Sequence record: NC_019503.1
Source of the DNA: Escherichia phage ime09
Strand: one strand, 5' to 3'
Length of the DNA stretch: 64,000 bases
In this document: positions 1-64,000 of the stretch, one piece after another
Layout of the letters: each line of letters begins with the position of its first letter
How positions within the stretch are numbered: the first letter of the stretch is position 1
Made by a program: the position numbers and the translations under genes
Notes under the pieces: generated by a model
The model's input: only the letters and a program-made list of their open reading frames with translations
The model's database searches: none
What the model was told of the DNA's origin: nothing

Positions 1-11
1 AATTTTCCTTA

Positions 12-2189
12 TTAGGCCGCAAGGGCCTTCATAGTTTTAGCGATTTGGGAGACTTCATCATCACTTAAAGAGCTGCGATAACCGATGAAGTCGGAAACAA
101 TACGGAATTTCTTGGTAAACTCAACGACCATTTTATCACTGTTTTTTGAAGCATTATTTGACAATACATCAAAAAGATTAGTTACTGTCCAGATGTCATG
201 ACCGATGGTACCTTTTCCACCGTTGAAATATATGCCCTGTAATGAACTAACCATATTACCAAGGCGAGTATATTCTTCAGAAACTTCATCTACACTGAAG
301 TACTTCATCATAAAATCTAGTTCAGGATACTTGATAATTTTATCAATATATCGTTTAGCTGAACTTGAATAACCTACATACTTATCATAATCTACAGCAT
401 CAAAAGCATCTACATATAAATCACGCAGAGTTTCAAAAATACATTGGCACTGACCAAGTTCTTTTACCTTTTTCTGTAAAAGCGGACGAATAACATAAAA
501 TTCATTAATGCCAATAAGATTAGCCATACGAGTCAAAATACTCGTAGATGGATGACAAAGCGATGTAGTACCATCCATAGAGAAAATATCAGAACGATGC
601 ATGTATGCTACATAACCAGTAATTTCATCTGCTTCTGATGTGAGTGTAAACAGTTCCTCTTTTTCCCAGCGCCCGTCTTTAATTTCAAACTTAAACGCAG
701 TAGCAGCTTTAGGACGAGGAGCTTTACTTTTAACTGCCTTCGGAATATAACTTTTAACTAAAGCTTCAATTTCTGACAAATAATGAATGTTAACTTCATC
801 ACTTTCAAACATTGCCATAATATCAGGAAGTAAATCAATCTGCGATTCTACTTCCGGATTAATAAACAGAAGACGCTCATTATGATGAATATTCAAAGTG
901 TTATTAAATTCACTATCATCTAACGCATGCGCTAATCCACGGACAATATTAACACGATTTTTAATATTATCAATAACGATATTAATTTTTGTTGTATTAA
1001 TACCGAACAGACGATAACTTGATGCAATGGCTGAAGTTTCATGACTTTGCTTAATGCGTTTCAGTCGAGGGTCAAGATTTACTTCATACACAACTCCTGC
1101 ATTGCATAGTTTACTATCAGGTTCAAACATGCTTTGCATCTTTTTATATGACAGATTTTTAGTCGTAAATTTGACTGAATTACTAATCATATAATCTCGA
1201 GCAGAATATCCCATCTTCATCAATTCACGGTATGTATGACGAGGAGATGTAGATTCTTTAAATCGTTTTACATCTTCATTGAATGCCTTCTCACTAAGCT
1301 CTTTAACACGCTCAATAATATTTTTACGGGTACGATCATCTAGTGAAAGAGCTTCGCGTGATGGAGCAATATCAAGTGAACCCATTGGAAATTTAATGTA
1401 ATTCACTTCATTGCGGATGCTTAACCAGTTACGGTCTCTAATAACACCATCGATAGGATAAACAATACCGCCATAGATAGCATACAATCCACCACGATCT
1501 GGCCAATATCTTTCTGGATTTACGCCATAATAGTCATCAAAATCCGGAAAATAATCAATTTCGCGGTCAAGACCATTAATGATAGCCAAATCTTTGAATG
1601 GTCGCATGATATAAGAAACTTCATAAGCAAAGTTTCTAAAGTCTTTTTCTTCAACTGGAACTACGATTTCAATACCAGTTTTATCATCTGGACCCATTTC
1701 TTTTACGAACGTAGGTTTAATCTGCGGACCATCGCCATCCATATAAGCTACATAACCACGAATTTCACCTTTATGATATGAAGTAATACTAAACGTATCA
1801 GTATAACTAAATGGAGATTTAGAACCTAAACCAAATCCGCCAATGAAATCGTTAGATTCAGCCTTAGATGAACTAAAGTATGAATTATACAACCCAGGAG
1901 AATTATCATCACCCTGAATATCAAAATCGCTCATACCTGGACCAAAATCACGACAAACAAATCGCGGATCTAATCGTCCTGGAACTTGAATGATAAATTT
2001 TTCAGGATTTCCATTGAGAGCATGGGCATCAATCATGTTGGTAATCAATTCACGGACTACTGCGCGAATCTTGTTTGTATACAAATCAGATGATAGAATT
2101 TTAAATACTTTAGGATTTGCTGCGATGCTAAATGCCTTTGATTTAGAACCATTGCCAAGAATTGTTTCTTTTTCAGTGGTGATAATCAT
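12..2189 (-). CDS. rIIA: rIIA protein (T4 rIIA-like)
   Basis: 725-aa ORF; matches remembered T4 rIIA length and N-terminal sequence; GHKL-ATPase-like N-terminal region. Confidence 0.9.
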
Positions 2190-2199
2190 AATTTCCTCA

Positions 2200-2403
2200 T
2201 TAATTCATATTGCGTTTAATAACTTCAGCAACTTCTAGTAGTTCATCTTTAGTTGCAGTGTCGGATTGAATTTTATCTCTAATATCCTTAAAGCGGTTTT
2301 TAAACTCTTCGGCTTCTCCCATATCGAAAAAGCGTTGAATGATTCTATATTCTCGATGAACTGCTTTATCAAAAAGTTCTAAATTTACTTTATATGATTT
2401 CAT
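2200..2403 (-). CDS. rIIA.1-like small protein
   Basis: 67-aa ORF directly upstream of rIIA, same position as T4 rIIA.1. Confidence 0.6.
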
Positions 2404-2429
2404 TTCAATATCCTCATTTGCCCCAATTA

Positions 2430-2459
2430 ATTATACCACATCCTTGTGGTAAAGTAAAC
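2430..2459 (-). promoter_or_regulatory. sigma70-type early promoter GTTTAC-N18-TATAAT
   Basis: reverse complement of attataccacatccttgtggtaaagtaaac; upstream of rIIA.1. Confidence 0.6.
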
Positions 2460-4279
2460 TACTGGCTCATCCATTCTTTACGAAGGTCAGCATTATCTCC
2501 CATGAGCATTTCAAAAAGCTCTTTCCAGTTCTCAGGAAGTTTAACAACATCATATACTGGGTTTTGAATCATCTCACGATATTCAGATTTTTCCAAAGAG
2601 CCAAGTCCCTTAATATAACGGATGCTATGTTTAGGTAGAGCATCTTTGGCACTCTCATATTCAGCGACTGTATAAAACCATTCTTGTTTTTTACCGACCT
2701 GAGCGATGATTACAGGAGTTTTGACAAAGCGAATTCTTCCTTGTTCAAACAGTTCTGGCCAATTACTAAAAAATCCGAGCAGAGAAGGATAAATGCTTCC
2801 TAGACCATCATGGTCAGCGTCAGTCATAATGGCAATATTATGATAATTTAAGTTTTCAGCCTTTTCACCAAGAACTAATCCAGTGATTGCGCAAATATCA
2901 AACAGTTCTTTATTTTTAAGCATATCAGCATATGACATACCCCAACTGTTGAGAACTTTACCACGTAATGGATAACCACCATGAAGTTCTTTATCACGAA
3001 CATCAATAAGATATCCGATAGCAGAATCGCCCTCAGTCAAGAAAAGAGTAGTATCAACATCTTTACCACAAAGATTCGCTTTAATGTGTTTATGAACCTT
3101 AGCTTTAGAAGCCTTTTTAGCTGCTTTAGTTTCTGCTGCTTTTTCTGCCGCCAATTTACGAGCCAAGGCAGCTTCAATAATTGGCATTAAAATTGCTTCA
3201 TTGTTTAAAATAGCACGTGAAATCTTTTTAGCATCAAGCTGAATATGACTACGAATTTCACCAAATGGAGAAGTCAAACGCTCTTTAGTCTGAGAATCAA
3301 ATCGCATGTTTTTCATATCACGAACGAACATAACGATAGTCAAACATTCTTTAACGCGTGCTTTAGTTACATCAATTTTGAACTTACGTTTGATTTGTGG
3401 AATAAGGTCTTCACAAATATCATCCATAACACAGTCAATGTGATGGCCACCATTCTTAGTATGAATGTTATTAACGTATGTTAATTGACGAAAACCATCA
3501 GGTGAACGACCGACTGCAATAGAACAGTTTTCTTGTTCTTGAACGATAGCATGCTCATCATATTGGCGTGCATATTTCTTAAAATTACCCTGAACCTTTT
3601 TACCATTAAAGGTAAATTGAATATCAGGATAAACTACTGCAAGTGTCTGGAGACGATCTAGTGTAATGTCAAGATAAACTTGAGATAGCTCATTAGTTTC
3701 AAATGACATAAAATCAGGAATGAAAGTAACACGTGTTCCTTTCCATTTTCCAGGAATATCTTCCCATGATTTATTTTCCATGCCATTTGAACAACGAACT
3801 ACAATATTATTTTGACCGTCGCCAGTTTCACCGACAAACATCACAGAAAAAATGTTAGTTAAACTAGAACCAACACCGTTCATACCGCCAGTGACGCGTT
3901 CTTTATCATCACCGAAGTTACCACCTGCTTTTGGAATAGTCCAAGCAGCAACAGGACCAGGAATTTCTTCACCAGTAGGTGTTTTAACCATCGCTTGCGG
4001 AATACCACGACCGTTATCTTCAACTGTTACTTGATTGTTTTTAATAGTAACATTAATTTTATTTGCGAATTTAAACTTAGTACGAATACCTTCATCTACT
4101 GAGTTATCGATAATTTCATCAATAAGCTTAACAAGACCAGGTACATACTGAACACTCTCCCATTTACCAAACAGAAAGCGCTCATGCATTTCATTAGCAG
4201 AAGAACCAATGTACATGCCGCTACGCTTTTTGATATGTTCAATATCGCTCAGAATTTTAATTTCATTCTTAATCATCAC
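2459..4279 (-). CDS. 39: DNA topoisomerase II large subunit gp39, unsplit (covers T4 39+60)
   Basis: 606 aa; GyrB-like GHKL ATPase and TOPRIM-type motifs; single continuous ORF. Confidence 0.9.
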   Translation of the reverse strand: MMIKNEIKILSDIEHIKKRSGMYIGSSANEMHERFLFGKWESVQYVPGLVKLIDEIIDNSVDEGIRTKFKFANKINVTIKNNQVTVEDNGRGIPQAMVKTPTGEEIPGPVAAWTIPKAGGNFGDDKERVTGGMNGVGSSLTNIFSVMFVGETGDGQNNIVVRCSNGMENKSWEDIPGKWKGTRVTFIPDFMSFETNELSQVYLDITLDRLQTLAVVYPDIQFTFNGKKVQGNFKKYARQYDEHAIVQEQENCSIAVGRSPDGFRQLTYVNNIHTKNGGHHIDCVMDDICEDLIPQIKRKFKIDVTKARVKECLTIVMFVRDMKNMRFDSQTKERLTSPFGEIRSHIQLDAKKISRAILNNEAILMPIIEAALARKLAAEKAAETKAAKKASKAKVHKHIKANLCGKDVDTTLFLTEGDSAIGYLIDVRDKELHGGYPLRGKVLNSWGMSYADMLKNKELFDICAITGLVLGEKAENLNYHNIAIMTDADHDGLGSIYPSLLGFFSNWPELFEQGRIRFVKTPVIIAQVGKKQEWFYTVAEYESAKDALPKHSIRYIKGLGSLEKSEYREMIQNPVYDVVKLPENWKELFEMLMGDNADLRKEWMSQ

Positions 4280-4303
4280 TTATCCTCGTTTGGTTTCGGG
4301 AAT

Positions 4304-4328
4304 ATTATACTCCGGTAATCATAAAGCT
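4304..4328 (-). promoter_or_regulatory. possible middle promoter for gene 39 (imperfect MotA box AGCTTTA + TATAAT)
   Basis: 12-nt spacing; one mismatch in box. Confidence 0.3.
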
Positions 4329-4346
4329 AAAGGCCCGAAGGCCTTT
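4329..4346 (-). terminator. rho-independent terminator, UUCG tetraloop
   Basis: aaaggcccgaaggccttt; RNA forms GGCC-UUCG-GGCC then U-run. Confidence 0.6.
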
Positions 4347-4606
4347 TATTTAAAGCGGATAGTCGAATTCTTGAAGAATAGACCAGAACATACGGTTCCT
4401 TCTACTTTCTGCCCGGTAGGTCCAATAGCACGAAATCCAGTATGCTGGAAATCATTTTCAGAGCAACCGAACCAGTTATATCCAGTGATTTCAATATTAG
4501 TAAAACCGCTTGAAGACAAAATTTTGGTTGCATTATCAGCATCAGTACATCCTACTAAAGATACTGCTAATACTAATGCTGCGATAGAACGATTAATATA
4601 TTTCAT
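4346..4606 (-). CDS. predicted lipoprotein (signal peptide with lipobox LVGC)
   Basis: ORF 4346..4618; likely start at internal Met giving MKYINRSIAALVLAVSLVGC. Confidence 0.55.
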   Translation of the reverse strand: MKYINRSIAALVLAVSLVGCTDADNATKILSSSGFTNIEITGYNWFGCSENDFQHTGFRAIGPTGQKVEGTVCSGLFFKNSTIRFK

Positions 4607-4610
4607 AATT

Positions 4611-4988
4611 TCACTCAAATTTAATGGCTTGAAGGAGACTAATAATTCTCAAGCGACTTCTTTCATCTTTAACTGTAAAAGAAAGAGGGTCACCAGATTT
4701 CATAGTGATAGTGCATTCAAAATCAAAATCTTCAGGAACTTCTTCGAAGAAGTCAAATTCTTCATCATAAATTAGAACATTACTCTGAAAACTGTGAAGA
4801 ATTTTTCCATCATTTCCAGATGCTGTACTAATCATTGTAACATTATGGCCTTTCATATCTTCAACGATAAATTCGCTTGTAGATATTACGGCATTAATAG
4901 AACCATTCCTATAAATAGAAGAAAGCAGATATTTCTTTTCTTCACCTTCGCGAACACGATATTTCTTACCGATTTTAAACATAATCAC
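4611..4988 (-). CDS. hypothetical protein (125 aa)
   Basis: co-directional ORF in packed array; no motif recognised. Confidence 0.5.
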   Translation of the reverse strand: MIMFKIGKKYRVREGEEKKYLLSSIYRNGSINAVISTSEFIVEDMKGHNVTMISTASGNDGKILHSFQSNVLIYDEEFDFFEEVPEDFDFECTITMKSGDPLSFTVKDERSRLRIISLLQAIKFE

Positions 4989-5160
4989 CCTTTAAGTAAG
5001 TCGTAAAATCCACCATTCACATGCTTAGGAGCAGAAGGCAGACGAGTAGACAAACGATGACATTTAGGACAAACATCATTTTCTCGTTCAGAAATCTTTT
5101 TAATTTTTTCATATTCATGCCCGCAATCTTCGGATTGGCATTTATAATCATACATTGGCA
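4984..5160 (-). CDS. small zinc-ribbon protein, FmdB-like (58 aa)
   Basis: manually translated, below track cutoff: MPMYDYKCQSEDCGHEYEK...CPKCH; two CxxC pairs; ATGA overlap with next gene. Confidence 0.5.
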
Positions 5161-5163
5161 TAA

Positions 5164-5583
5164 TTATTCCTTAAAGTGTGCTTTCAACATCTGATACAAA
5201 GACCATGCCTGTTCATTATTTTCAATAGTAACTTTCATGACAGGAAATTCTGTGAAATCTTCTATTTGTTCTTGCTCTTCCTGCTCTTGTTCTTCAGCAG
5301 CCTGATATGGATTTTCCACTTCATCAAAAAACCCAGCTTCGTTAGTAGAAAGCCAGATAAAGTTTTCGTCAAGGATATCACCATGTGTTGCATATCCAAC
5401 TGTGCCAGTAGATGTCACAATTTTAGTAGGACGCCCGTAATAGTCCACATCTAAAATTTTAAAAGGTTCCATACCTAAACGTCGTGCATAGATTCCGTTA
5501 TCAGTATGGTCTTTAATAAAATTTTCTTGAGCTTGTTTATTTTTAAATTGATACCATTTATTAACTTCAAATCTAATAGCCAT
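5164..5583 (-). CDS. hypothetical protein with acidic [10 protein letters not shown] stretch (139 aa)
   Basis: ORF in packed array; low-complexity acidic repeat. Confidence 0.5.
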
Positions 5584-5798
5584 TAATAAATTTCCTTCCA
5601 GTAAGTTGTGCCATCTTCAGTAATTTCACGAAATACACCGTAAATTGGTTGTTTATCACCAACCTTTTCATACACATAAACCGAAGTCAAGTGAGTAAAC
5701 TTAACAGTATGTTCCTTTTGAACTACTACCAAATCTGGATTGAATAATACATCTTCAAATTCGTCATTAGTGCAGTTCTGAACAATTTTACGTTTCAT
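5583..5798 (-). CDS. hypothetical protein (71 aa)
   Basis: co-directional ORF. Confidence 0.45.
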
Positions 5799-5811
5799 TA
5801 CAATTTCCTCA

Positions 5812-6093
5812 TTAATTGAACAGTGGAGCGATGCGTTTCAGAAGAGTAGCAGCACCTTTGGCGAATTTTACATCATGAAAAACAGTTTCTTCTTCCGTTA
5901 CAACACGAACTTTAATGTTTTCACAATCCCAATTTTTACGAACAATCTTCAAAAGCTGCAGTAAATCTTTACATTCAGCAATATCGATAACACATCCACG
6001 AGAATCTTCCATTATCGCACGATAACCATAAGCCATACCATAATCGTTGAAAGATTGCTCGATGATAATTAAGTTTTCCATTTTATTCTCCAA
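5812..6093 (-). CDS. hypothetical protein (93 aa)
   Basis: co-directional ORF. Confidence 0.5.
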   Translation of the reverse strand: MENKMENLIIIEQSFNDYGMAYGYRAIMEDSRGCVIDIAECKDLLQLLKIVRKNWDCENIKVRVVTEEETVFHDVKFAKGAATLLKRIAPLFN

Positions 6094-6105
6094 GTTGTTT
6101 TCTGT

Positions 6106-6148
6106 ATCAGTAGTTGATATTGATATAGTACCATAATCAACTACTGAT
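6106..6148. repeat. perfect 13-bp inverted repeat, 17-bp loop
   Basis: atcagtagttgat ... atcaactactgat; loop attgatatagtaccata resembles -10 region of repeated promoter cassettes. Confidence 0.6.
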
Positions 6149-6188
6149 GTATATAGTTTTATGAAAAAATTTTAAACTTTATGCAAAT

Positions 6189-6608
6189 TTATGCTAAAGC
6201 TGCTTCGCACCATTTTTTAATTTGGAATTCAGGAACTACCATGAACTGGCCTGCAAAAACAATATTGTAGAGCTTGACGCCATCTTCTACCCAACGGTCC
6301 GAAATAAAACCAGCGACTTGATTCGTTGTCCATGGAGTTCCATCTGTTGCCGCCGCAATTGTGAATTTATGGTCTTTTACAACTAAAACTGAAGAACAAA
6401 GTTTCCATTTAAATGCGCTTTCTTCTGGCTCAATGAATTGGCTTGAGACATAACCAATGTTACCATCAGCGTCACGAACTTTAACCTCGTTACGACCAAA
6501 AACTGGATCACTTACAGAAAGAACTTCAACCAGCTTTCCCGCAACTTTAGAACGAGAAGCAACGGATACATATACGTAATCGCCAGTAGAGAGATTTACA
6601 ATATTCAT
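6189..6608 (-). CDS. paralog family member 1 (KOW/SH3-like N-terminus, conserved C-terminal block)
   Basis: C-terminal GFISDRWVEDGVKLYNIVFAGQF shared with next two genes. Confidence 0.6.
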   Translation of the reverse strand: MNIVNLSTGDYVYVSVASRSKVAGKLVEVLSVSDPVFGRNEVKVRDADGNIGYVSSQFIEPEESAFKWKLCSSVLVVKDHKFTIAAATDGTPWTTNQVAGFISDRWVEDGVKLYNIVFAGQFMVVPEFQIKKWCEAALA

Positions 6609-6617
6609 AATAATTCC

Positions 6618-7094
6618 TTAAGCTTTACGAGGAGAAGCATAACGAGTGATTTCAGATTCTTCAACAACCCGGAAGTCACCTAAAAATACAATATTGTATA
6701 GCTTTTTACCGTCTTCAATCCATTGGTCTGTAATGAAGCCACACATCCTATCAGTTTTACTTGGACCAGCGAAATCATCAATATAATCGAATTTTTCAGC
6801 AGTTACAAATTCAACGCCTTTGCACAACGGCCATTTAAATTGTGCATTAGACTTAGTGGATTCAACTTCTTTAACAGAAGCAAAATGAGCGCTAACACGA
6901 GTTTCCAGAAATTTAGGACTTACGTAAGCGTACTGAGTTTCAATTTTTCCAGAACTAGGAATGATTCGAACTTTAACTTCTTTAACACGACCAGTACCAT
7001 TAGTACGAAGTCCTACCACTTCAACTAGACGACCTGCAGCTTTAGAACGAGATGCAGACGATACACGCTTAATTTCACCAATATTAATAATCAT
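6618..7094 (-). CDS. paralog family member 2
   Basis: C-terminal GFITDQWIEDGKKLYNIVFLGDF; N-terminal SSASRSKAAGRLVEV similar to member 1. Confidence 0.6.
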   Translation of the reverse strand: MIINIGEIKRVSSASRSKAAGRLVEVVGLRTNGTGRVKEVKVRIIPSSGKIETQYAYVSPKFLETRVSAHFASVKEVESTKSNAQFKWPLCKGVEFVTAEKFDYIDDFAGPSKTDRMCGFITDQWIEDGKKLYNIVFLGDFRVVEESEITRYASPRKA

Positions 7095-7139
7095 AGTTAT
7101 CTCTCACTTGTTAAAAAGATTTTATACTCCACGGGACCA

Positions 7140-7169
7140 TTATACTCTGATCCCAAGAGTTTGTAAACT
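7140..7169 (-). promoter_or_regulatory. early promoter GTTTAC-N18-TATAAT
   Basis: hexamers read directly; upstream of 6618..7094. Confidence 0.55.
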
Positions 7170-7170
7170 A

Positions 7171-7710
7171 TTAATTCAAAATAGCTACCACTGCACTACG
7201 AGGTACTACGCTAAAATCACCTGCATGAACAACGTTCAGAAGTTCAACACCATCTTCAATCCATTGGTCAGTTACCCAACCACAGACCGAAATAAATGGG
7301 GTCTTAATAGCTACAGCACGAGTCAAAAGGTCAGTAGGATCGCATTCTTGGAAGAGGATAAGCTCTGCTTCAAAGACTATAGTTTTAATTACTTCATCAT
7401 TATCTAAGCGTTGTGCTCGAATCACGTAGGCTTTATTCTTATCATACCAATTACTTTTTGAAAAACTTTTAACCACGAACTCGCCTTCACCAAAAACGCT
7501 AGTCAATGCTTTATAACCCAAACTTAGTTCAGTAGTTTTAATTTCAGTTTCAACCAGTTTGTAGGTTTTGCCGATTTCAATAGCGGTAGTCATAGTAGGT
7601 TCCTTAATTTCCAGTGGTTTAACAGGGCATACATAAGTGCTTACAACATCAAAATCAATCAGTTTAGCTACCGGATTTGGTGTGTATTCAGGATTATAAT
7701 TAAATTTCAT
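7171..7710 (-). CDS. paralog family member 3
   Basis: C-terminal GWVTDQWIEDGVELLNVVHAGDF. Confidence 0.6.
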   Translation of the reverse strand: MKFNYNPEYTPNPVAKLIDFDVVSTYVCPVKPLEIKEPTMTTAIEIGKTYKLVETEIKTTELSLGYKALTSVFGEGEFVVKSFSKSNWYDKNKAYVIRAQRLDNDEVIKTIVFEAELILFQECDPTDLLTRAVAIKTPFISVCGWVTDQWIEDGVELLNVVHAGDFSVVPRSAVVAILN

Positions 7711-7712
7711 AA

Positions 7713-8252
7713 TTATCTCATTTCAATAAAATCTACAAGTTCAGCATGGGATTTACGGAACATTACTTGGTGCCCGCCAATGATAACTTCATCTTCAGGA
7801 ACTTCGTATACAGCGAGATAAAATCCTTTAGAAGATAATTCTTCCCGCTCTTCTCGTGTGAACCATCTCATCATATCATATTCACTAGCGAAAGCAAAAT
7901 GATAAAGAGCTATAAACCATCCTGGAATATGATATTCTACTCCAACATAATCTTTCTTGAACTTAGTATTAATTACTATATTAGCGTTTTTAACTAATAG
8001 TTTATCTTCATGTGGTACAGGAATTCTTTTATTATCCTCACTATGATGCATAAAATTAGGTCTACTATAACCTACACGTAATAGCCACTCTTCGCTCCAT
8101 GAATCTATTATACTCCTGTATGGCGTTATTTGAACACAAAGATTTCGACGTATTGTTATAGCATCTTCACAATTAAGAATACTAAACGATGATTCAACAC
8201 GATAAATTTTCATTTTATTATCCTCAGTAGCTATGGTGTTATAATACCACAA
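7713..8252 (-). CDS. hypothetical protein (179 aa)
   Basis: co-directional ORF. Confidence 0.5.
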   Translation of the reverse strand: MWYYNTIATEDNKMKIYRVESSFSILNCEDAITIRRNLCVQITPYRSIIDSWSEEWLLRVGYSRPNFMHHSEDNKRIPVPHEDKLLVKNANIVINTKFKKDYVGVEYHIPGWFIALYHFAFASEYDMMRWFTREEREELSSKGFYLAVYEVPEDEVIIGGHQVMFRKSHAELVDFIEMR

Positions 8253-8269
8253 CTAACCGAGGAAGTAAA
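8240..8269 (-). promoter_or_regulatory. early promoter GTTTAC-N18-TATTAT
   Basis: hexamers read directly; upstream of 7713..8252. Confidence 0.5.
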
Positions 8270-8276
8270 CAACTTT

Positions 8277-8960
8277 TTATCGTTTTGTTGGAAGAGATAG
8301 AGGATCGCACTCTTCCTCTGACGGAGCATCTTCAAGACCCATAGCATATCGCAAAGCATACTTCATCATCAGGATGTCTTTCGCACAGTCATGAATAGAA
8401 TCATGCGCAACGAATCCATCTAAAGTTCCCTTTGGAAGAGGACACGTGGTCATATCGCGAACAAGCAGAAGTGCTTCAATTCTGGTACGAATATCACGTT
8501 GATTCCAGAATTTACATGGTTCTAACTTAAATGTGTCAAGTTCATTCTCAGAAACGCCGTTAAGACGCTGAATATCGCGAATAAGATCAACTAAAATTGG
8601 AAAATCAAACGACATTCCACGGCACCAGCCTTGAGATTTCCAAGGATCGATATTATGTGCATTGATGTAATCATTAAATTTTACAATACCATCGATAGTG
8701 CTTACATCTTCATCTGATGGCGCAATATTTTTTCGAGCTTCAGGAGACTGATTTTTCCACCATTCGATAGTGCTTTTAGTAAAAAGACGATGTCCCTTTT
8801 GGCTTTTTAAATCAAACTTGATTTTAATGCCGCGTGAAACTAATTCATCAAAGGATTCAACTACTTCTGGATTAGGGTCAAAGGCAATAACAGCCAAATC
8901 AATAACAGCTGCCTTTTCACCGCTTCCCATTGTTTCAAAATCTATAATAAAATCAAACAT
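8277..8960 (-). CDS. dexA: exonuclease A (DEDDh 3'-5' exonuclease)
   Basis: 227 aa; N-terminal DFET motif; matches T4 DexA size and position. Confidence 0.85.
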   Translation of the reverse strand: MFDFIIDFETMGSGEKAAVIDLAVIAFDPNPEVVESFDELVSRGIKIKFDLKSQKGHRLFTKSTIEWWKNQSPEARKNIAPSDEDVSTIDGIVKFNDYINAHNIDPWKSQGWCRGMSFDFPILVDLIRDIQRLNGVSENELDTFKLEPCKFWNQRDIRTRIEALLLVRDMTTCPLPKGTLDGFVAHDSIHDCAKDILMMKYALRYAMGLEDAPSEEECDPLSLPTKR

Positions 8961-9454
8961 TAAATTTTCCTCGCTAAATCGCGAATTTGACCTACAGTAT
9001 AATCTTGGATATAAACTTTATTAATGGGCTCATCAATAAATTTTGCCATAGATTCAATATCTTTTTGTATCTCTTCAAGACTGTATACTATCTTTAAAGC
9101 TTTTTCGCGAATAGTAACATTATCAGGTCCTGAATTTTCTTGAATGACAGCTTTAACATTTGCCATAAGAGATTTAAACTGATGCAAACTTAATTCAATC
9201 ATTAAAACCGCCTTATAAAGATGGCTAATTTCACCTAAAACATAATCACTGATTGTGACAGTTTTCACTTCACCACAAAAGAATTCTAACGCAATCAAAT
9301 CTCGTTCAATTTCTTCCAATTGAAGCATTAACTTGCCTGATTCAATTTTCACGTTTTTGCGATTTTTACTATAAGCTATTTCATAAATTTCGCTCACTTT
9401 ATCTTGAAGTAGATAAAACTGATCTTTAGTTATTTCCACGAATAGCTTCCTCAA
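8960..9454 (-). CDS. hypothetical protein (164 aa)
   Basis: co-directional ORF between dexA and dda. Confidence 0.5.
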   Translation of the reverse strand: MRKLFVEITKDQFYLLQDKVSEIYEIAYSKNRKNVKIESGKLMLQLEEIERDLIALEFFCGEVKTVTISDYVLGEISHLYKAVLMIELSLHQFKSLMANVKAVIQENSGPDNVTIREKALKIVYSLEEIQKDIESMAKFIDEPINKVYIQDYTVGQIRDLARKI

Positions 9455-9686
9455 ATTTAATCAGCAGCTTACAGACACTTTCATCTAATGTAATTACCGT
9501 ATCTGTATTACTATGATATGATTGTTTTTCAATTCGTTTAATTGCTAGTATAGTATCACTTATAAGATTAAGCTTATAAAGGAGCTCAGCTCCTGTTATC
9601 ATAACACTGAGGTTATCTTGCTTATCAGTATGCTTCTTTATACCATCTATTAGACGATTTAAATATTTTGAATTGATGTTAATCAT
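9426..9686 (-). CDS. hypothetical protein (86 aa)
   Basis: co-directional ORF. Confidence 0.45.
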   Translation of the reverse strand: MININSKYLNRLIDGIKKHTDKQDNLSVMITGAELLYKLNLISDTILAIKRIEKQSYHSNTDTVITLDESVCKLLIKFEEAIRGNN

Positions 9687-9692
9687 ATATCC

Positions 9693-11012
9693 TCACACAT
9701 AAAACACATCATAACGACCACGAGTGACACCAACATAAAGAAGCTGCTGAGCCAATTCAGCGTCTGCATAATGAATACAAGGCGTATAGATGAAAGCACG
9801 GTCTACAGACATACCCTGTGCTTTATGGAATGTTGATGCAGGAAGTGCTTTCACTTTACTAAACTGTGATTTAGCATCCCAAAAATCACTCCACGGAGCT
9901 TTTCCACCTTTATTCCAATTTTTATAAGTTTCTGCCGTTTTACCTAAAAATAAGTTAAACTTATACAGCTCTTCATCAGATGAAATTATTTTAATCTTTT
10001 CACGATAATATTCATCATCGCCGTAAGTTTCTACTGTTAAATCCCAATGACGAATTAGATATTCTCCAGAAACACCACGAGCTTTAACAAATGTTGATGT
10101 ATACTCTGCTTCTATAATACGAACTAATTGTCCGTTATTAAAAATAATTTCTGACACAGGCTTTCCATCAATTTTATATGTTTTAATTAATGGTTCCTGC
10201 ATTACAATAATTTCACCGACAATAAAATCTTTATCAGTTTCAAAAATCTTTTTGCGAATAATGCTGTTTAACTTGTCAACAGATTTATTCGTAAATGCCA
10301 TTACACGATTTTCAAACAAATCATCCAGTGATTTTACGATTGAAAAATAATTTACCATAAAATCGCGTAAAGCGGTATCACCAGTAAATCCACGTACTCC
10401 ATGTCCGTCAACAATTTTATCATAAATCCACTTACCATTACGAACATCAGTAGCTACATCAATAATAGGAGCATTACTGCGTTTAACTTCAGTGAGTTCA
10501 CACTGATAAAAATCTTTGTGCGTAAAGAATGGACTGATATAAGCAGTGTTTTCTCCTGGGTCAACAGGTCTAATTTGCTTATTATCGCCTATTCCAATTA
10601 TAGTACACCAAGGTGGAATAGTTGAAAGCAGAATTTTAAATAGCTTTCTATCATACATTGATACTTCGTCGCAGATTAATACTCTGCATTTAGCCAAATC
10701 CGGTACTTCTTTTTGCTCAAAAAGAACGTTTTCTTCATATGTTACTGGGTTAATTTTAAGAATACTGTGAATAGTACTCGCTTCTTTCCCTGACAGTTTT
10801 GAAAGAATCTTTTTAGCTGCATGAGTAGGAGCTGCTAAAATAATGCCAGTTTCGCCCGTAGATATTAAGGCTTCAATGATGAACTTAGTAAGAGTAGTCT
10901 TACCAGTACCGGCAGGTCCATTGATAGTTACATGATGTTTCTTTTCTTTGATAGCCCTCATAACGATGTTAAAGGCATTTTTCTGGCCTTCGGTCAAATC
11001 ATCAAATGTCAT
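9693..11012 (-). CDS. dda: Dda DNA helicase (SF1B)
   Basis: 439 aa; Walker A GPAGTGKTT; matches T4 Dda. Confidence 0.93.
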   Translation of the reverse strand: MTFDDLTEGQKNAFNIVMRAIKEKKHHVTINGPAGTGKTTLTKFIIEALISTGETGIILAAPTHAAKKILSKLSGKEASTIHSILKINPVTYEENVLFEQKEVPDLAKCRVLICDEVSMYDRKLFKILLSTIPPWCTIIGIGDNKQIRPVDPGENTAYISPFFTHKDFYQCELTEVKRSNAPIIDVATDVRNGKWIYDKIVDGHGVRGFTGDTALRDFMVNYFSIVKSLDDLFENRVMAFTNKSVDKLNSIIRKKIFETDKDFIVGEIIVMQEPLIKTYKIDGKPVSEIIFNNGQLVRIIEAEYTSTFVKARGVSGEYLIRHWDLTVETYGDDEYYREKIKIISSDEELYKFNLFLGKTAETYKNWNKGGKAPWSDFWDAKSQFSKVKALPASTFHKAQGMSVDRAFIYTPCIHYADAELAQQLLYVGVTRGRYDVFYV

Positions 11013-11320
11013 CGTAAATTCCCTGCAATTGGTATACTAACAATACGCCCAGTATCTAAAATTCGCCGATATAATCTTTGTGTGTCTACATCAGGCTTAA
11101 CATGTTTAACTTCTATTTTATTAAACCAAAACTTACGTGGAGTCTCAACTAATCTCGGAATTCCCATACCTAAAGCTAATCGATACTGCTCTTTAAGAGT
11201 GGTAAATACTTTATCAGCAATCTCCCTTTCAAAAAATACAGCAGGACGATGTTCATCAAGCGGAACAGGCACTGCAAATCCATCTTTATCTCTATACACT
11301 ATCGCATATACATAAAACAT
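11009..11320 (-). CDS. hypothetical protein (dda.1 position)
   Basis: 103-aa ORF overlapping dda start by 4 nt. Confidence 0.55.
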   Translation of the reverse strand: MFYVYAIVYRDKDGFAVPVPLDEHRPAVFFEREIADKVFTTLKEQYRLALGMGIPRLVETPRKFWFNKIEVKHVKPDVDTQRLYRRILDTGRIVSIPIAGNLR

Positions 11321-11321
11321 A

Positions 11322-12068
11322 TTATCCTCGGATAAGTTTAAAAATTGAACAATTTAGCGGATATCCTCTTTTCAGTTTAAGTTTATCAATAAAAGACAAG
11401 TTTTGATACCGCTCTACACCTTGAATAATTTTATCACACATATCATATTGCATTTCTGCTTCTGACAACTTTTTCACAGTTTTCCAATCCGAGCCTTTAA
11501 GAAGAACGTTCAATTTAACAACTTCAGCGCCTTCTGCTATACGAGAACCATCAATACGAGCTTTGAGTGCTATAATCGTTAGCTTAACGTCAGAAGTTTG
11601 TTTTGATTTAGAAAGCTGAGAAATGTGCTCAATTCGGTTTTCACGTTTTTTCTGTATAGCTTTAATTTGATTATAAGTCTTTTTGATTTTAGCCCATTTC
11701 TTTTCATCTAAATTTAGTTTATGAACTTTTTTCGCAGATGAACGACCAATTCGCAAAGCAAATAAATCACGCTTTTCAATCAACTCTTCTAAAGTATAAT
11801 CAGAACGAAATGTATTATACTTTTTCTTTACTGCAATAACATTCCCTTTAATGTATCCAACGTTATTATCAAAACGTTCTAACGATAATTTCTCTCCTTC
11901 AATACGATTATCAAAAGGTTCTCCTGAGTAAGCGCAAACTTTCTGATCTAAAATGTTCTTAATGTAATTGAAGTCTAAGTTAAAATCTTTAGAACGTCTT
12001 TTAGCAGATGCCTGAGTATGCTCTAGACGACGTTTAATTTTACGAATTTGATTATTAGACAGTTTCAT
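11322..12068 (-). CDS. srd: Srd-like protein (sigma-like)
   Basis: 248 aa basic protein at the T4 srd position. Confidence 0.65.
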   Translation of the reverse strand: MKLSNNQIRKIKRRLEHTQASAKRRSKDFNLDFNYIKNILDQKVCAYSGEPFDNRIEGEKLSLERFDNNVGYIKGNVIAVKKKYNTFRSDYTLEELIEKRDLFALRIGRSSAKKVHKLNLDEKKWAKIKKTYNQIKAIQKKRENRIEHISQLSKSKQTSDVKLTIIALKARIDGSRIAEGAEVVKLNVLLKGSDWKTVKKLSEAEMQYDMCDKIIQGVERYQNLSFIDKLKLKRGYPLNCSIFKLIRG

Positions 12069-12098
12069 ATTTTTCTCACGGACGGGTTAACTACTTAT

Positions 12099-12128
12099 AC
12101 TATAACATTTTTACTTCAGCTTGTAAAC
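12099..12128 (-). promoter_or_regulatory. early promoter GTTTAC-N18-TATAGT
   Basis: upstream of srd. Confidence 0.5.
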
Positions 12129-12184
12129 AACTTTATGAAAAATGCTTTAAAACTTTCATGGTATAATGAATCTAAGTCCTTCCA

Positions 12185-12787
12185 TTATAGATTAAATCCT
12201 TCAAAATCAAGAGTATAGATAGTGTATGTTGAATACTTTTTATACTCGTATCTATCCGCAATTCTAAATACACTTCCAGCTGGTATCATTACTTCCTGTT
12301 CATCTGAAACTAATTCCATATTACGATAACGATGGCTATCCGGAAATTTAAAACTCGGACTATATTCTTTACAACGTAGAGCTTTTATAGCATACTCCTG
12401 AAAATTAAATACCATAGGAGCTTTGAATTCAAAAATAACTTGTGTGTTGTATTCTAATCCAGAAGCAAAATGTAGAGCTATATTTTTATCATATGAAGCT
12501 GATACTACTTTATCAAATGTAATAATATCAATTCCTTGATTTAACACCCGTTTAGTCTCAACTGGAACACCTCTCCAAAGAGGTTTATCGTTTGGAACCA
12601 AACGAGATTTGATTATTTCATTTAACCAAGAATGATCGTCTGGCTTATTAGTAATACAATGAATTAAAAGTTCAATTTCGGATAAATTAAATCCTTCAGA
12701 AAGTAATTCTTCACGAATAGAAGCACGCACCGATGCATCCATTGATTTGATTTTAAAATCTTTTAATTGCATTGCTGAATATTTCAT
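12185..12787 (-). CDS. modA: ADP-ribosyltransferase ModA
   Basis: 200 aa; LWRG ART motif; T4 modA position. Confidence 0.8.
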   Translation of the reverse strand: MKYSAMQLKDFKIKSMDASVRASIREELLSEGFNLSEIELLIHCITNKPDDHSWLNEIIKSRLVPNDKPLWRGVPVETKRVLNQGIDIITFDKVVSASYDKNIALHFASGLEYNTQVIFEFKAPMVFNFQEYAIKALRCKEYSPSFKFPDSHRYRNMELVSDEQEVMIPAGSVFRIADRYEYKKYSTYTIYTLDFEGFNL

Positions 12788-13419
12788 TCAACTACCTCAA
12801 TATCATACACTTTAAATGTTCCAAACGAATCGTGTAATTTTTCTTTTGAAATAGAAGTTATTTTATACTTTCCAATTGGAATCATCCATTCTTGTTCACG
12901 TACAATCATCATTAAGTTATCAGTACGTTCTGAATCTAATCCATCAGTATCTTCATATGTATACTTAAACTCAGTATTAGGAGAAGAAAGTATAATATCG
13001 CTAATATGGTCAGAATAATTAAAAGCTTTATCAGTTTTTAAGCGAAATATTATTTCAGTGGAATATTCAACATAAGAAAAACCACATGCTGTGTGCAAAC
13101 TAGTAGTAAATGAATCTACTCTATTCGTTGAAAACACTTCTCCAACTTGCAAATCTTTAATGAGTTCTTTTGTCGATTTTGATATACCACGATATAGCTG
13201 ATAAGGTGATTTAGTTAAATGCTTTTTAACGATTTTATTCAACTGCCGATGAAGGGCTTCATTCTTTTTGGCTTCCATACATTGCCAAAGAACTGACTGT
13301 TCAAAGTCAGTAAATTTTTCACAGACCTTTTTATACATATCATATTGAAAATCGACACTTTCAGCTTTTATAGATAACTGTTCAACATCTGCGAGATTAA
13401 TAATCATGATAGCCTCCAT
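12784..13419 (-). CDS. modB: ADP-ribosyltransferase ModB
   Basis: 211 aa; LYRG plus S-T and E motifs of R-S-E ARTs; paralog of ModA. Confidence 0.8.
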   Translation of the reverse strand: MEAIMIINLADVEQLSIKAESVDFQYDMYKKVCEKFTDFEQSVLWQCMEAKKNEALHRQLNKIVKKHLTKSPYQLYRGISKSTKELIKDLQVGEVFSTNRVDSFTTSLHTACGFSYVEYSTEIIFRLKTDKAFNYSDHISDIILSSPNTEFKYTYEDTDGLDSERTDNLMMIVREQEWMIPIGKYKITSISKEKLHDSFGTFKVYDIEVVE

Positions 13420-13433
13420 ATACTTCAGAAGCT

Positions 13434-13463
13434 ATCATATCATTGTTAGGAAGGAAAGTAAAC
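13434..13463 (-). promoter_or_regulatory. early promoter GTTTAC-N18-TATGAT
   Basis: upstream of modB. Confidence 0.5.
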
Positions 13464-13474
13464 AACTTTTTGAA

Positions 13475-13657
13475 TTATTTTGCCCAGGGAGCCCAGGGCG
13501 GAGGGTCAAGATGGTATGAAGCTAGTTCTTCTAGAAGAGCATCTGGGGCTTCAATTCCATAATTCTGTAATACTATACGGTACTCTTTCTTATAATCACT
13601 AGAATCATTCTGGATATTCGTAGAATGATTATTTTCTAACATCTCAAATAAATCCAT
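13475..13657 (-). CDS. hypothetical protein (60 aa)
   Basis: co-directional ORF. Confidence 0.4.
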   Translation of the reverse strand: MDLFEMLENNHSTNIQNDSSDYKKEYRIVLQNYGIEAPDALLEELASYHLDPPPWAPWAK

Positions 13658-13665
13658 ATTAATTC

Positions 13666-14136
13666 CTAGCGATAAAAACCAAATTTACGATTAGTTTCAA
13701 TAATCTTTCTTTCTTCTTCGGACATTCTCCAGCGTAGTCCAACATCAAAATGAGCCCAGACCATCTTAACAAATGCATTTATATCTTTAATATCTTCAAT
13801 AATGAATGTTTTACTTTTAGAAGGTTGACTAGCTAATTTAACTTTATCGTCTTCAAACAGGTCAAAAAGACCATATTCATGAGCTCTTTTATAGCCTTTA
13901 ATAGTTAAAGCTTCAGAAGAAGAAAACGGTGAATCAGTATTCTGCAAAATATCTTCAGTATGCTTTATAATTAGAATAACATTTTCTGGATATTTTCTTT
14001 CTTTTATATCTTTAATTAAAAGATCCGGATTTTCTGCTAAAGGAATAATTAATGAGCACTCTTTATCAAGTGTATTTACCGATTTACCTTCTTTAGACAT
14101 AAATTCTATTGAATAATGTTTTGCTACTTCAATCAT
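13666..14136 (-). CDS. hypothetical protein (156 aa)
   Basis: co-directional ORF. Confidence 0.5.
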
Positions 14137-14289
14137 GTGATTTCCTCTTGCCTACTAATGGGCCGTCAGGAATTTTGTTTTCCTGGATATATTTCTCATT
14201 TTCTTCCATCATTTTACTGCCAATTTTAAGAAGCAAATCCATTGCTTCATTTGCTTTAGCCTTGGCCTCTTCTAGCGTCATATCTCTGT

Positions 14290-14493
14290 TCACGATTTAT
14301 CCCCATAGATGTCTCTCATCAATTTAAGCGCTGAGCGTTCTAATTTCTTTTCTTTCTCAGCACTAATCATTGATTTCATCCATTCTTCTGACTCGTTCTG
14401 CATTTCTTTATTTGCTTGTTCAACCCAACCATCGTCAATGTACATTGAGTTTGGTCTACTGAACCATTCAAGCATTTTCTTCAGAACTTTCAT
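14290..14493 (-). CDS. hypothetical protein (67 aa)
   Basis: co-directional ORF. Confidence 0.4.
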
Positions 14494-14965
14494 TTGTTTT
14501 ACCTAAAACAATAGTAGGAGCATCGTCAAATTCATGAATTTTTAGCAATTTTGGATTTAAATTATTCCATACATAATAAATGAAGTATGATAAAGCATCT
14601 TCACTCGCAATTATAAATTTATTTCCTTTATCTATTTTCCAGTCATATACTGAATCGTACGAATAAAAAGATAAAGGGTTATCATTATATTGTTCTGCGC
14701 TAACATTGATGTATTCGGATTTAGTAAATGCTTCAATTGCTCTAAACGGACTATTTGGCACAGTTTCAATAATTCCGATCTTTTTAAGTTTTATTTCAGC
14801 ATCTTCTGGAACTGGCATTGAAACGAAATTTTCTACGAGATACATAGGATTACGATAACCCTTATCAATAATTACAGCTACAGTAATTGGAACATCTTTA
14901 GCAAATGACATGCTATTACTGCTAATATACATTTCAAACAAAATCGCTTCCATAATTTTCCTCAA
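14468..14965 (-). CDS. hypothetical protein (165 aa)
   Basis: co-directional ORF. Confidence 0.5.
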
Positions 14966-15303
14966 TCACAAGATGTAGATGAACAACTAGAATCGCAAGA
15001 ACTTCCACACGAATCGCCCGTCCATACATGAACAGGAACATTAGTGTCATATGAATCAGAACTAGACTGTGTATTCTGTGTATTAGATGATGCAGTAGGT
15101 GTTGACCAGCGCCAAGGATTTTTATAATATTCTTGGGCTTCTTCATAAGTCATAGTAACTGCTTCTACTGTTCCATCTCCCATATAAACATATTCAACTA
15201 CAGTTAAAGGAAGATAATCATTTGAAATAGGAACTACACCTTCCCCAGGAGTCGTAGAGAAAAAATCCGTAAAGAAGCTTTTAAACCAATTAAAGATAAA
15301 CAT
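14962..15303 (-). CDS. hypothetical protein with Cys/Ser-rich C-terminal tail
   Basis: 113 aa ending [18 protein letters not shown]. Confidence 0.5.
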
Positions 15304-15509
15304 TACAAAAAGCCTCTCTTGAATTCGACTTGCTTCTCGCCATAATCATATCGAATCTCTGCATTAAATTCGACAGAACCATCTGCGTACATCATAAATG
15401 AATGCACAACAACTTCTGTAGACCATGGCTGCAGTTCATATTTCTTCATTACATGCCGTGAAATGATAATATCTAAATCTTCATTTGGTTTAATCCAACG
15501 ATTTAACAT
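15303..15509 (-). CDS. hypothetical protein (68 aa)
   Basis: co-directional ORF downstream of an early promoter. Confidence 0.45.
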   Translation of the reverse strand: MLNRWIKPNEDLDIIISRHVMKKYELQPWSTEVVVHSFMMYADGSVEFNAEIRYDYGEKQVEFKRGFL

Positions 15510-15534
15510 AGTGCTCTCCTCTATAAGATAATTT

Positions 15535-15565
15535 TATTATACCATACTCATTTTGGAAAGTAAAC
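15535..15565 (-). promoter_or_regulatory. early promoter GTTTAC-N19-TATAAT
   Basis: directly after soc terminator; upstream of 15303..15509. Confidence 0.5.
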
Positions 15566-15580
15566 CAGTAAAATGAAAAA

Positions 15581-15600
15581 AGGACTCCCGGAGGAGTCCT
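15581..15600 (-). terminator. rho-independent terminator after soc
   Basis: aggactcccggaggagtcct, 8-bp stem. Confidence 0.6.
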
Positions 15601-15605
15601 TGAAA

Positions 15606-15851
15606 TTATTCACCAGTTACTTTCCACAAATCTTCGTTTGCAGTAATCCATTCAGTACGTTGATTTTCTTCATATACTGTAGAATATGCTGCTTTTTCTG
15701 AAGGGAATATCTGATAATGAGCTCCAGAAATTTTGTGAACGTCAGAATAAAGAGGGAAAGCTACAGAAATTTCCTTTCCTTCAATTTTCTTATTTCCATC
15801 TAATTTCTGCTCAAACGTTTTGATATTAACATAACCGCGAGTACTAGCCAT
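15606..15851 (-). CDS. soc: small outer capsid protein Soc
   Basis: 81 aa, MASTRGYVNIKTFEQKLDG... near-identical to remembered T4 Soc. Confidence 0.9.
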   Translation of the reverse strand: MASTRGYVNIKTFEQKLDGNKKIEGKEISVAFPLYSDVHKISGAHYQIFPSEKAAYSTVYEENQRTEWITANEDLWKVTGE

Positions 15852-15867
15852 GTAATTCTCCTTTTAT

Positions 15868-16077
15868 TTAAATTACATGATTATTTATAATAAATTCTTG
15901 CGGAACGTTAAAATACCCAATTTTAGTTAATATAACAACATCACCGTTAATAACTACCGGGGAATAATCGGCTGGAGCATTAAACTTCCAATGGGCTCTA
16001 ATATTATATCCATCAGAACCAAATGCTCGACTAGCCGGTCTACCGGCTTTTTGCCATGCATAAAAATCAAATTTCAT
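15868..16077 (-). CDS. hypothetical protein (69 aa)
   Basis: co-directional ORF. Confidence 0.45.
   Translation of the reverse strand: MKFDFYAWQKAGRPASRAFGSDGYNIRAHWKFNAPADYSPVVINGDVVILTKIGYFNVPQEFIINNHVI
15893..15900 (-). promoter_or_regulatory. late promoter TATAAATA upstream of soc
   Basis: exact TATAAATA on minus strand about 42 nt before soc ATG. Confidence 0.55.
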
Positions 16078-16274
16078 TTTGAATGCTCTATAATTAATTT
16101 TAAGGCTTCTTCATGCACCTTACCTAATTGTATATGTCCAGTTTTAATTGTGCAAGCTTTGTGGAGCTGATTAGATAAGAGCTCACATACGAGCTCCTTG
16201 TCATAATTTTTAAATAGCTGGTCAATACGTTTCTTGTGGGCTTTCTTAAGCTGGCGTTTATTTAAACGAGCCAT
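16074..16274 (-). CDS. hypothetical protein (66 aa)
   Basis: co-directional ORF. Confidence 0.45.
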   Translation of the reverse strand: MARLNKRQLKKAHKKRIDQLFKNYDKELVCELLSNQLHKACTIKTGHIQLGKVHEEALKLIIEHSK

Positions 16275-16792
16275 TAATAACCTCGGTCTTGACGAGCGAA
16301 GTTTTCAGCATTTTTCAGATAATAAAGTTTAAAGATTTCTTCAGCCGTAAGACCGAGACCTTGGAACATGTTCAGAACGAAATGAAGAATATCAATCATT
16401 TCGAATTTAATTTCCAACTGGTCTTGTGGAGACAAATCAGTAATTAAAGTTTCACGGCGTTCACCATGCTGTGACTTCCAAGGTTTCCATACAGCAGATG
16501 CATCTTTTTCACCATTGCTCATACCACCAAGAGAAGTCAATAGTTCGCGGAATTCATCATCAATATAATCTTTCTGATTACGCAGCCAATCAACAACTTC
16601 GCCTGCAGTAGCCAAATCATCAGGATGACGGTTATATTCAGGTTTATCTTTAGCTAAACGAACTTGCAGAGATTTCTGCATATCAAGCATAACTTGCAGT
16701 GGGTCTTTTTCGTCACCGAGAATATCCCAGTATTCATTTTGAGCTTTATCAGCGCCTTCGATCAATTGCGAACATTCATTAAAGTAAGCCAT
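16274..16792 (-). CDS. 56: dCTPase/dUTPase gp56
   Basis: track ORF 16274..16885; true start at internal Met (MAYFNECSQLIEG...) with AAGGA RBS; matches T4 gp56. Confidence 0.88.
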   Translation of the reverse strand: MAYFNECSQLIEGADKAQNEYWDILGDEKDPLQVMLDMQKSLQVRLAKDKPEYNRHPDDLATAGEVVDWLRNQKDYIDDEFRELLTSLGGMSNGEKDASAVWKPWKSQHGERRETLITDLSPQDQLEIKFEMIDILHFVLNMFQGLGLTAEEIFKLYYLKNAENFARQDRGY

Positions 16793-16863
16793 TATTTTTC
16801 CTTTCAATTCATGGGTTAGTAGATTAATTATACAATAAATATATAAAGCAATAAGGAGGACAT

Positions 16864-17064
16864 ATGGTACAAAAATTAATGGCACTTGTTAATGCCATAA
16901 AAGGTAATAAAAAACGTATAGCTTTTACTATTTCTGCTATGGTAGGAATTTTACTCTGGAATTTTGTTTTATCGCCAATTGCTATTGCTCATGGCGTTAA
17001 TATTCCAGTAATTACTCTTGATACATTCGTAGATTTAGCATTTGCTTTAGTTGGGTTAATTTAA
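16864..17064 (+). CDS. candidate small membrane protein, only plus-strand gene candidate
   Basis: 66 aa, two hydrophobic segments; strong AAGGAGG 4-5 nt before ATG; sits in the 56-61 gap. Confidence 0.35.
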   Translation: MVQKLMALVNAIKGNKKRIAFTISAMVGILLWNFVLSPIAIAHGVNIPVITLDTFVDLAFALVGLI

Positions 17065-18089
17065 ATCTTAGCATATTTAGATAGCCGCATTTTAGCCATC
17101 AACCCTTGGGCAATATTATTTTTCATATATTCCATAATTTGTTCAGGGGTTGCACCTTCCTTTCTAATCATATCATTAACATCTTTTGATTTCCAGGGGG
17201 ATTTATCCCAAAACATAACCCTTTCTCCTGCATCAACCAATTTAGTCATTCGTTTAATAGTGTCAGGATGACGAGGTTCATTATCTAAAACCCATACACG
17301 TCTATCTTTAAATGGAACAATTTCTAGGTCTAATTGACCACCTGTAATAGCTATACCATTTTCAATAAAAAGTGAATCTATAGGTCCTTCTAGAACATAT
17401 ACATCACCATCTTTAACTCGTTCAACGCCATAGATTTTTGTTGCTTCAGGATAAGCTTTGATGGTGATATATTTTTGAGGAGCATCTTTCTTTAATGCAC
17501 GTCCTTGAAAAGACTCAGCTTTTCCATTAGCATTATAAATTGGAATAACAAGACGAGGCTCAGGTATTTCCTTTTTGTATGTTCCTGGTGCTATGCTATT
17601 AACTAATTTAGGCCATTCGGTTGTAAACCAAAGATATTTCCATTTATCCTTTGGAATACAACGAGCTTTTACATATTTTATAATTGGATGGTCTTCCGTC
17701 AGTTTATCTAATCTAACGCATGACGGAAGAGATTTAATTATTTTCTTCTCATGTTGTTTAGGAAGTTCTTTAGGTTTTTCTACTGGACGACTTTTACCTT
17801 TTTCTTTTCTTATTTCAAAGATATACTCACGATATAAATCGGGTTCAAACTCCTTTAAATATATTCCGATTGGTGCATGATAGTTACAGTTATAACAATG
17901 AATATTTCCTTCATTATTATCACCATAATACCATCCACGGGCTTTATTTTGGTCGGTTTTTGAATCTCCACAAACAGGGCATCTAAACCGTAATTTAAAA
18001 GTTGAACTATTATTTACTTGTGCGAATTTAGGTAAATGAGCTAATGCACGATATGCAAACTCATTATCAATCCAAGGTATTGATGACAT
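17061..18089 (-). CDS. 61: DNA primase gp61
   Basis: 342 aa; zinc ribbon CPVCGDS...CYNC; matches T4 gp61. Confidence 0.93.
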   Translation of the reverse strand: MSSIPWIDNEFAYRALAHLPKFAQVNNSSTFKLRFRCPVCGDSKTDQNKARGWYYGDNNEGNIHCYNCNYHAPIGIYLKEFEPDLYREYIFEIRKEKGKSRPVEKPKELPKQHEKKIIKSLPSCVRLDKLTEDHPIIKYVKARCIPKDKWKYLWFTTEWPKLVNSIAPGTYKKEIPEPRLVIPIYNANGKAESFQGRALKKDAPQKYITIKAYPEATKIYGVERVKDGDVYVLEGPIDSLFIENGIAITGGQLDLEIVPFKDRRVWVLDNEPRHPDTIKRMTKLVDAGERVMFWDKSPWKSKDVNDMIRKEGATPEQIMEYMKNNIAQGLMAKMRLSKYAKI

Positions 18090-18091
18090 TT

Positions 18092-18256
18092 TTACTCTTC
18101 TTTTTCTTTAGATTCCTCTTTTTTCTTTTTAGGAATCTGTTCAGGACCTTTATTTACTACAGCGCCTGATGTTGTTCCAGTGGAGATATTTTCAGGATTA
18201 CCACCCGAATCTCCAGCTACCATATCTTCTTTGATAAATTCTTTATATGTTTTCAT
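18092..18256 (-). CDS. small protein with capsid-targeting-like N-terminus MKTYKEFIKE (54 aa)
   Basis: manually translated ORF directly upstream of primase; Lys/Glu-rich tail. Confidence 0.4.
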   Translation of the reverse strand: MKTYKEFIKEDMVAGDSGGNPENISTGTTSGAVVNKGPEQIPKKKKEESKEKEE

Positions 18257-18257
18257 A

Positions 18258-18614
18258 TTAACCTCTATTCATAAAAGCATTAAAAATTTGGTCATCAATC
18301 GATGGAATAGCAACTTTTTCTGCATCATTTAGCAAATCATTAATTTCATCAGATAGCATAACACATGTACCTTTATTTCCTGTAATTGTTACTGCGCAAT
18401 TACGAACGTTTTCTTTATCAAATTTTAGGTTAATATTTTCGTAGTGAAAATCCTTTAATGCCGAATATATTTTTAAAATGAAATTATCTTTTACTACAAT
18501 AAACCCAACCTCGCTATTAAAACGTGGTTCATGGAAGCTGTAATAAATCTTTTCATCTATGAAATCGTATGAAATTTTTTCCATTTTTAAATATGAAAAT
18601 TCAGAACTATACAT
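18258..18614 (-). CDS. hypothetical protein (118 aa)
   Basis: co-directional ORF in 61-41 interval. Confidence 0.5.
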   Translation of the reverse strand: MYSSEFSYLKMEKISYDFIDEKIYYSFHEPRFNSEVGFIVVKDNFILKIYSALKDFHYENINLKFDKENVRNCAVTITGNKGTCVMLSDEINDLLNDAEKVAIPSIDDQIFNAFMNRG

Positions 18615-18626
18615 ACTAACCTCTAA

Positions 18627-18920
18627 TTATTCACCTACCACTTCAGCGATGATATTTTTATTATTGAAGTTTTTATCGCAATACAGAACGTAATTATACT
18701 GCATTACACCACCAGACTTAAGTTGTTTTTGCACTTCAGCTTTCATTTCAGGACGATCACGCTCAACGATATTCATAATATCCGCTTCAATTTGAATTTC
18801 AACTTCAGTCTGATCTGCAGTCATAGACCATTCACACAAATCTTTGTCATAACCCGCCATAGCAGGCTGAGCAGCGCAAGAAGATAAAGCAAAAATTGCA
18901 GCAAAGATAAATTTTTTCAT
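18627..18920 (-). CDS. sp: Spackle-like periplasmic protein
   Basis: 97 aa with cleavable signal peptide; size and position match T4 sp (61.3). Confidence 0.65.
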   Translation of the reverse strand: MKKFIFAAIFALSSCAAQPAMAGYDKDLCEWSMTADQTEVEIQIEADIMNIVERDRPEMKAEVQKQLKSGGVMQYNYVLYCDKNFNNKNIIAEVVGE

Positions 18921-18946
18921 GATAATCTCCTCAGTAGTTTATGTTT

Positions 18947-18976
18947 ATAGTATCTCAATTTTCAACAAAAGTAAAC
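18947..18976 (-). promoter_or_regulatory. early promoter GTTTAC-N18-TACTAT
   Basis: upstream of sp-like gene. Confidence 0.5.
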
Positions 18977-19023
18977 ACTAGTAGAAGCAAACAGACAAAT
19001 TGCAATAATTGGTGATTTCAGTT

Positions 19024-19218
19024 TCATTCTTCTCCTCCTTCATGTTGATGAACATATTCTTTTTCAAGTCTAGAGCACAAGTTTTCATATTCAACTAATA
19101 AAAATGAATCAAGTGCGTTATTTCTATGCTGACACCGTTCTTGTAAAGAATCCATCTCTGAACGTTGTTCTTGTGTTAATAATTGATAACCTGATACTTT
19201 AGGCATTTTGTTCTCCAT
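19024..19218 (-). CDS. hypothetical protein (64 aa)
   Basis: co-directional ORF. Confidence 0.45.
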   Translation of the reverse strand: MENKMPKVSGYQLLTQEQRSEMDSLQERCQHRNNALDSFLLVEYENLCSRLEKEYVHQHEGGEE

Positions 19219-19242
19219 TTACTCGTTTGTTTTGATAGGTCT

Positions 19243-19271
19243 ATAATAACATGTTTAAAACAAAAGTAAAC
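19243..19271 (-). promoter_or_regulatory. early promoter GTTTAC-N17-TATTAT
   Basis: upstream of 19024..19218. Confidence 0.5.
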
Positions 19272-19525
19272 TATTTTATTTCCTCAAGTTCGTTAATCAA
19301 TAAAAGTTCTCTGACGCTAAAAACAAAGAAAAATGTGTTCCCATCAACCAGAGCATGACCGCTAATAGAACACCCTCTGCGGAATTTAGAAACTTCACAA
19401 TCTAGAACTGTAAAGGGTTTTAATCCTATGACTTTAGCTGTGCGTCTATTCAGTTCACAACCGCTCGCGAATTTTTCCAAATCTTCTTCTGATTTAAACT
19501 GATATTCTCTATTAACTAGCATCAT
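19271..19525 (-). CDS. hypothetical protein (84 aa)
   Basis: co-directional ORF. Confidence 0.45.
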   Translation of the reverse strand: MMLVNREYQFKSEEDLEKFASGCELNRRTAKVIGLKPFTVLDCEVSKFRRGCSISGHALVDGNTFFFVFSVRELLLINELEEIK

Positions 19526-19556
19526 TTTCTTTTCTCCGCGATTAGCTGATAGAATT

Positions 19557-19586
19557 ACTATAACACAACTCTATCAGCTTGTAAAC
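19557..19586 (-). promoter_or_regulatory. early promoter GTTTACAAGCTGA-type
   Basis: GTTTAC-N18-TATAGT; upstream of 19271..19525. Confidence 0.5.
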
Positions 19587-19588
19587 TA

Positions 19589-19870
19589 CTATTTTACTAG
19601 CATCAATAACTGTTTCTCTAACTTGACGATTTTACGAAAGTATCTTTTACATTGGCGAATCTGTCGCTTCGTAGGGCGCACAGCAAACTTAATAAATTCC
19701 ACTCGACCAAATGGAGGACTTTCTTCTGCTGGAATATCTAACACCAATTCCCACGTATCTGCAACAAGTGCTTTGAATTGAGTATTTTTCCTGACATTAT
19801 ACGGAGTAGGTTTAAATAAAACAATATGCATATTATCCTCGGCAATCCACTTCACATACTTTCTTGTCAT
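19589..19870 (-). CDS. hypothetical protein (about 93 aa)
   Basis: track ORF 19589..19873 appears to use a non-ATG first codon; ATG one codon in. Confidence 0.45.
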   Translation of the reverse strand: MTRKYVKWIAEDNMHIVLFKPTPYNVRKNTQFKALVADTWELVLDIPAEESPPFGRVEFIKFAVRPTKRQIRQCKRYFRKIVKLEKQLLMLVK

Positions 19871-20015
19871 CAATGAAAGCTTTAACTAGCGCTTTATTAA
19901 CTTCAGCATATTGAGTAGTAGCCCATTGAACGTCATCTTTCATCATTGTGATTTCTTTAGTAAACATGCTTTCATTCTTAAACCACCCCATAAAAACTAC
20001 CTTTACCAATTCCAT
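19833..20015 (-). CDS. dmd: Dmd-like antitoxin (60 aa)
   Basis: MELVKVVFMGWFKNESMF...; size and position next to gene 41 match T4 dmd (61.5). Confidence 0.6.
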   Translation of the reverse strand: MELVKVVFMGWFKNESMFTKEITMMKDDVQWATTQYAEVNKALVKAFIDDKKVCEVDCRG

Positions 20016-20044
20016 AACAATCTCCTCATTTAACCAACAAGACT

Positions 20045-20074
20045 ACTATACCATAGTCTTGTCAGCTTGTAAAC
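20045..20074 (-). promoter_or_regulatory. early promoter GTTTACAAGCTGA-type
   Basis: GTTTAC-N18-TATAGT at 3' end of gene 41; upstream of dmd. Confidence 0.5.
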
Positions 20075-21501
20075 TAAAATTTTAATTCATTTGCCAAAGC
20101 ATCTAACTGAGCTCGAGCGGATTCGTTTCTTTGATAGCGATTCTGTTCAGCCTGAATCTGCTGTGAACCTGCTACTTCGTTCACTTCAGTTGGAGTAGAA
20201 TCTTGTTCAATTTCTACCCATTTCTGATTTCCTTTTTGAACACCCATTAAAAACTTATTCCATTTATTCTTATCACCGTATCGTGATTTGATTTGCTTAA
20301 TGAGTTGTTGTTCAGCAGCTGCTAACTCCTCGGTTTCAATGACCGCAAGCATAAAATCGGCTGTTGCTGGAAGACCAGCAGATTCTGCAATATCGCTCAT
20401 GTTAACATCAGAAGAATCCCAAGCTTGCTTACCAACCTGTGCTGCAGTCCAAAGAACAGTTTCAGTTTCAACAGCCAGAGCACGCAATTCCTCTGCAATA
20501 GCTTTAACAGTTGTGTAACTATTTTCTGAATAAACTCTGATGCGGCAAGATTTACAAATACCTAGATAGTCAACAATAATGATTGTTGGAACAAAATTCT
20601 TCTTGAGCTTTAATTCATTTAAAAGCGACCGAAATGTATTAGCGTCTGCTCCACCAGTAGGATACTGTTTAACGATTAAACGACCGAGAGTAGATTTCTC
20701 ACGCCATTTTTCCATTTTTCCTTTATACTCAGCGTAAGAAATATGCCCGTCATCAATGTCATCAAGAGAAACATCAAGCATATTAGCATCAATACGTTTA
20801 GCACAGACTTCTTCTGCCATTTCCATTGAAATGTAAAGAACATTATGACCGAGCTGTAAATAATCTGCTGCCAATGAACACAATCCTAATGACTTACCAA
20901 CGTTAACACCAGCCATTAAAACGTTCAGTGTTCCAGTTTCAGCTCCGCCTTTAGTAATTTTATTTAGAATTTTGAGTTTAAATGGAACCTTACGAGCTTT
21001 ATTCATATAAGATAGCCAACGTGCTTCATAGTCATCCATCCAATCATGACCAACGTAACTATCAAATGAAATTGATAATGCTTGACGCATGATGTCAGGA
21101 ATAGCACCTACATCTGGCATTTTCTTATTGCGTTTTTCCGGAGGAAGCTCAGCATTAGTTTGAATTTCAATTATTTTAGACGTAGCATTAAACATCGCCC
21201 TTTGCTGAACATATTTTTCTGTTTCTTTTACTAACCAGCTGTGGTCTTCTGGAGAATCGGTTAGTTTCGAAATAAGTGTTTTTACACCAGAATATTCTGT
21301 TTCAGTAAATGAACTATTTTCTAATGCAACATTTAACGCATTAATAGATGGAACGCTATGGTACTCATTGACATGAGATTTAATTAATTTGAATGTATTT
21401 TTAGCTGGACCACTTTCAAAATATTCTGAATCCATATATGGCCAAACTTTTGAAAAATAAGCTTGATCAAATATGAGATGAGAAAGAATAATTTCTACCA
21501 C
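20074..21501 (-). CDS. 41: replicative DNA helicase gp41
   Basis: 475 aa; Walker A GVNVGKS; matches T4 gp41. Confidence 0.93.
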   Translation of the reverse strand: MVEIILSHLIFDQAYFSKVWPYMDSEYFESGPAKNTFKLIKSHVNEYHSVPSINALNVALENSSFTETEYSGVKTLISKLTDSPEDHSWLVKETEKYVQQRAMFNATSKIIEIQTNAELPPEKRNKKMPDVGAIPDIMRQALSISFDSYVGHDWMDDYEARWLSYMNKARKVPFKLKILNKITKGGAETGTLNVLMAGVNVGKSLGLCSLAADYLQLGHNVLYISMEMAEEVCAKRIDANMLDVSLDDIDDGHISYAEYKGKMEKWREKSTLGRLIVKQYPTGGADANTFRSLLNELKLKKNFVPTIIIVDYLGICKSCRIRVYSENSYTTVKAIAEELRALAVETETVLWTAAQVGKQAWDSSDVNMSDIAESAGLPATADFMLAVIETEELAAAEQQLIKQIKSRYGDKNKWNKFLMGVQKGNQKWVEIEQDSTPTEVNEVAGSQQIQAEQNRYQRNESARAQLDALANELKF

Positions 21502-21510
21502 ACTTACTCC

Positions 21511-21873
21511 TTAAAAGAATTTAAATTTTTTCTTTGACCTTTTATTAAATGCATCTTGTAGTTGCATTGTAATACATTTTTCTACATGAGGAGCTAACTC
21601 AGCTTTTCTTTCTTGGTCAAGAACAGCAAAGTCCATTATGACTTTTCCATCAACCCAATCTAATTTTGTCACATACACAATGTGTGTAGAACCGTCTTCT
21701 AGTTTAATGACAATCTCCTGGATAACATTTTCCATGGCAGATTTAATTATCTTAAGAGATTCATTAAAAAGACGTTCTTTTCTTTCTTCTTCCCCCTCCG
21801 AAGAGGGGGATTCATCGATAATTTCTAGATCTAAATCTAAATCATCTTTATTCATTAAATTCTTCCATATCAC
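21511..21873 (-). CDS. 40: gp40-like protein
   Basis: 120 aa between uvsX and 41 as in T4. Confidence 0.6.
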   Translation of the reverse strand: MIWKNLMNKDDLDLDLEIIDESPSSEGEEERKERLFNESLKIIKSAMENVIQEIVIKLEDGSTHIVYVTKLDWVDGKVIMDFAVLDQERKAELAPHVEKCITMQLQDAFNKRSKKKFKFF

Positions 21874-23029
21874 TTAACTGATCTAGGTCAGTTTCTAAAT
21901 CAGCTGCTGATTTACTTTTACTTTCTGGAGATTTAAATTTTTCAACCTTTGAGTTAATCAATTCATCAACTTCAGCTTCAACAATTTCATTACTATCAAT
22001 AGCACCTAACTGATAAGCACGTTTAATAGCATCTCGGAATGGTTGATGCTTAAATAAAGGACCCCAGAATGTAGTACAGTTGGTATCTTTTGCACGCCAA
22101 GATTTTTCTTCGCGAATCATCTCACCGGTTTCTTCGTCAAGAAATTCACGAGCATACCAGCCATTTTTAGGTTTTACCACAAATCCTAATTCAAGAGCCA
22201 TATCTAACAATCCAGAATAAGGATCGATACCACCGTCAAATTTAACATCAATAAAGAATTTACTTTTTTCTTTAACGGTACGAGATTTTTCTACATTTAG
22301 AACAAATTGATACCCCTGAAGATCAGAACCATCTTTAATCTGGCGCTTACCGATAATGAATACGGTATCAGCCGAATACATTACGCCTGTACCACCTGTC
22401 ATCACAGTTTTACTAAACATTTCAATTGTTTCAATTGTATGGTTAACCGCAACGCATGGAATGTTTTTAATACTAAAATAAGGAGTAACAATACGGAATA
22501 ATGACTTCAGTGATTTAGCACGAGTCATATCTGCCACAGATTTTTCATTCAAGGCATCTTCCGTTTCTTTCTTAGAAGCCATATTACCGATTGAGTCGAT
22601 GAATACAATAACTTTTTCGCCGCGCTCAATAGCTTCAAGCTGATTCACCATATCAATTTTCAGCTGTTCAACTGACTGGATTGGTGTATGAATTACACGT
22701 TCCGGGTCAACTCCCATGGATCGCAAATAAGCTGGAGTAATACCAAATTCGCTATCATAGAATAAACAAACCGCATCAGGATATTTGTTCAAATACGCCG
22801 CAACCATAGTCAAAGACATATTTGATTTAAAGTGTTTAGAAGGACCTGCAAAAATGGTTAAACCAGACTGCATACCACCGTCAATCGCGCCGGAAATAGC
22901 GATATTGAGCATTGGAATTTTTGTACGGATTACATCCTTTTCATTAAAGAATTTAGATGTAGTCAGTTCAGCAGTCATTTTAGAAGTGGAAGCTTTAATC
23001 AAACGGGATTTTAAATCTGCAATAGACAT
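21848..23029 (-). CDS. uvsX: UvsX recombinase (RecA-like)
   Basis: 393 aa; matches T4 UvsX. Confidence 0.93.
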   Translation of the reverse strand: MSIADLKSRLIKASTSKMTAELTTSKFFNEKDVIRTKIPMLNIAISGAIDGGMQSGLTIFAGPSKHFKSNMSLTMVAAYLNKYPDAVCLFYDSEFGITPAYLRSMGVDPERVIHTPIQSVEQLKIDMVNQLEAIERGEKVIVFIDSIGNMASKKETEDALNEKSVADMTRAKSLKSLFRIVTPYFSIKNIPCVAVNHTIETIEMFSKTVMTGGTGVMYSADTVFIIGKRQIKDGSDLQGYQFVLNVEKSRTVKEKSKFFIDVKFDGGIDPYSGLLDMALELGFVVKPKNGWYAREFLDEETGEMIREEKSWRAKDTNCTTFWGPLFKHQPFRDAIKRAYQLGAIDSNEIVEAEVDELINSKVEKFKSPESKSKSAADLETDLDQLSDMEEFNE

Positions 23030-23106
23030 TCATTTTTTCCATAGGCATCATTATATTTTCCTCACTGGTTAAAGATAGAGTAATTATAACACAATAAATT
23101 TAGGCA

Positions 23107-23955
23107 TTAATCGACTGCTATTGGATGAATAGCATTAAACTTATGAAACGCTTCTGATTTTTCTTTGCGCGAAACACACATGCGAAGAACCTTTAATGGC
23201 TCGTCTTCTTCACCCAACGATTTTCTCTTTTCAATATTCGATGTTTTCCAACGAGCTTGCTCTGGAAACTCTCTATTGATTTGCTCAAGAGCTCTATTAT
23301 GTTTTGAATTACTACGAATTGAACTACATCCGCCTGGAGCTTGTGCTTTTCCAGACACAACCAGATATTTGAACAAAGCCAAATGCGGATAACCTTGATT
23401 AATTAAATTGAGAAATGCATACATATCTTCGCATAAATCAATTTTTCCATACCCAATTTGTTCTGTAGTAAGTTTTCCGAGGTCATACCAAGTATTCGTG
23501 AATCCATATGAATTTTCACGATAATTACCCCAAGATGAAGTAATTTTAAAAATAGGTAGACGAGCATGACCGTGATAATACCCGCAATCCATGGCATCTT
23601 CAACGTATTGAATCAATTCATAGAACTGTTCACGAGTTAATTGATTAATTTTATCTACGCAGCGACGATCATCTTTCTTTCGCATTGAACTCATACGAAT
23701 AGTAGTATCATCATCAATCATCCAAATTCGTTGACCTGCATACATATCAGTAATTGCTTTACGAGTTCCAGCAATTCCATTAACATCATCAGGAATAGTT
23801 ATAATTTTAGCCCTAGACCCGTAAGCGTCATAATAAGCTTTTTCTTCATGTTCACGTACTACAATATGAGGTTCATAATCAGTCGGAAACATATCAAGGG
23901 CAGAAACTGCCCCTACGCGTTGATAGCTTGGAATTACGAATTGAATCATTTCCAC
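23107..23955 (-). CDS. GT-A fold (GT2-like) glycosyltransferase, candidate hmC-DNA sugar transferase
   Basis: 282 aa; N-terminal VIPSYQR and IWMIDDDTT (DxD); occupies the slot between uvsX and 42. Confidence 0.55.
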   Translation of the reverse strand: MEMIQFVIPSYQRVGAVSALDMFPTDYEPHIVVREHEEKAYYDAYGSRAKIITIPDDVNGIAGTRKAITDMYAGQRIWMIDDDTTIRMSSMRKKDDRRCVDKINQLTREQFYELIQYVEDAMDCGYYHGHARLPIFKITSSWGNYRENSYGFTNTWYDLGKLTTEQIGYGKIDLCEDMYAFLNLINQGYPHLALFKYLVVSGKAQAPGGCSSIRSNSKHNRALEQINREFPEQARWKTSNIEKRKSLGEEDEPLKVLRMCVSRKEKSEAFHKFNAIHPIAVD

Positions 23956-24686
23956 TCACCGTTATAATCTTTTTTCGCAATATGAGTTTCGCCAGTTTTC
24001 CACCAATGGTCAACCAAATAAAAATGACGGGAATACACGTGAAGGCTCCCGACGTTCCATATAATGGAACCTGCTTTATACTGACGAGTTGAATCACCTG
24101 CATTCAAATCAGATACTAATTTATCTAGTACATATTTTTGCCATGCATAATCATTACGGAATCCGAAGACCACGTCATTTGAACGCATGCTTACTACTGC
24201 ATTGATTTTCTTATCACGAATCAGGTACTGTACTGTATTCGTACACATGAAATCTGACATACCATCTTTATTGTAGTCAAACTGCATGGATGGACGAGTA
24301 TAAATCATGATACCACGCCGAGAATCAGGATTTTGACCAAGTTCAGCTAAACACATATCATACTGAGCATAGTTATCTTCTGACCAAATAGCCCAACCAT
24401 AATTCGAGTTAATTTCGCCTTTAGAAGATGCTACCTGTTGCCAAATCTTCGGTGTTTCACCTGGAATATCTTTAACAAACAGACTTTGAGACTTATACCA
24501 TTCAAGTTCACGCTGAATGTATTCATCATTAAGAGCGCCAAAAATAAAAGGTTCATCTGCTACAAATGATGCACCAATAATTTCAATAGTTTTAACCCCG
24601 GTTTTATCAATTACGAAATCTTTTTCCTTTAATGCAAGACCCAAATCAAGACGGATTTCTTCAACTGTCATATAATCGTTAATCAT
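23946..24686 (-). CDS. 42: dCMP hydroxymethylase gp42
   Basis: 246 aa, near-identical to remembered T4 gp42. Confidence 0.95.
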   Translation of the reverse strand: MINDYMTVEEIRLDLGLALKEKDFVIDKTGVKTIEIIGASFVADEPFIFGALNDEYIQRELEWYKSQSLFVKDIPGETPKIWQQVASSKGEINSNYGWAIWSEDNYAQYDMCLAELGQNPDSRRGIMIYTRPSMQFDYNKDGMSDFMCTNTVQYLIRDKKINAVVSMRSNDVVFGFRNDYAWQKYVLDKLVSDLNAGDSTRQYKAGSIIWNVGSLHVYSRHFYLVDHWWKTGETHIAKKDYNGEWK

Positions 24687-24840
24687 TTAAACCTCAATTG
24701 ATGCATTCATATTTAATTTGTAACAGTTAATAAACTCCACCCTATAATAAGCGTTGGAATCATACAAGGAACTGCTACGCTATAGTATATACTTATTATA
24801 ATCATCAAGATTAAAAGCAATACTGCTAAAATTTTGCTTT

Positions 24841-25092
24841 TCATTCCTTCTCTCTGATGATAATTACTTGATTTTGCTGTACAGATTTTTTAGTTTCACC
24901 CGCAATTGACCAAATAAATGTAATAAACCAACCAATAATTGACCAGTTAAACAGTAAAGATGTAAAAAAGATTCCTACTGTCGATTTTGACCCGCGCATC
25001 AAGGCGATGAACCACGGAAGCATGTATATAATAATAGCCAACACGCCTGAAACTAAAACCATAAAAATTGAACCTGCTACTAAAGTTTCCAT
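24841..25092 (-). CDS. imm: Imm superinfection immunity membrane protein
   Basis: 83 aa, two TM helices; matches T4 Imm. Confidence 0.85.
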   Translation of the reverse strand: METLVAGSIFMVLVSGVLAIIIYMLPWFIALMRGSKSTVGIFFTSLLFNWSIIGWFITFIWSIAGETKKSVQQNQVIIIREKE

Positions 25093-25099
25093 GTTTTCC

Positions 25100-25480
25100 T
25101 CACTTAGTCAAATTTTTTACACATGAATTATAAGAATTCACTACATACTCCATCGGAGCATTTTTACCTGTGCGCCATTGGTAATTATTAGCCCAATTAG
25201 CCCAAAGTTCGGCGCAGTAGTTTTCAATTTTTTCTTCGCGTGTAATTACATCCGAATTACGATATGCTTGAGCAGATTCATCTGGACGAATAGCTTCGTC
25301 AAAATTCGCCTGCATTTGTTCTACTGTCTGTTTTGGAGCTTCTTTATAACACTTAACATTAGGATTATAAAATTTGCTTGAACAGTTTACAATTTTTCCT
25401 ACATCAGATTGATTTACTACCGGTCCTTGAGCTACACAACCAGTAAGACCCAATGCAATAACCAAAATAGCGATTTTCAT
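25100..25480 (-). CDS. predicted lipoprotein (lipobox LTGC)
   Basis: track ORF 25100..25669; start moved to internal Met MKIAILVIALGLTGC downstream of promoter 25515..25543. Confidence 0.55.
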   Translation of the reverse strand: MKIAILVIALGLTGCVAQGPVVNQSDVGKIVNCSSKFYNPNVKCYKEAPKQTVEQMQANFDEAIRPDESAQAYRNSDVITREEKIENYCAELWANWANNYQWRTGKNAPMEYVVNSYNSCVKNLTK

Positions 25481-25487
25481 TTCATTC

Positions 25488-25570
25488 TCCAAATCCGCAT
25501 CAGTTGATAGTTGTATAGTACCACGGAAGAACAGAGATGTAAACAGTTTTGTGAAAAATTTTTTAATGAA
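25488..25570. repeat. repeated intergenic promoter cassette, copy 1
   Basis: tccaaatccgcatcagttgatagttgtatagtacca...gtaaacagttttgtgaaaaatttttt; near-identical at 51844..51920, partial at 50408..50462. Confidence 0.6.
25515..25543 (-). promoter_or_regulatory. early promoter GTTTAC-N17-TACTAT inside repeated cassette
   Basis: upstream of lipoprotein gene. Confidence 0.55.
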
Positions 25571-25631
25571 TTTAAAGGACCTAGAATCATCTATTTTTCC
25601 TAAGTATAGATTTATATTACTTGCATGAAAA

Positions 25632-25649
25632 AGGGACCCGGAGGTCCCT
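25632..25649 (-). terminator. rho-independent terminator after gene 43
   Basis: agggacccggaggtccct. Confidence 0.55.
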
Positions 25650-25661
25650 AAATTTATTCTA

Positions 25662-28358
25662 TCAGCCAAACAGGAAGTCTAACGAAGCTTTTTCCTCATA
25701 GTCCATACCTGCCGATTCACACATGCCCGCAAGTGGTTTAACAAACGATTTTTGGAACAAAGTTGAGTAGTCAATCCAAGACAGTACATCAGAACGAATT
25801 TCTTTTGGAAGTTCTGTGCCAGACGGCCAAGCAATGCACTTGTCACCAAATGGATTTCCTTCACGTAATGGAAGAACCATTACCTTATTTCCATCCAAAA
25901 TTGGAGCTACACCTAAACCACTAACAGCTCGACGATAAGTTAACACACCACGAATATGGAACGGGCATTTAAATCCTGGCCAACCTTTATCGTCATATTT
26001 CGCTATATCGTTCGCGGTTTTTACTTCAGCAATAACTTTATAGTCAAGTTGACGATATTCTTTCTCAAAGTTCTTGTAGTATTCTTGGACAGACTCTTCG
26101 CCTTCCTGAAGAATACGACGAATACTTTCTTCGAGAGCTTCTTGTACTGCTTTTGGTGTTGAACTCTGCTGAGTTTCCATACCCATGATTTTTAGATGCG
26201 GTTCAGCAAATCGCTTATCTTCCATATCATAAACGTTCAGAGCATAACGCTTTTTCGCTTTCCAAAATCCACCAACACCCTTTGAACCAAGCGGAGGGCA
26301 AGAAATAGCTTCACGGTCCATATGCATCAGATGCTCGCGGTTATTCATATAATCACATAACTCACGATATGCAACATCAATCATAGGTTCCATCTTTTTC
26401 TTACCAAACTGATTCATGAATTCAACTAAATCATTTTGTTCTTTAAAGCGATCAAGACCTACTTTTTCAATAACTTTATCTACACAAACATATACCGAAT
26501 CAGTATCACCTGCTGCGATGAAATCTTCACCATTAGTTCCACATACTTTATTCAGATATTCATTAATTTTACGAGCAATCCACTGAATACCAACTTGACC
26601 AAAAATTGTGATAGCAGTAGCATTTCGCAAATCATAGTAACGGAAATGAATATTACCAAGAGCACCATAAAGACTGTTGATAAGAATTTTACGGTTCAGC
26701 TGATTTGTGTTAGCAAGTGTAGCTGCTTTTTCACATTCTTCGATCAGACTATTAAGAACAGATTCAGTGTAATTCGATAATTCGTTTAAGAAATCATCAT
26801 TGAACTTAACATATCGTTCAACTTCCGGTTTAGTTGAACAAGACCCTGCACCTTTCATAATAATCTTTTTAATAGCTTCGGCATTCATTTCTTCAGCGAA
26901 CATTTTCTTTTTCCAGTCTTTACGCTGGAAAAATACTTTAGCGATTTCCTTTGGAATGATACCTTCTTGATGCTTATCATACATCCATCCATTCGGAGAA
27001 CAAGAATATTCATCACTTGGCTTAGGAGCTGTTCCTGCGATATATTCATGAATTGGATGAACTTTAAACTGTCCACGAATAGTCTCAGGACTAATGTTAA
27101 CCTGACGAATAATGCTAGGATACAGAGACGTCAAGTCAAAACTCATAATGTATCGACGAGCAATCGGTTTAGGTTCAAACACAAATGCACCTGGAAAACT
27201 CTGTTTAACGTGCGAACCTTGTTGAGGAATAACCTTATGTTCACCTTTCAATGAGTTAAAAATAATAGCATCCCAAGTTTTAATAGGACTCATTACACCA
27301 GAAAAAGGCATTTTAGCGTAATAGGACATACTTAAAACTAGATCAATAAACCCACGAATTTTATCAATTGCTTGAACTGATTCTACGTCAATGATGTTAT
27401 AACTAATGTATCGTTGATGATTAGTCTCACGAAGTTTATTAATAGGACCATCGTACGGCAATTTACCTTTTTTGGTTTCATGTTGAGCAACTGATTCCAA
27501 AGAGAACGATGGCAAATTAGTAAATGCGAACTTCTTGTATAAATCTAAATAATCAAGAATAGATACGCCATCAATAGAATAAATTTCTTTGCTACCGTAC
27601 ATATTTTGAATTAGTTTAGATTTTACTCGACCGATTGGAGAGAAACGTTTCATACTGCGTTCGCCGAGAACCATTTTAACACGGTTCATGATATACGGAA
27701 CGTCAAATCCCTCAATATTCCAACCGGTAAAAATAGCAGGTCGTTTCTGTTCCCAGAGATTAATATATTCCATGAGCATATCACGCTCATTATCAAATGG
27801 CATATAAATTACTCGGTCAAGAATTTCTTGAGGAACTTCATCACCACCTTCACAGTCAAGCTTAGCAGCTAACTTTGCATCCCATTTTGATACTGAACCG
27901 TACATTGAATTCAACAAATCAAAGACGTAAAAACGGTCGTCAATTGAATCATAATGAGTGATAGCATCAATTTCATATTCTGCTTTCATTGGGTCAGGAA
28001 ATTTATCACCAGTAACCTCAATGTCACAGTTAGCTACACGAACAAATTTTCGGTCATAAACAATTTCTGAACCATATGTATCACTGATATAAGCGAGTTT
28101 AAAATCGTTCATACCGAGAGCTTCGAGACCGATGTCTTCCATCCGCTTCATCCAGTCTCGTGCATCTTTCATTGATGGAAATTTTTGAGGAGCGCAATTT
28201 TTACCATAAATGTCTTTGTATTTTGACTCTTCCTTACAATGCCTAAACATAGTCGGAAGATATTCTACTTCACGAGTACGTTCCTTTCCGTTTTCATCAA
28301 TATAGCGCTCAACAATGTTATTTCCGACTGTTTCGATAGAGATATAAAATTCTTTCAT
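25662..28358 (-). CDS. 43: DNA polymerase gp43 (family B)
   Basis: 898 aa; exo and pol motifs (DTDS); matches T4 gp43. Confidence 0.97.
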   Translation of the reverse strand: MKEFYISIETVGNNIVERYIDENGKERTREVEYLPTMFRHCKEESKYKDIYGKNCAPQKFPSMKDARDWMKRMEDIGLEALGMNDFKLAYISDTYGSEIVYDRKFVRVANCDIEVTGDKFPDPMKAEYEIDAITHYDSIDDRFYVFDLLNSMYGSVSKWDAKLAAKLDCEGGDEVPQEILDRVIYMPFDNERDMLMEYINLWEQKRPAIFTGWNIEGFDVPYIMNRVKMVLGERSMKRFSPIGRVKSKLIQNMYGSKEIYSIDGVSILDYLDLYKKFAFTNLPSFSLESVAQHETKKGKLPYDGPINKLRETNHQRYISYNIIDVESVQAIDKIRGFIDLVLSMSYYAKMPFSGVMSPIKTWDAIIFNSLKGEHKVIPQQGSHVKQSFPGAFVFEPKPIARRYIMSFDLTSLYPSIIRQVNISPETIRGQFKVHPIHEYIAGTAPKPSDEYSCSPNGWMYDKHQEGIIPKEIAKVFFQRKDWKKKMFAEEMNAEAIKKIIMKGAGSCSTKPEVERYVKFNDDFLNELSNYTESVLNSLIEECEKAATLANTNQLNRKILINSLYGALGNIHFRYYDLRNATAITIFGQVGIQWIARKINEYLNKVCGTNGEDFIAAGDTDSVYVCVDKVIEKVGLDRFKEQNDLVEFMNQFGKKKMEPMIDVAYRELCDYMNNREHLMHMDREAISCPPLGSKGVGGFWKAKKRYALNVYDMEDKRFAEPHLKIMGMETQQSSTPKAVQEALEESIRRILQEGEESVQEYYKNFEKEYRQLDYKVIAEVKTANDIAKYDDKGWPGFKCPFHIRGVLTYRRAVSGLGVAPILDGNKVMVLPLREGNPFGDKCIAWPSGTELPKEIRSDVLSWIDYSTLFQKSFVKPLAGMCESAGMDYEEKASLDFLFG

Positions 28359-28416
28359 AGATATTCCTTAGTTTATAGCCCGAGTTATTAGGCTCTTGAT
28401 ATATTATACTCCAAAT

Positions 28417-28434
28417 AAGGGGCCGAAGCCCCTT
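28417..28434 (-). terminator. rho-independent terminator, UUCG tetraloop
   Basis: aaggggccgaagcccctt just upstream of gene 43 leader. Confidence 0.55.
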
Positions 28435-28436
28435 GC

Positions 28437-28658
28437 TTAAATTAATACCATTTGTCGGTGAAAAATTGTCAATCCATCTGCATTAATTGACTTAACCACT
28501 GCGGTAAAGTGTTTTTGTTCTGGGTGAACTAATTTTTGAAATTCTACCTGAAATTTTAGTTGGAGGTTTTCTGGTAAATCAAAAAGTGTTTCTGTTGCAG
28601 AAAGATTATATTTTTCTTTAAGAGACGCCATGTATTCTTGCGGAGTTATAGCAGTCAT
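28437..28658 (-). CDS. hypothetical protein (73 aa)
   Basis: track ORF 28437..28700 trimmed to internal Met just after regA stop; terminator follows. Confidence 0.4.
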   Translation of the reverse strand: MTAITPQEYMASLKEKYNLSATETLFDLPENLQLKFQVEFQKLVHPEQKHFTAVVKSINADGLTIFHRQMVLI

Positions 28659-28659
28659 A

Positions 28660-29028
28660 TTAATTACCAATCGTATATTTAGGAACGAGTTTCCACTCAT
28701 GTTTTTGTTTAAAAGAAATAACTCGGAAGTTATTGGTTAAATCTTTCATAAAAGTTCTTTGACCAGGAACGATTTCAATTAGTCCCCAATCTTCTAACAG
28801 CCACGCAATCGAATCACGACGAACTTCATCTTCTTCTGTCATTTCAACCTGACGGCCATCCATACGAAGCATTTCTTTAAAATGAACGATATAGTATAGT
28901 CCTTTTTTCTGAAGAATATGACAGGACTGATACAGAACTTTATCTTTATTATTAGCAATTCCCATACGAGTCAAGGTTTCTTTTACTTTCAGAAAATCTT
29001 CAGGTTTTTTAAGAGTAATTTCAATCAT
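28660..29028 (-). CDS. regA: RegA translational repressor
   Basis: 122 aa, MIEITLKKPEDFLKVKETLTRMGIANN... matches T4 RegA. Confidence 0.9.
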   Translation of the reverse strand: MIEITLKKPEDFLKVKETLTRMGIANNKDKVLYQSCHILQKKGLYYIVHFKEMLRMDGRQVEMTEEDEVRRDSIAWLLEDWGLIEIVPGQRTFMKDLTNNFRVISFKQKHEWKLVPKYTIGN

Positions 29029-29029
29029 T

Positions 29030-29593
29030 TTACCATTCCAATGCTAGTTTTTTGAGTTGTTTCTGTTCTTTTACATTCTTAGTCACTTCTTTTAAAAAAT
29101 CATCCGTGACTAAACCTTTTAGTTCTTTTAATACTAAAGGAAGTTTTCCATTTTTAGTAAGAATTGATTTATAGTTAATTGCATCATTTGTATTAACTTG
29201 ATACCGCTTAGCAAGTAACTTAATAATCAATACTTCAGTAGAATCTTCTACCAGTTTTGCCCATTTACCATATCTTTTACCACGAGGAACAGCAGCCATC
29301 AGATAATTAAAATGGGCTTCATCGCTTAAACCTGATCCAATTAAATTCATAGCATATACAGCTGGCATGCATTCAGGAAATTGTGATAATGCATTCTCAA
29401 CCATGTATTTTGAATAATCTTTTTGAGCAATAGAGCATTTAGTTTTATTATTAATAGCTCCAATTATTTCAAAAAACTCATTTTCAGCTTTTTCTTTAAA
29501 AGAATCAGCAGCAGATTGGACAGCTGTCCAATCTTTTGAATACCAAGCAACTTGATGCTCGTTTAATTGAATATCATCTTCAAATAAGCTCAT
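29030..29593 (-). CDS. 62: clamp loader small subunit gp62
   Basis: 187 aa between regA and 44. Confidence 0.88.
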
Positions 29594-29594
29594 A

Positions 29595-30569
29595 TCACTT
29601 CCACTGCATTTCGCATGCCAATTGAATGAAAAGATATGCTAAATGTAATTCCGTATTAGCCGCAATTCCGTGATACTGGTTATTTTCACCAACAATTTCA
29701 TACATACGAATAATACTTTGCGGAGTTACGCGTGTATAAATTTCTTCGGCAAGTTTACCTACGAACCACGAATAATCAGCTGCATATTTTGGTGCTAAAG
29801 CTCTGAGCTGTTTAACATCTTTATTTTTGAGAGATTCAAGAACATCATCAATAGCACCACGATCGTTAGTAACCAGTGATAAAATACCAGCATCCAAAAC
29901 ACCTTTAGACGAATAACTATCGAGCTCGCCAATAGTTTTACGAAAATCAGGAAAATTCTTTTTAACCAAAGCTGCTACAACTTTCATATCAGCTATAGCA
30001 ATTCCTTCATGCTTACAGATTTCAGTCAATCGACGAATCATCTGCTTCATCATTTCAATTTTATCTTCATCGGTCGGTTGACCGAACGTAATAACGCGGC
30101 AGCGTGACTGAAGCGGTTTAATAATACCATCAATATTGTTAGCAGTAATAATAATACTACAGTTTGAACTATAAGCTTCCATAAAGGAACGAAGATGTCG
30201 TTGAGACTCTGCTAGCCCTGAACGGTCAAATTCATCAATAACGATTACTTTTTGACGACCATCAAATGAAGCTGCACTAGCAAAATTAGTTAAAGGACCA
30301 CGAACGAAATCAATTTTACAATCTGACCCATTCACAAACATCATATCAGCATTTACATCATGACACAATGCTTTTGCTACAGTTGTTTTACCTGTTCCTG
30401 GAGAAGGAGAATGAAGAATAATATGTGGAATCTTACCTTTACTTGTAATAGATTTAAAGGTTTCTTTATCAAAGGCGGGAAGAATACATTCATCGATAGT
30501 AGATGGACGATATTTCTGTTCAAGAATGTGTTCTTTTTCATTTACAGTAATCATAATTTCCTCATTCAA
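29595..30569 (-). CDS. 44: clamp loader large subunit gp44 (AAA+)
   Basis: 324 aa; Walker [11 protein letters not shown], Walker B VIVIDEFD. Confidence 0.93.
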
Positions 30570-30586
30570 GTTTTAGTGTAAATTAT

Positions 30587-30604
30587 AAAGGGCCGAAGCC
30601 CTTT
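30587..30604 (-). terminator. rho-independent terminator/attenuator after gene 45
   Basis: aaagggccgaagcccttt. Confidence 0.55.
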
Positions 30605-30605
30605 A

Positions 30606-31292
30606 TTAAAAGTCGTGGGTAGAATCAGCTTCAAGAGCTACTACATAATTCGCATGTTCACCTTCAAATTTAGCAGCGCCTTGTTTACCTTTTGCCCAGA
30701 GAAGAAGTTTATAATTTCCTGGTTGCATTTTCATATTTGCCATATTGATAATGAAATTAAATGTATTTTCACCATCATAATCACCAAGAGTCAAAGAATA
30801 TTTAACACGGGTCAAAGCAGAATCTTCTACTTTGTTAAAACCGTTAATTACAATTTTACCTTCTTTTACTGTGATAGCAATTGTATCAATCTGCAGACCG
30901 CGAGATACACGCAACAGCTGTTGAAGGTCTTCAGCTTTAATTTCAGTAACAACAGATGCTACCGGGAATGGAATTGGTTTATTAGGAGCAACTACTGTAC
31001 TCGGATCAGCTGCTGGCCAAAAAATTGTTGAACGGGCATCAGCAATTTTAATATTACCATCTTCTGACTGGGAAATTTCTGCATCATCATTAACGAGAGA
31101 CAGAATACCAAGAAAACCGTTCAAATCGTAAATCGCTACATCAAAATCAATAGTGTCAGAAATATTTGCTTCTGCATAAGTTGTACCATTAACCGCGCGA
31201 GTCATAATAAATTGACCGGATTTAAGCATAATACCAGAGTTAATAGTAGCGAAATTTTTGAGCAGAGCAGTAGTATCTTTAGACAGTTTCAT
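30606..31292 (-). CDS. 45: sliding clamp gp45
   Basis: 228 aa; matches T4 gp45. Confidence 0.93.
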   Translation of the reverse strand: MKLSKDTTALLKNFATINSGIMLKSGQFIMTRAVNGTTYAEANISDTIDFDVAIYDLNGFLGILSLVNDDAEISQSEDGNIKIADARSTIFWPAADPSTVVAPNKPIPFPVASVVTEIKAEDLQQLLRVSRGLQIDTIAITVKEGKIVINGFNKVEDSALTRVKYSLTLGDYDGENTFNFIINMANMKMQPGNYKLLLWAKGKQGAAKFEGEHANYVVALEADSTHDF

Positions 31293-31347
31293 GTAATTTC
31301 CTTCAATTCAAATGAGATTTAATTTTATAACTAATTTAATAAAGCAA

Positions 31348-31737
31348 TTAACGATTAAAATCAGCAGCAATTGTTTCCGCAACAATTTGAGCAGCAACAA
31401 TTAGACGTTCATCTGCATTACCACAATAATCATCTTCAAGGCGTTCACCGCATGAAGTCATAATAAATTTAGCACCAGCATTTAGAGATTCTGCCGTATG
31501 TTTGCGCATCAGTTCAATCCATTTATCGCTCACTTCACGATCGATAGCTTCATAATACGCATGACGAGCAGGTGCAGATTTAATTTTGCTCTGAATAACT
31601 TCCATCGCGTTATCAGAAAGAGACAAAACCCATGCTCGACGAATTTTATTTTGGTTTTGTGGATTTGATTCAGAACGCACGTGTTTTGGCTGAATATCTT
31701 TTACATCAACAGTATAATTCACAGTAATTTTAGTCAT
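31348..31737 (-). CDS. rpbA: RNA polymerase binding protein RpbA
   Basis: 129 aa adjacent to gene 45 as in T4. Confidence 0.65.
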
Positions 31738-31746
31738 AATACACCT

Positions 31747-31935
31747 TTAGTCATAATAATCAGTAACAGTCCAAGCTTCATTTCTGTTGGACATTATTTT
31801 CGTATATTCTGATTTAAATGCATTCTTAAGCATAGATTCAGTAACTATATGCTCTTCATTAGAAAAATTATTTCTCAGAATATATCGTTTTATTTCAGGA
31901 ATAGTTAATAGATGCTGTCCAGTTGAATATTCCAT
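31747..31935 (-). CDS. hypothetical protein (62 aa)
   Basis: co-directional ORF after a middle-type promoter. Confidence 0.45.
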   Translation of the reverse strand: MEYSTGQHLLTIPEIKRYILRNNFSNEEHIVTESMLKNAFKSEYTKIMSNRNEAWTVTDYYD

Positions 31936-31952
31936 GTTTTTCCTCCATAGAG

Positions 31953-31976
31953 ATTATACTCTAATAAATTAAAGCA
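31953..31976 (-). promoter_or_regulatory. candidate MotA-dependent middle promoter (TGCTTTA box, 11-nt spacer, TATAAT)
   Basis: reverse complement of 31970..31976 is TGCTTTA; -10 at 31953..31958. Confidence 0.45.
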
Positions 31977-31990
31977 TAATCTCTTATAAA

Positions 31991-33673
31991 TTAAACCATT
32001 ACAGTAAACCGACCAACTTTCTTCATTTGGAGATGCTGACCATATGCTTGTGGGTCATGGTCTCTATGCGAAATAACAAAAACGTTAGTATTTTTTAAAC
32101 TATCTAAAATAGTTGAAATAGCTTTTACACCTTCAACATCAGTTGCTGAATCAAAAACTTCATCGAGAATTAGTGTGTTTATTTTAACACCTGAAACTTT
32201 TTCAGCAATATCACGCCAAGTAAATAAAAGAGCAATATCAATTCGTGCTTTTTCACCTTGACTAAATGAAGCATAACTAAAATCTTCACGACCACGGGAT
32301 TTAATTGTTTCATTAAATTCTTCATCTAATGTAAACACATAATCCGCTTCCATTATTTTAAGATAATGGTTAATTTGCTTATTAAATAATGGAATGTACT
32401 TTTTAATAATAGCACCTTTAATACCAGAATCTTTGAGCATATCAGTCAAAATTCCTCTGTGGTATTTTTCCATTACTAAATTAGTTTTTGTCTTAACAAT
32501 TTTATCAAGTTCTTCTTGAAGCAGTGCTATTTCATCAGCATGGTCAATAAACTCGGATGATGCTTTTTCTATAGCTGCTTTAACTTTTTTAGCTTTATCT
32601 ACAGTCGTGATTAGAGATTGCTTTTTATTGCGAATATCATTCGCCAGCGTCTGCTGGGTTTTAATATTATCTCGGTATTCATCAACGAGAACTTTTAAAT
32701 TATCACGATGTGTTGAAAGCTGTTCAAACGAATGCGTGCATTCAGAAACTTTATCTTTAATTTTAGAAACAACTTTATCACCGGAACTTAATTGTGACAA
32801 ACAGGTTGGACATAATCCACCTTCGTGATACATATTAATGACTTTATTATACGAGTCAATTTTTGATTTAATTAAAAATGCTTCTTGACCGATTTTATTA
32901 AATGCATCAGTCGGGTCTTCATCCAAAACAATATTAACTAATCTTTCATTAGCTTCTTCTATTTCCGATTTTAGCGTTCTAGCTTCTTTTGCCAAATCAT
33001 CATACATATTCTGTAGACGAGTAAGGTTGTCACCAGTTAATTTTTTCTGGCGTTCAACGTTATCATTATATATTTTAATTTGCTGGATAATACTATCTTT
33101 TTTAACATCAAGCACTTGGTTTTGTGAATTTAATTCACGTATTAGTGCTTTATTAAGCTTATCCATTTCAGCTAATGTTCCTACCTCAAGCAGGTCTTCG
33201 ACGAGTTTTCTTCTTGCAGGAGTGGATAGGCCCATAAAAGGGGTATATCCAGCCGTGCCGAGTACGACGATCTGTTTGAAACTGGCGTATGACATTCCGA
33301 TAAGCTGTTCAAATTCTGCTTGGAAATCTTTACTGCTGGCAGATTCATTAAGACGTGTACCGTTAACGGTGATTTCGAAAACGTTTGGTTTTTGTCCTCT
33401 TTTGATGTAGTACTTTTTCTCATCATATTCCATCCACAGTTCAACTAAAAGTTCTTTCTTATTTGTGCTGTTTATTAATTGACCTTTCTTTACATCACGA
33501 AATGGCTTGCCAAAAAGCCCAAATGTGATGGCTTCTAACATAGTAGACTTACCACCGCCATTTCGCCCGGTAATAAGAGTTTTTTGAACCTTATCTAGTT
33601 GAATGTCAATAGGATTTCCACCTACTGACATTATATTTTGATACCTAACTCGGTTTAGTTTAAAATTCTTCAC
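31991..33673 (-). CDS. 46: recombination exonuclease subunit gp46 (Rad50/SbcC-like)
   Basis: 560 aa; Walker A GRNGGGKST, coiled-coil middle, CPTC hook. Confidence 0.93.
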   Translation of the reverse strand: MKNFKLNRVRYQNIMSVGGNPIDIQLDKVQKTLITGRNGGGKSTMLEAITFGLFGKPFRDVKKGQLINSTNKKELLVELWMEYDEKKYYIKRGQKPNVFEITVNGTRLNESASSKDFQAEFEQLIGMSYASFKQIVVLGTAGYTPFMGLSTPARRKLVEDLLEVGTLAEMDKLNKALIRELNSQNQVLDVKKDSIIQQIKIYNDNVERQKKLTGDNLTRLQNMYDDLAKEARTLKSEIEEANERLVNIVLDEDPTDAFNKIGQEAFLIKSKIDSYNKVINMYHEGGLCPTCLSQLSSGDKVVSKIKDKVSECTHSFEQLSTHRDNLKVLVDEYRDNIKTQQTLANDIRNKKQSLITTVDKAKKVKAAIEKASSEFIDHADEIALLQEELDKIVKTKTNLVMEKYHRGILTDMLKDSGIKGAIIKKYIPLFNKQINHYLKIMEADYVFTLDEEFNETIKSRGREDFSYASFSQGEKARIDIALLFTWRDIAEKVSGVKINTLILDEVFDSATDVEGVKAISTILDSLKNTNVFVISHRDHDPQAYGQHLQMKKVGRFTVMV

Positions 33674-33933
33674 AAAAGATTCCTTTTAATGTATCTTTTA
33701 GACCATTCTATCATATCATCATAATCTAAAAAGTATTCATCAAATTCAGCCATGCAAACAACACCTTGTGCTGCCTTTGATGTGATATAAATTATTCCAA
33801 CATATCTAGAATCTTCTTCGGTGTAATCAATATTTGCTATGAATTCATCGTTAATGTCAAATGTCGAAAACTTCACAGTATGCATCCTTAATGCAAGATA
33901 CAGCCATATCTTGTAATGATTTAGGTGTGTCAT
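33670..33933 (-). CDS. hypothetical protein (46.1 position)
   Basis: 87-aa ORF; real start may be internal Met near 33882. Confidence 0.5.
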   Translation of the reverse strand: MTHLNHYKIWLYLALRMHTVKFSTFDINDEFIANIDYTEEDSRYVGIIYITSKAAQGVVCMAEFDEYFLDYDDMIEWSKRYIKRNLL

Positions 33934-34120
33934 TATCTAAAATGTTGAAGTTAAAAGATACAGCCCAGTCAGTGCAGACCGTAACCTTTTTAATACAATT
34001 ATCTTCAACCTCTAGCGGTTCAAACCAATATTCAATAATTTCTTTATGCCCAATATCATCTTTTACTTCGCATTCAAAATGCTGACTCATCATAACATTT
34101 TTAAATTCATCAAAAGTCAT
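33857..34120 (-). CDS. hypothetical protein (46.2 position)
   Basis: 87-aa ORF overlapping gp47 start. Confidence 0.5.
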   Translation of the reverse strand: MTFDEFKNVMMSQHFECEVKDDIGHKEIIEYWFEPLEVEDNCIKKVTVCTDWAVSFNFNILDNDTPKSLQDMAVSCIKDAYCEVFDI

Positions 34121-35136
34121 TGTGTTGCCTCTACATATAACTGATTTGCATATTGAATAAGTGCTTCGCGATCAGAATCAGTGATGTCTGGAATTGCATT
34201 AATGTATTCTTCCATCAACGTCTGAAGAGATTGAACTTCAACTTCTTCGCTATCATCTGACTCGACAGAGTTATCAATCTTTGACACAACTCGTAATGAA
34301 TGCACAACTTTTTCTAGTTCAGATTCGAACTTCGTTAGATTTTTGTCTACTTCGGTTACTATAACACGTACTGATAGATTTGTAAAATCTTTATAGTCAA
34401 TTTTTCCCTTAAATGGATATTGAATTCGACGATGCCAGGTGGTGTTGTTTGGAATAAATTCCATTCGTTCTGTTTCTGTATCAAACATCCAGAACCCACG
34501 AGGGTCATTCTCGTCACCTGCAGTTAGTGTCCATGGTGTCCCAATATATCTGACGTTAGCAGCCTCAGAGATAGTATGGAAGTGACCAGACCACACCTCT
34601 TTATAAGTCTTAAGGAAATCAGGTTCAAGACCGTGAGATTTCATTCCTTTATAAAAATAAAATCCATTCAGTTCCCAGTGACCGACACAAAAAGAAGCAG
34701 ATGAAGTTTTGATGTGTTCAAGAATTTCACCAGTATTTTCTTCGCACATCCAAGGAATTAAATCAATCAAACATCCGTCAAAATCTACTGTAGTAGGCTT
34801 ATCATATACTTTAACATTAGGATATTTAGCCAAAAGCTCAGTAGAAGCATTTGGAGTTAAAGTATTTTTAAAGTGCATATCATGGTTTCCTACAACAGTA
34901 TGTAGGGTAATACCAGCATCATCAAGCATTTGAACTATTTCACGGGCGAACTCCATAGTTTTATGTGTGATTGCTTTTCGCACATCAAAAATATCGCCAT
35001 ATTGAATCCATATAGTAATTCCGTTTTTCTTAGAATATTCTATTGCTTGTTTAATTCCATCCAACTGAATGGATTGAACCCACTCATCATCGGCTTTAAC
35101 ACCTAAATGCCAATCACCTAAATTTAAAATTTTCAT
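34117..35136 (-). CDS. 47: recombination nuclease subunit gp47 (Mre11/SbcD-like)
   Basis: 339 aa; calcineurin-like phosphoesterase motifs (DWHLG, GDIFD, GNHD). Confidence 0.93.
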   Translation of the reverse strand: MKILNLGDWHLGVKADDEWVQSIQLDGIKQAIEYSKKNGITIWIQYGDIFDVRKAITHKTMEFAREIVQMLDDAGITLHTVVGNHDMHFKNTLTPNASTELLAKYPNVKVYDKPTTVDFDGCLIDLIPWMCEENTGEILEHIKTSSASFCVGHWELNGFYFYKGMKSHGLEPDFLKTYKEVWSGHFHTISEAANVRYIGTPWTLTAGDENDPRGFWMFDTETERMEFIPNNTTWHRRIQYPFKGKIDYKDFTNLSVRVIVTEVDKNLTKFESELEKVVHSLRVVSKIDNSVESDDSEEVEVQSLQTLMEEYINAIPDITDSDREALIQYANQLYVEATQ

Positions 35137-35296
35137 ATGTCAAGAACCGCCATTGAAATGCAAAATAAAATTATTGAAATAAATCCATCTGGAGTACTAA
35201 AGAACCCAATCCAACATGCTCTGGTGAACAAATAAAACGCTAGAAAAAGTATCACATATCCAAGAAATATCATTATATCAAACTCCGTATAAAGCT

Positions 35297-35314
35297 AAAG
35301 GGCCGAAGCCCTTT
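35297..35314 (-). terminator. rho-independent terminator after agt
   Basis: aaagggccgaagcccttt, identical stem-loop to 30587..30604. Confidence 0.55.
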
Positions 35315-36515
35315 ATTTTGTAATAATGTCAAACTGTTCTTTAAAGCAGAAGCTTGAATCTTGATGCTGATACAAAAATTCATAAGCTTTTTCGCGTTCA
35401 CGGTCATAAAGAGCTCGGTCAGATGACAGTTCTTTAATACGTTCAAATGTTGATTCCATGTCATTTTCATCAAACCAAACGATACCACTATCATGAGAAA
35501 TTAACGGAGTATTATCAACACGGAATTTTAAATTTTCGCCAGTAGATTTCCAAAATACTGGAATTGTTCCGCACGCACCAAGCTCGAGATGAGTATATTC
35601 TAAAGAACGTTGTAGATATTTTTTATCCAACTTACTCAACTGATAACCAAATCCGGATTTACTCATGCGTTCAAGCATTTCGCTATTTACATAACGGTCG
35701 AGAATTTGCGTTGGCAAATTAGGAGCAATTTTAATTTGGTCTACTTGATGAAGACGATAATACTCGTATGGAATTCCTTTTTCTTTAATAGGAATGAACG
35801 CTGGAGAACGTTCCAGACCTTCCATAATAGTACTTAGTCCTGCAGGTTTAAGATGTTTTTCGTGAAAATCAAACATCTGATAAAAACCTTTCCATGTAGT
35901 CGTACGACCAATCCAGCGGTTGACATTCATGTTAATTTCAGAAACATCTTTCCAGTAGGTTGATCGAACCTTCGCAATATCCATAGGAGGCTGAAAGTTG
36001 TATACGGTCGGTGCTTCTTCAATATCATCAAACAGAGAAACTGTTTCTGGATACCATTCTTTCATCAGAACTTTATTAAAATCACCATTATCAGAATGAC
36101 TAAAAATAACATCAGCTCGACGAACAGTTTCTTCTAATCCCAAATTTCGGCGCAAAGAAAGAGAAGAATGGTCATGTTGATAAACTACAACACGAACTGA
36201 AGGTTTAATGTTATCAATAATTTTTTTATAGTTATTAATAGTGTCTTCTTCTACTGAAGTAGCAGGAACTGAATTGATAATTAGAATATCACAATCATTT
36301 ACCAGCTTAAGTGTTTTATCGTATTCTTTTGCCAATAAAACCGGAATTGAAAATGATTTATAATCATGCGCGCAATTACGAGTAAATGATTTATCTTTAG
36401 CATAAACCAAAGTTACTTCATGACCATTTTTAATAAACCAATCACGCTGCTCGAGAGAAAATTTAGTTACGCCGCAACCTTCAAGACCTCGAGCCATAAA
36501 AATACATACTTTCAT
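35313..36515 (-). CDS. agt: DNA alpha-glucosyltransferase
   Basis: 400 aa, MKVCIFMARGLEGCGVTKF... near-identical to remembered T4 AGT. Confidence 0.93.
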   Translation of the reverse strand: MKVCIFMARGLEGCGVTKFSLEQRDWFIKNGHEVTLVYAKDKSFTRNCAHDYKSFSIPVLLAKEYDKTLKLVNDCDILIINSVPATSVEEDTINNYKKIIDNIKPSVRVVVYQHDHSSLSLRRNLGLEETVRRADVIFSHSDNGDFNKVLMKEWYPETVSLFDDIEEAPTVYNFQPPMDIAKVRSTYWKDVSEINMNVNRWIGRTTTWKGFYQMFDFHEKHLKPAGLSTIMEGLERSPAFIPIKEKGIPYEYYRLHQVDQIKIAPNLPTQILDRYVNSEMLERMSKSGFGYQLSKLDKKYLQRSLEYTHLELGACGTIPVFWKSTGENLKFRVDNTPLISHDSGIVWFDENDMESTFERIKELSSDRALYDREREKAYEFLYQHQDSSFCFKEQFDIITK

Positions 36516-36539
36516 TTAATATCCTCATTGTTTTGGTTT

Positions 36540-36563
36540 ATTTTACCAAAAATTTATAAAGCA
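36540..36563 (-). promoter_or_regulatory. candidate MotA-dependent middle promoter upstream of agt
   Basis: TGCTTTA box (rc of 36557..36563) about 11 nt from TAAAAT -10. Confidence 0.4.
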
Positions 36564-36565
36564 AT

Positions 36566-36585
36566 ATAGGAGCCGAAGCTCCTAT
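36566..36585 (-). terminator. rho-independent terminator
   Basis: ataggagccgaagctcctat. Confidence 0.5.
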
Positions 36586-36758
36586 CCGCATAATACACCA
36601 TACAGAGGCTCATTAGAGCTTCTAAATTTTATACGCTTATATGTTATAGTTCCTTCTGCTTTAGCTTTATCATGAGACTCTTTAAAGCGTCTCATCATTT
36701 CTACTTTAGAGGAACGAATTTTATTATAATCTATTTCAGAAGTCTGGGTGTTCATCTT

Positions 36759-36965
36759 TCACAGTTGCCACCATTTTTTGACTTGATAGGAATCAACCCA
36801 CACTTTCATATTAGGGTCTGCTCTTACAATAGGAGGATTAACTTCTTTAATTGAACTATCATGGTATTCTTTTTCAGAAATTTTCACGCAAAGATGACCA
36901 TTCAAAGATTCAGTAAATCCTGCATTAATTTTAAGACGCTTGAATTTTACGTGTGTAAGCATCAA
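36759..36965 (-). CDS. hypothetical protein (68 aa)
   Basis: co-directional ORF. Confidence 0.45.
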   Translation of the reverse strand: MMLTHVKFKRLKINAGFTESLNGHLCVKISEKEYHDSSIKEVNPPIVRADPNMKVWVDSYQVKKWWQL

Positions 36966-37248
36966 TCATATCCTCAATCTGCGATCTAGTAGTCTTCCAA
37001 AGAATACTAATAAGTTCATCGTTATATGGCTGTTTTAGAATATCCCGACTTTTCTTGATAGCATATTCGTATTGAGCAAAATTATTGTTTTCAGCTGCAA
37101 TCTGAGCGTGCTTATAAAGACGGTTCAGTTCGCGTTTGTTTTTAGACAATAACTTATTTGCTTTTCTTTCTGCTTCAAGACGGTTCTTTTCTTCAATAGA
37201 AGAAATAAGCTTTTCCACTTCATCATTAATTTCGGGTTTATCAGTCAT
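36931..37248 (-). CDS. hypothetical protein (105 aa)
   Basis: co-directional ORF. Confidence 0.5.
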   Translation of the reverse strand: MTDKPEINDEVEKLISSIEEKNRLEAERKANKLLSKNKRELNRLYKHAQIAAENNNFAQYEYAIKKSRDILKQPYNDELISILWKTTRSQIEDMIDAYTRKIQAS

Positions 37249-37249
37249 A

Positions 37250-37468
37250 TTATTTCTCTAATATAAAATAAAAATCATCATCTGTTAAATGATACCGATA
37301 GTTTAATTCTACACCATTAGATTTAAAAGCGGTATCATACGGATTTTCTGGATCAATATCAATGTCAAGAGCTAAAACTTCCCTGAGATACATTTTAAGT
37401 AAATAGGGAATAGCTTCAACTTCAGGTATTTCTTCCAAGAATCCGGAGAGGTTAATCGTTAGCCTCAT
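37250..37468 (-). CDS. hypothetical protein (72 aa)
   Basis: co-directional ORF. Confidence 0.45.
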
Positions 37469-38009
37469 ATAAAAAATCCAAACTAGGAGAATCGTCTACA
37501 ACACTTTTCTTTTCAGCCCCCGGTGTTCTATAGGTTGATTCTTCGTAATGCGTCATTTTATCGTAGATGTCTTGAATAAAAGTTTCATCTACTAACGCAA
37601 CCATATCGTCGTCACGACTGTCATAGACATTGTGAACGAAGTAACTGTATTTCTTTGCAACTTCCTTACGTTCTTTTTTAATACGTTGGACGAATGCATT
37701 AAAACAAGCTTGAGTTATATATGCATGTGGGTTTTTATATTTCGTTTCATCAAAATTATGAAGCCCCTTAATAGAAGCTTCTATACCATCTGCAATCATT
37801 TCTTGTTTCCAGGATTGGGTGTATCCTGAAAAGTTGAAACGTTTAGATAAGCCTTCTGCAATAAGCATAATGGCTAATCCGATAGTATCATTCTGACGAA
37901 CTACTTTATTTGGGTCTTTATTATTTGCTAATTCTGTTTTCCAATCAATAATAGCTTGTAAAAGCTCTTTATTGTTTACGTAATTATATTTAGGCTTAGT
38001 TTCTGACAT
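37452..38009 (-). CDS. 55: late sigma factor gp55
   Basis: track ORF 37452..38015; [23 protein letters not shown]... matches T4 gp55 from third codon. Confidence 0.9.
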
Positions 38010-38087
38010 TTTCACCTCTTAGCTCAATTCATAGATCTATTATATCATAATATTTGAAGATCTATCTTAAAGCATAGAGGATATCAG

Positions 38088-38357
38088 TTATCTAAGTAAG
38101 CAGTATGCTTGGAATACTTTCTCCATCATCTTTTTAAATTCATGAATATCTATATAATGACTAGTTAAATCAGCATGATATAAAAAGTCTAAAAACTTTT
38201 CATGTGTGCTAACATATTCACTTTCATTTAATTCAGAAACATGGCTTTCCCAATATCCAACACCAGTCTTATTTGGGAAAAATGAAATTTTCATGTATTG
38301 GTCAACATAGAAAATGCCATAATTTTCAATAGTAATAGAAATATTAATAAATTTCAT
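38088..38357 (-). CDS. hypothetical protein (89 aa)
   Basis: co-directional ORF. Confidence 0.45.
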   Translation of the reverse strand: MKFINISITIENYGIFYVDQYMKISFFPNKTGVGYWESHVSELNESEYVSTHEKFLDFLYHADLTSHYIDIHEFKKMMEKVFQAYCLLR

Positions 38358-38575
38358 ACATTCATCAACTTAGCCGCTTCAAGAGCTGCATCTAACGAAT
38401 CAAACTGGTCAACGTATTCAATCAATTCGCCATAATTAGCGTATAACCACCATTGGCTAAATTCATACTCAAGGATGAATCCATTTCCTTCAATTTGAGT
38501 TAAACCAATGCCATTTGTATTTACTTCATATCCGGCAAGACGTAAATCGTTAATAAGAGCTTCGTTCATATTCAT
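38354..38575 (-). CDS. hypothetical protein (73 aa)
   Basis: co-directional ORF. Confidence 0.45.
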   Translation of the reverse strand: MNMNEALINDLRLAGYEVNTNGIGLTQIEGNGFILEYEFSQWWLYANYGELIEYVDQFDSLDAALEAAKLMNV

Positions 38576-38898
38576 ACCTTAGCAATTTTCAGGTCAGCAA
38601 ATTTTTTCTTGCGTTGATTTTTCATACGACGAATAGTTTTATCGGAAATTTCATGCTTTTGATAAGCTTTAGATTCTACACCAAAAGCTTTAACATCAAA
38701 TTCTGACAAGATATATTGAACCAACAATTCGCGGACAGTATTGCGTCCAATCTTCTGATCATTCTGTTTCATCGTCTGATGAAGCTCTTTTTCCCATTTA
38801 TCCAAAATTTGAGGAGTTACAATATCGCCTTTTTCTAGCAAAGAAACTACTTTATCATATGCGTAAGAATTGATGGCGTTTTTAATTTGAATAGTCAT
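38572..38898 (-). CDS. hypothetical protein (108 aa)
   Basis: co-directional ORF followed by terminator. Confidence 0.5.
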   Translation of the reverse strand: MTIQIKNAINSYAYDKVVSLLEKGDIVTPQILDKWEKELHQTMKQNDQKIGRNTVRELLVQYILSEFDVKAFGVESKAYQKHEISDKTIRRMKNQRKKKFADLKIAKV

Positions 38899-38936
38899 AC
38901 ATTATCCTCAATTGCATTAAAATTTTATTATCCAAA

Positions 38937-38953
38937 AAGGGCCGAAGCCCTTA
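38937..38953 (-). terminator. rho-independent terminator
   Basis: aaagggccgaagccctt. Confidence 0.55.
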
Positions 38954-39151
38954 GCTAAACTGTTTGGCACCCTTCCAGCCTTCGTACATCATTGCGGCTG
39001 ATATTAATATTGCTCCTGCGCATTTTGAATATTTGTGATTCCAAAACCAGTTTAGAAAAACTTCGTCATCAATACCTTGGGCTATCATATTTTCAAAGAA
39101 CTGACGACGAGCTTCAGCAATTCGTTGCGATAATTTAGATTCAGGATTCAT
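38951..39151 (-). CDS. hypothetical protein (66 aa)
   Basis: co-directional ORF. Confidence 0.45.
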   Translation of the reverse strand: MNPESKLSQRIAEARRQFFENMIAQGIDDEVFLNWFWNHKYSKCAGAILISAAMMYEGWKGAKQFS

Positions 39152-39367
39152 TTAAATTTTCCAGTTACCATTTTCATCAATAAATTTAATCCAGTCATTT
39201 ACTGACCACCTGGTCGTATCGCCTTTTGGAGCAACATTTAAAGTGTATAATCCTTGTTTAAAAAGCATGCGTTTGATATTCATATTTTCCTCAGCTGTAA
39301 CGATAGCACTCGTTTGATTTACGCTTAGCAACTCGTTGAGAAGTATTGTAATCAAAATCATCGTCAA
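39152..39367 (-). CDS. hypothetical protein (71 aa or shorter)
   Basis: ORF overlapping next gene; start uncertain. Confidence 0.35.
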   Translation of the reverse strand: MTMILITILLNELLSVNQTSAIVTAEENMNIKRMLFKQGLYTLNVAPKGDTTRWSVNDWIKFIDENGNWKI

Positions 39368-39584
39368 TGTAAACTGATTTTTTCAACTTTCTTACTTCAC
39401 CACGTAATTGACGATTTAGCTCATCTTTAACTTCTGAATCGATGCCTTTCATTCTACGCCATTTATCTGAGCGAAAAATGTTTTCGACCATATCTTTATG
39501 ACTTACACCATCAGGAGCTTTACGCTTTCCGAAATAGTCATAATCACGAACTTTTAAGTCTTTACGACGATACGTTTTACCCAT
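39291..39584 (-). CDS. hypothetical basic protein (97 aa)
   Basis: track ORF 39291..39623 trimmed to MGKTYRRKDL... Confidence 0.45.
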   Translation of the reverse strand: MGKTYRRKDLKVRDYDYFGKRKAPDGVSHKDMVENIFRSDKWRRMKGIDSEVKDELNRQLRGEVRKLKKSVYIDDDFDYNTSQRVAKRKSNECYRYS

Positions 39585-39783
39585 GGAGTTTAATTTCCTT
39601 AGCAACTGAACTAAATACAGCACGATCGCAAATCATCTGTTTATTCCATTTAAGTACAGTATAATGAACATCTAGATCATCTACTGCTGTAACAATAACA
39701 ATATGTCCGTTAACACGATAATACTGATCCCTTTTAATCTCTTTATCAACCATATCAAATCCTCAAAGGCAATTCATATGTTA

Positions 39784-39813
39784 ATAATACCACAGTTTGA
39801 ACTTCTTGTAAAC
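39784..39813 (-). promoter_or_regulatory. early promoter GTTTAC-N18-TATTAT
   Basis: between nrdH terminator and downstream small genes. Confidence 0.5.
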
Positions 39814-39892
39814 AACTTTGTGAAAATTATTTTAGGGAATGATAAGAAGGGAACGATAGCTTAGAATGGTAATATACAGAATGTGAGAAAGA

Positions 39893-39912
39893 AAGGCCCA
39901 GAGGGCCCGTCT
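39893..39912 (-). terminator. rho-independent terminator after nrdH
   Basis: GC stem ggccc/gggcc followed by U-rich tract on transcript. Confidence 0.45.
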
Positions 39913-40220
39913 TAATCTTCTATGATATCTCTATCATATCCAAGTGAAATGAGAGTTTCTTTGAAGTGTTTAATGTTCTTTTGTCTAGAATCATTGATGA
40001 AAATGACTGGATAACGAATGTTAAGAGATGTGAATCCAGCGCGTTTAGCAAGAGATACAATCAGTGGACGATCATACTCAATCTTACCATTATTTGTAAG
40101 AACTTTATAGAAAGTAAAAGGAGCATTGAGCTCCTTTAGAAGTTTTGTAACTGATTGACATCCAGGACAACGACCTACTTCATCTGGAATTCCATAGATT
40201 TCAATCTTGTTTTGTTTCAC
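39912..40220 (-). CDS. nrdH: glutaredoxin-like protein NrdH
   Basis: 102 aa; CPGC active-site motif. Confidence 0.75.
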   Translation of the reverse strand: MKQNKIEIYGIPDEVGRCPGCQSVTKLLKELNAPFTFYKVLTNNGKIEYDRPLIVSLAKRAGFTSLNIRYPVIFINDSRQKNIKHFKETLISLGYDRDIIED

Positions 40221-40222
40221 AA

Positions 40223-40459
40223 CTATTCCTTACTAAGAGCAGCATTCAGCTTGTTAGTAATTTTATCCAGACGCTCATTGAATTCGCTAGAAGATAGTCC
40301 TTTTTCTGGAGAAATCAAACTAATTACGAAAAATATAGCAATAAAAGGAATAAGGAAAATAGCTCCAACTGCCATAAACAGAAAGAATGTTACAGTTGTA
40401 AGAAAATCAGCTAAACCTTTGCGAAATTTATACATATTTACCCTTAATTGATTAACCAA
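40223..40459 (-). CDS. small membrane protein (78 aa)
   Basis: one long hydrophobic helix. Confidence 0.5.
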   Translation of the reverse strand: MVNQLRVNMYKFRKGLADFLTTVTFFLFMAVGAIFLIPFIAIFFVISLISPEKGLSSSEFNERLDKITNKLNAALSKE

Positions 40460-40549
40460 GCATTGATAAGCACTAAACTATATTGCGAATAAAATTCTGG
40501 ACCAAAATGAAAAATCATATCATTTATAGTGTCCATAATATAATTCAAT

Positions 40550-41020
40550 TTAATCATGTTTCCACACCCCATCGGTATTTGACCAAAGTCGCTGATTATC
40601 TGATCCTCGCCACAGCTTTTTGGTCGGAAGATTTTTCTCATACTTCCCATCAATAATAACATCAACATATTTAAGCATTTCTAGTTGTTTAATATCTTCA
40701 AACTTATATCCTGTCCACAACCAAATGCTTTTATTGGGATAAAGATTTTTTACTGTTTGAACAATGCAATGAACAACATCTCTATTATCAGGATAAAGAG
40801 GGTCTCCTCCGGTTATAGTTAATCCTTCTATATAATCATTATTCAAACATTCAATTAATTGTTCTAGTGTTTCACCAGTGAATGGAACGCCATTTCTAGC
40901 GTTCCATGTTGATTTATTATAACACCCTTCGCATTTATGCAAACAGCCTGTGACGAAAAGAACGACCCTGCATCCAGGGCCATTCACAAAATCGCAAGGA
41001 TAAAATCTATCATAATTCAT
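40550..41020 (-). CDS. nrdG: anaerobic RNR activating enzyme NrdG (radical SAM)
   Basis: 156 aa; CLHKCEGC cluster motif. Confidence 0.9.
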   Translation of the reverse strand: MNYDRFYPCDFVNGPGCRVVLFVTGCLHKCEGCYNKSTWNARNGVPFTGETLEQLIECLNNDYIEGLTITGGDPLYPDNRDVVHCIVQTVKNLYPNKSIWLWTGYKFEDIKQLEMLKYVDVIIDGKYEKNLPTKKLWRGSDNQRLWSNTDGVWKHD

Positions 41021-42834
41021 TGGTGTTTAACCCTATGCATGATTTCTTTATTTTTGCCGAGATTAAATCCGCGTTCATTCGGATTTCCCAAATAACCACA
41101 AGTTCTTCTTATTGTGTTCATCTTTTTAGGATCAGTTTCTCCACAAATAGAACAAACAAACCCGTTTTCAGTAGGAGTCATTTCATGGGTACTTCCACAC
41201 GTAAAACATTTATCTACTGGCATGTTAACACCAAAATAATCTAAATGTTGTGCAGCATAATCCCATACAGCCTCAAGACCCTTTAGGTTATTTTTCATAT
41301 CAGGAAGTTCAACATAAGAAATGTGACCACCTGTCGCAATGAAATGATATGGTGCTTCGCGAGAAATCTTTTCAAACGGAGTGATATTTTCTTCTACTGA
41401 AACATGGAAACTATTAGTGTACCAGCCTTTATCAGTAACATCCTTTACACTTCCATATTTTTCAGTATCAAGTTTACAGAAGCGATAACAAAGGTTTTCA
41501 GCAGGAGTAGAATACAAGCTAAAAGCAAAACCGGTTCTTTCAGTCCACTGCTTAAGACGAGCATTCATTTTAGTTAAAATTTCCTGTCCAATATCACGAC
41601 CAACAAGAATATTCAATTCGTGAATACCAATGTATCCTAGGGACACTGAACTTCTACCGTTTTTAAATAACTCAATTATGTCATCATCAGGTTTAAGACG
41701 AACCCCGAATGCACCTTCTTGGTAAAGAATAGGAGCAACAGTCGCTTTAACTCCTTTTAAGGAACTGATTCTACACATCAAAGCTTCAAAACACAAATCC
41801 ATTCGTTCGTTGAACAATTCGGCAAATTTCTGTTCATTGAATTGTGTTCCAATATAAGAATCTAACGCAATGCGAGGAAGATTCAGTGTTACAACGCCAA
41901 GATTATTACGTCCATCAAGAATTTCATTACCAGTCGAATCTTTCCATACGCTCAAGAAACTACGGCAACCCATTGGAGAAACAGGAATAGATGAACCGGT
42001 GATAGCTTTATTGTTCTTAGCTGAAATAATATCAGGATACATTCTTTTGCTTGCACACTCTAGAGCAAGCTGCTTAATATCATAGTTCGGATCGTCTTTA
42101 TAAAGATTAACGCCTTCTTCAACGAACATAACAAGCTTAGGGAAAATAGGAGTTATCCCATCGCGACCAAGACCTTTAATGCGATTTTTCAGAATTGCTT
42201 TCTGAATCATTCGTTCAGTCCAGTCAGTTCCCGTACCAAATGTAATTGTTACAAAAGGCGTTTGTCCATTTGAACTAAAGAGAGTATTTACTTCATATTC
42301 ATAAGCTTGGAATGCATCATATACATCTTTTTCTGTTTTAGATTGGGCATAATTCAACGCATCAGCGATTTGCCATTTTTCTGCATCCTCAATATGTTTT
42401 GCATAGGTGCGTTTAACATAAGGAGAAAGTACTTTATCTACATTCGCAAAAGTCGTTCCGCCATATTGATGAGAAGCAACCTGTGCAGTAATTTGTGCCA
42501 TAATTGCAGTAGCAACGCCGATTGATTTAGGAGTTTCAATCTGTGCATTACCAAGCTTAAATCCGTTTTCAAGCATTCCTTTTAAATCTACTAAACAGCA
42601 ATTAGTAAATGGAAGAGCAGGGGAATAATCAATATCATGGAAATGGATAATTCCGCTTTCATGCGCTTTCATAATAAAAGACGGGACCATATTTTTGGCA
42701 ATGTGTTTAGACACAATACCAGCCATAAGGTCCCGTTGAGTTGGAAAAACACGAGAATCTTTATTGGCATTCTCGTTTAAAAGGTCTTTATTAGTTTTAT
42801 GAATCAATCCTTCAATTTCTTTTTCAATTGTCAT
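41017..42834 (-). CDS. nrdD: anaerobic ribonucleoside-triphosphate reductase NrdD, uninterrupted
   Basis: 605 aa; C-terminal glycyl radical motif RTCGYLG and zinc ribbon; no intron. Confidence 0.93.
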   Translation of the reverse strand: MTIEKEIEGLIHKTNKDLLNENANKDSRVFPTQRDLMAGIVSKHIAKNMVPSFIMKAHESGIIHFHDIDYSPALPFTNCCLVDLKGMLENGFKLGNAQIETPKSIGVATAIMAQITAQVASHQYGGTTFANVDKVLSPYVKRTYAKHIEDAEKWQIADALNYAQSKTEKDVYDAFQAYEYEVNTLFSSNGQTPFVTITFGTGTDWTERMIQKAILKNRIKGLGRDGITPIFPKLVMFVEEGVNLYKDDPNYDIKQLALECASKRMYPDIISAKNNKAITGSSIPVSPMGCRSFLSVWKDSTGNEILDGRNNLGVVTLNLPRIALDSYIGTQFNEQKFAELFNERMDLCFEALMCRISSLKGVKATVAPILYQEGAFGVRLKPDDDIIELFKNGRSSVSLGYIGIHELNILVGRDIGQEILTKMNARLKQWTERTGFAFSLYSTPAENLCYRFCKLDTEKYGSVKDVTDKGWYTNSFHVSVEENITPFEKISREAPYHFIATGGHISYVELPDMKNNLKGLEAVWDYAAQHLDYFGVNMPVDKCFTCGSTHEMTPTENGFVCSICGETDPKKMNTIRRTCGYLGNPNERGFNLGKNKEIMHRVKHQ

Positions 42835-43304
42835 TTTAAACTCTTTCTAAGCTGCTTCTTAAATGAAGCTATTAATTGTGTTTTAGTGTCAGATTCATTA
42901 TATTCAAATCCTCTTTGAAGCATCTCAGCCATCATTTCCTCTTTTCCTAAACGAGAAAATTCCTTTGATTTATCTCCAACGAAGTTAGGGTGAATATTAT
43001 TTTGGGTGTAATCGGATTTTAAATAAGTAAGTAAATTTTCCAACCATTCAAGATAATCAACACCTTGTCCCTTTAAGCCAGAACGATTAAATTTATGCTT
43101 CATTTGACCTTCCGCAGCATTGCAAAGATTACAGAGCAATCCACGCACCTTTCCTGCTTTTGGTCCATTTAATTCATGGTCATGGTCGAGGTGATTAGCT
43201 TGAACATCAGGATTTAGTTCTCGTTGGCAAATTAAGCATTTACCATTTTGCGCATTATAAAATTTTTGTTTTTCTTCTTTGTATAATTTGCCAGTCAATA
43301 ACAT
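42831..43304 (-). CDS. 49: endonuclease VII gp49
   Basis: 157 aa, near-identical to remembered T4 gp49. Confidence 0.93.
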   Translation of the reverse strand: MLLTGKLYKEEKQKFYNAQNGKCLICQRELNPDVQANHLDHDHELNGPKAGKVRGLLCNLCNAAEGQMKHKFNRSGLKGQGVDYLEWLENLLTYLKSDYTQNNIHPNFVGDKSKEFSRLGKEEMMAEMLQRGFEYNESDTKTQLIASFKKQLRKSLK

Positions 43305-43312
43305 AATAAAAA

Positions 43313-43337
43313 CCCTTACCTTGAATAGATAAGGGTA
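43313..43337 (-). promoter_or_regulatory. RBS-sequestering hairpin before gene 49
   Basis: 7-bp stem accctta/taagggt; 3' arm carries the AAGGG Shine-Dalgarno; then UUUUUAUU and AUG. Confidence 0.5.
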
Positions 43338-43353
43338 TTTATTATTTCAAGTA

Positions 43354-43818
43354 TTAAAACGCTCGGTCAGAAAAAGAAATTTGAGTTTCAAGCCATTCAA
43401 TATATTCTGCCGCGGCTTGCATTAAATTTCCTTCGTAATCATCAATATCTTTTTTCAACGCCGATTTAGATAATGCATATGAAATTCGTTCACCCTGAAA
43501 TCCAGCTTTAGGTTTATGAAGAACTTGATCAATTCGTTCTACAACTTCTTCAATTTCGCCATTTTCTGCGGATTCAGTATTCCACAAGCACCAATACGTA
43601 ATTGGCTTATCATAGATGTTAATAATCTTTCCATCAGAAAGTTCAATTTCAATAATTCCAGTATCAGGTTCTATATCATCTTCGCATTCTTTTGCAAGTT
43701 CACGAACTTTAAAGACAGTACCTGCACTAAGTTCCGGCCAGTAATTACACAGCCCTTTATCAGCACGATTAATTCTAAACCACTTATCTACTGTAATCAT
43801 GTCCCATCTCCATATCAA
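43354..43818 (-). CDS. hypothetical protein, possibly Pin-like
   Basis: 154-aa ORF next to gene 49 where T4 has pin; not recognised by sequence. Confidence 0.4.
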   Translation of the reverse strand: MIWRWDMITVDKWFRINRADKGLCNYWPELSAGTVFKVRELAKECEDDIEPDTGIIEIELSDGKIINIYDKPITYWCLWNTESAENGEIEEVVERIDQVLHKPKAGFQGERISYALSKSALKKDIDDYEGNLMQAAAEYIEWLETQISFSDRAF

Positions 43819-43923
43819 TTAAGTCATTTATTGTTGGTTCATTATATACTGTTTCTTCATCAGTGTAAACCGGTTCTTCCGGCTCTGGCTCTACAGTTTC
43901 CCATCTAGCCGCCCACCAAGGTT

Positions 43924-44244
43924 TTATAGCGTAATCCATTCTCGTACTGTCTGAGTTATTACACGTTCACGGGGCTCGACTAGTTCAACAGTCGGAACTG
44001 CATAATACCAGTCAGAATGATAAGAACCTGAGCGAGTTTCATTTACGGAAACATGTACATTGTGTTTTGGACTAAAATAAACACACTGACGATATTGGCA
44101 TTTACCATCTTGCACCCAGTCTTCTATTTCGATAGGTTTAAGATAATCCGAAAAATCAAAATCATAATTTTCTGAAAATGCATCATGGTCTTCGATAATT
44201 TCACTCAGAACTGCATCAACATCTAATTTATTTTCAATAGTCAT
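43924..44244 (-). CDS. hypothetical protein (106 aa)
   Basis: co-directional ORF. Confidence 0.5.
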   Translation of the reverse strand: MTIENKLDVDAVLSEIIEDHDAFSENYDFDFSDYLKPIEIEDWVQDGKCQYRQCVYFSPKHNVHVSVNETRSGSYHSDWYYAVPTVELVEPRERVITQTVREWITL

Positions 44245-44254
44245 TTTTCACCAA

Positions 44255-44464
44255 TTAATTTCGCAATTTATTAAGTTCTTCATAATCAATCCAGGATTCT
44301 AGTCCTGATGGCAAATCAGATTCAATTTCCCAAAGAAGCTCTTCAATTTTCTGAAGACGATCTAATTCTTCAGCTGGAATAGTAACCATTGACGGAGTTC
44401 TTGATACACTAATATCGTAAATCATATTTACCCCAGTTTGACCATACAATCGCCGTATTTCCAT
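44255..44464 (-). CDS. hypothetical protein (69 aa)
   Basis: co-directional ORF. Confidence 0.45.
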   Translation of the reverse strand: MEIRRLYGQTGVNMIYDISVSRTPSMVTIPAEELDRLQKIEELLWEIESDLPSGLESWIDYEELNKLRN

Positions 44465-44643
44465 TTAGAAATAGACTTTTCACCGTTAGAATAATAAACT
44501 TCGAGTTTAACACGATTATTTTTAATTTGAATAACCTTTGCTGTCATCAAAGTTCCATACCCGTAATAAACTGCAACCTCATCACCTACATATACCGCGC
44601 TTCCGCGGTAGTCATGGATATAATCAGTTCCTTCGAGCATCAT
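44428..44643 (-). CDS. hypothetical protein (71 aa)
   Basis: co-directional ORF. Confidence 0.45.
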   Translation of the reverse strand: MMLEGTDYIHDYRGSAVYVGDEVAVYYGYGTLMTAKVIQIKNNRVKLEVYYSNGEKSISKWKYGDCMVKLG

Positions 44644-44903
44644 TTAAAGTATTCCCGCAATTGGTCAAATCCACCAATATGACTTCCATCAGGAGCAAAT
44701 ACTTGTGGCATTGTCAAACCAATTTGAGTATCACGACCCAGTTTAGTTAGAAGCTCAGCGATTTTCTCATCATCAAAAACACCTTTTTCCGGCATAATGT
44801 TGATAAATTCAAACGGCTGTTTCTTCACGGTCAAAAGACGTTTTGCATTATCGCAATACACACATTTATGGATGCTGCTATCATAACCATATACTTTAAA
44901 CAT
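44640..44903 (-). CDS. nrdC: thioredoxin/glutaredoxin NrdC
   Basis: 87 aa; CVYC motif; matches T4 NrdC. Confidence 0.85.
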   Translation of the reverse strand: MFKVYGYDSSIHKCVYCDNAKRLLTVKKQPFEFINIMPEKGVFDDEKIAELLTKLGRDTQIGLTMPQVFAPDGSHIGGFDQLREYFK

Positions 44904-44904
44904 A

Positions 44905-45162
44905 TTATTCCTTAATTCCTAGTACTTGTTTAAAAGTCTCGTCGTAATCAAGACTTTGGCCCGTTTGTTCTTTATGTTTGTATATAATATCACTTACTTC
45001 TGATAGCATATTTTTATATGAACGAGTTAAAGCAGATTTAAGCACGCTATATCTATCAGGAAATTTACCATGTTCATTATAATAAGCTATTGCTAATTCA
45101 CGGACTGCCTTTTCAGCAGTCTCCATATATTCTTTACGCTTTGTCATTTTCTTCTCGGTCAA
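44905..45162 (-). CDS. hypothetical protein (85 aa)
   Basis: co-directional ORF. Confidence 0.45.
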
Positions 45163-45415
45163 ATCGGTGTTTACAACGACGACATTTATAGCGAAGATTA
45201 CTAGTCTGCCAATGAACTAATTGTACCTGTTCAGTACCGCATTCAGGACAATTAGGAACGTTTTTAGAAGCCCTTTCGCGACGTTCAACCATAGCCATAA
45301 TAGCATCCCATGCTGGAGGTTTAAAATCTAAATCGTCACAACCATGAATCTTTCCACGCATTTCTAAATCATCTTCTTCACCAGCCATAATAATTTTAAT
45401 TAGATGAAGCTGCAA
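45134..45415 (-). CDS. zinc-ribbon protein (93 aa)
   Basis: CPECG...CRRCKH. Confidence 0.5.
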
Positions 45416-45436
45416 TATCTTCTAATAAGCGCTTTT

Positions 45437-46366
45437 TCATTTCAATACCTCAATAGCATTACGTAAACCATTTGCTTTTGCATTAAGATCTTTTAACAAT
45501 TTGGTGTGTTCGGCAATCTGGGCTTCAACTTCAATCAAACGAGCATTGAGATATTCACGTTCTTCGCTCAAGTTATCAATCTTTTCTACTTTAGGCTCTT
45601 TTACAACTGTCTTATATGTATTAGGGTTCTTCAGTTTAATTAGAATGCGTGAACTGTATAACATTGAACCATTATCTTCGATTTCGTCATACATTTCTAC
45701 TACGTCCATGATTTTTAACATCATGCGAAGTTTATAAGACAACGAACGAATAGTTTTGTTGTGCTTATTAATTTCTCTAGAGTTCATGGTGCCGAGATTA
45801 CGTGAGTAATAATAAGGAACCTGGATATTAATTAACACTGATGAACCACCTGGCTTGTGTGTTACTTCATCAGCAATAACCCAATCCTTAACATGAACTG
45901 TATTTGTACGGTCATCACCCGCGGCAAACAGTTTGCGAGCATGCTTAAAAAGCATATTCACTTGGTCATTGAATTGACAAGCAAATTTATCAGCAAATTT
46001 AGTTTCAGGAATGGTAGATAACCAATCAGCCAAATGAGTCTTTTTAACATCGTTAACAATAGTAAATTCAACCAAATCAGTTATAGATGTCTCAGATTTA
46101 ATAAAGCTCGGCTTCATAAAGTTTTTAATGTTATCGCGAGCTACAGTAGAAGATAACATACGAGAACGTTTAAACCATTGAAGCAAATTGCCCAACGAAT
46201 GAGAATAAGCGTTTTGAGTATCTTTACAGATATGATTTTCCTGGCCAACATATTGAAGGAAATCACGAAGAATATTATTGATTACTGCTCTGTGTCCGAT
46301 CTGATAATTACGGTGTTTAGTAATAAGACTGTCAAAATAATCAATATAATGTTTACGAGTTTTCAT
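45437..46366 (-). CDS. coiled-coil-tailed protein A (309 aa)
   Basis: starts MKTRKHY; C-terminal about 50 aa heptad-like. Confidence 0.55.
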   Translation of the reverse strand: MKTRKHYIDYFDSLITKHRNYQIGHRAVINNILRDFLQYVGQENHICKDTQNAYSHSLGNLLQWFKRSRMLSSTVARDNIKNFMKPSFIKSETSITDLVEFTIVNDVKKTHLADWLSTIPETKFADKFACQFNDQVNMLFKHARKLFAAGDDRTNTVHVKDWVIADEVTHKPGGSSVLINIQVPYYYSRNLGTMNSREINKHNKTIRSLSYKLRMMLKIMDVVEMYDEIEDNGSMLYSSRILIKLKNPNTYKTVVKEPKVEKIDNLSEEREYLNARLIEVEAQIAEHTKLLKDLNAKANGLRNAIEVLK

Positions 46367-46418
46367 GTTCTTCTCACTTGGTTAATGGCTTATACTCCGA
46401 GCCATCCTTGGCTTTAAA

Positions 46419-47420
46419 TTACTTAATTAACTGTAAAGCTTGTTCCAAACGATCAAGGCGATTAACAGATTCTTCCCAAATCCTTTTAGCCTTCTCATAT
46501 TCTTTCTGCGCTTTATTAGAAATTTCTAGAACTTCTTTATAAGCTTTTTCTAGTGCAATAACTTCTGGACGAATTTCTACCGATTCAGGCGAATCATCAA
46601 GATTATCCATTAGTTCCTCAAGTGTAGTTTCTTCTTTAGGAGTATTCACAATTTCATCACATTTTTGTTGGTAAATTTCTTTATCAGTCGGTGAATAAGC
46701 ACATTTCACTTCACGAAGACTAACTACAATTTTGTATCCTTCCCAACCGCATATATTCTTAAAAGGATACGTATGAATATTTTCTACTGTTTCCATACAA
46801 AGTAATGCGGTTTCTAATTGACGAGTTATAGTGCTAGCAATTGAGAAAAATTTATTAATATTCCTTTGGTTAGTTTCTGGTGTAAAAAATCCATAATTCA
46901 CAAAAATAGATACTTTATTTTTATCAAGTTCATATTCTTTTATGATAATCATATCAGAAGCCAAAGGATGAATTTGACGATAATCGCCATAACATAATTT
47001 AGAAGCTGATTTTAGAATCTGTCCTTTGAAAAGCCTGAAATTACTAATCCAACGACGAGTAAAAATATTCTCAGGGTCTTCTTTATTATTAAGATGATAA
47101 GAATTAACATCACCGAACCAATTATATCCTACTACATCTTTGGTTCGTTTAATTTCTTTCCCAAAATTACCAAGAATATCTCGATTAACCAAATATGAAA
47201 GAAGACGAGACTCTTTAAAGGTTTTCTTGATAACATCTTTATCTACACGGCTAGAAATTTTACGAATTTCATGAATAAATTTAACAGAAGAAACAATACT
47301 TGCATCAACACTATTGAGCCATTGATTGATAATGGAAATAACGCTATTTTGGCCAAACATCGGTATAGCTTTATCATCAATAACGCTGTTGAATGATTTG
47401 ATATATTCGTTACGAGTCAT
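46419..47420 (-). CDS. coiled-coil-tailed protein B (about 333 aa)
   Basis: track ORF 46419..47471 trimmed to MTRNEYIKSF with GAGGAG RBS. Confidence 0.55.
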   Translation of the reverse strand: MTRNEYIKSFNSVIDDKAIPMFGQNSVISIINQWLNSVDASIVSSVKFIHEIRKISSRVDKDVIKKTFKESRLLSYLVNRDILGNFGKEIKRTKDVVGYNWFGDVNSYHLNNKEDPENIFTRRWISNFRLFKGQILKSASKLCYGDYRQIHPLASDMIIIKEYELDKNKVSIFVNYGFFTPETNQRNINKFFSIASTITRQLETALLCMETVENIHTYPFKNICGWEGYKIVVSLREVKCAYSPTDKEIYQQKCDEIVNTPKEETTLEELMDNLDDSPESVEIRPEVIALEKAYKEVLEISNKAQKEYEKAKRIWEESVNRLDRLEQALQLIK

Positions 47421-47448
47421 ATTAATCTCCTCAGTAGAAAGTAAGAAC

Positions 47449-47478
47449 ATTATACCACATCCTTGTGGCAAAGTAAAC
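47449..47478 (-). promoter_or_regulatory. early promoter, near-identical 30-mer to the one at 2430..2459
   Basis: attataccacatccttgtggcaaagtaaac; upstream of protein B. Confidence 0.55.
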
Positions 47479-48506
47479 TAGTTTAGTGCATTTAGTGCAT
47501 TGTTCAGTTTAGAACGTTGCTTCGTGAGATTTTTGACTTTTTCTTGAGCTTTTTCTAGCATCTTTTCAGCTTCTAACACCTCATTAGTTGCTTTAACGAG
47601 TTCATCATCTACTGCCTTTATAGACTTCTCAATCGCATCTGCATGCCATTTTTCAACAGGTTTAAGACTCGGATTTTCATCAGGAAGAAAATTCACTTTA
47701 TTGAATTTCCATGCATCCTTATTACCTGAACTATACATCCAAAATTTAGGATCGTTTGATGAGTAATTAGATAAATTTAAATTTAAGTTATCTTGCACTT
47801 CTTGCTTTTTCTCTTGTGTAACTTCGTCCTTTCTCAAAAATTCATATTTAAATGAAACGATCATATCAAGTTCATATGTTGTTGTGTCTAATTTAAATCG
47901 CTCAAAACGAGGTAAAATCTTAGACTGAACAGCGGCAACAACATCCATATACTTAAATGCTTCTGTCAACTGCGATTTAAGGCATTCGCAAATTGAAAGA
48001 GAATTTTTTGTATTAGGTTTAAAGCTAATTCGTGCAGTTCTGTTATTTTCTTTTAATGGTCTTACTTCCATCTGAAGAGTATAACCATCAAATTTCAGGT
48101 TCTTTAAGTTAATGTCAGAACCTTTTAATCGACTAGCCGTGGACAAAATTTGCTTTAATTGTTTACGGAATAGAGCAATAAATCTCCATTCAATACGATA
48201 ATGATTTGGATTGAAAAATCCAGATGATAAATCGACCTTACTTTGACCAACGCCTTGAACAAATAAAGGATTTTTATAATCAATAGTTTTACAGAAATCG
48301 GTGAGCTGCTCACGGGCCGTCATTTGTGTAATATATCCTGCTTTACTAAAATTACGCACCCATTCACTGCTATTCGTATACTTAAAGTGATGAATAACAC
48401 GATTAACTTTATCAGGGTCTAAATTATTTTCACACAAAAATGTCATAGCATCACGAGTATAGCTGGCATTACGAACCATATCTTCAATTTGAGAACGAGT
48501 TTTCAT
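47478..48506 (-). CDS. coiled-coil-tailed protein C (342 aa)
   Basis: starts MKTRSQ; first codons share DNA with protein A. Confidence 0.55.
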   Translation of the reverse strand: MKTRSQIEDMVRNASYTRDAMTFLCENNLDPDKVNRVIHHFKYTNSSEWVRNFSKAGYITQMTAREQLTDFCKTIDYKNPLFVQGVGQSKVDLSSGFFNPNHYRIEWRFIALFRKQLKQILSTASRLKGSDINLKNLKFDGYTLQMEVRPLKENNRTARISFKPNTKNSLSICECLKSQLTEAFKYMDVVAAVQSKILPRFERFKLDTTTYELDMIVSFKYEFLRKDEVTQEKKQEVQDNLNLNLSNYSSNDPKFWMYSSGNKDAWKFNKVNFLPDENPSLKPVEKWHADAIEKSIKAVDDELVKATNEVLEAEKMLEKAQEKVKNLTKQRSKLNNALNALN

Positions 48507-48514
48507 GGTGTTCC

Positions 48515-49405
48515 TTAAGATTTAAGTAAATCAACAATTTTAATTAATTTTTCACGCTCAGATTTAGCTTTACTACTCAGTCCAGATAGTCTGAAAATTT
48601 CATCATCATATTGTTGAATAGAAATATTCAGCTCTTCAATCTGTTTATTAAAATAATCAATTTGTTCAGAATGTTTTTCGTTACTACGAACTGGTACAGG
48701 TTTCGTAGGCAATGTAGTTGAACTGGATTCATCCGGGCGATAAATTAAAATACAACTTGAACCAATAGGGCATTTTGCTCCAGATGAATATTCTAATGTT
48801 CCAGCTTCTTTTAAAACTTCAAAAGCTAAACAGAGATGATGCCCCATATTAACATAATCTGTAGAGCGAGCTCTGATGTAATAATCATCGCCGCGAATAC
48901 TAAATTTAAAACATTTAAGGTCTTCTGTATTATTGGTCTTAAAAATCATTTGTTTATCTAGACCTTTAGCTAATCGAGCGCCCAATGCTAATAATCGGCG
49001 TTGATTTTCCCACAAATCCGCAATCATTTGATCGAATGATAATTTTGGCATCAGTCGACCATAAAGGTCATATCCTTTATTATAATTACGAAGAATTTCA
49101 CTCGCATTAATACGAGACAACGCTCCAATTTTATTAAGGGCTTTCATAATACGATTAGATAAACTCATTCCAGACCCATTTGTTCGCTGTAGATGTTTTT
49201 CTAATCCAAATCCAATATCAACTTTAAACTTATCTAAAATTTCTGCATGAACATCTCTGTCGATAACATTCAAATCCAAAGTTGAGTTAAATCTATGAAA
49301 AAATTTATCTGGCTCTGCACTGCGAAATACAGTCCATTCATTCATCATTTTTTTATTAACTAAAGATTTAATTACTGCATTGACATTATTAATTACTACT
49401 GACAT
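48515..49405 (-). CDS. coiled-coil-tailed protein D (about 296 aa)
   Basis: track ORF 48515..49441 trimmed to MSVVINNV with GAGGA RBS. Confidence 0.55.
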   Translation of the reverse strand: MSVVINNVNAVIKSLVNKKMMNEWTVFRSAEPDKFFHRFNSTLDLNVIDRDVHAEILDKFKVDIGFGLEKHLQRTNGSGMSLSNRIMKALNKIGALSRINASEILRNYNKGYDLYGRLMPKLSFDQMIADLWENQRRLLALGARLAKGLDKQMIFKTNNTEDLKCFKFSIRGDDYYIRARSTDYVNMGHHLCLAFEVLKEAGTLEYSSGAKCPIGSSCILIYRPDESSSTTLPTKPVPVRSNEKHSEQIDYFNKQIEELNISIQQYDDEIFRLSGLSSKAKSEREKLIKIVDLLKS

Positions 49406-49412
49406 ATTTTCC

Positions 49413-49820
49413 TCACTCAATTTCAATTTTACTAAATACACAGAATATGATTGAACAGACTACATAAGCACCACACACAGATTGAACTAATACCATCCCA
49501 AAGAACCAAACAATATTATCAAACAGTGTCTGTTTTACGTCGAAAGGACGTAAACTTACAGTAATATTATCACCTTTTTCTATTGAAGAATACATCTCTG
49601 GGGAAATATATTCACTAAATCTATAACCGTCTTTGAGTTCATATACGGCAATAAACGATAAACTAGACCCTTTTCCTTGTGTTCCTGTAATGGTATTAAC
49701 TACAGTAACATTATAATCTTTATAATGCATATAATCATTAATTGCGTAATAACCGTATGCAACTACTACACATAAACAACATATCAATAAATTCAATCTT
49801 TTAATTATCAACTGTTTCAT
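49413..49820 (-). CDS. membrane protein (135 aa)
   Basis: N-terminal and C-terminal hydrophobic helices. Confidence 0.5.
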   Translation of the reverse strand: MKQLIIKRLNLLICCLCVVVAYGYYAINDYMHYKDYNVTVVNTITGTQGKGSSLSFIAVYELKDGYRFSEYISPEMYSSIEKGDNITVSLRPFDVKQTLFDNIVWFFGMVLVQSVCGAYVVCSIIFCVFSKIEIE

Positions 49821-49875
49821 AATAATCTCAATTAAAAGGGCTTAGAACCATTATACCATCCTTGGTATAAAGCGG

Positions 49876-50403
49876 TTATGCGAGTACCGTCTTTAACCGT
49901 TCTTCAAACTTCCGAAGAGTATTTTGGCGTTCAGCTCTTTGCTTTTTGTAAGTTTCAATACGCTCTGAAATGAGAGTGTATCGTTCATTTACTGATTCTT
50001 TCATAAAATCAGGAATTTCACGAGAAGCTTTAATCTCGTCAAATTTATCAATAACAGCTTGCTCTTCAGCAATTAAGTTATCATACATTAAAATATCTTT
50101 CTTGATGAACTCAATATCTTCTTGAGTTACACGAGATAATTTAGATGCTTTATCCTTTTTGTACTGTTCGTTAGTATCACGAGACCAGTGTAATGTACGA
50201 TTTTTATTCGTATTTTTGTAAATTTCTACAATACCAATCTCATCAATAATAACGATCCAATTCCAACGGGATTTGTAAATTTGTCCTCCATCAACAGTGA
50301 TTTCACCTCCGATTGAGATGTCGTTAAAGAACTTGCTTTGTGCTTCAGATTTAAATTTACCATCGTTGTAATTTACCAAGTTGAAAATATCTTTAGCGTT
50401 CAT
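49876..50403 (-). CDS. hypothetical protein with C-terminal coiled coil (175 aa)
   Basis: co-directional ORF. Confidence 0.5.
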   Translation of the reverse strand: MNAKDIFNLVNYNDGKFKSEAQSKFFNDISIGGEITVDGGQIYKSRWNWIVIIDEIGIVEIYKNTNKNRTLHWSRDTNEQYKKDKASKLSRVTQEDIEFIKKDILMYDNLIAEEQAVIDKFDEIKASREIPDFMKESVNERYTLISERIETYKKQRAERQNTLRKFEERLKTVLA

Positions 50404-50407
50404 TTTC

Positions 50408-50462
50408 TGTTCCTCCGTAGTTGATAGTTGTATAGTACCACAGAGGAACAGTCTTGTAAACC
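50408..50462. repeat. repeated intergenic promoter cassette, partial copy 3
   Basis: shares gttgatagttgtatagtacca ... gtaaac core. Confidence 0.5.
50432..50461 (-). promoter_or_regulatory. early promoter GTTTAC-N18-TACTAT inside repeated cassette
   Basis: upstream of 49876..50403. Confidence 0.55.
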
Positions 50463-50463
50463 A

Positions 50464-50778
50464 CTAAAAGAAACTTCTTTCACAATTTTTTCCACTGAAC
50501 CATGCGCTCACTGCTTTCTTAGTCTCGGGAGCAGTGTTATCCATAAACCATTCAAAGGCAGCCTTTTTATGATTCTGGAGGGCTTCTCGGGCTTTAATCT
50601 GCTCACGGTCTATTAACACTAACATATGAGCCTTTCTTGTCACCATGGGCTTCTTATGATTTTTTGAATACTCCCAGTCATTTGTCCATCGCATTGTCGT
50701 TGCGAACTGAAATACTGCTTCTTTAATTTTAGTTTCGTAAATTTCACGAGCCTTTGAGTATAACATCATTACCTCCAT
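50464..50778 (-). CDS. hypothetical protein (104 aa)
   Basis: co-directional ORF. Confidence 0.45.
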   Translation of the reverse strand: MEVMMLYSKAREIYETKIKEAVFQFATTMRWTNDWEYSKNHKKPMVTRKAHMLVLIDREQIKAREALQNHKKAAFEWFMDNTAPETKKAVSAWFSGKNCERSFF

Positions 50779-50867
50779 TCACCAGTTTAATTCTAGTCAT
50801 CTTTTTAATGGCAGTCCATATAATCTATTTCTGAACTGCCTTTTTGTCATAGAAGTCCTCTTATGAA

Positions 50868-51848
50868 TTATTTCAGAAGAGTAACCTCAGCGATTTCTTC
50901 CCAACCGTTTTTATCGGTCATAATAAAGTCAGCAAGATAAAGAGCAGTACGCAGTGAAACATTGCGTAAACGATTAACATTAACTTTCATCCATGATAAT
51001 GCTTTATAAGTTTCTTCATCAGAAAGACCGCGCTTTTGCATCATGTCAGTTGAAAGAATAACATCTTCAACCCTGACCATAATTTCTTCATTAGTGTGAA
51101 CACCCAAATCCAAATAAACCGAGCGGGACACTAATGCTTGTAAATGTGGAGCAAGTTTAGTACCACGGTCTAATTCGCGGTCAATGTCAACGTTTGTGAT
51201 AAAAACAATCGTTCCTTTAAATTCAAACTCACGGTCAATGCCTTTTTCTTCTAAGTAAGAAGATGCAGTGCTCCAGCAGACTTTACGGGTCTCTCCGGTG
51301 TCCAGAGCGGCTTTTAGAAGATTAAGAATGTCCATATCAGAGAAAACATCCACATCATCAATCAAAAGGACAGAATTCTCTTCACGATTATTCCAAAGCT
51401 GCTCATAAAGACCAATACCAGAGATTTTACCATTAATGCTTTTATATTCAATGTATCCAATATCATTTGCTTTATTTAAAGCTTTATCTAAAGAATACGT
51501 TTTACCAATACCTGCTGCGCCAGAGATAATCAATGAACGAATATTTCCGTTAATAATACCATTCGTCATCATTCCCATAACATTAAATCTTTTATTAATG
51601 CGGGTTTTCATATCTTCATACGATTCTTTAACTTCTTCAACTTTTACACCATCATATGAAATATCTGATTTGTAAACCCAAACACCGCGACGTTTACCGT
51701 CAATTTCAACAAAAACTTTACCATCTCCTTGTGCATCTACCGGAGCATTATCTGGGAACCATTCGCCTAAGAGCTCAAAAGTTCCAGAGATTTCTTTACC
51801 GAAGTAGATACCCTTATTGATAGTTACAGTTTTCATTTTATTCTCCAA
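50868..51848 (-). CDS. AAA+ ATPase (326 aa)
   Basis: Walker A GAAGIGKT, Walker B LLIDDVD; about 100-aa N-terminal extra domain. Confidence 0.6.
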   Translation of the reverse strand: MENKMKTVTINKGIYFGKEISGTFELLGEWFPDNAPVDAQGDGKVFVEIDGKRRGVWVYKSDISYDGVKVEEVKESYEDMKTRINKRFNVMGMMTNGIINGNIRSLIISGAAGIGKTYSLDKALNKANDIGYIEYKSINGKISGIGLYEQLWNNREENSVLLIDDVDVFSDMDILNLLKAALDTGETRKVCWSTASSYLEEKGIDREFEFKGTIVFITNVDIDRELDRGTKLAPHLQALVSRSVYLDLGVHTNEEIMVRVEDVILSTDMMQKRGLSDEETYKALSWMKVNVNRLRNVSLRTALYLADFIMTDKNGWEEIAEVTLLK

Positions 51849-51920
51849 ATCCGTATCAGTTGATAGTTGTATAGTACCATAAAGCTTTATGCTTGTAAAC
51901 TGTTTTGTGAAAATTTTTTG
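51844..51920. repeat. repeated intergenic promoter cassette, copy 2
   Basis: same flanking blocks as 25488..25570 with different spacer. Confidence 0.6.
51871..51900 (-). promoter_or_regulatory. early promoter GTTTAC-N18-TACTAT inside repeated cassette
   Basis: upstream of AAA+ ATPase gene. Confidence 0.55.
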
Positions 51921-51930
51921 AAATAAAAAA

Positions 51931-51952
51931 AAAGGGAGCCCGAAGGCTCCCT
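51931..51952 (-). terminator. rho-independent terminator after NTase-fold gene
   Basis: aaagggagcccgaaggctccct. Confidence 0.55.
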
Positions 51953-51953
51953 A

Positions 51954-52967
51954 TCATTTATAATAACTTCGGTGGTTTTCAAGATAAACCCTCTCAAGGA
52001 AGTCATCCCAAAAACCCATGTCTACTTTTTGCTGCATACCGTTCTTAGAAGCTTCAATAGATGCTGCTTCTACTTGATCGACCACATCTTCCAAAAACTC
52101 TTGAACAGTTTTAAATGGGTGTTTACCCAGCTTCACGTCGAGAATAAATGGAGCGTCTTGAAGTGGATAGACTAAGTCACCAGTTTTGTAAATTTCCAAT
52201 AGTTGGAGTCCACCACGACAAGCATGACTCAGTGCTTTCCAGTCAATGCCCTCATTCGCTTCAGCCTTACGAGCACGTTCACCGTATTCGGCATCAAGTT
52301 TATTCAAAGACTGCTTAAGCTCAATAAGAGAAAGTGTTGTCTGATATTTACGACCCAACACAGTGTAGAACGTTTGTGGACCGGTTTTCTCATGATTATG
52401 GAATACCCATTCACAAAACTCGTTTTCAGGGAGTCGGTGTTTGATATCTTCTACCTTAGTTCGGCGTAAACGATCTGGAATTCCCTCTTGGTAATCAACC
52501 CACTGGTCAGGGATTTGATTAACTACTTTCAATACATCACGTAATGCGGCCAAACGAGAACCCTTGACACCGTATTTAGAAGCTTGCTTGCGAACATATC
52601 CTAAATAGGATTTCATGTTAGTCGTATAAAAACGAGAACGATTGTCTTGAATAAACTTCCATACATCAGGCAAATCAGATTTAACTACCAGTTCAGGTGG
52701 AGTGTGGAGCATATCCAATGCTACGGTTTCACCATCTGCTGCTAATTTAAAGAAATACTTAAGACTGTATAGTTCATGGTCAATATCATCTTTGGTGTTT
52801 TTAGATGATGTGTTGTTAGTGTTTTTACTCATATGCTCTTTAACATTTCCAATAAGAATATCGCGAGCAGGAGGAACAAAGATTTCTTTAAAATCTACAT
52901 CAGATTCTGGAGTAGAAGTTCCATAAAGATGACTACCAAAATAGCTTTTCATTACTGTTTTCATCAT
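51954..52967 (-). CDS. nucleotidyltransferase-fold protein (337 aa)
   Basis: N-terminal GS-x-YGT-x5-SDVDF pattern typical of Pol-beta-superfamily minimal NTases. Confidence 0.5.
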   Translation of the reverse strand: MMKTVMKSYFGSHLYGTSTPESDVDFKEIFVPPARDILIGNVKEHMSKNTNNTSSKNTKDDIDHELYSLKYFFKLAADGETVALDMLHTPPELVVKSDLPDVWKFIQDNRSRFYTTNMKSYLGYVRKQASKYGVKGSRLAALRDVLKVVNQIPDQWVDYQEGIPDRLRRTKVEDIKHRLPENEFCEWVFHNHEKTGPQTFYTVLGRKYQTTLSLIELKQSLNKLDAEYGERARKAEANEGIDWKALSHACRGGLQLLEIYKTGDLVYPLQDAPFILDVKLGKHPFKTVQEFLEDVVDQVEAASIEASKNGMQQKVDMGFWDDFLERVYLENHRSYYK

Positions 52968-53425
52968 TCAGCCTTATATTCAATAACAGGACATACTTTA
53001 GCTTTACGCGCTTTTAAAAATTCGACGATAATAGATTTCTTTGGTTGAATAGGAGGTAAACCTTTATACGCCCTATCAATATTTTCTACATGTAAAGCAT
53101 AATCCTTTTTCCATTTATAATCTTTATATTTTTCATGCAGTTGTGCAGGAATAACAAATGAACCAATAATAAGTAAAACAAGCAAAATAGCAAGTATAAA
53201 TGCTGATGGAATAAGAGTCCATAAACTACCAAAAATAAGCCATTTCTGCATGATTTCTGCGCAGATGATAGTTAGACCTGCGAGTATAGTACATCCGAAA
53301 AAAGAAACGAAAAATGTAGGAATAACAATAGACCAAAAATACGCGCACAGTGTCTTAGGTCGTTTCCATTCGTCGTTAAACATTTTGAATAATTTATAAT
53401 GCCAAGAGTTTTCATTAATAATCAT
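52964..53425 (-). CDS. membrane protein (153 aa)
   Basis: 2-3 predicted TM helices. Confidence 0.5.
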   Translation of the reverse strand: MIINENSWHYKLFKMFNDEWKRPKTLCAYFWSIVIPTFFVSFFGCTILAGLTIICAEIMQKWLIFGSLWTLIPSAFILAILLVLLIIGSFVIPAQLHEKYKDYKWKKDYALHVENIDRAYKGLPPIQPKKSIIVEFLKARKAKVCPVIEYKAE

Positions 53426-53427
53426 AA

Positions 53428-53949
53428 TTATCCTTTCATTGAAGGTGTAACAGTTGTTAAATACTTAATCATAGCTTCAGCTTCTGATTTTGATAATGAA
53501 ATTTCTCCATTGTTTTGACGAATAGAAATAAAATCCGGATGACGGTCACCACCAGCTTTCAAAACACACATATAAGTATCAGTTTCATCTTCAATATCTG
53601 AAATGATTGAAGCAGTTCCGCATGAATGTGGTTTTTGATAAATCAATGCAGCTTTTCTTCCACCGTTTGACTGTTCATAAACTTTTAACACATCAAACAA
53701 ATCACTTCTTTTATCAATAGCTAAGATGTTGTTTTCATCTTCAATGTTAAATCCTTCGGATACTTCATAAAGTGTCACCCATAAATCGCCAATATCAATG
53801 ACAGCATTCACCTTTCCATGATTTTCAAGAGCATTACAAATTTTCTTAATTTCATCATAACTCATTTTAATAATATCATCTCCTTGAATAAAGAAGATGT
53901 CATTTTTAAATTCAACGCGAATTAAACCACTTTCACTTGAAATAAACAT
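53428..53949 (-). CDS. hypothetical protein, paralog of next gene (173 aa)
   Basis: C-terminal SKSEAEAMIKYLTTVTPSM resembles TKDEAIALKTYLDSVIPTM of neighbour. Confidence 0.5.
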   Translation of the reverse strand: MFISSESGLIRVEFKNDIFFIQGDDIIKMSYDEIKKICNALENHGKVNAVIDIGDLWVTLYEVSEGFNIEDENNILAIDKRSDLFDVLKVYEQSNGGRKAALIYQKPHSCGTASIISDIEDETDTYMCVLKAGGDRHPDFISIRQNNGEISLSKSEAEAMIKYLTTVTPSMKG

Positions 53950-53955
53950 ATTTCC

Positions 53956-54513
53956 TCACTTTGAAATCATAGTTGGAATGACAGAATCAAGATAAGTCTT
54001 TAGCGCAATAGCTTCGTCTTTGGTAAATGTGACAATATGCGATCGAAAATCATCAATTTGACGAATAGTTAAGACATCTCCATCTTCATAGCATTTTGAC
54101 ACATTTAAAACAGTTTCATCATTCTGATTGCAAGCGTTAGTAATAATAGCATTGCAATTTTTGAGCCATTTTAAACTATGTTTTCTTTCATTAGAATAAT
54201 AAAAATATTTAATCTTATCTATAAAACTATCCCAATGGATAACTGATAAGCACATTGACTCACTTTTAATATTAAATCCTGGGCATGAAGAATAAAAATG
54301 AATTTTGTGCTCATCATTGATGCTTACTATTTTATCAGTATAAGGATATTCAATTTGGGTTAAATGAATGATTTCACTAGGCGTAAAATATAGCATATCG
54401 TCTTCTTGCGTCAAACGATACATGTTATTTACTTTTTCTATAGCCAATTCGCCAAAAAGCGGACTAACTTCTAATACTAATCGTTTCATATTGATTCTCT
54501 TCGACTCACTCAC
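53956..54513 (-). CDS. hypothetical protein, paralog of previous gene (185 aa)
   Basis: shared C-terminal block. Confidence 0.5.
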   Translation of the reverse strand: MSESKRINMKRLVLEVSPLFGELAIEKVNNMYRLTQEDDMLYFTPSEIIHLTQIEYPYTDKIVSINDEHKIHFYSSCPGFNIKSESMCLSVIHWDSFIDKIKYFYYSNERKHSLKWLKNCNAIITNACNQNDETVLNVSKCYEDGDVLTIRQIDDFRSHIVTFTKDEAIALKTYLDSVIPTMISK

Positions 54514-54648
54514 AATTACATACTCCTTTGAATAATATCAATAATGTTGTTCACCAGATTATAAGTAAACATTGGGTAATTATATTGAATCATCACATAC
54601 ACAACAAACAAAACTTTCATTCTCTTCTCCTTGGCAGTTGACAAGATT

Positions 54649-54678
54649 ACTATACCATAACCTTGCCAACTTGTAAAC
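54649..54678 (-). promoter_or_regulatory. early promoter GTTTAC-N18-TATAGT
   Basis: upstream of 53956..54513. Confidence 0.5.
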
Positions 54679-54843
54679 CATTAAATGACGTTTTCAATAA
54701 AATTCTGAAGCTTTGTGTGAGCATCAACCATGATTTTCATTTCTTCCTTTGCGAAAGCTGTACCTCTTTCACGAGAAGAATACTCATAGTCAGAAACTGC
54801 ATTAGCATATTCTTCAATTAGCTTCATTAAAAACATCTGCTTT

Positions 54844-55038
54844 TCAGTTTTCATTATTCCACCTAATCATTTCAAGATATTGAACTAACTTAGCTTTAGA
54901 TTTATCCAAATCCTTTTTAGCTGCTTCTATACCATCGTACGAATATCCTTCACAATGCTCAACTGCCAATTGGTATGAATCTATTTCAATATCACGTGCT
55001 AATTTAATGATTTTTTCAAACTGTTCACGTGTTAGCAT
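54844..55038 (-). CDS. hypothetical protein (64 aa)
   Basis: co-directional ORF. Confidence 0.4.
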   Translation of the reverse strand: MLTREQFEKIIKLARDIEIDSYQLAVEHCEGYSYDGIEAAKKDLDKSKAKLVQYLEMIRWNNEN

Positions 55039-55040
55039 AC

Positions 55041-55280
55041 TTAAACTCTCGTATTATGATCGATAATTTCATCAAGAAACATATCTAAAGCTTCTACAGC
55101 ATTATCAACTTTAGCTTCAAGTTCTTCAGCGCCTTTATTTGCAATGCCTGACGAAAACCAAGCAAAGTCACTAAGTTCCTCATCTGCTTTGCGAATTAAA
55201 GCCACCAATTCTTTAATTTTATCTGCTTGTTCAATACTAATCATTATTCCACCACATATGAAAGAGAGAATATTGCACAC
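55041..55280 (-). CDS. hypothetical protein (79 aa)
   Basis: co-directional ORF. Confidence 0.4.
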
Positions 55281-55477
55281 GCCATATGAGTTGCAGCTTC
55301 ATCACACATATCATAACGTTTCTTAAGAAGTTCTACAAGTTCTTCACTAGTAACTTCATCCATGTCGACGAAAAAATCACCATTAATAATGACGTAGATA
55401 TTTCCTTCTTGATTAAGTGCTTCAATTTTCATGATGTTCTCCTCTTTATCCGATGGTTGTATAGTATCACAGCTCAA
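55244..55477 (-). CDS. hypothetical protein (77 aa)
   Basis: co-directional ORF. Confidence 0.4.
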
Positions 55478-55490
55478 ATGGAAAGTAAAC
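55461..55490 (-). promoter_or_regulatory. early promoter GTTTAC-N18-TACTAT
   Basis: between terminator 55506..55523 and 55244..55477. Confidence 0.5.
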
Positions 55491-55505
55491 CGGTAAAATG
55501 AAAAA

Positions 55506-55523
55506 AGTCTCCCGAAGGAGACT
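55506..55523 (-). terminator. rho-independent terminator
   Basis: agtctcccgaaggagact. Confidence 0.55.
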
Positions 55524-55527
55524 AATG

Positions 55528-55914
55528 TTATTCGAGGGAAAGAAGATATTTACTCTGGTAAAACATCCCAGTAATATCATCTATCGTGCTTTGAATGGCT
55601 GGAGGCATTTCTTTATAAATGCTGTTAGATTGGTCTAGTATGCGATCAATCATTTTAATTGTGTCGGTAGGAAGTTTACTGGCATCTGGAATAGAAGGCG
55701 TGTATTTTCTACCAGAATACCCCAAATATTGCTCACCAAATTTATCAATCAAATCTGGCAACTCAGAGAAAATAAAATCGTATGCTTTGTGTCTAGCATA
55801 ACTTTTAGTTTCAAAATGTGCAGAATGAAAATAAGCTTGTGCAGCCATTAATAAACCTAAGTATTCATCTGCCTTTGAAGGTTTTCCACTTTGTGAAAAG
55901 TCGCTGAATTTCAT
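55528..55914 (-). CDS. hypothetical protein (128 aa)
   Basis: co-directional ORF overlapping rI stop. Confidence 0.5.
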
Positions 55915-56204
55915 TCAGTCTCCAATTTAATGTTCATAATTCTAGCGTATGATTGTGCCATCTCCGCGCCTCGTTCTATACATTCAAAATCGGAAGAGCA
56001 CGGGTCATTTTTATAAGTCGTTCGCATAAAACTATAGAACTGTTCAGATGATTCTACGCTTTTATTTTCAAAAAGCATATAAACGTGTCTAATACCAGAT
56101 TCCATAAATTTATCAAAATGAGGATCGACATTCGCTTCAATTGGTGGAGATAAAGCAAACGCTAATCCTAGCATGGCAAATAGTGCCGTTGCTTTTAAGG
56201 CCAT
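55911..56204 (-). CDS. rI: lysis inhibition regulator rI (periplasmic)
   Basis: 97 aa with signal-anchor MALKATALFAMLGLAFALSPPIEA; matches remembered T4 rI. Confidence 0.8.
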   Translation of the reverse strand: MALKATALFAMLGLAFALSPPIEANVDPHFDKFMESGIRHVYMLFENKSVESSEQFYSFMRTTYKNDPCSSDFECIERGAEMAQSYARIMNIKLETE

Positions 56205-56216
56205 AAAGGCCTCCTA

Positions 56217-56429
56217 TCATTTTTGTCCTGTATTTACTTTATGCCGATGCACGGCCTTAACTTTATCAAGGTATTTTTCAAAATTTCGCAATCTAGTATA
56301 GTCTGCCGGAGATTGGTTGAGTGATACTTCTCGACGCAAAGCTGAAATGATATTTCCAACTTCCCTACGAATTTCATCTAATTGAAGAACAGTAAGATTG
56401 CGAAGTTGCTTTTCAGTTAATTGTAGCAT
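56217..56429 (-). CDS. hypothetical protein (rI.1 position)
   Basis: 70-aa ORF with TATAAATA box upstream. Confidence 0.5.
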
Positions 56430-56454
56430 ATATACCCCTTTAGTTAGATAAACC

Positions 56455-56462
56455 TATTTATA
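56455..56462 (-). promoter_or_regulatory. late promoter TATAAATA upstream of rI.1-rI
   Basis: exact TATAAATA on minus strand between tk and rI.1. Confidence 0.5.
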
Positions 56463-56471
56463 ACTTTTGCA

Positions 56472-57053
56472 CTAACCGAGCTTTTTAGTTAATTCATTCC
56501 AATGTTTTCTGCACAAAGAAACATAAATTTCATCACCAATACAGATTTGATTACCTTCTTTAACTGGTGTTCCATCTTCCATTAATCGAGCTGTCATAAT
56601 AGCTTTTTTACCACAATGACAAACTGCTTTTAGTTCAATAAGTTTATCTGCAATCGCCAAAAGTTCTTTAGAACCTTCAAATAATTTTCCAGCGAAATCA
56701 GTCCTTAGTCCATAAGCCATAACAGGAACATTATATGTATCAACAATTCGGCTTAATTGATGAACCTGTTCAGTTTTTAAAAACTGAGCTTCATCTACAA
56801 ATACACAATGAATATCTTTTTGTGCTTCAGCCCATTTATAGAACTCAAAAATATCCATATCATCCGTAATAATATTCGCTTCCTGTTTAATTCCAATGCG
56901 AGAAACGACTTCACAGACAGAATCGCGAGTATCAATAGCAGGTTTAAGAACTAATACACCCATTCCGCGTTCTTTATAATTATGCGCAGCAGTCAAAAGA
57001 GAAGCAGATTTTCCAGCATTCATTGCTGCATAAGTAAAAATTAAACTCGCCAT
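56472..57053 (-). CDS. tk: thymidine kinase
   Basis: 193 aa; P-loop MNAGKSA; C-terminal CHCG...C...C zinc site. Confidence 0.93.
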   Translation of the reverse strand: MASLIFTYAAMNAGKSASLLTAAHNYKERGMGVLVLKPAIDTRDSVCEVVSRIGIKQEANIITDDMDIFEFYKWAEAQKDIHCVFVDEAQFLKTEQVHQLSRIVDTYNVPVMAYGLRTDFAGKLFEGSKELLAIADKLIELKAVCHCGKKAIMTARLMEDGTPVKEGNQICIGDEIYVSLCRKHWNELTKKLG

Positions 57054-57062
57054 ATCACCTTC

Positions 57063-57269
57063 TTAAAGCGTATTCACATAAGCTATTAATTCGTTTTCTT
57101 TCTTATCAAACCGGTCAGCAAATTCTTCTTGCTGTTCGGGAGATAGCGGGCCGTATTCATCATAAAAGGTGTTTGCTTCTGTATGCTCATCTAGAAGTTC
57201 ATGGATAAGCTTAAACAATTTATCTTTTTGTTCTTTACTCAAACTCATAACCATGTAACCTTTAAGCAA
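57063..57269 (-). CDS. hypothetical protein (68 aa)
   Basis: co-directional ORF. Confidence 0.45.
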   Translation of the reverse strand: MLKGYMVMSLSKEQKDKLFKLIHELLDEHTEANTFYDEYGPLSPEQQEEFADRFDKKENELIAYVNTL

Positions 57270-57457
57270 TATTCTTCTACATGTTGTTTACGACCTTTCC
57301 TATCAATAAAGGTATATTCAACGAATGTTCCAATATAATCTTTATCTACATCATGAGAACTATTAATTGGGCATTTAGTACGGCAAATGCGTTCCCATTG
57401 ACGAATAATTTCTGCTTTGTTTTTAGGATCAAACGGATGCGGGTAATGTGCTTTCAT
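57245..57457 (-). CDS. hypothetical protein (70 aa)
   Basis: co-directional ORF. Confidence 0.45.
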   Translation of the reverse strand: MKAHYPHPFDPKNKAEIIRQWERICRTKCPINSSHDVDKDYIGTFVEYTFIDRKGRKQHVEEYCLKVTWL

Positions 57458-57908
57458 AATCCACCACTATTAAATCAATATCAGGAGTAAACATGTCGAT
57501 TAATTTAGAAACCTTATCCCAATCACCGCCAGCAATACCACAACCTATGCGTGGGATGTAAATTACTGGTTTAAACAAAAGGGTCTCTGCCTGTAGATTT
57601 AATTCTATCATGCAGTTTACTAAAGCACCATAATCAAGATTAGGACCTGGTTCGTATTGTGTATACAGATTATAGCATATACCAAATCCCGTAGGACTAT
57701 GTTTAAAAACAATAGACATATCGCCTAATTTATCGCGAGAACCGTACTCGGTAGTAGTTTTATCTATTTCTAAAATTTTGGGATAGGCTCTTGCTAATTG
57801 ACCCGCTACACCTGAACCCATAGTATGAAAACAATTGCACCCGTGCGCAATAATATTACCTTGAAGAAATAGGGCGACAATATCGCCCTTGATATATTTT
57901 ACAATCAT
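57429..57908 (-). CDS. macro-domain protein (Poa1p-like)
   Basis: 159 aa; HGCNCFHTMGSGVAGQLA resembles the HxCNC...GGGIA signature of Poa1p-type macro domains. Confidence 0.6.
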   Translation of the reverse strand: MIVKYIKGDIVALFLQGNIIAHGCNCFHTMGSGVAGQLARAYPKILEIDKTTTEYGSRDKLGDMSIVFKHSPTGFGICYNLYTQYEPGPNLDYGALVNCMIELNLQAETLLFKPVIYIPRIGCGIAGGDWDKVSKLIDMFTPDIDLIVVDYESTLPASV

Positions 57909-58246
57909 CTAGTACTCAATCCTCGATTATAAGAATCTACTAAACGGTCAACCATTGAATGACAAGCGGCTTTATCTTTCTCCTCCGCAACTGAACATTC
58001 TAAGGTATTCCACTTTTTAGCATATCGTTTTAACAATGTATCATTTTTATATCTACTTGATTTATCTCTTTCTCCGTCTTTATATGCATATATTAATTTC
58101 TGCGCAAATTCAGCTTGGCATGCTTTATTTTTCCCGCAATAATCCGCGGCAGTACGGTTTACATACTCTCTAATTTCAGTATATGATGTATTTGCTAACG
58201 CAGAAAATGAAATTAATCCTATACATAAAACCAAAATTTTAGTCAT
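57905..58246 (-). CDS. secreted protein with signal peptide (113 aa)
   Basis: MTKILVLCIGLISFSALA signal; several Cys. Confidence 0.5.
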   Translation of the reverse strand: MTKILVLCIGLISFSALANTSYTEIREYVNRTAADYCGKNKACQAEFAQKLIYAYKDGERDKSSRYKNDTLLKRYAKKWNTLECSVAEEKDKAACHSMVDRLVDSYNRGLSTR

Positions 58247-58784
58247 TTACTATTTCCAAAAGTTTATTATTTTTAAGGTAGTTAGCCTTTTCTAGGACTT
58301 CAGAAGCATATTTAGAACCTGCTTTAACATTCCATCCCGAATTATAAGAGGATATAGCCTTTCTTATATCGCCCTTATGTATATTTAACCAATAAGAAAG
58401 TTCAATGTACGCCCAGGAAGCTGAATTGGACCGTTTATTCAACATTCTTTTTATTTCAGTATCGGTCATATTATAACCAAGTTCCTTGACTCTCGCTCGC
58501 ATAGTAGGCAAATAATTTTGGAACATTCCATAGGCATGATGCTTTGGTTTAGATTTTAAATTAACTCCGGCAGAGCTTTCTTGCCATAAAATAGCAGCCA
58601 TTATATGACCCAATCCGCTCTTGTGGATATTTTTGTGTGTTTTATATTTTCCATCCTTAGAAAATTGTTCCCCGAATTGATACGCGTAACGCATGTTATC
58701 GAGTTGGACATTACTGAAAGTATGCTCGGAGCTATGTGCCATCATAGAAATGGCCAATAGACCAGCGAGTAGTGCTTTTCTCAT
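58239..58784 (-). CDS. periplasmic lytic transglycosylase-like protein (GH23/SLT)
   Basis: signal peptide; WQESS, YGMFQ and YNSGWN resemble SLT motifs. Confidence 0.6.
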   Translation of the reverse strand: MRKALLAGLLAISMMAHSSEHTFSNVQLDNMRYAYQFGEQFSKDGKYKTHKNIHKSGLGHIMAAILWQESSAGVNLKSKPKHHAYGMFQNYLPTMRARVKELGYNMTDTEIKRMLNKRSNSASWAYIELSYWLNIHKGDIRKAISSYNSGWNVKAGSKYASEVLEKANYLKNNKLLEIVND

Positions 58785-58791
58785 GCTTACC

Positions 58792-59253
58792 TCATTGAGT
58801 TTTAATTACTGCTTTAGAAGCCTTTCCTGGTAAACGACGACTGTTGATAATTGCCATCCTACACTGAAGTGACGGGTCTTTGAACTTCGCATTAGGTTTA
58901 CAAACTGTAAATCCAAGCCAAAGATTTCCATCTGTGATTTCTAAACGCCCAGGACGATATTCAACCCCATCAATAAAATCCTCGTCAATGTCAGGACGCG
59001 GAGGCATACTCAGGAATTCATTAACTTCTAAAACATGGTCTTTTATTTTATGGAATAATTCAAAAACATATGTCTCATCAATCTCCCGCTGAATTGCACG
59101 ATCAAGAAGATGCTGAGAATATTTTAGATGAAACGATGAGACTCCTGCTGCTTTTGATGCCTCACGAATCTCATTGTTAATTTGACGAAACTCCGACTCA
59201 AAGTGACGACGGAGCTTATTTCGACGGATAAAAACTTCTGTGTTGATAGTCAT
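58792..59253 (-). CDS. regB: RegB endoribonuclease
   Basis: 153 aa; matches remembered T4 RegB. Confidence 0.85.
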   Translation of the reverse strand: MTINTEVFIRRNKLRRHFESEFRQINNEIREASKAAGVSSFHLKYSQHLLDRAIQREIDETYVFELFHKIKDHVLEVNEFLSMPPRPDIDEDFIDGVEYRPGRLEITDGNLWLGFTVCKPNAKFKDPSLQCRMAIINSRRLPGKASKAVIKTQ

Positions 59254-59280
59254 GTTATTCTCCTCTTAACTGATAGAAAA

Positions 59281-59310
59281 ATTATACCACAGTCAAGAGG
59301 AAAAGTAAAC
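59281..59310 (-). promoter_or_regulatory. early promoter GTTTAC-N18-TATAAT
   Basis: upstream of regB. Confidence 0.55.
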
Positions 59311-59312
59311 AG

Positions 59313-59633
59313 TTATTCTTTAAATCTAATCAATTTATTCATAGACTTTGAAACTTCTGCACGAACCTCATGTAGGTTTTTGAGCTGTTCAAGACGTTGC
59401 TCATAGTAAGCAATTTCATCTTCTTCGAGACAGTCCTGTGAATCTTCTTTAAGATATCGTGCATAGTCCTGGAAAGCTTTACGGACTACTTCCTGGAAGT
59501 CATCAAGACTTTGAATTTTCTTAGGAGCAGCAGATACACGACGAGGGGCAGTATAATACTCATAACCAAACCCTGCGCTTAATTGAGCCATTAATATTTT
59601 TCCTCTGGTTGAAACACTGCGCGACAAGCCCAC
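59313..59633 (-). CDS. hypothetical protein (106 aa)
   Basis: co-directional ORF in vs-region. Confidence 0.45.
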
Positions 59634-59893
59634 ATACTGGCTTCTTTGAGCTTCGTTTTAGCAATAGTTAACTGATCGATGCTTTCAGCATAATTCTTCG
59701 CGAATTCATAGTCTTCGCAATTATTTAGCACTTCCCAGAATTCGTCATATAAAGCATCAAAAATAAGTCCTAAACGAACTTCAGCATCTTTGATAGCATT
59801 CACTTTACCGATTTTCTCTTCAGTATGTGGCTTATAACCCTTAATATCTTCAATCATATTTGACTTCCTCACCAGTACATAAATCATATTCAA
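59591..59893 (-). CDS. hypothetical protein (100 aa)
   Basis: co-directional ORF. Confidence 0.45.
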
Positions 59894-60071
59894 CTAAACG
59901 AATAGGTTCATGAATGCCATATCCTTGAACAGAAATTTCTGTCGTAGGATAAATTCCATCAATATCACCCATGGTCCACGCTTCATTAAATTGCTGTTCG
60001 CCTGAATTACTAAACCATTCTGCGAAAGCATTTAACACATCTTTAGAACCTTCAATAATTATCTTTGCCAT
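59850..60071 (-). CDS. hypothetical protein (73 aa)
   Basis: co-directional ORF. Confidence 0.45.
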   Translation of the reverse strand: MAKIIIEGSKDVLNAFAEWFSNSGEQQFNEAWTMGDIDGIYPTTEISVQGYGIHEPIRLVEYDLCTGEEVKYD

Positions 60072-60433
60072 TACAAGCTCTCAGTAAAGGTACGAGCGAT
60101 AACGTCGCGCTGCTGTTCCGGAGTCAGAGAGTTAAAGCGAACTGCATAACCGGATACACGGATGGTCAGCTGCGGATATTTTTCCGGATGCTTAACTGCA
60201 TCTTCCAGAGTTTCACGACGCAGAACGTTAACGTTCAGGTGTTGACCACCTTCAATTTTAACCGCAGGTTGTGGTTCAATTTCAATTTCACGGGTATGCA
60301 AACCGTAGAAAATTTCTGGGTCTACAAAAGAGTCCTCTTTAAAAGTTTTAGAGACAATAATTCGTGCTTGAATACCATCTTCAAAATAAATAGTACCTTT
60401 ATGTGTGCCTTCAAGAATTTGATATGCTTTCAT
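60071..60433 (-). CDS. autonomous glycyl radical cofactor, GrcA/YfiD-like
   Basis: 120 aa; C-terminal about 60 aa match E. coli GrcA including RVSGYAV glycyl radical motif. Confidence 0.85.
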
Positions 60434-60440
60434 ATAAACC

Positions 60441-60770
60441 TCAATTAGAAAATAAATTTATCCAAGATTGCTCTTTAATTAAAAATGGCTCAGAATCATA
60501 TGCCATTAAACTTTGGGTGATTAGTCCTTTAAAAGGTCCATCAATAAATTCCATGGTAAAATATGGAATTTTATTCATTAATCTTGCATTAGGAGCAGTA
60601 CACAAAACTCTGCATCCTTTGAATACACCTTTTTGTAATTTATATTGCTTAGGATAAAATTCGCTCAAGACGTTATTATTTGCCAAAATTTCAAAATGAT
60701 TCACCAATTTATTTTTAATAGTTTTTGGCGAAAAATAAAGATATTCGAAAAGCTGTGTGTCTGTCATCAT
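60441..60770 (-). CDS. hypothetical protein (about 109 aa)
   Basis: track ORF 60441..60821 trimmed to internal Met to abut upstream gene. Confidence 0.45.
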
Positions 60771-61354
60771 TGCATTCCGATTACGAAAAACTGCGGACGA
60801 GTAATACCACCAATGCAACATTTAATATTACAGCAGTAGTGTACAGTGTCAATATGGACGCTATAAATCTTATCCATATCAGGAGATTTAACAGGCTCAT
60901 CAATTATATACAAAATTCGCGAAAGCGATAAACCTCTGAACTTGCTTCCTTTATTACCGATAAAACTACGGACAGAATCGGTAAATAAGCGGAATCGAAT
61001 ATCATCGCCAGAATAACGAGAAAATTCTTTTTTAATGTGGCCCGCAGAAATTTTAGCGTAAGCTGAAGTATTAGAAAGAACAATAACTGTTCCACCATCA
61101 TACAGCCAATTAGCAGCAAAGTTAGTCACAGCAGTTGATTTACCGGATTGTCTGCCACCATCTAATCGAAGTGTGCAATACTGCTTGAGTAAGTCTTCAA
61201 ATGGTGGGATATAATCGTTTTTACAAATTTCTTCTACTCTAGCATCAGAATGGTGTGTAAAAGCATTCATCAGGGATAGATAAGGACCAGTTAAAAATGT
61301 TCTCATTTTGTTATCTCTAAATTTGGGCCATTCCATGGCGCATGAATTTTCCAT
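60767..61354 (-). CDS. P-loop NTPase-like protein
   Basis: GGRQSGKST Walker A-like motif; start may be internal Met MEWPKF. Confidence 0.5.
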   Translation of the reverse strand: MENSCAMEWPKFRDNKMRTFLTGPYLSLMNAFTHHSDARVEEICKNDYIPPFEDLLKQYCTLRLDGGRQSGKSTAVTNFAANWLYDGGTVIVLSNTSAYAKISAGHIKKEFSRYSGDDIRFRLFTDSVRSFIGNKGSKFRGLSLSRILYIIDEPVKSPDMDKIYSVHIDTVHYCCNIKCCIGGITRPQFFVIGMQ

Positions 61355-61459
61355 TTCTGTATTTACCCATTACCGCACTTGGGCTCGACCTTATTACAGG
61401 TTGGCGGGAATCCCTCATAGAATCATGAGGTCCAGCTTGTTCCCATATTTCTTATTTGC

Positions 61460-61933
61460 TTATTTGAATGATTTGACGTACTGAACAGAACCTTTGCTAT
61501 TCACGAAAGCGATTTTACCATTTTTGTTATACATGGTAGCAGTACGCTGATAGCCATAAGTTTGCTTACCAGATTGATAACCAACTAATGCGAAATTATC
61601 TTCGCCCATTTTATTCTGCTTAGCGCGAATGCGTTCATGGCCGTGTGCCATAAGAACCTTAGCATCACCAGTTGAAATTGATCTACGAGTTTTTTCATCT
61701 TCAACTGTATTAACAAAGTCGTCAAATGAATCAAATTTAGCATGGGATTTATTATACAGTTTTCCATCTACTGCATAATTATATCCCTGTACATCCATCT
61801 CAACTTCTGTACCATCATCCAATACAGCAGTGATTTTTTGACCTTTTTTAAATTTCAAAAGATCAGTAAAAGATTCAGCAATAATTTGAGAATTAATAGC
61901 TGCTTCAGTGATAAATTCTTGATATGTTTTCAT
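61460..61933 (-). CDS. internal protein (head-packaged) with capsid targeting sequence
   Basis: 157 aa starting MKTYQEFITEA, the T4 IP/Alt CTS consensus. Confidence 0.65.
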   Translation of the reverse strand: MKTYQEFITEAAINSQIIAESFTDLLKFKKGQKITAVLDDGTEVEMDVQGYNYAVDGKLYNKSHAKFDSFDDFVNTVEDEKTRRSISTGDAKVLMAHGHERIRAKQNKMGEDNFALVGYQSGKQTYGYQRTATMYNKNGKIAFVNSKGSVQYVKSFK

Positions 61934-61942
61934 ATGTTTCCT

Positions 61943-62359
61943 TTAAATGTAAATATTTTTGCCGTAATACTTGTACCAGTGTGGCTTCATTAAAATTTTT
62001 TCATCGAGTCGTTGTTGACTCAATTTAATAGCTGATTTGCATGGATTATAATCATTTTTCCATTCTGCTGGAATATCGCTGATGTCAGGAACTTCAGTAT
62101 CTTTTATACTAAACTCACGTTTTAAGCATTCCGTTATAATGTCTGATTGACGCTTTCGCAAAAATTCTAACTTATCGTAAAAGAACGTAACATGACCAGA
62201 GCCTAAAATAAACTCGGAAGATATTTTAAAATCTTTAACCCGCTTACCATTTGCCACATGTTTACGAACTATACCAAAAACACGCGGCAATTCACGATAC
62301 TCAGCCATAAGATGTTGGTCGGTCAGTTCAGAAACAAGTGTTAAATTGATGCGAGTCAT
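61943..62359 (-). CDS. denV: endonuclease V (pyrimidine dimer glycosylase) DenV
   Basis: track ORF 61943..62371; [12 protein letters not shown]... matches T4 DenV. Confidence 0.9.
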
Positions 62360-62386
62360 AATTTCCTCCAAGTAGTTGATGAATGT

Positions 62387-62416
62387 ATAGTATCAAAGTC
62401 CTTGGAGGAAGTAAAC
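62387..62416 (-). promoter_or_regulatory. early promoter GTTTAC-N18-TACTAT
   Basis: upstream of denV. Confidence 0.5.
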
Positions 62417-62417
62417 A

Positions 62418-63220
<803 letters not shown>

Positions 63221-63676
63221 TTAAAAGAGGCTGTTCATTATTCGGTAAAGTGAAGGACCCATCACATATTGCCACTGAGTACGAGGAATAAGAGCAAAAG
63301 CATCCATCTCTGGAATCATAACACCATCTTTATTTTCAAAATAAGACTCACAACGGCAATTTCTGAACATCTCATGCTCTACTGGAATCGTATAATAAAA
63401 TAACTGTAAGTCTTTATTACTAGAATATTTAAATACACCTAGGTCTTCTAGAAGGTCTGGATTATAATTGCTAAAGCCAGTCTCTTCTAAGCATTCTCTT
63501 CGTGCTGCATCTAGTGCGCTTAAATCAGAACTTTCTACACGCCCCTTTGGAATATCCCAGCGGTGTGCCATCATTCCGGGCTTACGAGAACCAGTAACTC
63601 GTCCCATAAATAAATCTTTATCTTCTGTCATAAAGATAATACCAGCTGATAGTGTTTTCATTTTAATTTCCTGCAT
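63221..63676 (-). CDS. nudE: Nudix hydrolase NudE
   Basis: 151 aa; Nudix box GRVESSDLSALDAARRECLEETG. Confidence 0.85.
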   Translation of the reverse strand: MQEIKMKTLSAGIIFMTEDKDLFMGRVTGSRKPGMMAHRWDIPKGRVESSDLSALDAARRECLEETGFSNYNPDLLEDLGVFKYSSNKDLQLFYYTIPVEHEMFRNCRCESYFENKDGVMIPEMDAFALIPRTQWQYVMGPSLYRIMNSLF

Positions 63677-63978
63677 TCAGTGATAAAGTTATTTAAATTT
63701 TGAGTATATTTCTTTTCATCAAAAATCTTTTGCTGCCTACGTAACCGCCATGGCATTTCAATGAACATGCACCATATTCCTGATAGTACTGCTGCTGTAA
63801 AAATATTAACAAGTATAATTAAAAGAATCCAATCTTCCGTTCTGCCTACTGGACTTTCTCCAAAGAAGCAAAATACAAATGATGTCACAGGAAAACTAAT
63901 AATATACCACAGAATAACCTTCTTATCTGTAAACCAATCAGCGTTCGTTAACTTAGCACGACCATTTTGAATACACAC
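63658..63978 (-). CDS. membrane protein (106 aa)
   Basis: two hydrophobic helices. Confidence 0.45.
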   Translation of the reverse strand: MCIQNGRAKLTNADWFTDKKVILWYIISFPVTSFVFCFFGESPVGRTEDWILLIILVNIFTAAVLSGIWCMFIEMPWRLRRQQKIFDEKKYTQNLNNFITECRKLK

Positions 63979-64000
63979 GAATTTATCATCTGTTACAGTA

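Follow-up and report, generated by a model that had tools for sequence, protein, structure and literature searches.

The window, that is, the whole 64,000-nucleotide stretch of Escherichia phage ime09 DNA (NC_019503.1) that was analysed, carries three adjacent genes of the motB family:

6189..6608, minus strand: motB-like paralog, 139 aa (PF17613, phrog_1671; PP01_010 / RB51ncORF010c / RB69p010 type)
6618..7094, minus strand: motB, 158 aa, the basic member, with a predicted KOW/SH3-like N-terminal domain, a linker and an all-beta C-terminal domain
7171..7710, minus strand: motB.1, 179 aa counted from Met1 (phrog_2333), with an alternative start, Met40, at 7593

Every gene between 4000 and 10500 is on the minus strand, and the order is that of T-even phages: gene 39 (topoisomerase), 39.1, 39.2, goF, cef, a small ORF, the three motB-family ORFs, motB.2, dexA and dda. 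Transcription would pass through motB.1, then motB, then the motB-like gene. The cluster occupies the same place and strand, in the early region from gene 39/cef to dexA, as in T4, PP01, RB69 and SP18. The window is from a Tequatrovirus close to PP01 (PP01/RB51-type). A megablast search with 5800-8300 matched 709 phage records, nearly all of them Tequatrovirus and relatives, and the best match was Escherichia phage PP01 (94% identity over 100% of the query). RefSeq annotates the PP01 orthologues as a MotB-like transcriptional regulator (PP01_010), motB (PP01_011) and motB.1 (PP01_012), and the 139-aa protein has 100% amino acid identity to PP01.

All three proteins exceed the curated gathering score of 25 bits that sets membership in Pfam PF17613 (motB). 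The 139-aa protein scores 72.1 bits. The 158-aa protein scores 142.7 and matches the profile end to end, and the 179-aa protein, at 34.1 bits, matches through residues 141-174 only, on profile positions 120-153. The 139-aa protein (E 1e-50) and the 158-aa protein both fall in phrog_1671 (MotB-like transcriptional regulator). The 179-aa protein matches phrog_2333, a PHROG of unknown function that corresponds to "Category 2/4" of PMC7827196, over its full length (E 1e-81, residues 1-179 on profile positions 1-210) and contains the MotB.1-type C-terminal core GWVTDQWIEDGVELLNVVHAG. The MotB architecture, a KOW-like N-terminal domain followed by the MotB C-terminal domain, is also found. An earlier sequence-only reading had described adjacent ORFs of 139, 158 and 179 aa in the neighborhood of T4 motB; its coordinates are exact, the C-terminal peptides it quoted occur verbatim, and RefSeq, Pfam, PHROG and synteny identify the genes as motB-like, motB and motB.1 themselves. 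This T4-like phage carries the early gene set of motB-like, motB and motB.1 that has been described before.

Several neighboring genes have features of their own. The 164-aa ORF at 8960-9454 (minus) is an in-frame DexA.2-DexA.1 fusion, each half of which is 90% identical to the separate T4 protein, and the two halves are paralogs of each other (25-28% identity, Smith-Waterman z 11.5). An extra 86-aa ORF (9426-9686) lies between this fusion and dda. The start of the motB.2 ORF (7713-8252, minus) is probably over-extended, with Met14 (MKIYRVESSF, about 8213) the most likely start, as in T4 and PP01. For the 93-aa ORF at 5812-6093 (minus), the most likely start is the ATG at 6081 that follows GGAG, as in the PP01 annotation. 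Gene 39 (2459-4279, minus) is a single 606-aa ORF with no T4-like 39/60 split, and PP01 is likewise unsplit.

The element common to the three motB-family proteins is a C-terminal block of about 37 residues:

6213..6323, minus strand: block in the 139-aa protein, residues ~96-132, placed by alignment transfer from the hhalign match
6642..6752, minus strand: block in the 158-aa MotB, residues 115-151 (hhalign), modelled as the final four beta-strands of the C-terminal domain
7183..7293, minus strand: block in MotB.1, residues 140-176 (hhalign), where the AF2 model is most confident (pLDDT 72-80)

BLASTP aligns the 139-aa and 158-aa proteins at 42% identity over 155 columns (E 2.3e-29), the 139-aa and 179-aa proteins at 53% over 36 aa (E 8e-11) and the 158-aa and 179-aa proteins at 58% over 33 aa (E 3e-12). 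The corresponding Smith-Waterman scores lie 43, 15 and 15.6 SD above 1000 shuffles. When the homologue profiles of MotB.1 and MotB were compared by hhalign, residues 140-176 of the 179-aa protein paired with residues 115-151 of the 158-aa protein with a probability of 98.5% (E 3e-15), over 37 columns only. The proposed paralog family is therefore real. The block consensus, G-[FW]-[IV]-[ST]-D-[QR]-W-[IV]-E-D-G-x-[KE]-L-[YL]-N-[IV]-V..., is of complex rather than low-complexity composition; together with the E-values and the shuffles, this excludes a chance or low-complexity similarity, the outcome that could have undone the reading. Nucleotide identity of the block among the three genes is only 55-67% with many synonymous differences, which indicates conservation at the protein level. 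Identical residues use the same codon in only 7/18 to 12/21 cases. DNA-level conservation or a recent gene conversion was considered as a source of the shared block and is ruled out by the nucleotide identity.

The relationship outside of the block differs among the three genes. The 139-aa and 158-aa proteins are full-length paralogs (42-47% identity) with the motif VS.ASRSK.AG.LVEV common to their N-terminal domains, which upholds the N-terminal segment that had been assigned to this pair. MotB.1 resembles the other two in its last ~37 residues only, and its N-terminal module is of another kind, so the term "triplication" goes too far. The 139-aa protein is acidic (net charge -2, pI 5.4), as is MotB.1 (-7, pI 4.8), whereas the 158-aa protein is basic (+6, pI 9.3) with a charge of +8 in its N-terminal domain. 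The charge and pI of T4 MotB (+6, 9.3) match those of the 158-aa protein.

Two further features bear on how motB and the motB-like gene may be transcribed:

7139..7167, minus strand: early-promoter-like site TTTACA-17-TATAAT, 11/12 consensus matches, within the 76 nt that separate motB.1 from motB
6106..6148, minus strand: perfect 13-bp stem-loop ATCAGTAGTTGAT...ATCAACTACTGAT, directly downstream of the 139-aa gene

A near-identical promoter-like sequence is found upstream of T4 motB, and the sequence of the 7139-7167 site points to a role as the early promoter of motB. The motB-like gene starts 9 nt past the motB stop codon and has its own AAGGA; with this spacing the two genes are probably co-transcribed. 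The stem-loop has a predicted folding energy of -20.9 kcal/mol (z -4.2), and none of the 200 shuffles was as stable. A scan for intrinsic terminators from 5700 to 8400 found none, and since no T-run follows the hairpin, it is not a canonical intrinsic terminator. It may mark the 3' end of the motB/motB-like message or act as an RNA-stability element. The promoter-like site, the 9-nt spacing with its AAGGA and the hairpin together suggest a single early motB/motB-like transcript.

The start of motB.1 can be read in two ways. Met1 (7710) is 2 nt past the stop codon of motB.2. The Shine-Dalgarno sequence (AAGGA) is better at Met40 (7593), which corresponds to the short form annotated in PP01. In the AF2 model of MotB.1 (pLDDT 57), residues 1-42 are disordered. 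Residues 17-34 (LIDFDVVSTYVCPVKPLE) carry a motif that also occurs in divergent relatives, where it is internal, either directly before PTDLL (RB69-type MotB.1, P0241) or between two heads (P0230). The 197 database homologues of MotB.1 are mostly 179-181 aa long. The conserved residues 17-34 and these database lengths favor the long form, so a start at Met1 is likely on sequence grounds, although unproven. A weaker promoter-like site (ATGAGA-17-TATAAT, 7693-7721 minus, 10/12 matches) overlaps the motB.2 stop codon and Met1. Transcripts from this candidate promoter could encode only the Met40 form, and it is conceivable that two MotB.1 isoforms are made.

The head of MotB.1 also sets this genome apart from PP01:

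7320..7580, minus strand: N-terminal module of motB.1, 60-82% nucleotide identity to PP01

The rest of the cluster is 96-100% identical to PP01 at the nucleotide level, apart from one 89% stretch that covers the motB.1-motB gap and the start of motB. The closest protein matches of motB.1 are KNP5 and W143 rather than PP01, and these two phages, the best matches for the head, have a T4-type single motB. Since only the head diverges from PP01 and the flanks are conserved, a pattern of mosaic breakpoints, the module has been exchanged by recombination.

Some reference copies of motB.1 are broken. In T4 NC_000866 (minus, record ~7259-7329), the annotated 119-aa MotB.1 ends in GGWVTDQWIGRWR and a stop codon, inside the shared block. 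The truncation is caused by one extra G (attgGaagatgg against attgaagatgg), and the next frame still reads EDGVELLNVVHAGEYSVVPRSAVVAILN up to its stop codon. T4 strain 147 (KJ477685) has an intact, unannotated motB.1 ORF of 143 aa, and the frameshift allele had 0 exact matches among IMG/VR viral contigs. Either the T4 reference sequence contains an error here or the frameshift is a mutation specific to the strain. The form of MotB.1 in published experiments was the 13.8-kDa one, and work based on the 119-aa annotation may have tested an incomplete protein that is truncated inside the block. In RB69 NC_004928, motB.1 (132 aa) and the 29-aa ORF RB69p012 together make up one MotB.1 C-terminal domain interrupted by two frameshifts, and four other Mosigvirus genomes (JS09, G53, p000v and SF) have an intact 164-aa motB.1. 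RB69p012 is thus a piece broken off motB.1, and the "Category 3 peptide" of PMC7827196 is a gene fragment. Two records retain even less. P0252 is a 43-aa protein in which the motB.2 N-terminus is fused to the last 28 residues of MotB.1, and Citrobacter phage CrRp10 (NC_054899, 151292-151366) keeps only the last 25.

The rate of change was estimated against four Mosigvirus orthologues. The 139-aa gene gave a dN/dS of 0.06-0.16 and the 158-aa gene one of 0.24-0.29. The paralogs differ from one another by a dS of 1.29-1.39. Synonymous sites are therefore saturated, which indicates that the duplications are old; it also makes the paralog dN/dS uninformative, and the orthologue comparisons were used instead. 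Both motB and the motB-like gene are under purifying selection, a statement limited to those two genes. The family had been described as "diversifying", for which old paralogs with orthologue values of 0.06-0.29 (motB-like and motB) give no support.

A tblastn search with the 139-aa protein matched 772 records, 206 of them at an identity of at least 80% and the other 566 only below 60%. Among the matches listed, the records at 80% or above have two MotB-type places and those below 60% have one. The totals (978 places in 772 records) are consistent with 206 two-copy records. The 158-aa protein found 200 records at an identity of at least 60% (942 places in 736 records overall). This copy-number survey of related phages, which the sequence-only reading had suggested, places the motB and motB-like pair in ~206/772 records, or about a quarter, with one T4-type motB in the remainder. 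The pair is carried by Tequatrovirus (PP01, RB51, RB68, RB3) and Mosigvirus (RB69, JS09, G53, p000v, SF). The two types appear to travel together, since among the matches listed they always co-occur. The window copies are ~45% and ~37% identical to T4 MotB. With both copies this far from T4 MotB, the pair behaves like a cassette that stands in for the single gene of T4.

A profile built from the three C-terminal domains had only 29 matches among 1.84 billion representative proteins. Apart from two repeat-inflated ones, these are small proteins of 43-251 aa. The two exceptions, P0247 (1642 aa, 10 stretches) and P0251 (637 aa), proved on inspection to be chance matches and were rejected as family members. 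Chimeras are found in several combinations: T4-type or RB69-type MotB heads on a 139-aa-type C-terminal domain (P0103, P0036), KOW-type heads on MotB.1-type C-terminal domains (P0231, P0241) and MotB.1 proteins with two heads (P0230, P0233). As read from these sequences, the variability of the family is the exchange of N-terminal modules by recombination and not a fast divergence by point mutation. The motB family can be viewed as one conserved C-terminal block that carries interchangeable heads.

The AF2 model of the 158-aa protein has two all-beta domains joined by a disordered linker (residues 68-83), with a mean pLDDT of 79.6 and values of 89-93 in the C-terminal domain, where strands are predicted at 110-127, 130-137, 140-145 and 149-152. 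In a Foldseek search of viral models, the relatives of this protein were mainly from other T4-like phages (Potts1, phiR1-RT, CC31, PS2). The 53BP1 tandem Tudor domain aligns over 92-96 residues of the MotB.1 model. The predicted folds match SH3-like (Tudor/KOW) barrels. In Pfam, no KOW or Tudor match was found for any of the three proteins, only SH3_3 at E 0.079, below the cut-off, and a PDB sequence-profile search with the MotB alignment gave only two matches at E about 0.8. The suggestion of KOW/Tudor-like folds is thus borne out at the level of predicted models but not by a curated KOW, Tudor or SH3 profile, and the models suggest a resemblance of fold rather than membership in those families.

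Most of the functional background comes from T4. Patterson-West et al. 2018 (PMC6070864) reported toxicity of T4 MotB in E. coli, tight DNA binding that is independent of sequence and co-purification with H-NS and StpA, as well as a 2-fold effect on burst size (doubling). Patterson-West et al. 2021 (PMC7827196) found that MotB alters H-NS footprints and up-regulates 75 host genes. For MotB they predicted a KOW domain at the N-terminus and an OB-fold domain at the C-terminus. They also noted that MotB and MotB.1 share a C-terminal domain for which a duplication was proposed, and described extra motB copies in phages such as RB69 ("two copies of motB"). For the N-terminal domain of MotB.1, Kim et al. 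2025 (PMC12152347) proposed an LSm-like fold, a bent five-stranded antiparallel beta-sheet. In that work a T4 delta-motB.1 strain had no phenotype, T4 MotB.1 had no RNA effect and was partly dimeric on SDS-PAGE, and AlphaFold3 gave no confident MotB.1 homomultimers.

The locus is probably best explained as a motB-family cluster that arose by old duplication and domain shuffling and whose members are sub-functionalised on a common block. The three genes would be early, non-essential host-takeover genes. By analogy to T4 MotB (~45% identical), the 158-aa protein would be the working MotB, an abundant early protein that binds and coats DNA tightly and non-specifically early in infection. It may re-arrange H-NS/StpA-DNA complexes, which would lift H-NS silencing of some genes and increase burst size. 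The 139-aa paralog seems to keep the two-barrel architecture in an acidic form, and MotB.1, also acidic, would have another small beta-barrel head, described in the literature as LSm-like, in front of the final ~37 residues of the MotB C-terminal domain. The conserved block may be a common functional core, possibly a shared surface for docking or assembly that completes an SH3-like barrel, and the N-terminal heads would give each protein its own binding property. Such heads would make the three proteins sub-functionalised rather than redundant. Only one copy is basic in two-copy phages; therefore, the paralogs are probably not redundant. The array itself would have formed by old duplication followed by recombination at the borders of the conserved block.

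The main rival reading, an unlikely one, gives the block a different role. It may be a homo- or hetero-oligomerisation module through which the acidic members pair with basic MotB and tune or restrain its toxic coating of DNA, so that they would be modulators and not independent effectors. The opposite net charges within one co-located and co-oriented cluster are consistent with this, as are the block being the sole element common to all three proteins, the probable co-transcription of motB and the motB-like gene across 9 nt, the constant pairing of the two types among the matches listed (with totals that agree with 206 two-place records) and the partial dimerisation of T4 MotB.1 on SDS-PAGE (PMC12152347). 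However, AlphaFold3 did not predict confident homomultimers of MotB.1 (PMC12152347), and ~566 phage records have one MotB and no acidic MotB-like partner. It is very improbable that the extra copies are redundant or decaying duplicates without a function of their own. Decay would fit the dispensability of the region in T4, the frameshifts of MotB.1 in the T4 and RB69 references and its near-complete deletion in CrRp10 and P0252. This reading is largely refuted by dN/dS, since the 0.06-0.16 of the 139-aa gene indicates strong purifying selection; that gene is intact in ~206 records from two genera, and both T4 strain 147 and four Mosigvirus genomes besides RB69 have an intact full-length MotB.1. 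The chance that the block is a fortuitous or low-complexity similarity, or a DNA-level element, is negligible. Nothing was found in its favor; the E-values (1e-10 to 1e-29), z scores of 15-43, the hhalign probability of 98.5% and the complex composition refute the former, and a nucleotide identity of 55-67% with many synonymous differences refutes the latter.

A more speculative extension, which is doubtful at present, is that the ~37-residue block is a portable docking or assembly module. The three differently charged proteins would then assemble together or on one host target, for instance H-NS/StpA-DNA filaments, with the basic member as the DNA binder and the acidic two as modulators or as adaptors to other ligands, for instance RNA, and T-even phages would swap the heads freely by recombination at the block borders. 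If this were true, the null results for T4 MotB.1 would partly reflect a frameshift-truncated protein that lacks the block.

Old duplication with domain shuffling, the preferred explanation, carries little weight as a discovery. Earlier work and annotation (PMC7827196, PMC12152347; RefSeq, Pfam, PHROG) already cover the family, its common C-terminal domain, the idea of a duplication and genomes with several copies; therefore, the original observation is a correct rediscovery of an ordinary feature. Its modest value is in the pointers it gives to those who work on MotB, namely the charge asymmetry, the exchangeable heads and the truncated motB.1 references of T4 and RB69.

Among known systems, the SH3-like small beta-barrels (NusG/Spt5 KOW, Tudor, chromo, PWWP and the tandem Tudor of 53BP1) are only 8-18% identical to these proteins, with no sequence relationship. 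[quoted passage not shown] T4 MotB.1 (NP_049627) is like the window protein in its position directly upstream of motB, its C-terminal block, its PTDLL...PF lead-in and its full-length match to phrog_2333. However, its head is a different allele, tblastn aligns T4 from residue 111 only, and the window protein is extended by 39 residues at its N-terminus. As annotated (119 aa), the T4 protein is without most of the shared block because of the 1-nt insertion, and the T4 MotB.1 tested in PMC12152347 likewise lacked most of it.

T4 MotB (NP_049626; PF17613, "Modifier of transcription") resembles the 158-aa protein in its locus between cef and dexA, the early-promoter-like sequence upstream, its length class, its layout of a KOW-like N-terminal and a beta C-terminal domain, and its charge of +6. 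The window protein is only ~45% identical to it and is an allele of the RB69 type (~80%) with a shorter linker. T4 has a single motB, whereas the window phage adds the acidic 139-aa paralog. RB69 contains motB.1, the 29-aa ORF, motB and a MotB-like gene. In the Mosigvirus group motB.2 lies between the motB-like gene and cef, on the other side of the pair, and MotB.1 has another N-terminal head. Other close parallels to the window are the adjacent pairs of RB69/Mosigvirus (RB69p011, RB69p010) and PP01/RB51 (PP01_010, RB51ncORF010c), which have the same order and the same 9-nt spacing. The amino acid identities to these pairs are 85-100% (139-aa protein) and 76-97% (MotB).

Follow-up and report, generated by a model that had tools for sequence, protein, structure and literature searches.

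The locus considered here raises a simple question: what stands between genes 56 and 61 in a T4-type phage that carries no methyltransferase gene at this place, where dam would be expected? The window analysed is the whole stretch of 64,000 nucleotides from Escherichia phage ime09 (NC_019503.1), read on one strand. The sequence-only reading had described an interval of 268 bp without a methyltransferase ORF, holding instead a 66-aa plus-strand ORF with a near-perfect ribosome-binding site, which encodes a hydrophobic helical peptide and converges with the primase gene. This observation is confirmed in every particular; the interpretation attached to it is half right. Gene 56 (dCTPase/dUTPase, assigned from the ORF list and from the dCTPase annotation in relatives) lies on the minus strand at 16274..16792, with its true start at the ATG at 16792. 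On its right, gene 61 (DNA primase, assigned from the sequence and the ORF list) occupies 17061..18089 on the same strand, which leaves exactly 268 bp (16793..17060). The plus-strand ORF (16864..17064), known as dam.1, RB32ORF030w or PHROG 2024, encodes a predicted small membrane protein of 66 aa. Its Shine-Dalgarno sequence, AAGGAGG, can be read at 16853..16859, 4 nt ahead of the ATG, and its stop codon overlaps that of the convergent gene 61 by 4 nt (TTAA, 17061-17064). Over 1.5 kb, the region around the ORF is 97-98.6% identical to many Tequatrovirus (T4-type) phages, among them Shigella phage SH-1, KFS-EC3 and HY01. Building on the ORF itself, its conservation, the purifying selection, the synteny and the motif positions, we propose, with a probability of about 0.75, that it is a genuine gene, orthologous to T4 dam.1, and that it most likely encodes a late-expressed small inner-membrane protein, of which the late transcription, the topology and the function are what we infer.

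The ORF had also been singled out as the one candidate gene on the opposite strand, and the comparison with the other ORFs agrees. When all plus-strand ORFs of 40 aa or more in the 64-kb window are compared, dam.1 has the lowest overlap with minus-strand ORFs (13%) and is the sole one to lie mostly (87%) outside them. It is also the only listed plus-strand ORF with a recognisable Shine-Dalgarno sequence within 20 nt of its start. The RefSeq record of HY01 has 87 annotated features in its first 50 kb, and all 87 are on the minus strand. Within this leftward block of more than 60 kb, dam.1 is the sole rightward gene candidate.

Concerning dam, the T4 gene order given in the sequence-only reading is correct: on the minus strand of NC_000866, gene 56 lies at 16270-16785, dam at 16846-17625 and gene 61 at 17935-18963. 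The lack of a methyltransferase ORF in the interval studied here was upheld too. T4 Dam compared with the whole 64-kb window by tblastn gave nothing better than E = 0.65, and the motif search that had been suggested for Dam found no DPPY-type motif in a real ORF of the window ([DN]PP[YFW] does not occur in any ORF longer than 17 aa within the 64 kb); on these two grounds a Dam methyltransferase identity was ruled out for this locus. What does not stand is the idea that the plus-strand ORF replaces dam. T4 has dam and the same ORF, which is located at 17738..17938 (+) in the 309-bp gap between dam and gene 61 (NC_000866 17626-17934), where it is unannotated. The gene order can be written as 56 - variable slot - dam.1 - 61, with a slot that contains dam in T4, a homing endonuclease in fPS-2, dam and a further 186-aa ORF in Lutter, and that is empty here (16793-16863). 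The slot of T2 is apparently like that of Lutter, since the match is split likewise and an extra hypothetical protein is listed. The dam-less arrangement is the commoner state in the genus, because a T4-type Dam was found at 90% identity or more in 182 phage records and the ORF at 80% identity or more in about 500. In agreement with the 182 Dam records, the dam-proximal part of the T4 query was covered in 180 of 502 records. The absence of dam is in this respect ordinary, dam being an accessory gene of the variable slot between 56 and dam.1. Judging from the relatives, dam is probably missing from the whole phage and not just from the 64-kb window.

The gene itself is already known: hundreds of phage genomes list it as a hypothetical protein. 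The T4T record (HM137666, T4Tp032) names it dam.1 and the vB_SsoM_113 record RB32ORF030w, while most other records use "hypothetical protein" and a few "putative membrane protein". The labels "putative head morphogenesis protein" and "DNA packaging ATPase", present in some records, were rejected as unsupported because neither Pfam nor NCBIfam profiles match the family and almost every other record says hypothetical. The ORF is annotated neither in the dam-61 gap of T4 RefSeq nor in the corresponding gap of HY01 (NC_027349 16593-16860). T4 dam.1 is the same gene, with 95.5% protein identity; it lies at the same place on the same strand, and its stop codon likewise overlaps that of gene 61 by 4 nt. 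It differs in its upstream neighbour, which is dam in T4 and gene 56 here. Copies that are 100% identical to the present one occur in Shigella phages SH-2 and ESh34. Since the T4 reference annotation does not include dam.1, screens that start from the annotation would have missed it too, and a gene conserved under purifying selection in at least six T4-type genera may have been passed over in studies that rely on the genes listed in NC_000866. The result mainly tidies the record, with an accessory dam and a conserved hypothetical gene that is unlisted in the T4 RefSeq entry.

Profile searches place the protein in a narrow family. PHROG 2024 (category: unknown function) matches with E = 5.4e-31, residues 2-66 aligning with positions 1-65 of the 65-column profile. 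Pfam and NCBIfam profiles gave no match for dam.1, and the PDB sequence search and the fold searches against BFVD and PDB returned no informative match, just family members and noise, so that the functional reading has no homology basis. A match to NqrE (E = 0.04) was discarded as composition-level only. When 1.84 billion representative proteins were searched exhaustively with a profile, only 4 clusters came out at E < 1e-10; a joint-profile search of 5.8 billion proteins yielded 115 clusters, all from T4-like phages of enterobacteria, and none of the 115 bears a credible functional name. As far as these collections reach, the family is confined to T-even-type phages of enterobacteria. The family HMM detected no dam.1 paralogue among the 929 ORFs of the window, imm and rI included. 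No paper naming dam.1 or RB32ORF030w was found in the literature, and Rfam and tRNA scans of the window found nothing.

Conservation of the ORF in relatives, which the sequence-only reading had put forward as a check, is broad. The search by tblastn with dam.1 matched 691 phage records; coverage reaches at least 80% in 685, and about 190 matches, including Mosigvirus and Gaprivervirus, are at less than 60% identity. The search for related loci with a 5-sequence alignment gave 10 loci, and the ORF is intact in each of the 16 loci that were extracted (16/16). The dN/dS ratio (Nei-Gojobori, 12 distinct loci) is 0.1-0.4; between genera, synonymous sites are saturated and dam.1 proteins are still 48-54% identical. 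Variable alignment columns number 47, 26 and 61 at codon positions 1, 2 and 3, respectively. The +0 frame alone is uninterrupted throughout the six lineages tested; stops number 1-9 in each of the other five. The GGAG(G) core of the ribosome-binding site and the ATG are retained in the lineages compared, and the arrangement 56 (-), ORF (+), 61 (-) is preserved across every one of them. The substitution pattern indicates that dam.1 is under purifying selection, and the earlier view of the ORF as a credible gene is borne out by both this selection and the conservation. The 4-nt stop overlap with gene 61 recurs in ST0, in the primase-proximal ORF of VR25 and in Marfa, WG01 and CIP9; elsewhere the junction is a 9-nt gap (lineage L020) or a 14-nt overlap (L022). 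Because the junction varies in this way, the constraint is on the ORF and not on the 3' end of the primase gene.

The minus strand carries signals of its own in this interval. Comparison of the sequence with the consensus predicts a MotA-dependent middle promoter of gene 56 at 16827..16853 (-), composed of a MotA box TATTGCTTTA (16853..16844), an 11-nt spacer and a -10 element TATAAT (16832..16827). The MotA consensus is (a/t)(a/t)(a/t)TGCTTtA, at 12 +/- 1 bp from the -10 element (Hinton review, PMC2988021). The fPS-2 record has a predicted middle promoter annotated at the equivalent place. Further along, within codons 6-12 of dam.1, a terminator-like hairpin was recognised at 16869..16898 (-) from its fold and from the terminator annotation in fPS-2. 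It consists of a stem (16898..16879) of 8 bp, one G.U pair included, followed by TAATTTTTGT, and is located some 165 nt beyond the stop codon of gene 61. This hairpin is present in Tequatrovirus and folds with -8.4 kcal/mol as minus-strand RNA, with its G.U pair, versus -6.1 kcal/mol as plus-strand RNA, in which a C.A mismatch stands instead. Transcripts of gene 61 could plausibly end at this hairpin, in which case the dam.1 coding sequence would double as the putative terminator of the opposite strand.

Such signals could in principle account for the whole conservation of the region, as part of the 3' UTR or terminator of gene 61 or as the promoter of 56 or dam, and the ORF would then be fortuitous. 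The greater stability of the hairpin on the minus strand would fit, as would the overlap of a consensus MotA-box promoter with the region upstream of the ORF, the decision of the fPS-2 annotators to mark both terminator and middle promoter, and the two RefSeq records (T4 and HY01) that leave the ORF unannotated. We nevertheless hold this explanation to be extremely unlikely. The regulatory signals span just about 60 of 270 bp, and no equivalent strong hairpin is evident in the folds of ST0 or VR25, yet the ORF persists in Mosigvirus and Gaprivervirus. Moreover, substitutions are more frequent at the third than at the first and at the first than at the second codon position, dN/dS is low with saturated dS, the frame is open in every lineage as opposed to the other five, and the same protein motifs recur at 20-50% identity in at least six genera. 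These are features of a protein-coding gene, which brings us to how dam.1 could be expressed.

A late-promoter-like octamer, AATAAATA, is located at 16834..16841 (+), 22 nt ahead of the ATG; it is the variant of TATAAATA with A at -13. The T4 late promoter is TATAAATA, which is perfect in 32 of 50 listed promoters, A at -13 is the commonest natural variant (9 of 50) and late transcripts run in either direction (Geiduschek and Kassavetis, PMC2988020). As at T4 late genes, where it stands at about -10, an octamer of the TATAAATA type is found here shortly upstream of the ORF, in the form of AATAAATA at 16834-16841. An octamer NATAAATA lies 16-22 nt ahead of the ATG in five lineages whose upstream regions are otherwise unalignable. 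The equivalents are GATAAATA in T4 and Lutter (annotated as a promoter in the Lutter record), AATAAATA in ST0, WG01 and L022, CATAAATA in VR25 and the perfect TATAAATA in Marfa and CIP9; the L020 lineage carries only TATTAATA at this position. T4 dam.1 differs from the present gene in this octamer, whose first base is not T here, is G in T4 and is C in VR25.

The motif is depleted in the window, with 3 occurrences of AATAAATA for 15.2 expected, 5 of TATAAATA for 10 expected and, overall, 8 of [TA]ATAAATA for about 25 expected. Six of these eight octamers lie 15-35 nt upstream of a same-strand ATG, namely those of soc, gene 49, e (two octamers), the ORF preceding rI, and dam.1; an octamer so placed is for this reason a good predictor of a late gene. 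The minus-strand octamers, all 15-35 nt upstream of an ATG, serve as positive controls for the promoter argument: one before soc (15882-15889), one before gene 49 (endonuclease VII, 43336-43343), one before the ORF just upstream of rI (56455-56462) and two in tandem before the lysozyme gene e (63198-63218). The two further plus-strand octamers, TATAAATA at 4910-4917 and AATAAATA at 60385-60392, are each antisense inside a minus-strand gene and have neither an ORF nor a ribosome-binding site downstream; late antisense RNA might start at them, or they may be chance survivors. Like soc, gene 49 and e, which are late genes in the early region, dam.1 is preceded at 15-35 nt from its ATG by an octamer that is depleted in the surrounding region. 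These three genes share the minus strand with their neighbours, whereas dam.1 is on the opposite strand and converges with an essential replication gene. Given the position and the conservation of the octamer, late transcription of dam.1 is likely. A scan of the 56-61 interval for sigma-70 promoters gave hits no more numerous than in shuffled sequence.

The plus-strand octamer at 16834-16841 falls wholly inside the spacer of the opposite-strand middle promoter, so that the two predicted promoters, middle and late, share the same 27 bp in opposite directions. The locus would thus show, within a small space, a middle and a late promoter that overlap and point in opposite directions. For the same reason, conservation of the octamer in dam-less Tequatrovirus could partly stem from the middle promoter. 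In ST0, however, the octamer is upstream of a MotA-like box and not in its spacer, and its distance to the dam.1 ATG is unchanged, which ties the octamer to the ORF.

Downstream of dam.1, no convincing plus-strand intrinsic terminator was detected within 4 kb, so that a late transcript would run antisense into gene 61. This could mean that the main function is exerted at the RNA level, late antisense transcription shutting off gene 61 or colliding with early and middle transcription, and the peptide being secondary. Apart from the missing terminator, the convergent layout with stop codons that overlap in most lineages is consistent with such a role, and most of the dam.1 mRNA would find its full complement in a gene 61 transcript that stops at the hairpin. 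A primary role of this kind is, in our view, very unlikely: it leaves the purifying selection on amino acids, the conserved ribosome-binding site and the invariant residues unexplained, and the protein is conserved across lineages that differ in its junction with gene 61. A version that combines both levels can also be conceived, in which dam.1 is an overlooked late envelope component of T-even phages whose convergent transcript also silences 61. The shared 27 bp would then act as a compact temporal switch, the MotA middle promoter firing leftwards and the gp55 late promoter rightwards, and the envelope process concerned would be lysis timing, lysis inhibition, superinfection or membrane integrity; we consider this extended version unlikely.

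Homologues of a second type, represented by VR25_032, extend the family beyond the dam.1 type. The two subfamilies are homologous according to hhalign (probability 96.7%, E = 3.6e-10). They share their length (61-69 aa), the convergent position, the late-promoter octamer and a core motif, LWN[FL]xxxPxAxxxGxxxPxVTx[DE]; they differ in that identity is just 17-30% and in that the N-terminal helix and the C-terminal tail of the VR25_032 type are unlike those of the dam.1 type. In Dhakavirus (JS98, WG01), Marfavirus, Kanagawavirus (CIP9, PEi26) and Klebsiella T4-like phages, the ORF that adjoins the primase gene is of the VR25_032 type; those examined (VR25, Marfa, WG01 and CIP9) have it on the plus strand, with stop codons that overlap by 4 nt. 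Both subfamilies stand in tandem on the plus strand of Gaprivervirus VR25 (2495-2692 and 2701-2901 of the extracted locus, L004). The second ORF begins 8 nt past the first and has no octamer of its own, which suggests that the two are co-transcribed. As both types co-exist in this phage, they may have diverged in function.

The predicted product of dam.1 is indeed hydrophobic and helical, as had been noticed from the letters. It has a GRAVY of 1.25 and a net charge of +5 over its N-terminal 18 residues. AlphaFold2 with a 29-sequence alignment (pLDDT 80.7) gives helices at residues 2-12, 16-42 and 52-63 with a loop at 43-51, and the same layout is obtained with a 6-sequence alignment (pLDDT 72.9). 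Among 29 diverse family members, W32, N33 and P38 are invariant, A40, G44, P48 and G64 almost invariant, and 26 members have D or E at position 53. From this model we propose a topology in which a basic amphipathic N-terminal helix would be cytoplasmic by the positive-inside rule and would be followed by a single long transmembrane helix (about residues 19-42) containing W32-N33...P38, with W32-N33 near its outer end. A short turn (H/Q/N-G...P48) would come next, and a short acidic-hydrophobic C-terminal helix (D53, D57) would either re-enter the membrane or rest on its periplasmic face. Since the conserved residues are polar and helix-breaking, a specific membrane interaction, by self-assembly or with a partner protein, is favoured over mere hydrophobicity.

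The same N-terminal features can be read in another way, with the first 42 residues as a long cleavable signal peptide or an RI-like signal-anchor-release domain and the periplasmic-side 24-residue HGVNIPVITLDTFVDLAFALVGLI as the active product. The stretch P38-I-A-I-A / H-G agrees with the signal peptidase -3/-1 rule, and this pattern is broadly conserved, being mostly small-x-small in subfamily a (L-V-A in the Mosigvirus type) and V/I-A-A / S/T in subfamily b. The basic n-region, the hydrophobic core, the helix-breaking P38 and the small residues at -3 and -1 (A-I-A / H-G) would fit a signal sequence, and the helix end NFVLSPIAIAH resembles the end of the RI secretion signal, LAFALSPPIEAN, in the same window. 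A cleaved or released form of dam.1 is accordingly possible on sequence grounds. A throw-away signal peptide is argued against by the invariant residues that fall inside this segment: the most conserved residues of the family (L31, W32, N33 and P38) belong to the putative signal, which would be unusual if it were discarded. In addition, the hydrophobic core, which holds the invariant W-N, spans about 19-24 residues and is long for a signal peptidase I substrate, and the 24 residues that remain, with one short AlphaFold2 helix, do not make up a periplasmic functional domain. We therefore regard an active periplasmic fragment as quite unlikely and retain the membrane-anchored protein as our reading. 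As regards RI itself, the antiholin is encoded here from about 56201 downwards (-) and reads MALKATALFAMLGLAFALSPPIEAN...; the likeness of its secretion-signal end to NFVLSPIAIAH of dam.1 is probably a generic feature of signal sequences.

Taken as an inner-membrane protein, dam.1 would be produced by rightward late transcription by gp55-RNA polymerase from AATAAATA at 16834-16841, followed by translation from the strong AAGGAGG site, and the 66-aa product would make a specific contact within the membrane and in this way affect an envelope process. Our working guess is an accessory late-phase envelope function, such as lysis timing, lysis inhibition or membrane integrity; assignment to lysis control in particular is doubtful at best. 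Several known proteins invite comparison. Imm and Ac are small T4 membrane proteins with an action expected at the inner membrane, and they are, like the RI signal-anchor-release domain, class II holins and dam.1, small with one or two hydrophobic helices. Imm and RI show no sequence relationship with dam.1 (family HMM against the window ORFs), and RI has a periplasmic globular domain that dam.1 lacks.

The possibility of a holin or pinholin deserves separate attention, since one family member carries a "Holin" label in UniRef/BFVD and dam.1 combines small size and hydrophobicity with a putative late promoter. The C-terminal tail of holins is cytoplasmic and charged, and T4-type phages use gpT, a holin unrelated to dam.1. 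The C-terminus of dam.1 (...DLAFALVGLI) is in contrast hydrophobic and has no basic residue, its basic cluster being N-terminal. The lysozyme gene e (about 63.2 kb) is not adjacent but about 46 kb distant, neither Pfam, holin families included, nor NCBIfam gave a match, and the UniRef label appears automatic. Holin identity was rejected on the basis of the C-terminal tail and of the missing linkage to lysis genes, and we judge it highly improbable.

Finally, two differences from T4 were observed on either side of the locus. Between soc and gene 56, T4 has the homing endonuclease gene segF (15606-16280, corresponding to 2107-2781 of the extracted locus L001); at this place the window contains two small minus-strand ORFs of 69 and 66 aa (15868-16274). 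In vB_SsoM_113, the one next to gene 56 bears the name soc.2, and the other is listed as a hypothetical protein with no gene name. On the far side of the primase gene, T4 gene 61.2 (627 bp) is replaced by a minus-strand ORF of 118 aa at 18258-18614, named RB32ORF033c in vB_SsoM_113, which is shorter than and different from T4 61.2.

Follow-up and report, generated by a model that had tools for sequence, protein, structure and literature searches.

A small gene beside the primase of a T4-like phage pairs a capsid-targeting-like N-terminus with a copy of the major capsid protein maturation junction

Introduction

The internal peptides II and VII of phage T4 are small fragments of the gp22 scaffold, acidic or of mixed charge, that gp21 cuts out and that stay behind in the head. 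T4 head assembly is among the best-studied assembly pathways, yet a recent review still calls the addressing of proteins to its scaffolding core "mysterious" (PMC9958956). IPI, IPII, IPIII and other head proteins carry a capsid targeting sequence (CTS), in which mutagenesis by Mullaney and Black placed the critical positions mainly at 4 and 7 for targeting and at 8 and 10 for processing (PMC9026906). The internal proteins of T4 heads touch DNA phosphates through their lysines only (PMC3012670).

The major capsid protein gp23 is also processed by gp21, which removes its 65-residue propeptide at L63-T64-E65/A66 (PMC9546572, PMC7136217). Residues 66-91 of the processed protein, gp23*, form the N-fist (PMC7136217). 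Before expansion the N-fist is internal and disordered (PMC7136217, PMC9546572, PMC9958956), and residues 66-105, inside the unexpanded head, are thought to contact the core (PMC9546572). In the expanded head it is external, touches four subunits and contributes to the Soc binding site (PMC7136217, PMC9546572, PMC9958956); facing the portal, it is once more disordered (PMC7136217, PMC9958956). Head proteins of the giant phages SPN3US and phiKZ have propeptides of more than 100 residues, which are said to play the role of a CTS and are removed at x-x-Glu (PMC5694885).

Here we analyse a gene, 61.1, that is annotated in relatives and functionally uncharacterised, and whose similarity to capsid proteins had been flagged by automated pipelines. 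A preliminary description had noticed that its predicted product begins like a CTS. The literature that we searched contains no discussion of the function of gp61.1, of its CTS or of its similarity to gp23. Nor did we find there any description of what is new here: an anatomy that joins a CTS, a gp21 site in register and an N-fist paralog, the ancestry in a longer form, the recurrence of the CTS-like motif and the co-variation with gp23.

Results

Gene 61.1 and its surroundings

The window (the whole 64-kb stretch of DNA analysed) belongs to a Tequatrovirus genome about 98% identical to that of phage PP01. Its segment 17000-19000 matches more than 500 records and has 98% identity to phages SH-1 and PP01. 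The ORF, reported earlier with no strand, is real and lies on the minus strand (Table 1). It encodes MKTYKEFIKEDMVAGDSGGNPENISTGTTSGAVVNKGPEQIPKKKKEESKEKEE (54 aa, 5.9 kDa), is preceded by a GAGG Shine-Dalgarno sequence and matches PHROG 1823 over its full length (residues 1-54, E 7e-34). It also matches PHROG 2086 (E 2.6e-16), with residues 8-53 aligned to profile positions 109-154. The same ORF is annotated in PP01 as gene 61.1, "hypothetical protein", and it is the ortholog of T4 gene 61.1, with which a comparison had been suggested. Searches of Pfam and NCBIfam gave no match for gp61.1 or its homologs, capsid domains included. Two plus-strand ORFs overlapping the site (18044-18169 and 18180-18332) yield F/L-rich antisense translations and were rejected as unsupported.

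Minus-strand genes follow in the order uvsX, 40, 41, dmd, 61.4, goF, an ORF, sp, 61.2, 61.1, 61, 56 and then soc. A single nucleotide separates the stop of 61.2 (TAA, 18258-18260) from the start of 61.1, whose Shine-Dalgarno sequence falls within the final codons of 61.2. Downstream, 2 nt lie between the TAA of 61.1 and the primase ATG, essentially the spacing of 3 nt given before. A simulated deletion of one A from the A6 run of the tail matches P0002 exactly: it yields the variant tail of the T6 type, PKKKKRNLKKKKSKNVINTLD, and this tail overlaps with the start of gene 61.

Table 1. Positions in the window of gene 61.1, its parts, its downstream neighbour and the genes used for comparison
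Feature	Position	Strand	Remarks
Gene 61.1 ORF	18092..18256	minus	54 codons + TAA stop, 165 nt
TAA stop of gene 61.1	18092-18094	minus	
Shine-Dalgarno GAGG of gene 61.1	18262..18265	minus	5 nt upstream of ATG; read from the sequence
Residues 1-10, MKTYKEFIKE, CTS-like N-terminus	18227..18256	minus	predicted short amphipathic helix
I8-K9-E10, predicted gp21 cleavage site	18227..18235	minus	cut after E10, between 18227 and 18226
Residues 11-38, DMVAGDSGGNPENISTGTTSGAVVNKGP, paralog of gp23 66-93	18143..18226	minus	BLASTP, PDB, hhalign, Smith-Waterman, hmmsearch
Residues 39-54, EQIPKKKKEESKEKEE, tail	18095..18142	minus	conserved Lys run K43-K46 and variable acidic end
A6 run	18119..18124	minus	simulated 1-A deletion
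Gene 61, primase	17061..18089	minus	downstream neighbour, conserved; ATG at 18087-18089
Internal virion protein gene (157 aa), starts MKTYQEFITE	61460..61933	minus	comparator; phrog_3155, E 2e-101
Internal head protein gene (93 aa)	62418..62699	minus	comparator; phrog_3499, E 1e-46

A CTS-like N-terminus

The likeness of MKTYKEFIKE to a CTS, noticed earlier, stands up to comparison within the window. It is identical at 8 of 10 positions to the start of the 157-aa internal protein and at 7 of 10 to that of the 93-aa internal protein. As in IPI, IPII, IPIII and other CTS head proteins, the match includes the four critical positions: Y4, F7, I8 and E10 are identical to those of the internal proteins of the window. 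We scanned the six-frame translation of the 64 kb with the pattern M[KR][TS][YF]x[ED][FVIL][ILMV]x[ED]. It occurs three times, against 0.005 occurrences expected from shuffles; apart from 61.1, it marks the starts of the two internal-head-protein genes. Judged from these sequence comparisons, the resemblance is not due to chance. AlphaFold2 (AF2) predicts a helix at residues 4-11 (pLDDT ~73). EFIKE also contains, as had been supposed, a putative gp21-type site, I8-K9-E10, and this hydrophobic-x-Glu motif would end the CTS of gp61.1 as it does in the T4 internal proteins.

At the DNA level, the first 30 nt of 61.1 and of the 157-aa internal protein gene are identical at 27 positions, and the codons of all eight identical residues are the same (8/8). 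We nevertheless make no claim of a recent DNA exchange between 61.1 and the internal-protein genes, because codon bias alone gives p ~0.03 for such a match and the upstream DNA is unrelated.

Similarity to the gp23 maturation junction and N-fist

Several phage records label the gp61.1 ORF "major capsid protein", and for this reason we compared it directly with gp23. A BLASTP comparison with PP01 gp23 pairs residues 2-38 of gp61.1 with residues 57-93 of gp23 without gaps (16 identities in 37 positions, E 1e-8). The best match among all PDB sequences is T4 gp23, in the same register (E 0.0085), and the Smith-Waterman score is 80, where shuffles give 27.9 +/- 4.3 (z = 12). Profile comparisons (hhalign) with gp23 N-termini from five genera give 97.0% (E 1e-10) for the short forms of the family described below and 97.7% (E 2e-12) for the long ones. 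Searched against six-frame translations, the family HMM finds 61.1 first, gp23 next (E 1.7e-7) and then two internal-protein genes weakly; its positions 1-11/12 pick out exactly the two internal-protein genes of the window, with scores that are non-significant alone (E 0.22 and 0.77). When hmmsearch was run on the window and on 37 kb of the PP01 late region, both translated in six frames, only 61.1 and gp23 matched the module; neither a second copy of it nor a detached N-terminal domain was found.

The alignment with gp23 brings I8-K9-E10/D11 of gp61.1 onto L63-T64-E65/A66, so that the predicted cleavage site is in register with the known one. gp61.1 is thus a miniature paralog of the gp23 maturation junction and N-fist, a relationship that the preliminary description had missed. 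The duplication is old, since the DNA segments of 61.1 and gene 23 are identical at 44 of 84 positions and their third positions agree at the random level (8/28).

Some differences between the paralogs are fixed. Where gp23 has GDHGY, gp61.1 has GD[SAC]GG: the invariant His72 and Tyr74 of gp23 are replaced by Ser, Ala or Cys and by Gly. Because this holds for every 61.1, the folding or docking of the peptide may differ from that of a true N-fist. The invariant Met of gp61.1 at P2' is a further fixed difference. At P1' gp61.1 has Asp, whereas the cited sites (LTE/A in gp23, ITE/A and LSE/S in the internal proteins of the window) have small residues there.

The predicted product of cleavage, D11-E54, has 44 residues, a mass of 4,602 Da and a pI of 5.0, with seven Lys against nine Asp and Glu. 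It is thus mildly acidic, whereas the internal proteins are basic; net basic tails do occur in many orthologs and in the T6-type variant. Within the tail, K44 is invariant and K45 nearly so, and AF2 places a helix at residues 43-53 with low confidence. The gp23-like module is predicted to be disordered, as the gp23 N-terminus is before expansion. If gp61.1 is uncut, its expected tryptic peptide is EDMVAGDSGGNPENISTGTTSGAVVNK, whereas the cut form would start DMVAGD... and give the semi-tryptic or native peptide DMVAGDSGGNPENISTGTTSGAVVNK.

A family with short and long forms

Conservation of the reading frame among relatives had been proposed as a check on the ORF. It is clear from tblastn: phages of Escherichia, Klebsiella, Shigella, Aeromonas, Acinetobacter, Enterobacter and Vibrio yielded 1,492 records with the peptide, in which some residues are invariant across genera; residues 10-42 are the best-conserved part. 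A profile search run exhaustively over 1.84 billion proteins returned 51 representatives. About half of them are proteins of 120-165 aa in which the module lies C-terminal to a domain of ~100 aa (PHROG 2086). RB43, Aeh1, KVP40, Acinetobacter phages and others carry this long form as their "gp61.1", and it is present in 609 records. The 54-aa gp61.1 is therefore a shortened form of a family of ~150-aa proteins, which had also gone unnoticed. Short forms occur as well in Krischvirus (MIGFKQFVEENKLKE followed by DMTAGD...) and in Biquartavirus (MKSFMEVSGRKKGKIDE followed by DMVAGD...).

The putative cleavage site is strictly kept across the family. P1 is Glu in 83 of 84 sequences and P3 is hydrophobic in 79, whereas other positions upstream of the module vary freely; variants with a two-residue insertion (KLNE, KLTE) recreate L-x-E. 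The predicted sites of the long forms read MNE/E in RB43, LIE/M in Aeh1 and VEE/S in KVP40. Almost all short and long forms have a Lys/Arg run after the module. Directly after it, 8 of the 39 longer tails carry a CTS-like motif (KTYKEW, KTFDEF, KSFLEF, FKQFVE or similar), when shuffles lead one to expect 0.1. In one clade a domain of ~90 aa follows the motif, and the whole forms one ORF of 247 aa that lies between genes 41 and 61. The constant unit is thus hydrophobic-x-Glu, the N-fist-like module and the basic run, with a CTS-like motif or a folded domain on either side. Because the CTS-like motif recurs with the module across genera, we set aside the earlier suggestion that the N-terminus of gp61.1 is coincidental.

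AlphaFold models the N-terminal domain of the long form as helical, with confidence (pLDDT 80-93), and the module as disordered. Foldseek found no neighbour of the long-form model in the PDB (best E 2.8), and hhalign of the N-terminal domain with the gp23 propeptide aligned the module alone. The structural neighbours in BFVD were all uncharacterised homologs; some of them are much larger proteins (387-913 aa) that include the domain of the long form and may be fusions.

A 61.1 homolog is found just upstream of the primase gene in the window, PP01, RB43, Aeh1, KVP40, kaaroe, AhFM11 and uncultured contigs. In KVP40 it is near the primase although the helicase gene 41 is elsewhere. The spacing is not constant: in Aeh1, KVP40, RB43, kaaroe and AhFM11 the two genes are 41-150 nt apart or have an ORF between them.

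Co-variation with gp23

We paired gp61.1 and gp23 from T4-like, RB49-like, RB43, 44RR-like, Aeh1 and KVP40 phages, which represent six genera. All share the motif [AG]GDxG....IAxGx[TS][ST]G[AS][IV]T..GP. Pairs from the same phage total 94 identities, compared with 85.0 +/- 3.7 for pairs across phages, and 9 of 720 permutations score as high. The segments DATKIASGETSGSIT and DATKIATGEKSGSVT of Aeh1 and VVNGDHGYDPANIAQGVTTGAVT and VVAGDSGGDVAAIASGETTGAVT of KVP40 are examples of such pairs. Third codon positions show no excess within phages, and identity between 61.1 and gene 23 at these positions is at the random level in all six genera. On this ground we reject gene conversion between the two genes, and the co-variation points to a shared constraint; with a sample as small as six genera, we treat it as supportive only.

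The N-fist motif, which is of the Straboviridae type, and 61.1 also share their distribution: the gp23 of cyanophage Syn33 (Kyanoviridae) lacks the motif, and cyanophages are not among the top organisms listed for either the short-form or the long-form search of 61.1. Cyanophages account for more than 440 of the records that match the gp23 N-terminus.

Expression, detection and fitness

The mRNA of T4 61.1 is of the early class, with no protein class assigned (PMC9697503, supplement 4), and gp61.1 (P39228) is absent from the T4 whole-cell protein intensity table, where gp61.2, Sp and gp61.4 are quantified (PMC9697503). The coding strand has no late promoter TATAAATA between 15.9 and 56.4 kb of the window; two strong early-type promoters lie upstream of 61.1, at ~20.05 and ~19.57 kb. 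Early transcription need not argue against a role in the head, because T4 ipI, ipII, ipIII and the head gene 40 are themselves classed as "early RNA, late protein" (PMC9697503). For the same reason, and because gene 40 belongs to the same cluster, a CTS peptide among replication genes is less unexpected than had been thought.

Knockdown of T4 61.1 by CRISPRi-ART gave a score of -0.84 (p 0.93, "Not Fit"), so that on the laboratory host its loss carried no fitness cost that could be measured (PMC11879866, supplement 15). gp61.1 is not listed in the supplements searched from the T4 virion mass spectrometry of Ali 2017, and the literature searched contains no detection of it in virions or proheads.

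Discussion

Three independent features of gp61.1, namely the CTS, the conserved gp21-type site in register with that of gp23 and the copy of a gp23 segment that lies in the prohead, lead us to favour a reading in which gp61.1 is a propeptide addressed to the prohead, where gp21 cuts it to give a free N-fist-like peptide of 44 residues. We hold this reading tentatively, at a confidence that stops short of even, and from these features we infer targeting, cleavage, residence in the head and role alike. The protein would be made from early transcripts, persist until head assembly and, by means of its CTS, join the scaffolding core as the prohead assembles. Its gp23-like segment might offer a second route, because the matching segment of gp23 is inside the unexpanded prohead beside the core. 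Cleavage by gp21 after Glu10 would leave in the head a largely disordered peptide of 4.6 kDa, minor and dispensable, and its Lys run could bring it into contact with DNA or with the acidic core. The released peptide could instead compete with, or complement, the N-terminus of gp23 itself. In other genera, the N-terminal domain of ~100 aa would take the place of the 10-residue CTS before the same cleavage site. The lack of a fitness effect upon knockdown fits an accessory head component, and the residues common to gp61.1 and gp23 may reflect a role of the gp23 N-terminus before expansion, such as contact with the core or the protease.

How would such a peptide compare with known head components? 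Like the T4 internal proteins, 61.1 is non-essential and belongs to the early-RNA class in T4, and its Lys run could contact DNA. Unlike them, its cargo would be 44 residues copied from a capsid segment rather than a folded anti-defence protein; the gene adjoins the primase, outside the internal-protein loci, with no late promoter nearby, and the product is mildly acidic. With gp23 57-93 it has in common the ungapped homology, the position of the cleavage Glu, the motif given above, co-variation within lineages and predicted disorder, the gp23 segment being disordered when undocked. It differs from gp23 in lacking the P, A and I domains as well as His72 and Tyr74, in its invariant P2' Met and in the Lys-rich tail found where gp23 runs on into the N-arm. 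Internal peptides II and VII are small head peptides released by gp21, as proposed for gp61.1, but they are fragments of an essential scaffold, whereas 61.1 would be a dedicated head-peptide gene. By analogy with the propeptides of giant phages, the ~100-aa N-terminal domain of the long form precedes a hydrophobic-x-Glu site; this domain, confidently folded in the models, could however itself be the functional part rather than a propeptide.

Several observations count against a role in the head: the absence of gp61.1 from T4 whole-cell proteomics, the lack of a late promoter, Asp at P1', the pI of 5.0 and the replacement of His72 and Tyr74. A peptide of 4.6 kDa could also leak from the prohead, as scaffold fragments do. 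The head model leaves the deep linkage of 61.1 to the primase without explanation.

The most serious rival, which we nevertheless judge unlikely, is that gp61.1 is an early protein that stays in the cytoplasm and imitates the gp23 junction, occupying the gp21 protease, a chaperone or a host capsid sensor. Such a decoy would tune head maturation, by delaying or buffering cleavage, or blunt a defence triggered by the capsid. The strong homology to gp23 and the co-variation with it would be expected of a mimic; the early mRNA without a late promoter suits a cytoplasmic protein; dmd, spackle and the AdfA-like 61.2 nearby are counter-defence or exclusion genes; and dispensability on a laboratory host is what one would see for a host-specific accessory gene. 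However, a decoy accounts neither for the CTS-like motif that accompanies the module in several architectures nor for the strict keeping of the hydrophobic-x-Glu site. gp61.1 matched no defence-related family in PHROGs, Pfam or NCBIfam. Moreover, the known trigger derived from gp23, the Gol peptide sensed by Lit, which we take to be roughly residues 93-122 of gp23, maps just downstream of the copied segment and is missing from 61.1.

The favoured reading, a prohead-targeted propeptide, has a wider version. Throughout the family, 61.1 would encode a free copy of the gp23 junction and N-fist that enters the prohead, is cut there by the same protease at the same site, then works in trans on either shell or core and co-evolves with gp23 as a component or timer of capsid maturation, and the CTS of internal proteins would itself derive from the end of the gp23 propeptide. 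We regard this wider scheme as rather improbable.

Could the gene instead belong to its neighbour? It is quite improbable, in our view, that gp61.1 is a Lys-rich accessory that binds DNA or the primosome, or that 61.1 is an upstream ORF translationally coupled to gene 61, its likeness to gp23 being a relic with no role in the head. The proximity is striking, with 2 nt between the stop and the primase ATG in the window and a 61.1 homolog near and upstream of the primase in every genus examined, even in KVP40; early expression agrees with this idea, as do the possible fusions among the BFVD neighbours that contain the long-form domain. Yet tight coupling is not conserved, given the gaps or the ORF between the two genes in other phages, and the frameshift of the T6 type alters the junction with 61 while the gene is kept. 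A mere coupling ORF would not show amino-acid conservation of a Gly-rich module of 28 residues, nor is lineage-specific co-variation with gp23 expected of it.

Finally, we find it very doubtful that the peptide serves the shell in trans as a free N-fist, docking where the N-fist is missing (beside gp24 pentamers or the portal) or competing with it to time expansion: the four-subunit contacts of the N-fist and its disorder facing the portal (PMC7136217, PMC9958956), the lack of an N-fist in gp24, the co-variation with gp23 and the unassigned density below gp24 in the expanded head (PMC9546572) speak for it, but no unassigned N-fist-like density is reported in the 3.3-3.4 Angstrom T4 capsid maps of the literature searched, the invariant His72 and Tyr74 of gp23 are absent from 61.1, and the true N-fist ends on the outer surface, whereas a peptide delivered by a CTS starts inside.

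The HK97-fold body of gp23 (P and A domains, E-loop) is absent from gp61.1, of which just 37 residues align, to gp23 57-93. The label "major capsid domain-containing protein" is thus misleading, because 61.1 corresponds to the junction segment without that body, and the anatomy described here would correct the "major capsid protein" label of some records. The presence of a CTS, a gp21 site and an N-fist in one peptide suggests that targeting, recognition of the cleavage site and the capsid N-terminus share one interaction. Gene 61.1, tiny, dispensable and easily engineered, is a convenient probe of this idea. Even if gp61.1 were unpackaged, the result would be informative: either the full CTS consensus is insufficient, or the mimic works in the cytoplasm. 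In the whole genome of Krischvirus kaaroe, which has no recognisable set of internal proteins, CTS-like starts occur only in gp61.1 and in a UvsW.1-like ORF.

Tail of gp61.1 and the upstream gene

Removal of one A from the A6 run of 61.1 gives an exact match to the 62-aa T6-type variant, with the tail PKKKKRNLKKKKSKNVINTLD. This variant is the more basic of the two, and its reading frame runs into the first codons of primase gene 61. It follows that the 61.1 tail can do without its acidic end; the A6 run is a natural frameshift hotspot. Upstream, gene 61.2 of the window matches only positions 114-211 of the 211 in the AdfA profile, i.e., the C-terminal half, whereas its T4 counterpart is longer (627 nt). 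The 61.2 gene of this phage and of PP01 thus encodes an N-terminally truncated AdfA homolog.

Coordinates of the features discussed
Feature	Sequence	Position	Strand	Remarks
A6 run	window	18119-18124	-	Lys-coding part of 61.1
Gene 61.2	window	18258-18614	-	118 aa; Pfam match to anti-DarT factor AdfA
Internal-head-protein gene	window	61460-61933	-	157 aa; phrog_3155
Internal-head-protein gene	window	62418-62699	-	93 aa; phrog_3499
Late-promoter consensus sites (n=2)	window	63198-63218		
UvsW.1-like ORF	kaaroe (L005)	2605-2841	-	78 aa; CTS-like N-terminus MISFKRFLVEAAIDG
Single ORF	uncultured T4-like contigs (L012/L013)	5001-5744		247 aa; between helicase 41 and primase

Long forms and capsid-targeting sequences

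In long forms of gp61.1, the domain preceding the gp23-like module has the conserved pattern W.AYKLGIID..G..K.P.T..EK..YT.FH..VR (residues ~10-70 of the P0032 model) and is confidently predicted to be a small helical domain. This predicted domain had no neighbour in the PDB, and some of its BFVD neighbours are proteins of 387-913 aa that contain it. The 247-aa ORF of the uncultured contigs consists, in order, of the long-form N-domain, the module, the Lys tail, an internal CTS-like 'MNEVSNFKQFVEGLE' and another ~90-aa domain, as though 61.1 had fused with a CTS-bearing gene downstream of it. In the whole genome of the Krischvirus kaaroe, CTS-like N-termini occur only in the UvsW.1-like ORF and gp61.1 (MIGFKQFVEE).

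We also compared the pre-cleavage segment of gp23 from PP01 (L002:5187-5600), kaaroe, RB43, and AhFM11. It reads AFGSFLTE|A (FGGFIAE|A in kaaroe) and has in common with the CTS of internal proteins (TYQEFIAE|A) an aromatic-x-x-aromatic-hydrophobic-x-Glu pattern; the CTS itself may have been copied from the final stretch of the gp23 propeptide. Compared with Straboviridae gp23 sequences, that of cyanophage Syn33 has TLQTTGYTGASTATGPVAGFDPVLIS in place of the N-fist motif, a shorter and unrelated segment, and there were no cyanophages among the top organisms listed for 61.1 matches. In the window, the two internal-head-protein genes flank denV, at a locus just downstream of lysozyme e.

Follow-up and report, generated by a model that had tools for sequence, protein, structure and literature searches.

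Genes for the β-glucosyl-HMC-α-glucosyltransferase (βα-GT) of phages T2 and T6 were reportedly first cloned by Winkler and Rüger in the early 1990s (1993). The T2/T6 enzyme transfers glucose onto α-glucosyl-5-hydroxymethylcytosine (α-glucosyl-hmC), which yields gentiobiosyl-hmC, that is, β-1,6-glucosyl-α-glucosyl-hmC (PMC13216743; PMC13390438). The level of gentiobiosyl-hmC is ∼5% in T2 and ∼72% in T6 (PMC13390438; bioRxiv 10.64898/2026.02.25.707755). Analysis of Durham phages by HPLC/MS gave hmC, glucosyl-hmC, and gentiobiosyl-hmC in a ratio of ∼1:2:2 for the BGP type, and ∼one-third hmC and ∼two-thirds gentiobiosyl-hmC for Solly-type DNA. A model of the T6 enzyme (referred to as TAGT) based on AlphaFold3 has a GT-A fold, and the protein belongs to PF20691 and to a sister group of GT2 (PMC13216743). 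The synteny of βα-GT with the β-gt gene of T4 has also been published (PMC13390438).

The second glucose is of interest because it decides which host defenses can attack the phage DNA. Brig1 and BapA, which act on mono-glucosyl-hmC, are hindered by gentiobiosyl-hmC. A T6 Δba-gt mutant, with α-glucosyl-hmC alone in its DNA, shows increased sensitivity to Brig1, which can degrade that DNA (PMC11078745), and BapA frees glucose from the DNA of T6 Δg-gt but little from wild-type T6 DNA (bioRxiv 10.64898/2026.02.25.707755). GmrSD-type enzymes still target and cut gentiobiosyl-hmC DNA (PMC13216743).

Identity of the gene between uvsX and gene 42

The window, here the whole 64-kb stretch of DNA that was analyzed, carries between uvsX and gene 42 (Table 1) a gene that is almost certainly a βα-GT of the T2/T6 type (other names are g-gt, ba-gt, ggt, and TAGT), making gentiobiosyl-hmC from α-glucosyl-hmC. 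The original prediction, made from the sequence, had suggested such a second-sugar enzyme, and alignment to the T2 enzyme bore this out, with 276 of 280 residues identical (98.6%). The protein matched PHROG 842, “beta-glucosyl-HMC-alpha-glucosyltransferase,” over residues 2 to 277 (E = 1.9e-89), and it matched Pfam PF20691 (TET-associated glycosyltransferase, TAGT) at profile positions 2 to 205 of 205 with 38.8 bits, above the gathering threshold of 27.5 bits. Identity was 279/280 with PP01, 278/280 with Solly from the Durham collection (the differences being K92R and I101V), 272/280 with phage BGP, and 274/280 with T6 record MH550421, which in addition has one stop codon.

Megablast searches matched 477 phage records, 473 of them over the full length at 90 to 99% DNA identity. 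These records are mostly from T-even phages of Escherichia, Shigella, Yersinia, and Salmonella, and many are annotated as beta-glucosyl-HMC-alpha-glucosyltransferase. A large protein database contained one 90% cluster with 485 members, a handful of proteins at 47 to 78% identity, and a single one at 29%; PF20691 is present in nearly all of these relatives. The 24-kb stretch around the gene is ∼97% identical to several Tequatrovirus genomes, and the G+C content of the gene is that of its flanks.

Table 1. Features of the window discussed in the text, with coordinates, strand, and supporting evidence
Feature	Coordinates	Strand	Evidence
Gene 56, dCTPase/dUTPase (keeps unmodified dCTP from the precursor pool)	16274..16792	(-)	tblastn with T6 gp56
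uvsX recombinase, downstream flank	21848..23029	(-)	PF21134 and PF00154 (RecA); 90.3% identical to T4 UvsX
Replacement cassette, without nucleotide homology to T4	23018..23963	(-)	blastn of window versus T4
βα-GT/TAGT coding sequence	23107..23949	(-)	PHROG 842; PF20691; megablast; identity to T2, PP01, and Solly; invariant columns; GT-A fold
Gene 42, dCMP hydroxymethylase (hmC precursor)	23946..24686	(-)	PF00303 (thymidylate-synthase family); 95.9% identical to T4 gp42
α-Glucosyltransferase (α-GT; makes the acceptor α-glucosyl-hmC)	35313..36515	(-)	PF11440 (E = 5.2e-236); 90.8% identical to T4 α-GT

Start codon and conserved residues

The open reading frame as listed (23107..23955, minus strand) encodes 282 amino acids from a GTG at 23955; its translation starts MEMIQFVIPSYQRVGAV and includes IWMIDDDTT. 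Two codons past the GTG, within the 5′ end of the reading frame (...GGTGAGTGGAAATGATTCAA...), is an ATG at 23949 that gives a protein of 280 amino acids and overlaps the TGA of gene 42 (23948..23946) as ATGA. The orthologues in PP01, T2, BGP, and Solly are all annotated from the equivalent ATG, with 280 amino acids each, and the starts of distant homologues lie no more than 2 residues from this position. Because of the overlap with gene 42 and the annotated starts of the orthologues, the coding sequence is better given as 23107..23949 than as 23107..23955, with the ATG, not the GTG, as the likely start. Thus, the reading frame, the N-terminal VIPSYQR, and the IWMIDDDTT of the 282-residue protein originally described were all seen, but its length is probably 280 residues.

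In the 280-residue numbering, the β1 motif FVIPSYQR occupies residues 4 to 11, the DxD motif consists of D79-D80-D81, and E174-D175 form a conserved pair. Residues I6, P7, S8, Y9, and D79 to D81 are invariant in alignments of 10 to 11 homologues with identities down to 32%. Residues D79 to D81 would be the site for the metal and the UDP-sugar, and E174/D175 is a candidate for the catalytic base. The enzyme presumably inverts the configuration, like GT2 enzymes, because a β-linkage is made from UDP-α-glucose.

Both public records of the T6 gene contain a lesion and inactivated alleles may occur in laboratory stocks, which could suggest that the gene in the window is a nonfunctional remnant, or even a chance reading frame. 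This is exceedingly improbable: the copy in the window is intact from start to stop and retains all residues that are invariant in the family, and the gene is conserved at 90 to 99% in the 473 records, so that a pseudogene was rejected. The lesions themselves were defined by comparison with the genes of the window, T2, and PP01. In T6 record MH550421 (7138-7980, minus strand, of the piece compared), codon 10 is a TAG stop (PSY*RVG), and the βα-GT coding sequence is annotated from the internal Met21, with 261 amino acids. In T6 record AP018814 (2135-2974, minus strand, of the piece compared) codon 10 is intact, and one GAT of GAT-GAT-GAT is missing, which changes the DxD region from IWMIDDDTT to IWMIDDTT. 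Because T6 is the classic example of a phage with highly gentiobiosylated DNA, these lesions represent either laboratory-stock mutations or sequencing errors.

A 9-bp, G+C-rich hairpin followed by a T-rich tail (TAGGGGCAGTTTCTGCCCTTG; 23895-23915, minus strand) is located in codons 12 to 18 of the coding sequence, and its sequence is invariant in the window, T2, T6, and PP01. The stability of the hairpin was not above that of shuffled sequence (z = −1.57), and terminator-like sites were not enriched in the region. It was therefore set aside as a terminator and is probably a chance structure.

Replacement of segA and β-gt

In the T4 record, the genes annotated over the same interval are uvsX, segA, b-gt, and 42. 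In blastn comparisons, homology to T4 ended at 23017, at the start of uvsX, and resumed at 23964, in the last codons of gene 42; the break points of the cassette thus fall among the initial codons of uvsX and the final six of gene 42. Therefore, a cassette of 946 bp stands in place of the 1941-bp segment of T4 with segA and β-gt (3557-5497 of the T4 piece compared). With both flanks identified and the T4 record compared, the gene lies in the slot where T4 has beta-gt, as had been proposed. The order uvsX/βα-GT/gene 42, on the same strand, was also found in PP01, T2, T6, BGP, and Solly.

There was no homologue of T4 β-GT in the 64-kb window (the best tblastn match, E = 2.5, was elsewhere in the window) and none of T4 SegA (best tblastn E = 1.4). 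The βα-GT protein of the window did not match PF09198, the family of T4 β-GT, and its fold matches are to GT-A proteins, not GT-B. A relative of T4 β-GT was rejected on the basis of the tblastn, PF09198, and fold results.

The sequence from the TAA stop of the βα-GT gene onward (23083-23109, minus strand), TAATGCCTAAATTTATTGTGTTATAAT, contains a perfect TATAAT at 23088-23083. It is preceded by TG, as in an extended −10 element, and TGCCTAA is located 11 nt upstream. We take TGCCTAA to resemble the MotA box of T4 (consensus TGCTTtA), with two mismatches, and the two elements could serve uvsX as a putative middle promoter. In one related record, the matching stretch includes an annotated promoter. 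A promoter scan of the region found 10 sites, compared to 10.0 expected by chance.

Predicted fold

The structure of the protein was modeled with AlphaFold2 from a 10-sequence alignment from which the T2 sequence was left out. The model (mean pLDDT, 70.7; pTM, 0.75) has β-strands alternating with helices and forms a single Rossmann-like α/β/α nucleotide-sugar-binding domain. The DxD motif directly follows the strand formed by residues 74 to 79, and its aligned counterpart in the GT2 enzyme 9jma is DDDD. Four segments (residues 87-100, 130-149, 194-210, and 278-280) have low confidence, and because of them the acceptor-binding part of the model is not considered reliable.

Structural matches with a GT-A fold included the cellulose synthase BcsA, the β-1,3-glucosyltransferase AvpGT, PcManGT, hyaluronan synthases, GlfT2, TarP, and TarS. 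Sugar nucleotidyltransferases had similar fold scores with shorter alignments. When viral models were searched with Foldseek, the top match was the βα-GT of Klebsiella phage PKO111 (E = 1e-36), and the next matches were proteins with a TAGT domain from diverse phages. The protein is thus predicted to be a GT-A-fold glycosyltransferase, a soluble one, that resembles the GT2 family. A GT-A fold had been proposed from the motifs, and a non-GT fold, which would have spoken against it, was not seen.

A search of the PDB with the single protein sequence gave an unrelated RNA-binding protein as the best match (E = 0.78), and with the family profile the best match was a GT2 enzyme at a nonsignificant E value of 0.23; there is no solved structure for any member of the βα-GT family. 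The Pfam model for GT2 enzymes, PF00535 (Glycos_transf_2), did not match at E ≤ 1. The description “GT2-like” in the original prediction thus holds for the predicted fold but not for sequence membership.

Partner genes and the proposed pathway

Genes for α-GT, gp42, and gp56 are present together, without a T4-type β-GT, within the 64-kb window. The presence of gp42 and alpha-gt, on which the earlier proposal of hmC DNA was founded, was confirmed by profile matches and by identity to the T4 proteins (Table 1). The α-GT is identical to that of T2 at 395 of 400 residues and to that of Solly at 397 of 400. The α-GT alleles form two groups: in one, the window, T2, and Solly proteins share ∼99% identity, and those of the other, from T4, T6, and BGP, are only ∼91% identical to the window protein. 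Because T2 and Solly share one group and T6 is in the other, α-GT allele type does not track the level of gentiobiosylation. The product of gene 56 is 71.5% identical to T6 gp56 over 172/172 amino acids (E = 9e-83), far more divergent than the neighboring replication genes (90-96%).

In the proposed pathway, the activities of gp42 and gp56 would lead to phage DNA built with 5-hydroxymethylcytosine, to which α-GT would attach glucose in α-linkage. The βα-GT would then add a second glucose, with UDP-glucose as the donor, in β-1,6 linkage to the first to give gentiobiosyl-hmC. Because its ATG overlaps the stop codon of gene 42, the βα-GT gene probably shares a transcript with gene 42, with translational coupling between the two, and would be an early or middle gene. 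The disaccharide would hide α-glucosyl-hmC from host enzymes that recognize the monosaccharide, such as the Brig1 glycosylase and the BapA glucosidase. The basis for this scheme in the window is orthology, synteny, the predicted fold, conserved motifs, and the presence of the partner genes, and the chemistry and the defense phenotype come from the T6 literature. The T6 data agree with the proposal that the modification affects host defenses, in that deletion of the T6 orthologue leaves only α-glucosyl-hmC and increases sensitivity to Brig1 and BapA.

The second sugar might instead be a different one, such as the arabinose of the RB69/Mosigvirus group, or hmC might be the direct acceptor in place of α-glucosyl-hmC. 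The PF20691/TAGT family is broad, and some phages have a lone TAGT without α-GT or β-GT, which must act on other acceptors. However, the protein is 98 to 99% identical to the enzymes of gentiobiosyl-hmC phages (T2, T6, and Solly), an α-GT is present to supply the acceptor, and deletion of the T6 gene leaves α-glucosyl-hmC. These observations make such alternatives highly improbable, and an arabinosyl or other sugar transferase was rejected; given the identity to the enzymes of gentiobiosyl-hmC phages, the suggestion of “another sugar” in the original prediction is unsupported.

Extent of diglucosylation

The enzymes of T2 and T6 differ at only five positions, despite ∼5% versus ∼72% gentiobiosyl-hmC in the two phages. 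Because such nearly identical enzymes are associated with such different levels, the presence of a βα-GT gene does not settle the extent of diglucosylation. One reading of the locus is that the orthologue works at a low, T2-like level, so that the DNA is mostly mono-α-glucosyl-hmC with a few percent gentiobiosyl-hmC. The T2 gene product is nearly identical to that of the window (276/280), yet T2 has ∼5% gentiobiosyl-hmC, and the α-GT of the window is of the T2 type (395/400). This reading is nevertheless unlikely, because the protein has the family-conserved R11 and P251, where T2 alone has H11 and S251, and because Solly, with 278/280 identity in βα-GT and 397/400 in α-GT, has DNA in which ∼two-thirds is gentiobiosyl-hmC.

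The window lacks dam, like Solly, and the BGP group carries a Dam-like gene. A tblastn search of the window with T2 Dam gave no homologue (nothing at E ≤ 1e-3). In T2 and BGP, dam is located between genes 56 and 61; the equivalent part of the window, 16274-17061, is without it. On the basis of the βα-GT and α-GT identities to Solly and the lack of dam in both, the window phage is predicted, with moderate confidence, to resemble Solly and T6 in having mostly gentiobiosyl-hmC, rather than ∼5% as in T2.

The two substitutions in T2 offer a tentative explanation for the difference in level. The T2 βα-GT (7283-8125, minus strand, of the T2 piece compared) is equivalent to the Solly βα-GT with R11H and P251S. 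In a family alignment without T2, R11 is invariant and P251 is nearly invariant, and H11 together with S251 was found in T2 alone. The window protein has the family consensus at both positions (R11, codon 11, 23917-23919; P251, codon 251, 23197-23199). It is possible, although rather doubtful at this stage, that the window allele is fully active, as in T6 and Solly, and that the difference between T2 and T6 stems from R11H, in the nucleotide-binding strand with IPSYQR, and P251S. If so, the window phage would have mostly gentiobiosyl-hmC, and the level of diglucosylation would be readable from sequence. A search of IMG/VR for R11 versus H11 alleles with a degenerate DNA pattern yielded three loci only, too few for a census.

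Comparison with known systems

All that the original prediction proposed (identity, function, fold, synteny, and defense role) is already known from published work. The window allele is a typical member of its family, 98 to 99% identical to many deposited genes, and it adds nothing new for the field. Its practical value is in correct annotation, as DNA glucosylation of the T2/T6 type and not the T4 type, which helps to predict host range with respect to defense systems and how the DNA will behave in sequencing and toward restriction enzymes.

The closest systems are the βα-GTs of T2 and T6, which are orthologous to the window protein, have the same length, occupy the same slot between gene 42 and uvsX, and have the same partners, α-gt, 42, and 56. 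The T2 enzyme differs from that of the window by 4 conservative substitutions, with no functional difference to point to. The protein spans the whole 205-position model of the TAGT family, and its fold matches include TAGT-domain phage proteins. However, the founding members of PF20691 are linked to TET/JBP-type hydroxylases, whereas hmC in the window phage would come from gp42 at the nucleotide level, and the acceptor of the window enzyme is a sugar already on DNA. The GT2 enzymes with a GT-A fold in CAZy (AvpGT, 9jma; BcsA, 4p00/9fmv; TarP, 6h1j; and TarS, 5tze) are only 8 to 14% identical in sequence, and unlike them, the window protein is a small soluble enzyme that has glucosylated DNA, not a lipid or polysaccharide, as its acceptor. 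The β-GT of T4 resembles the window enzyme in its slot between gene 42 and uvsX and in using UDP-glucose to modify DNA through a β-linkage. It differs in its GT-B fold (PF09198), in the absence of sequence similarity, and in its acceptor, since it glucosylates hmC itself and βα-GT acts on α-glucosyl-hmC. A further difference is that T4 carries segA, a gene for a GIY-YIG homing endonuclease, between uvsX and β-gt; segA is absent from the window.

Follow-up and report, generated by a model that had tools for sequence, protein, structure and literature searches.

Overall, we find that the repeated intergenic blocks of the window, i.e., the whole stretch of DNA analysed here (the first 64 kb of the genome of a Tequatrovirus, a T4-like phage), are most readily explained as T4-type immediate-early promoter cassettes of the promoter-early stem-loop (PeSL) kind, which would act as crossover points for promoter + ORF units; we put the probability of this reading at about 0.85. 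A sequence-only reading had described a block of ~75 bp recurring at 25488..25570 and 51844..51920, with a partial copy at 50408..50462 and an early promoter in each, and had likened the blocks to PeSLs. All three copies are present where it placed them, each holds the predicted UP, -35, 18 nt, TGn and -10 layout, and the sequence-level PeSL features are found in copies 1, 2 and 4 and in the partial copy. The block proved longer than described, its homology running ~14 nt further into the start codon and second codon, and a fourth copy, at 6074-6185, had been overlooked.

In the scheme that we propose, a cassette would include a stable hairpin, which either ends the upstream gene as an intrinsic terminator of the C(UUCG)G type or lies within or around the promoter. 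Its other parts would be an AT-rich UP element (aaaattttcacaaaac), a putative host sigma70 promoter (GTTTAC and TACTAT or TATAAT, separated by 18 nt that end in TGn), and a short, presumably unstructured leader followed by a GGAG Shine-Dalgarno sequence and ATG. Such a cassette would fire when the DNA enters the cell and drive a small accessory gene: in T4, host sigma70 polymerase transcribes immediate-early from UP/-35/TGn/-10 promoters (PMC2988021), and the Shine-Dalgarno sequence is later cut by RegB/S1 (PMC3014915). The likeness between copies may have two causes. The first is purifying selection, constraining the UP element and the extended -10 as well as the initial transcribed region and the RegB/Shine-Dalgarno site; the second is common descent with modular exchange, in which UP/-35, spacer, -10 and leader modules would be combined differently in each copy. 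T4 recombination is very active, and since it meets 20-150 bp of homology at many intergenic sites, the copies would act as crossover points. Promoter + ORF units could then be inserted, deleted or swapped at cassettes by homologous crossover, possibly via excised circles, with the neighbouring genes left intact.

Genomic context and layout of the cassettes

The window is ~98% identical to Tequatrovirus genomes, the Nami/EcNP1 group being the nearest, and its gene order is collinear with T4 from position 1 (rIIA) onward. Nearly all of its genes lie on the minus strand, which we therefore took as the sense strand for the cassettes (Table 1). Relative to T4, the window is without the homing-endonuclease genes and the nrdD intron (mobA/gene 60 insert, segF, segA, mobB, mobC, I-TevII, mobD); dam is also missing, and topoisomerase gene 39/60 is one unbroken ORF (2459-4276). 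The product of imm.1 carries an apparent lipoprotein-type signal sequence, as read from its N-terminus.

On the sense strand, copies 1 and 2 run aaaaa-ttttcacaaaacN, GTTTAC, an 18-nt spacer, tggTACTAT, acaactatcaactgatRcggatttGGAGaatRaa and ATGaaaa. The predicted promoter boxes, GTTTAC-18-TACTAT or TATAAT with TGn ahead of the -10, keep this spacing in all copies, and a GGAG Shine-Dalgarno sequence stands 6-10 nt before the ATG in every one. Copies 1, 2 and 4 also carry the AT-rich region expected of a PeSL, aaaaa(a)ttttcacaaaac.

Table 1. Positions of the cassettes, their parts and neighbouring features in the window.
Feature	Position	Strand	Remarks
Cassette copy 1, before imm.1	25474..25570	-	
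Copy 1 UP element	about 25545-25570	-	
Copy 1 -35 GTTTAC	25539-25544	-	
Copy 1 spacer, 18 nt	25521-25538	-	
Copy 1 -10 TACTAT	25515-25520	-	
Copy 1 leader	25481-25514	-	GGAGAATGAAA at 25480-25490
Copy 1 ATG (imm.1)	25478-25480	-	
Cassette copy 2, nrdC.11/nrdC.10 gap	51830..51926	-	
Copy 2 -35	51895-51900	-	
Copy 2 spacer	51877-51894	-	
Copy 2 -10	51871-51876	-	
Copy 2 GGAGAATAAAA	51836-51846	-	perfect match to RegB/S1 strong-site consensus
Copy 2 ATG (nrdC.10)	51834-51836	-	
Partial copy, before nrdC.8	50404..50461	-	-35 50456-50461; -10 50432-50437
Fourth copy, before ORF 5812-6081	6074..6185	-	-10 TACTAT 6125-6130; GGAGAATAAAA 6081-6091
30-mer, core early promoter of rIIA.1	2430..2459	-	GTTTAC-tttaCCACAaggaTGTGG-TATAAT
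30-mer twin, core early promoter between nrdC.5 and nrdC.4	47449..47478	-	
Tandem promoter + small-ORF units	18946..19608	-	-35 at 18976, 19271, 19586; ORFs 19024-19206, 19271-19525
Terminator + promoter cassette	15535..15605	-	GGACUCC-UCCG-GGAGUCC, U run, cattttacNGTTTACtttcca; paralogous to 55460-55530
Hairpins with the -10 box in the loop (-35 positions)	7168, 8270, 19586, 20074, 50461, 54678, 59310, 62416	-	
Gene 43 terminator hairpin	25627..25649	-	GGGACC-UCCG-GGUCCC + U run; -13.9 kcal/mol
nrdC.11 intrinsic terminator	51924..51952	-	GGGAGCC-UUCG-GGCUCCC + U9; -16.2 kcal/mol
Gene 43 (DNA polymerase)	25662-28358	-	upstream neighbour of copy 1
imm.1	25100-25480	-	DUF5481 protein (Pfam match); downstream of copy 1
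nrdC.11 (RlaP-type nucleotidyltransferase)	51954-52967	-	upstream of copy 2
nrdC.10 (AAA/STAND-like protein)	50868-51836	-	downstream of copy 2
nrdC.8	49876-50403	-	behind partial copy, which sits between nrdC.9 and nrdC.8
T4 elements missing in window	2807-2859, 16828-16832, 23024-23964, 36506-36531, 41000-41020, 42296-42299, 52975-53931		window vs T4

Copies 1 and 2 are alike well beyond the promoter boxes

Aligned as 98-nt blocks on the minus strand, copies 1 and 2 matched at 80/98 positions (82%). They shared 49/51 nt from the 'tgg' ahead of the -10 box through ATGAAAA and ~24/25 nt over the UP element and -35 (allowing a 1-nt indel), while the 18-nt spacers in between were unrelated, so that the pair fits neither a "hexamers only" resemblance nor a uniformly diverged recent duplication. 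Among the 19 early promoters of the window, the two copies were the top outlier pair: downstream of the -10 they were identical at 38/40 positions (other pairs: mean 13.9, sd 4.4, next best 25), and upstream at 20/25 without gaps (other pairs: mean 9.3, sd 3.1). Their similarity therefore extends far past what the hexamers or the general T4 early-promoter consensus would give. The 20-mer TACTATACAACTATCAACTG, which covers the -10 box and the initial transcribed region, had 3 matches in the window at ≤3 mismatches and 0 in 100 shuffles.

Such likeness could in principle reflect pure functional convergence, i.e., a shared extended UP/-35/TGn/-10 consensus with no descent and no role in recombination, and T4 early promoters do have a consensus beyond the hexamers (PMC2988021). 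Set against this, the leader identity of copies 1 and 2 stands 5.5 sd above that of other pairs, and no RNA-polymerase contact accounts for the leader; we regard convergence as improbable.

Partial, fourth and core-promoter copies

The partial copy has tggTACTATACAACTATCAACT in common with copies 1 and 2 and matches them in the -35 box and, without mismatch, over 25 nt around the -10 (about 66% overall); its UP region is taken up by the end of the nrdC.9 coding sequence. The fourth copy, with a degenerate -35-like box (ATATAC, 6149-6154), matches copy 1 or 2 at 77/109 positions (71%). It forms a 112-bp island, 98% identical to T4, Nami and CT01, with non-homologous or deleted DNA on both sides, and also resembles the T4 e.8 promoter region (T4 70616-70718, 85%). 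The ORF behind it (5812-6081, minus strand) is intact in the window, at 89 aa. In T4, Nami and CT01, this ORF has a 200-bp internal deletion (window 5873-6074), where the aligned blocks overlap by 8 nt, possibly as microhomology; an 11-codon remnant is left in T4, whose record has no annotation for it. The breakpoint at 6074 was rejected as cassette-linked, since it belongs to this deletion inside the ORF.

The 30-mer that had been reported separately at 2430..2459 and 47449..47478 recurs as described, at 29/30 identity (0 expected), and extends over exactly the -35, spacer and -10. The two spacers agree at 17/18 positions, whereas other early-promoter pairs average 7.4 (sd 2.5). The flanks are unrelated, the upstream AT-rich region there being coding sequence of the upstream gene, and conservation between the two spans 30 nt only, not ~100 bp. 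The pair thus has the PeSL promoter and a small hairpin (CCACA-agga-TGTGG, within the spacer) without extended flank conservation. The earlier statement that the flanks of the blocks are conserved beyond the hexamers stands for copies 1 and 2, on both sides; the 30-mer pair is a core promoter only. The rIIA.1 and nrdC.4 promoters have a spacer motif, CCACAAGGA(T/C)(G/C)GTGG, in common, and a variant of it occurs in the cassette heading the MKFKFYY ORF in other T4-like contigs; spacers therefore also appear to be exchangeable modules.

Reuse of one cassette before unrelated genes

The UP / GTTTAC / TACTATACAACTATCAAC cassette heads imm.1, nrdC.10 and the MKTTLIEV, MITAEQIK and MKFKFYY ORFs, as well as the MKIVYGCL ORF at the imm.1 position, and the same cassette stands before e.8 in T4, RB69 (genus Mosigvirus) and phiE142 (genus Carettavirus). 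In T4-like phages, it is thus joined to at least seven unrelated ORFs, with homology stopping at or near the ATG, and this coupling of one leader to many genes is a further point against convergence. Over 56-66 nt, the e.8 cassettes of RB69 (locus L024, 1501-1566) and phiE142 (locus L023, 1501-1556) match copy 1 at 95-98% identity, even though the genes on either side have diverged too far to be aligned by megablast; this implies either very strong constraint or recent transfer of the cassette. The imm.1 cassette is itself a mosaic, with its spacer in common with e.8 and its leader with nrdC.10; in T4, the spacer of the imm.1 copy is close to that of nrdC.8.

The window and T4, Nami and CT01 all show the same differences between copies, such as aatGaaATG vs aatAaaATG and the single A vs G of the 30-mer pair. 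Because these copy-specific substitutions are stable, there is no sign of ongoing homogenisation or gene conversion, and we rejected concerted evolution between copies. Stability across genomes is also what selection predicts, a point in favour of convergence. Selection alone could maintain much of the identity between copies, and selection on promoter and leader function probably does so.

A candidate RegB site in the leader

The strong RegB/S1 cleavage consensus is GG*AGRAYARAA (PMC3014915). The GGAGAATAAAA of copies 2 and 4 matches it exactly, and copy 1 at 10/11 positions; the window has exact matches at 6081, 19206 and 51836, where chance would give 0.36, the leader of ORF 19024-19206 being the remaining carrier. 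As a fit to the strong consensus, GGAGAATAAAA would allow a cleavage that later inactivates the mRNA. The leaders of copies 1 and 2 are moreover predicted to be unstructured (z about 0 to +1). These features could suggest that the shared leader is mainly post-transcriptional, i.e., a RegB/S1 site combined with an unstructured translation enhancer, with recombination incidental. However, the site accounts for only ~11-14 nt of the 50-nt identical stretch, and both the UP/-35 identity and the breakpoints described below are left unexplained. As a full account, this is very improbable; as a function of the leader, it complements the explanation by exchangeable promoter cassettes and does not exclude it.

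Indel breakpoints in relatives

Mapping the cassettes against indel boundaries in relatives, the check suggested along with the sequence-only reading, placed breakpoints inside cassettes at nrdC.11/nrdC.10, 43/imm.1 and the 18976-19608 tandem; these, together with those at 6185 and 62395, lie next to variable ORFs. At the nrdC.11/nrdC.10 junction, five relatives displayed four insertion patterns, with every breakpoint inside the cassette. In BW-1, modA-like ORFs are enclosed by two terminator + UP + -35 units, which make up a 36-nt direct repeat; Sso113 and Nami have a DUF4031 ORF and a small ORF inserted, with the crossover in ttggRgaataaaATGaaaact; JLBYU22 has one inserted ORF, with the breakpoint within the leader; and CT01 has three. 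Across a spread sample (60/523 matching records), the junction showed ~10 span lengths (no insertion, +32, -52, about +260, +324, +427, +478, +622, +739 and +1100 bp); a second spread sample (60/743 matching records) added a span of about +694 bp, in records annotating a homing endonuclease.

At the 43/imm.1 junction, ~60% of sampled genomes carried an extra 240-268 bp. In CT01, the last part of the insert is a 151-bp direct repeat whose start lies within the promoter spacer, and recombination between the repeats would yield the T4/window arrangement. Since the repeat takes in 90 nt of imm.1 coding sequence, the event is not purely cassette-mediated. The common insertion allele has 117 nt unique to it (locus L002 of CT01, 2036-2152), which read ...NGKVSIKIDDNLHMNTNGTLGVQL in frame and are flanked by a truncated imm.1 signal-peptide ORF on one side and by the second cassette copy on the other. 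The 18976-19608 tandem of the window has three promoter + ORF units, of which Nami is without one (crossover in GTTTACttttgtt) and T4 without two, with breakpoints at or ≤~22 nt from the -35 boxes.

Cassette footprints, 3.8% of the window, contained 10/61 breakpoints relative to T4, Nami and CT01 (p=9e-5). With gene-boundary zones as the null, the count was 10/48 vs 12% expected (p=0.06), a modest enrichment, and we therefore make no claim that cassettes are the main indel route. No breakpoint relative to T4, Nami or CT01 was seen in 12 of the 20 cassettes examined, and most window-vs-T4 indels are not cassette-linked: they reflect presence or absence of T4 mobA/B/C/D, segA/F and the I-TevII intron, others being promoterless gene-junction insertions and microhomology deletions such as 5873-6074. 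The proposed role in gene shuffling is thus borne out by breakpoints at several junctions and tempered by the modest excess over gene junctions; as judged from these alignments, cassettes do provide a real route of gene shuffling without dominating it. Weak enrichment over gene boundaries would suit convergence, whereas inserted ORFs flanked by direct repeats of cassette sequence would not, and convergence is already disfavoured.

The cassettes had also been said to bracket accessory genes. Variable ORFs do adjoin them, yet the pair nrdC.9-nrdC.10, bracketed by copy 2 and the partial copy, was present in every genome of a spread sample (60/743 matching records), and a deletion between the bracketing cassettes at 51900 and 50461 was accordingly rejected.

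A dedicated integron-like site- or structure-specific recombination system that recognises the hairpins and moves the cassettes is scarcely credible: hairpins are a constant cassette component, and Arbiol et al. raised the possibility, excised circles having been detected in RB49 and phi1 (PMC2839356), but the hairpin sequences vary between cassettes and a single junction shows at least three breakpoint positions (UP/-35, mid-leader, SD-ATG), with no fixed crossover site. This variation points to general homologous recombination and away from a site-specific enzyme. The window cassettes thus do not have the fixed crossover and cognate recombinase of an integron-like system, and in the annotated records compared here, no integrase or recombinase besides homing endonucleases is listed in this region.

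Terminators and promoter hairpins

The nrdC.11 terminator directly abuts the UP element of copy 2 and forms the stem-loop part of that cassette. The gene 43 terminator lies ~60 nt upstream of the copy 1 UP element, not adjacent to it, and is a borderline case of a PeSL stem-loop. Five near-identical GC-rich hairpins that follow genes (4327-4353, 28415-28441, 30585-30611, 35295-35321 and 38934-38960; sense-strand GGGGC-UUCG-GCCCC) are terminators or stabilisers with a C(UUCG)G tetraloop. Loops of this kind, C(UUCG)G or C(UCCG)G, are shared by the terminators of the cassettes, at 51933-51952, 55506-55523, 15570-15605 and 25632-25649. No Rfam family reached its gathering score anywhere in the window.

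In the partial copy, pairing between the spacer and the Shine-Dalgarno region of that copy gives a 15-bp hairpin whose loop holds the -10 box (z=-7.4). Hairpins of this design are found at many early promoters of the window and its relatives, in a fixed register, with arms that differ between cassettes yet stay complementary and with many G.U pairs on the sense strand. Five window promoters have uninterrupted 15-bp stems, compared to about 6 bp in shuffled controls. When 18 distinct sequences from at least seven sequence families were aligned in register, both sides changed in 12/14 pairs; this set was picked for pairing, which biases the paired percentage and leaves the covariation and the A-U / G.U / G-C series unaffected. 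Orthologues show A-U / G.U / G-C series at single pairs, e.g., at 54678 when the window is compared with T4 and Nami. IMG/VR pattern scans for further orthologues gave only 4-9 loci each.

Stem-loops overlapping the -10 box already form a subclass of PeSLs, read as attenuators (Arbiol 2010, PMC2839356). At nrdC.8, regB, dexA and denV, the 3' arm contains the Shine-Dalgarno sequence, while the predicted transcription start comes only after the 5' arm. The hairpins straddling the -10 might then serve as translational gates, with read-through RNA poorly translated and RegB-protected and own-promoter transcripts alone translated, a doubtful idea. If true, expression would be confined to the immediate-early minutes, mirroring the late-promoter gating of T4 e, soc, 49 and I-TevI. 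Where the hairpin covers the Shine-Dalgarno sequence, predicted accessibility differed 1.4- to 2.7-fold between read-through and own-promoter RNA, with an imperfect automated choice of Shine-Dalgarno; by the same calculation, with the same imperfect choice, the 19586 / 20074 / 54678 family had no such difference.

Comparison with known systems

Taken together, an independent genome confirms the portable regulatory cassettes of T4-type phages, reused before unrelated accessory genes and coinciding with indel hotspots. These cassettes help explain the gain and loss of small host-adaptation genes in hyperplastic regions. For annotation, they account for short high-identity intergenic repeats, and extra ORFs are to be expected in relatives, above all at nrdC.11/nrdC.10 and 43/imm.1.

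PeSLs comprise a stem-loop, an AT-rich region, a sigma70-like early promoter, a Shine-Dalgarno sequence and an ATG, and are intergenic, beside variable small genes (PMC2839356; PMC4122927). They were first described for RB49 and phi1 (Arbiol 2010, PMC2839356) and extended by Comeau 2014 (PMC4122927) to the T4/PST pair with the consensus TTTACW-N17-TAYWAT. Given these reports from 2010 and 2014, the phenomenon is already known, and the window cassettes are an ordinary though neat example of this published class, with no principle beyond Arbiol 2010 and Comeau 2014.

Like the PeSLs of RB49 and phi1 (PMC2839356), the window cassettes are intergenic, stand before small ORFs and are associated with indels or replacements between close relatives, and an ORF may lie between two cassettes in one phage where the other has a single cassette. 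They differ in the -35 (GTTTAC here, TTGACA there) and in their stems, which have C(UUCG)G or C(UCCG)G tetraloops in place of polyG...polyC; mini-circles were detected for RB49/phi1 PeSLs, whereas ours are known as sequence. The T4/PST PeSLs (PMC4122927) belong to the same genus, and their consensus fits GTTTAC-18-TACTAT/TATAAT; they lie near indels in hyperplastic regions at ~43-51 kb of PST, the same range as the nrdC block of the window (44.6-53 kb). The nrdC.11/nrdC.10 allele series is from our own sample, and the likeness to the T4/PST PeSLs is by class, not copy by copy.

Control by a promoter embedded in a hairpin is known for T4 e, soc, 49 and I-TevI (PMC3014915), and there, as for nrdC.8, regB, dexA and denV, only read-through RNA could form the hairpin. 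The embedded promoter is early in the window cassettes and late in the T4 genes; copies 1 and 2 are without such a hairpin, and elsewhere the predicted effect is modest. With the T4 'uber' early promoters (Hinton 2010, PMC2988021), the cassettes share UP, -35, TGn and -10. However, copies 1 and 2 are far more alike than that class requires, above all in the transcribed leader.

A moron carries its own promoter and terminator, whereas an integron cassette is promoterless and expressed from the integron Pc promoter. Like lambdoid morons and integron cassettes, the cassettes of the window are self-contained units that would add an expressed accessory gene between existing genes. They differ in that they have no attC site and, in the records compared, no annotated integrase beside them; their orientation follows the surrounding transcription, and the regulatory sequence itself would provide the homology for exchange.
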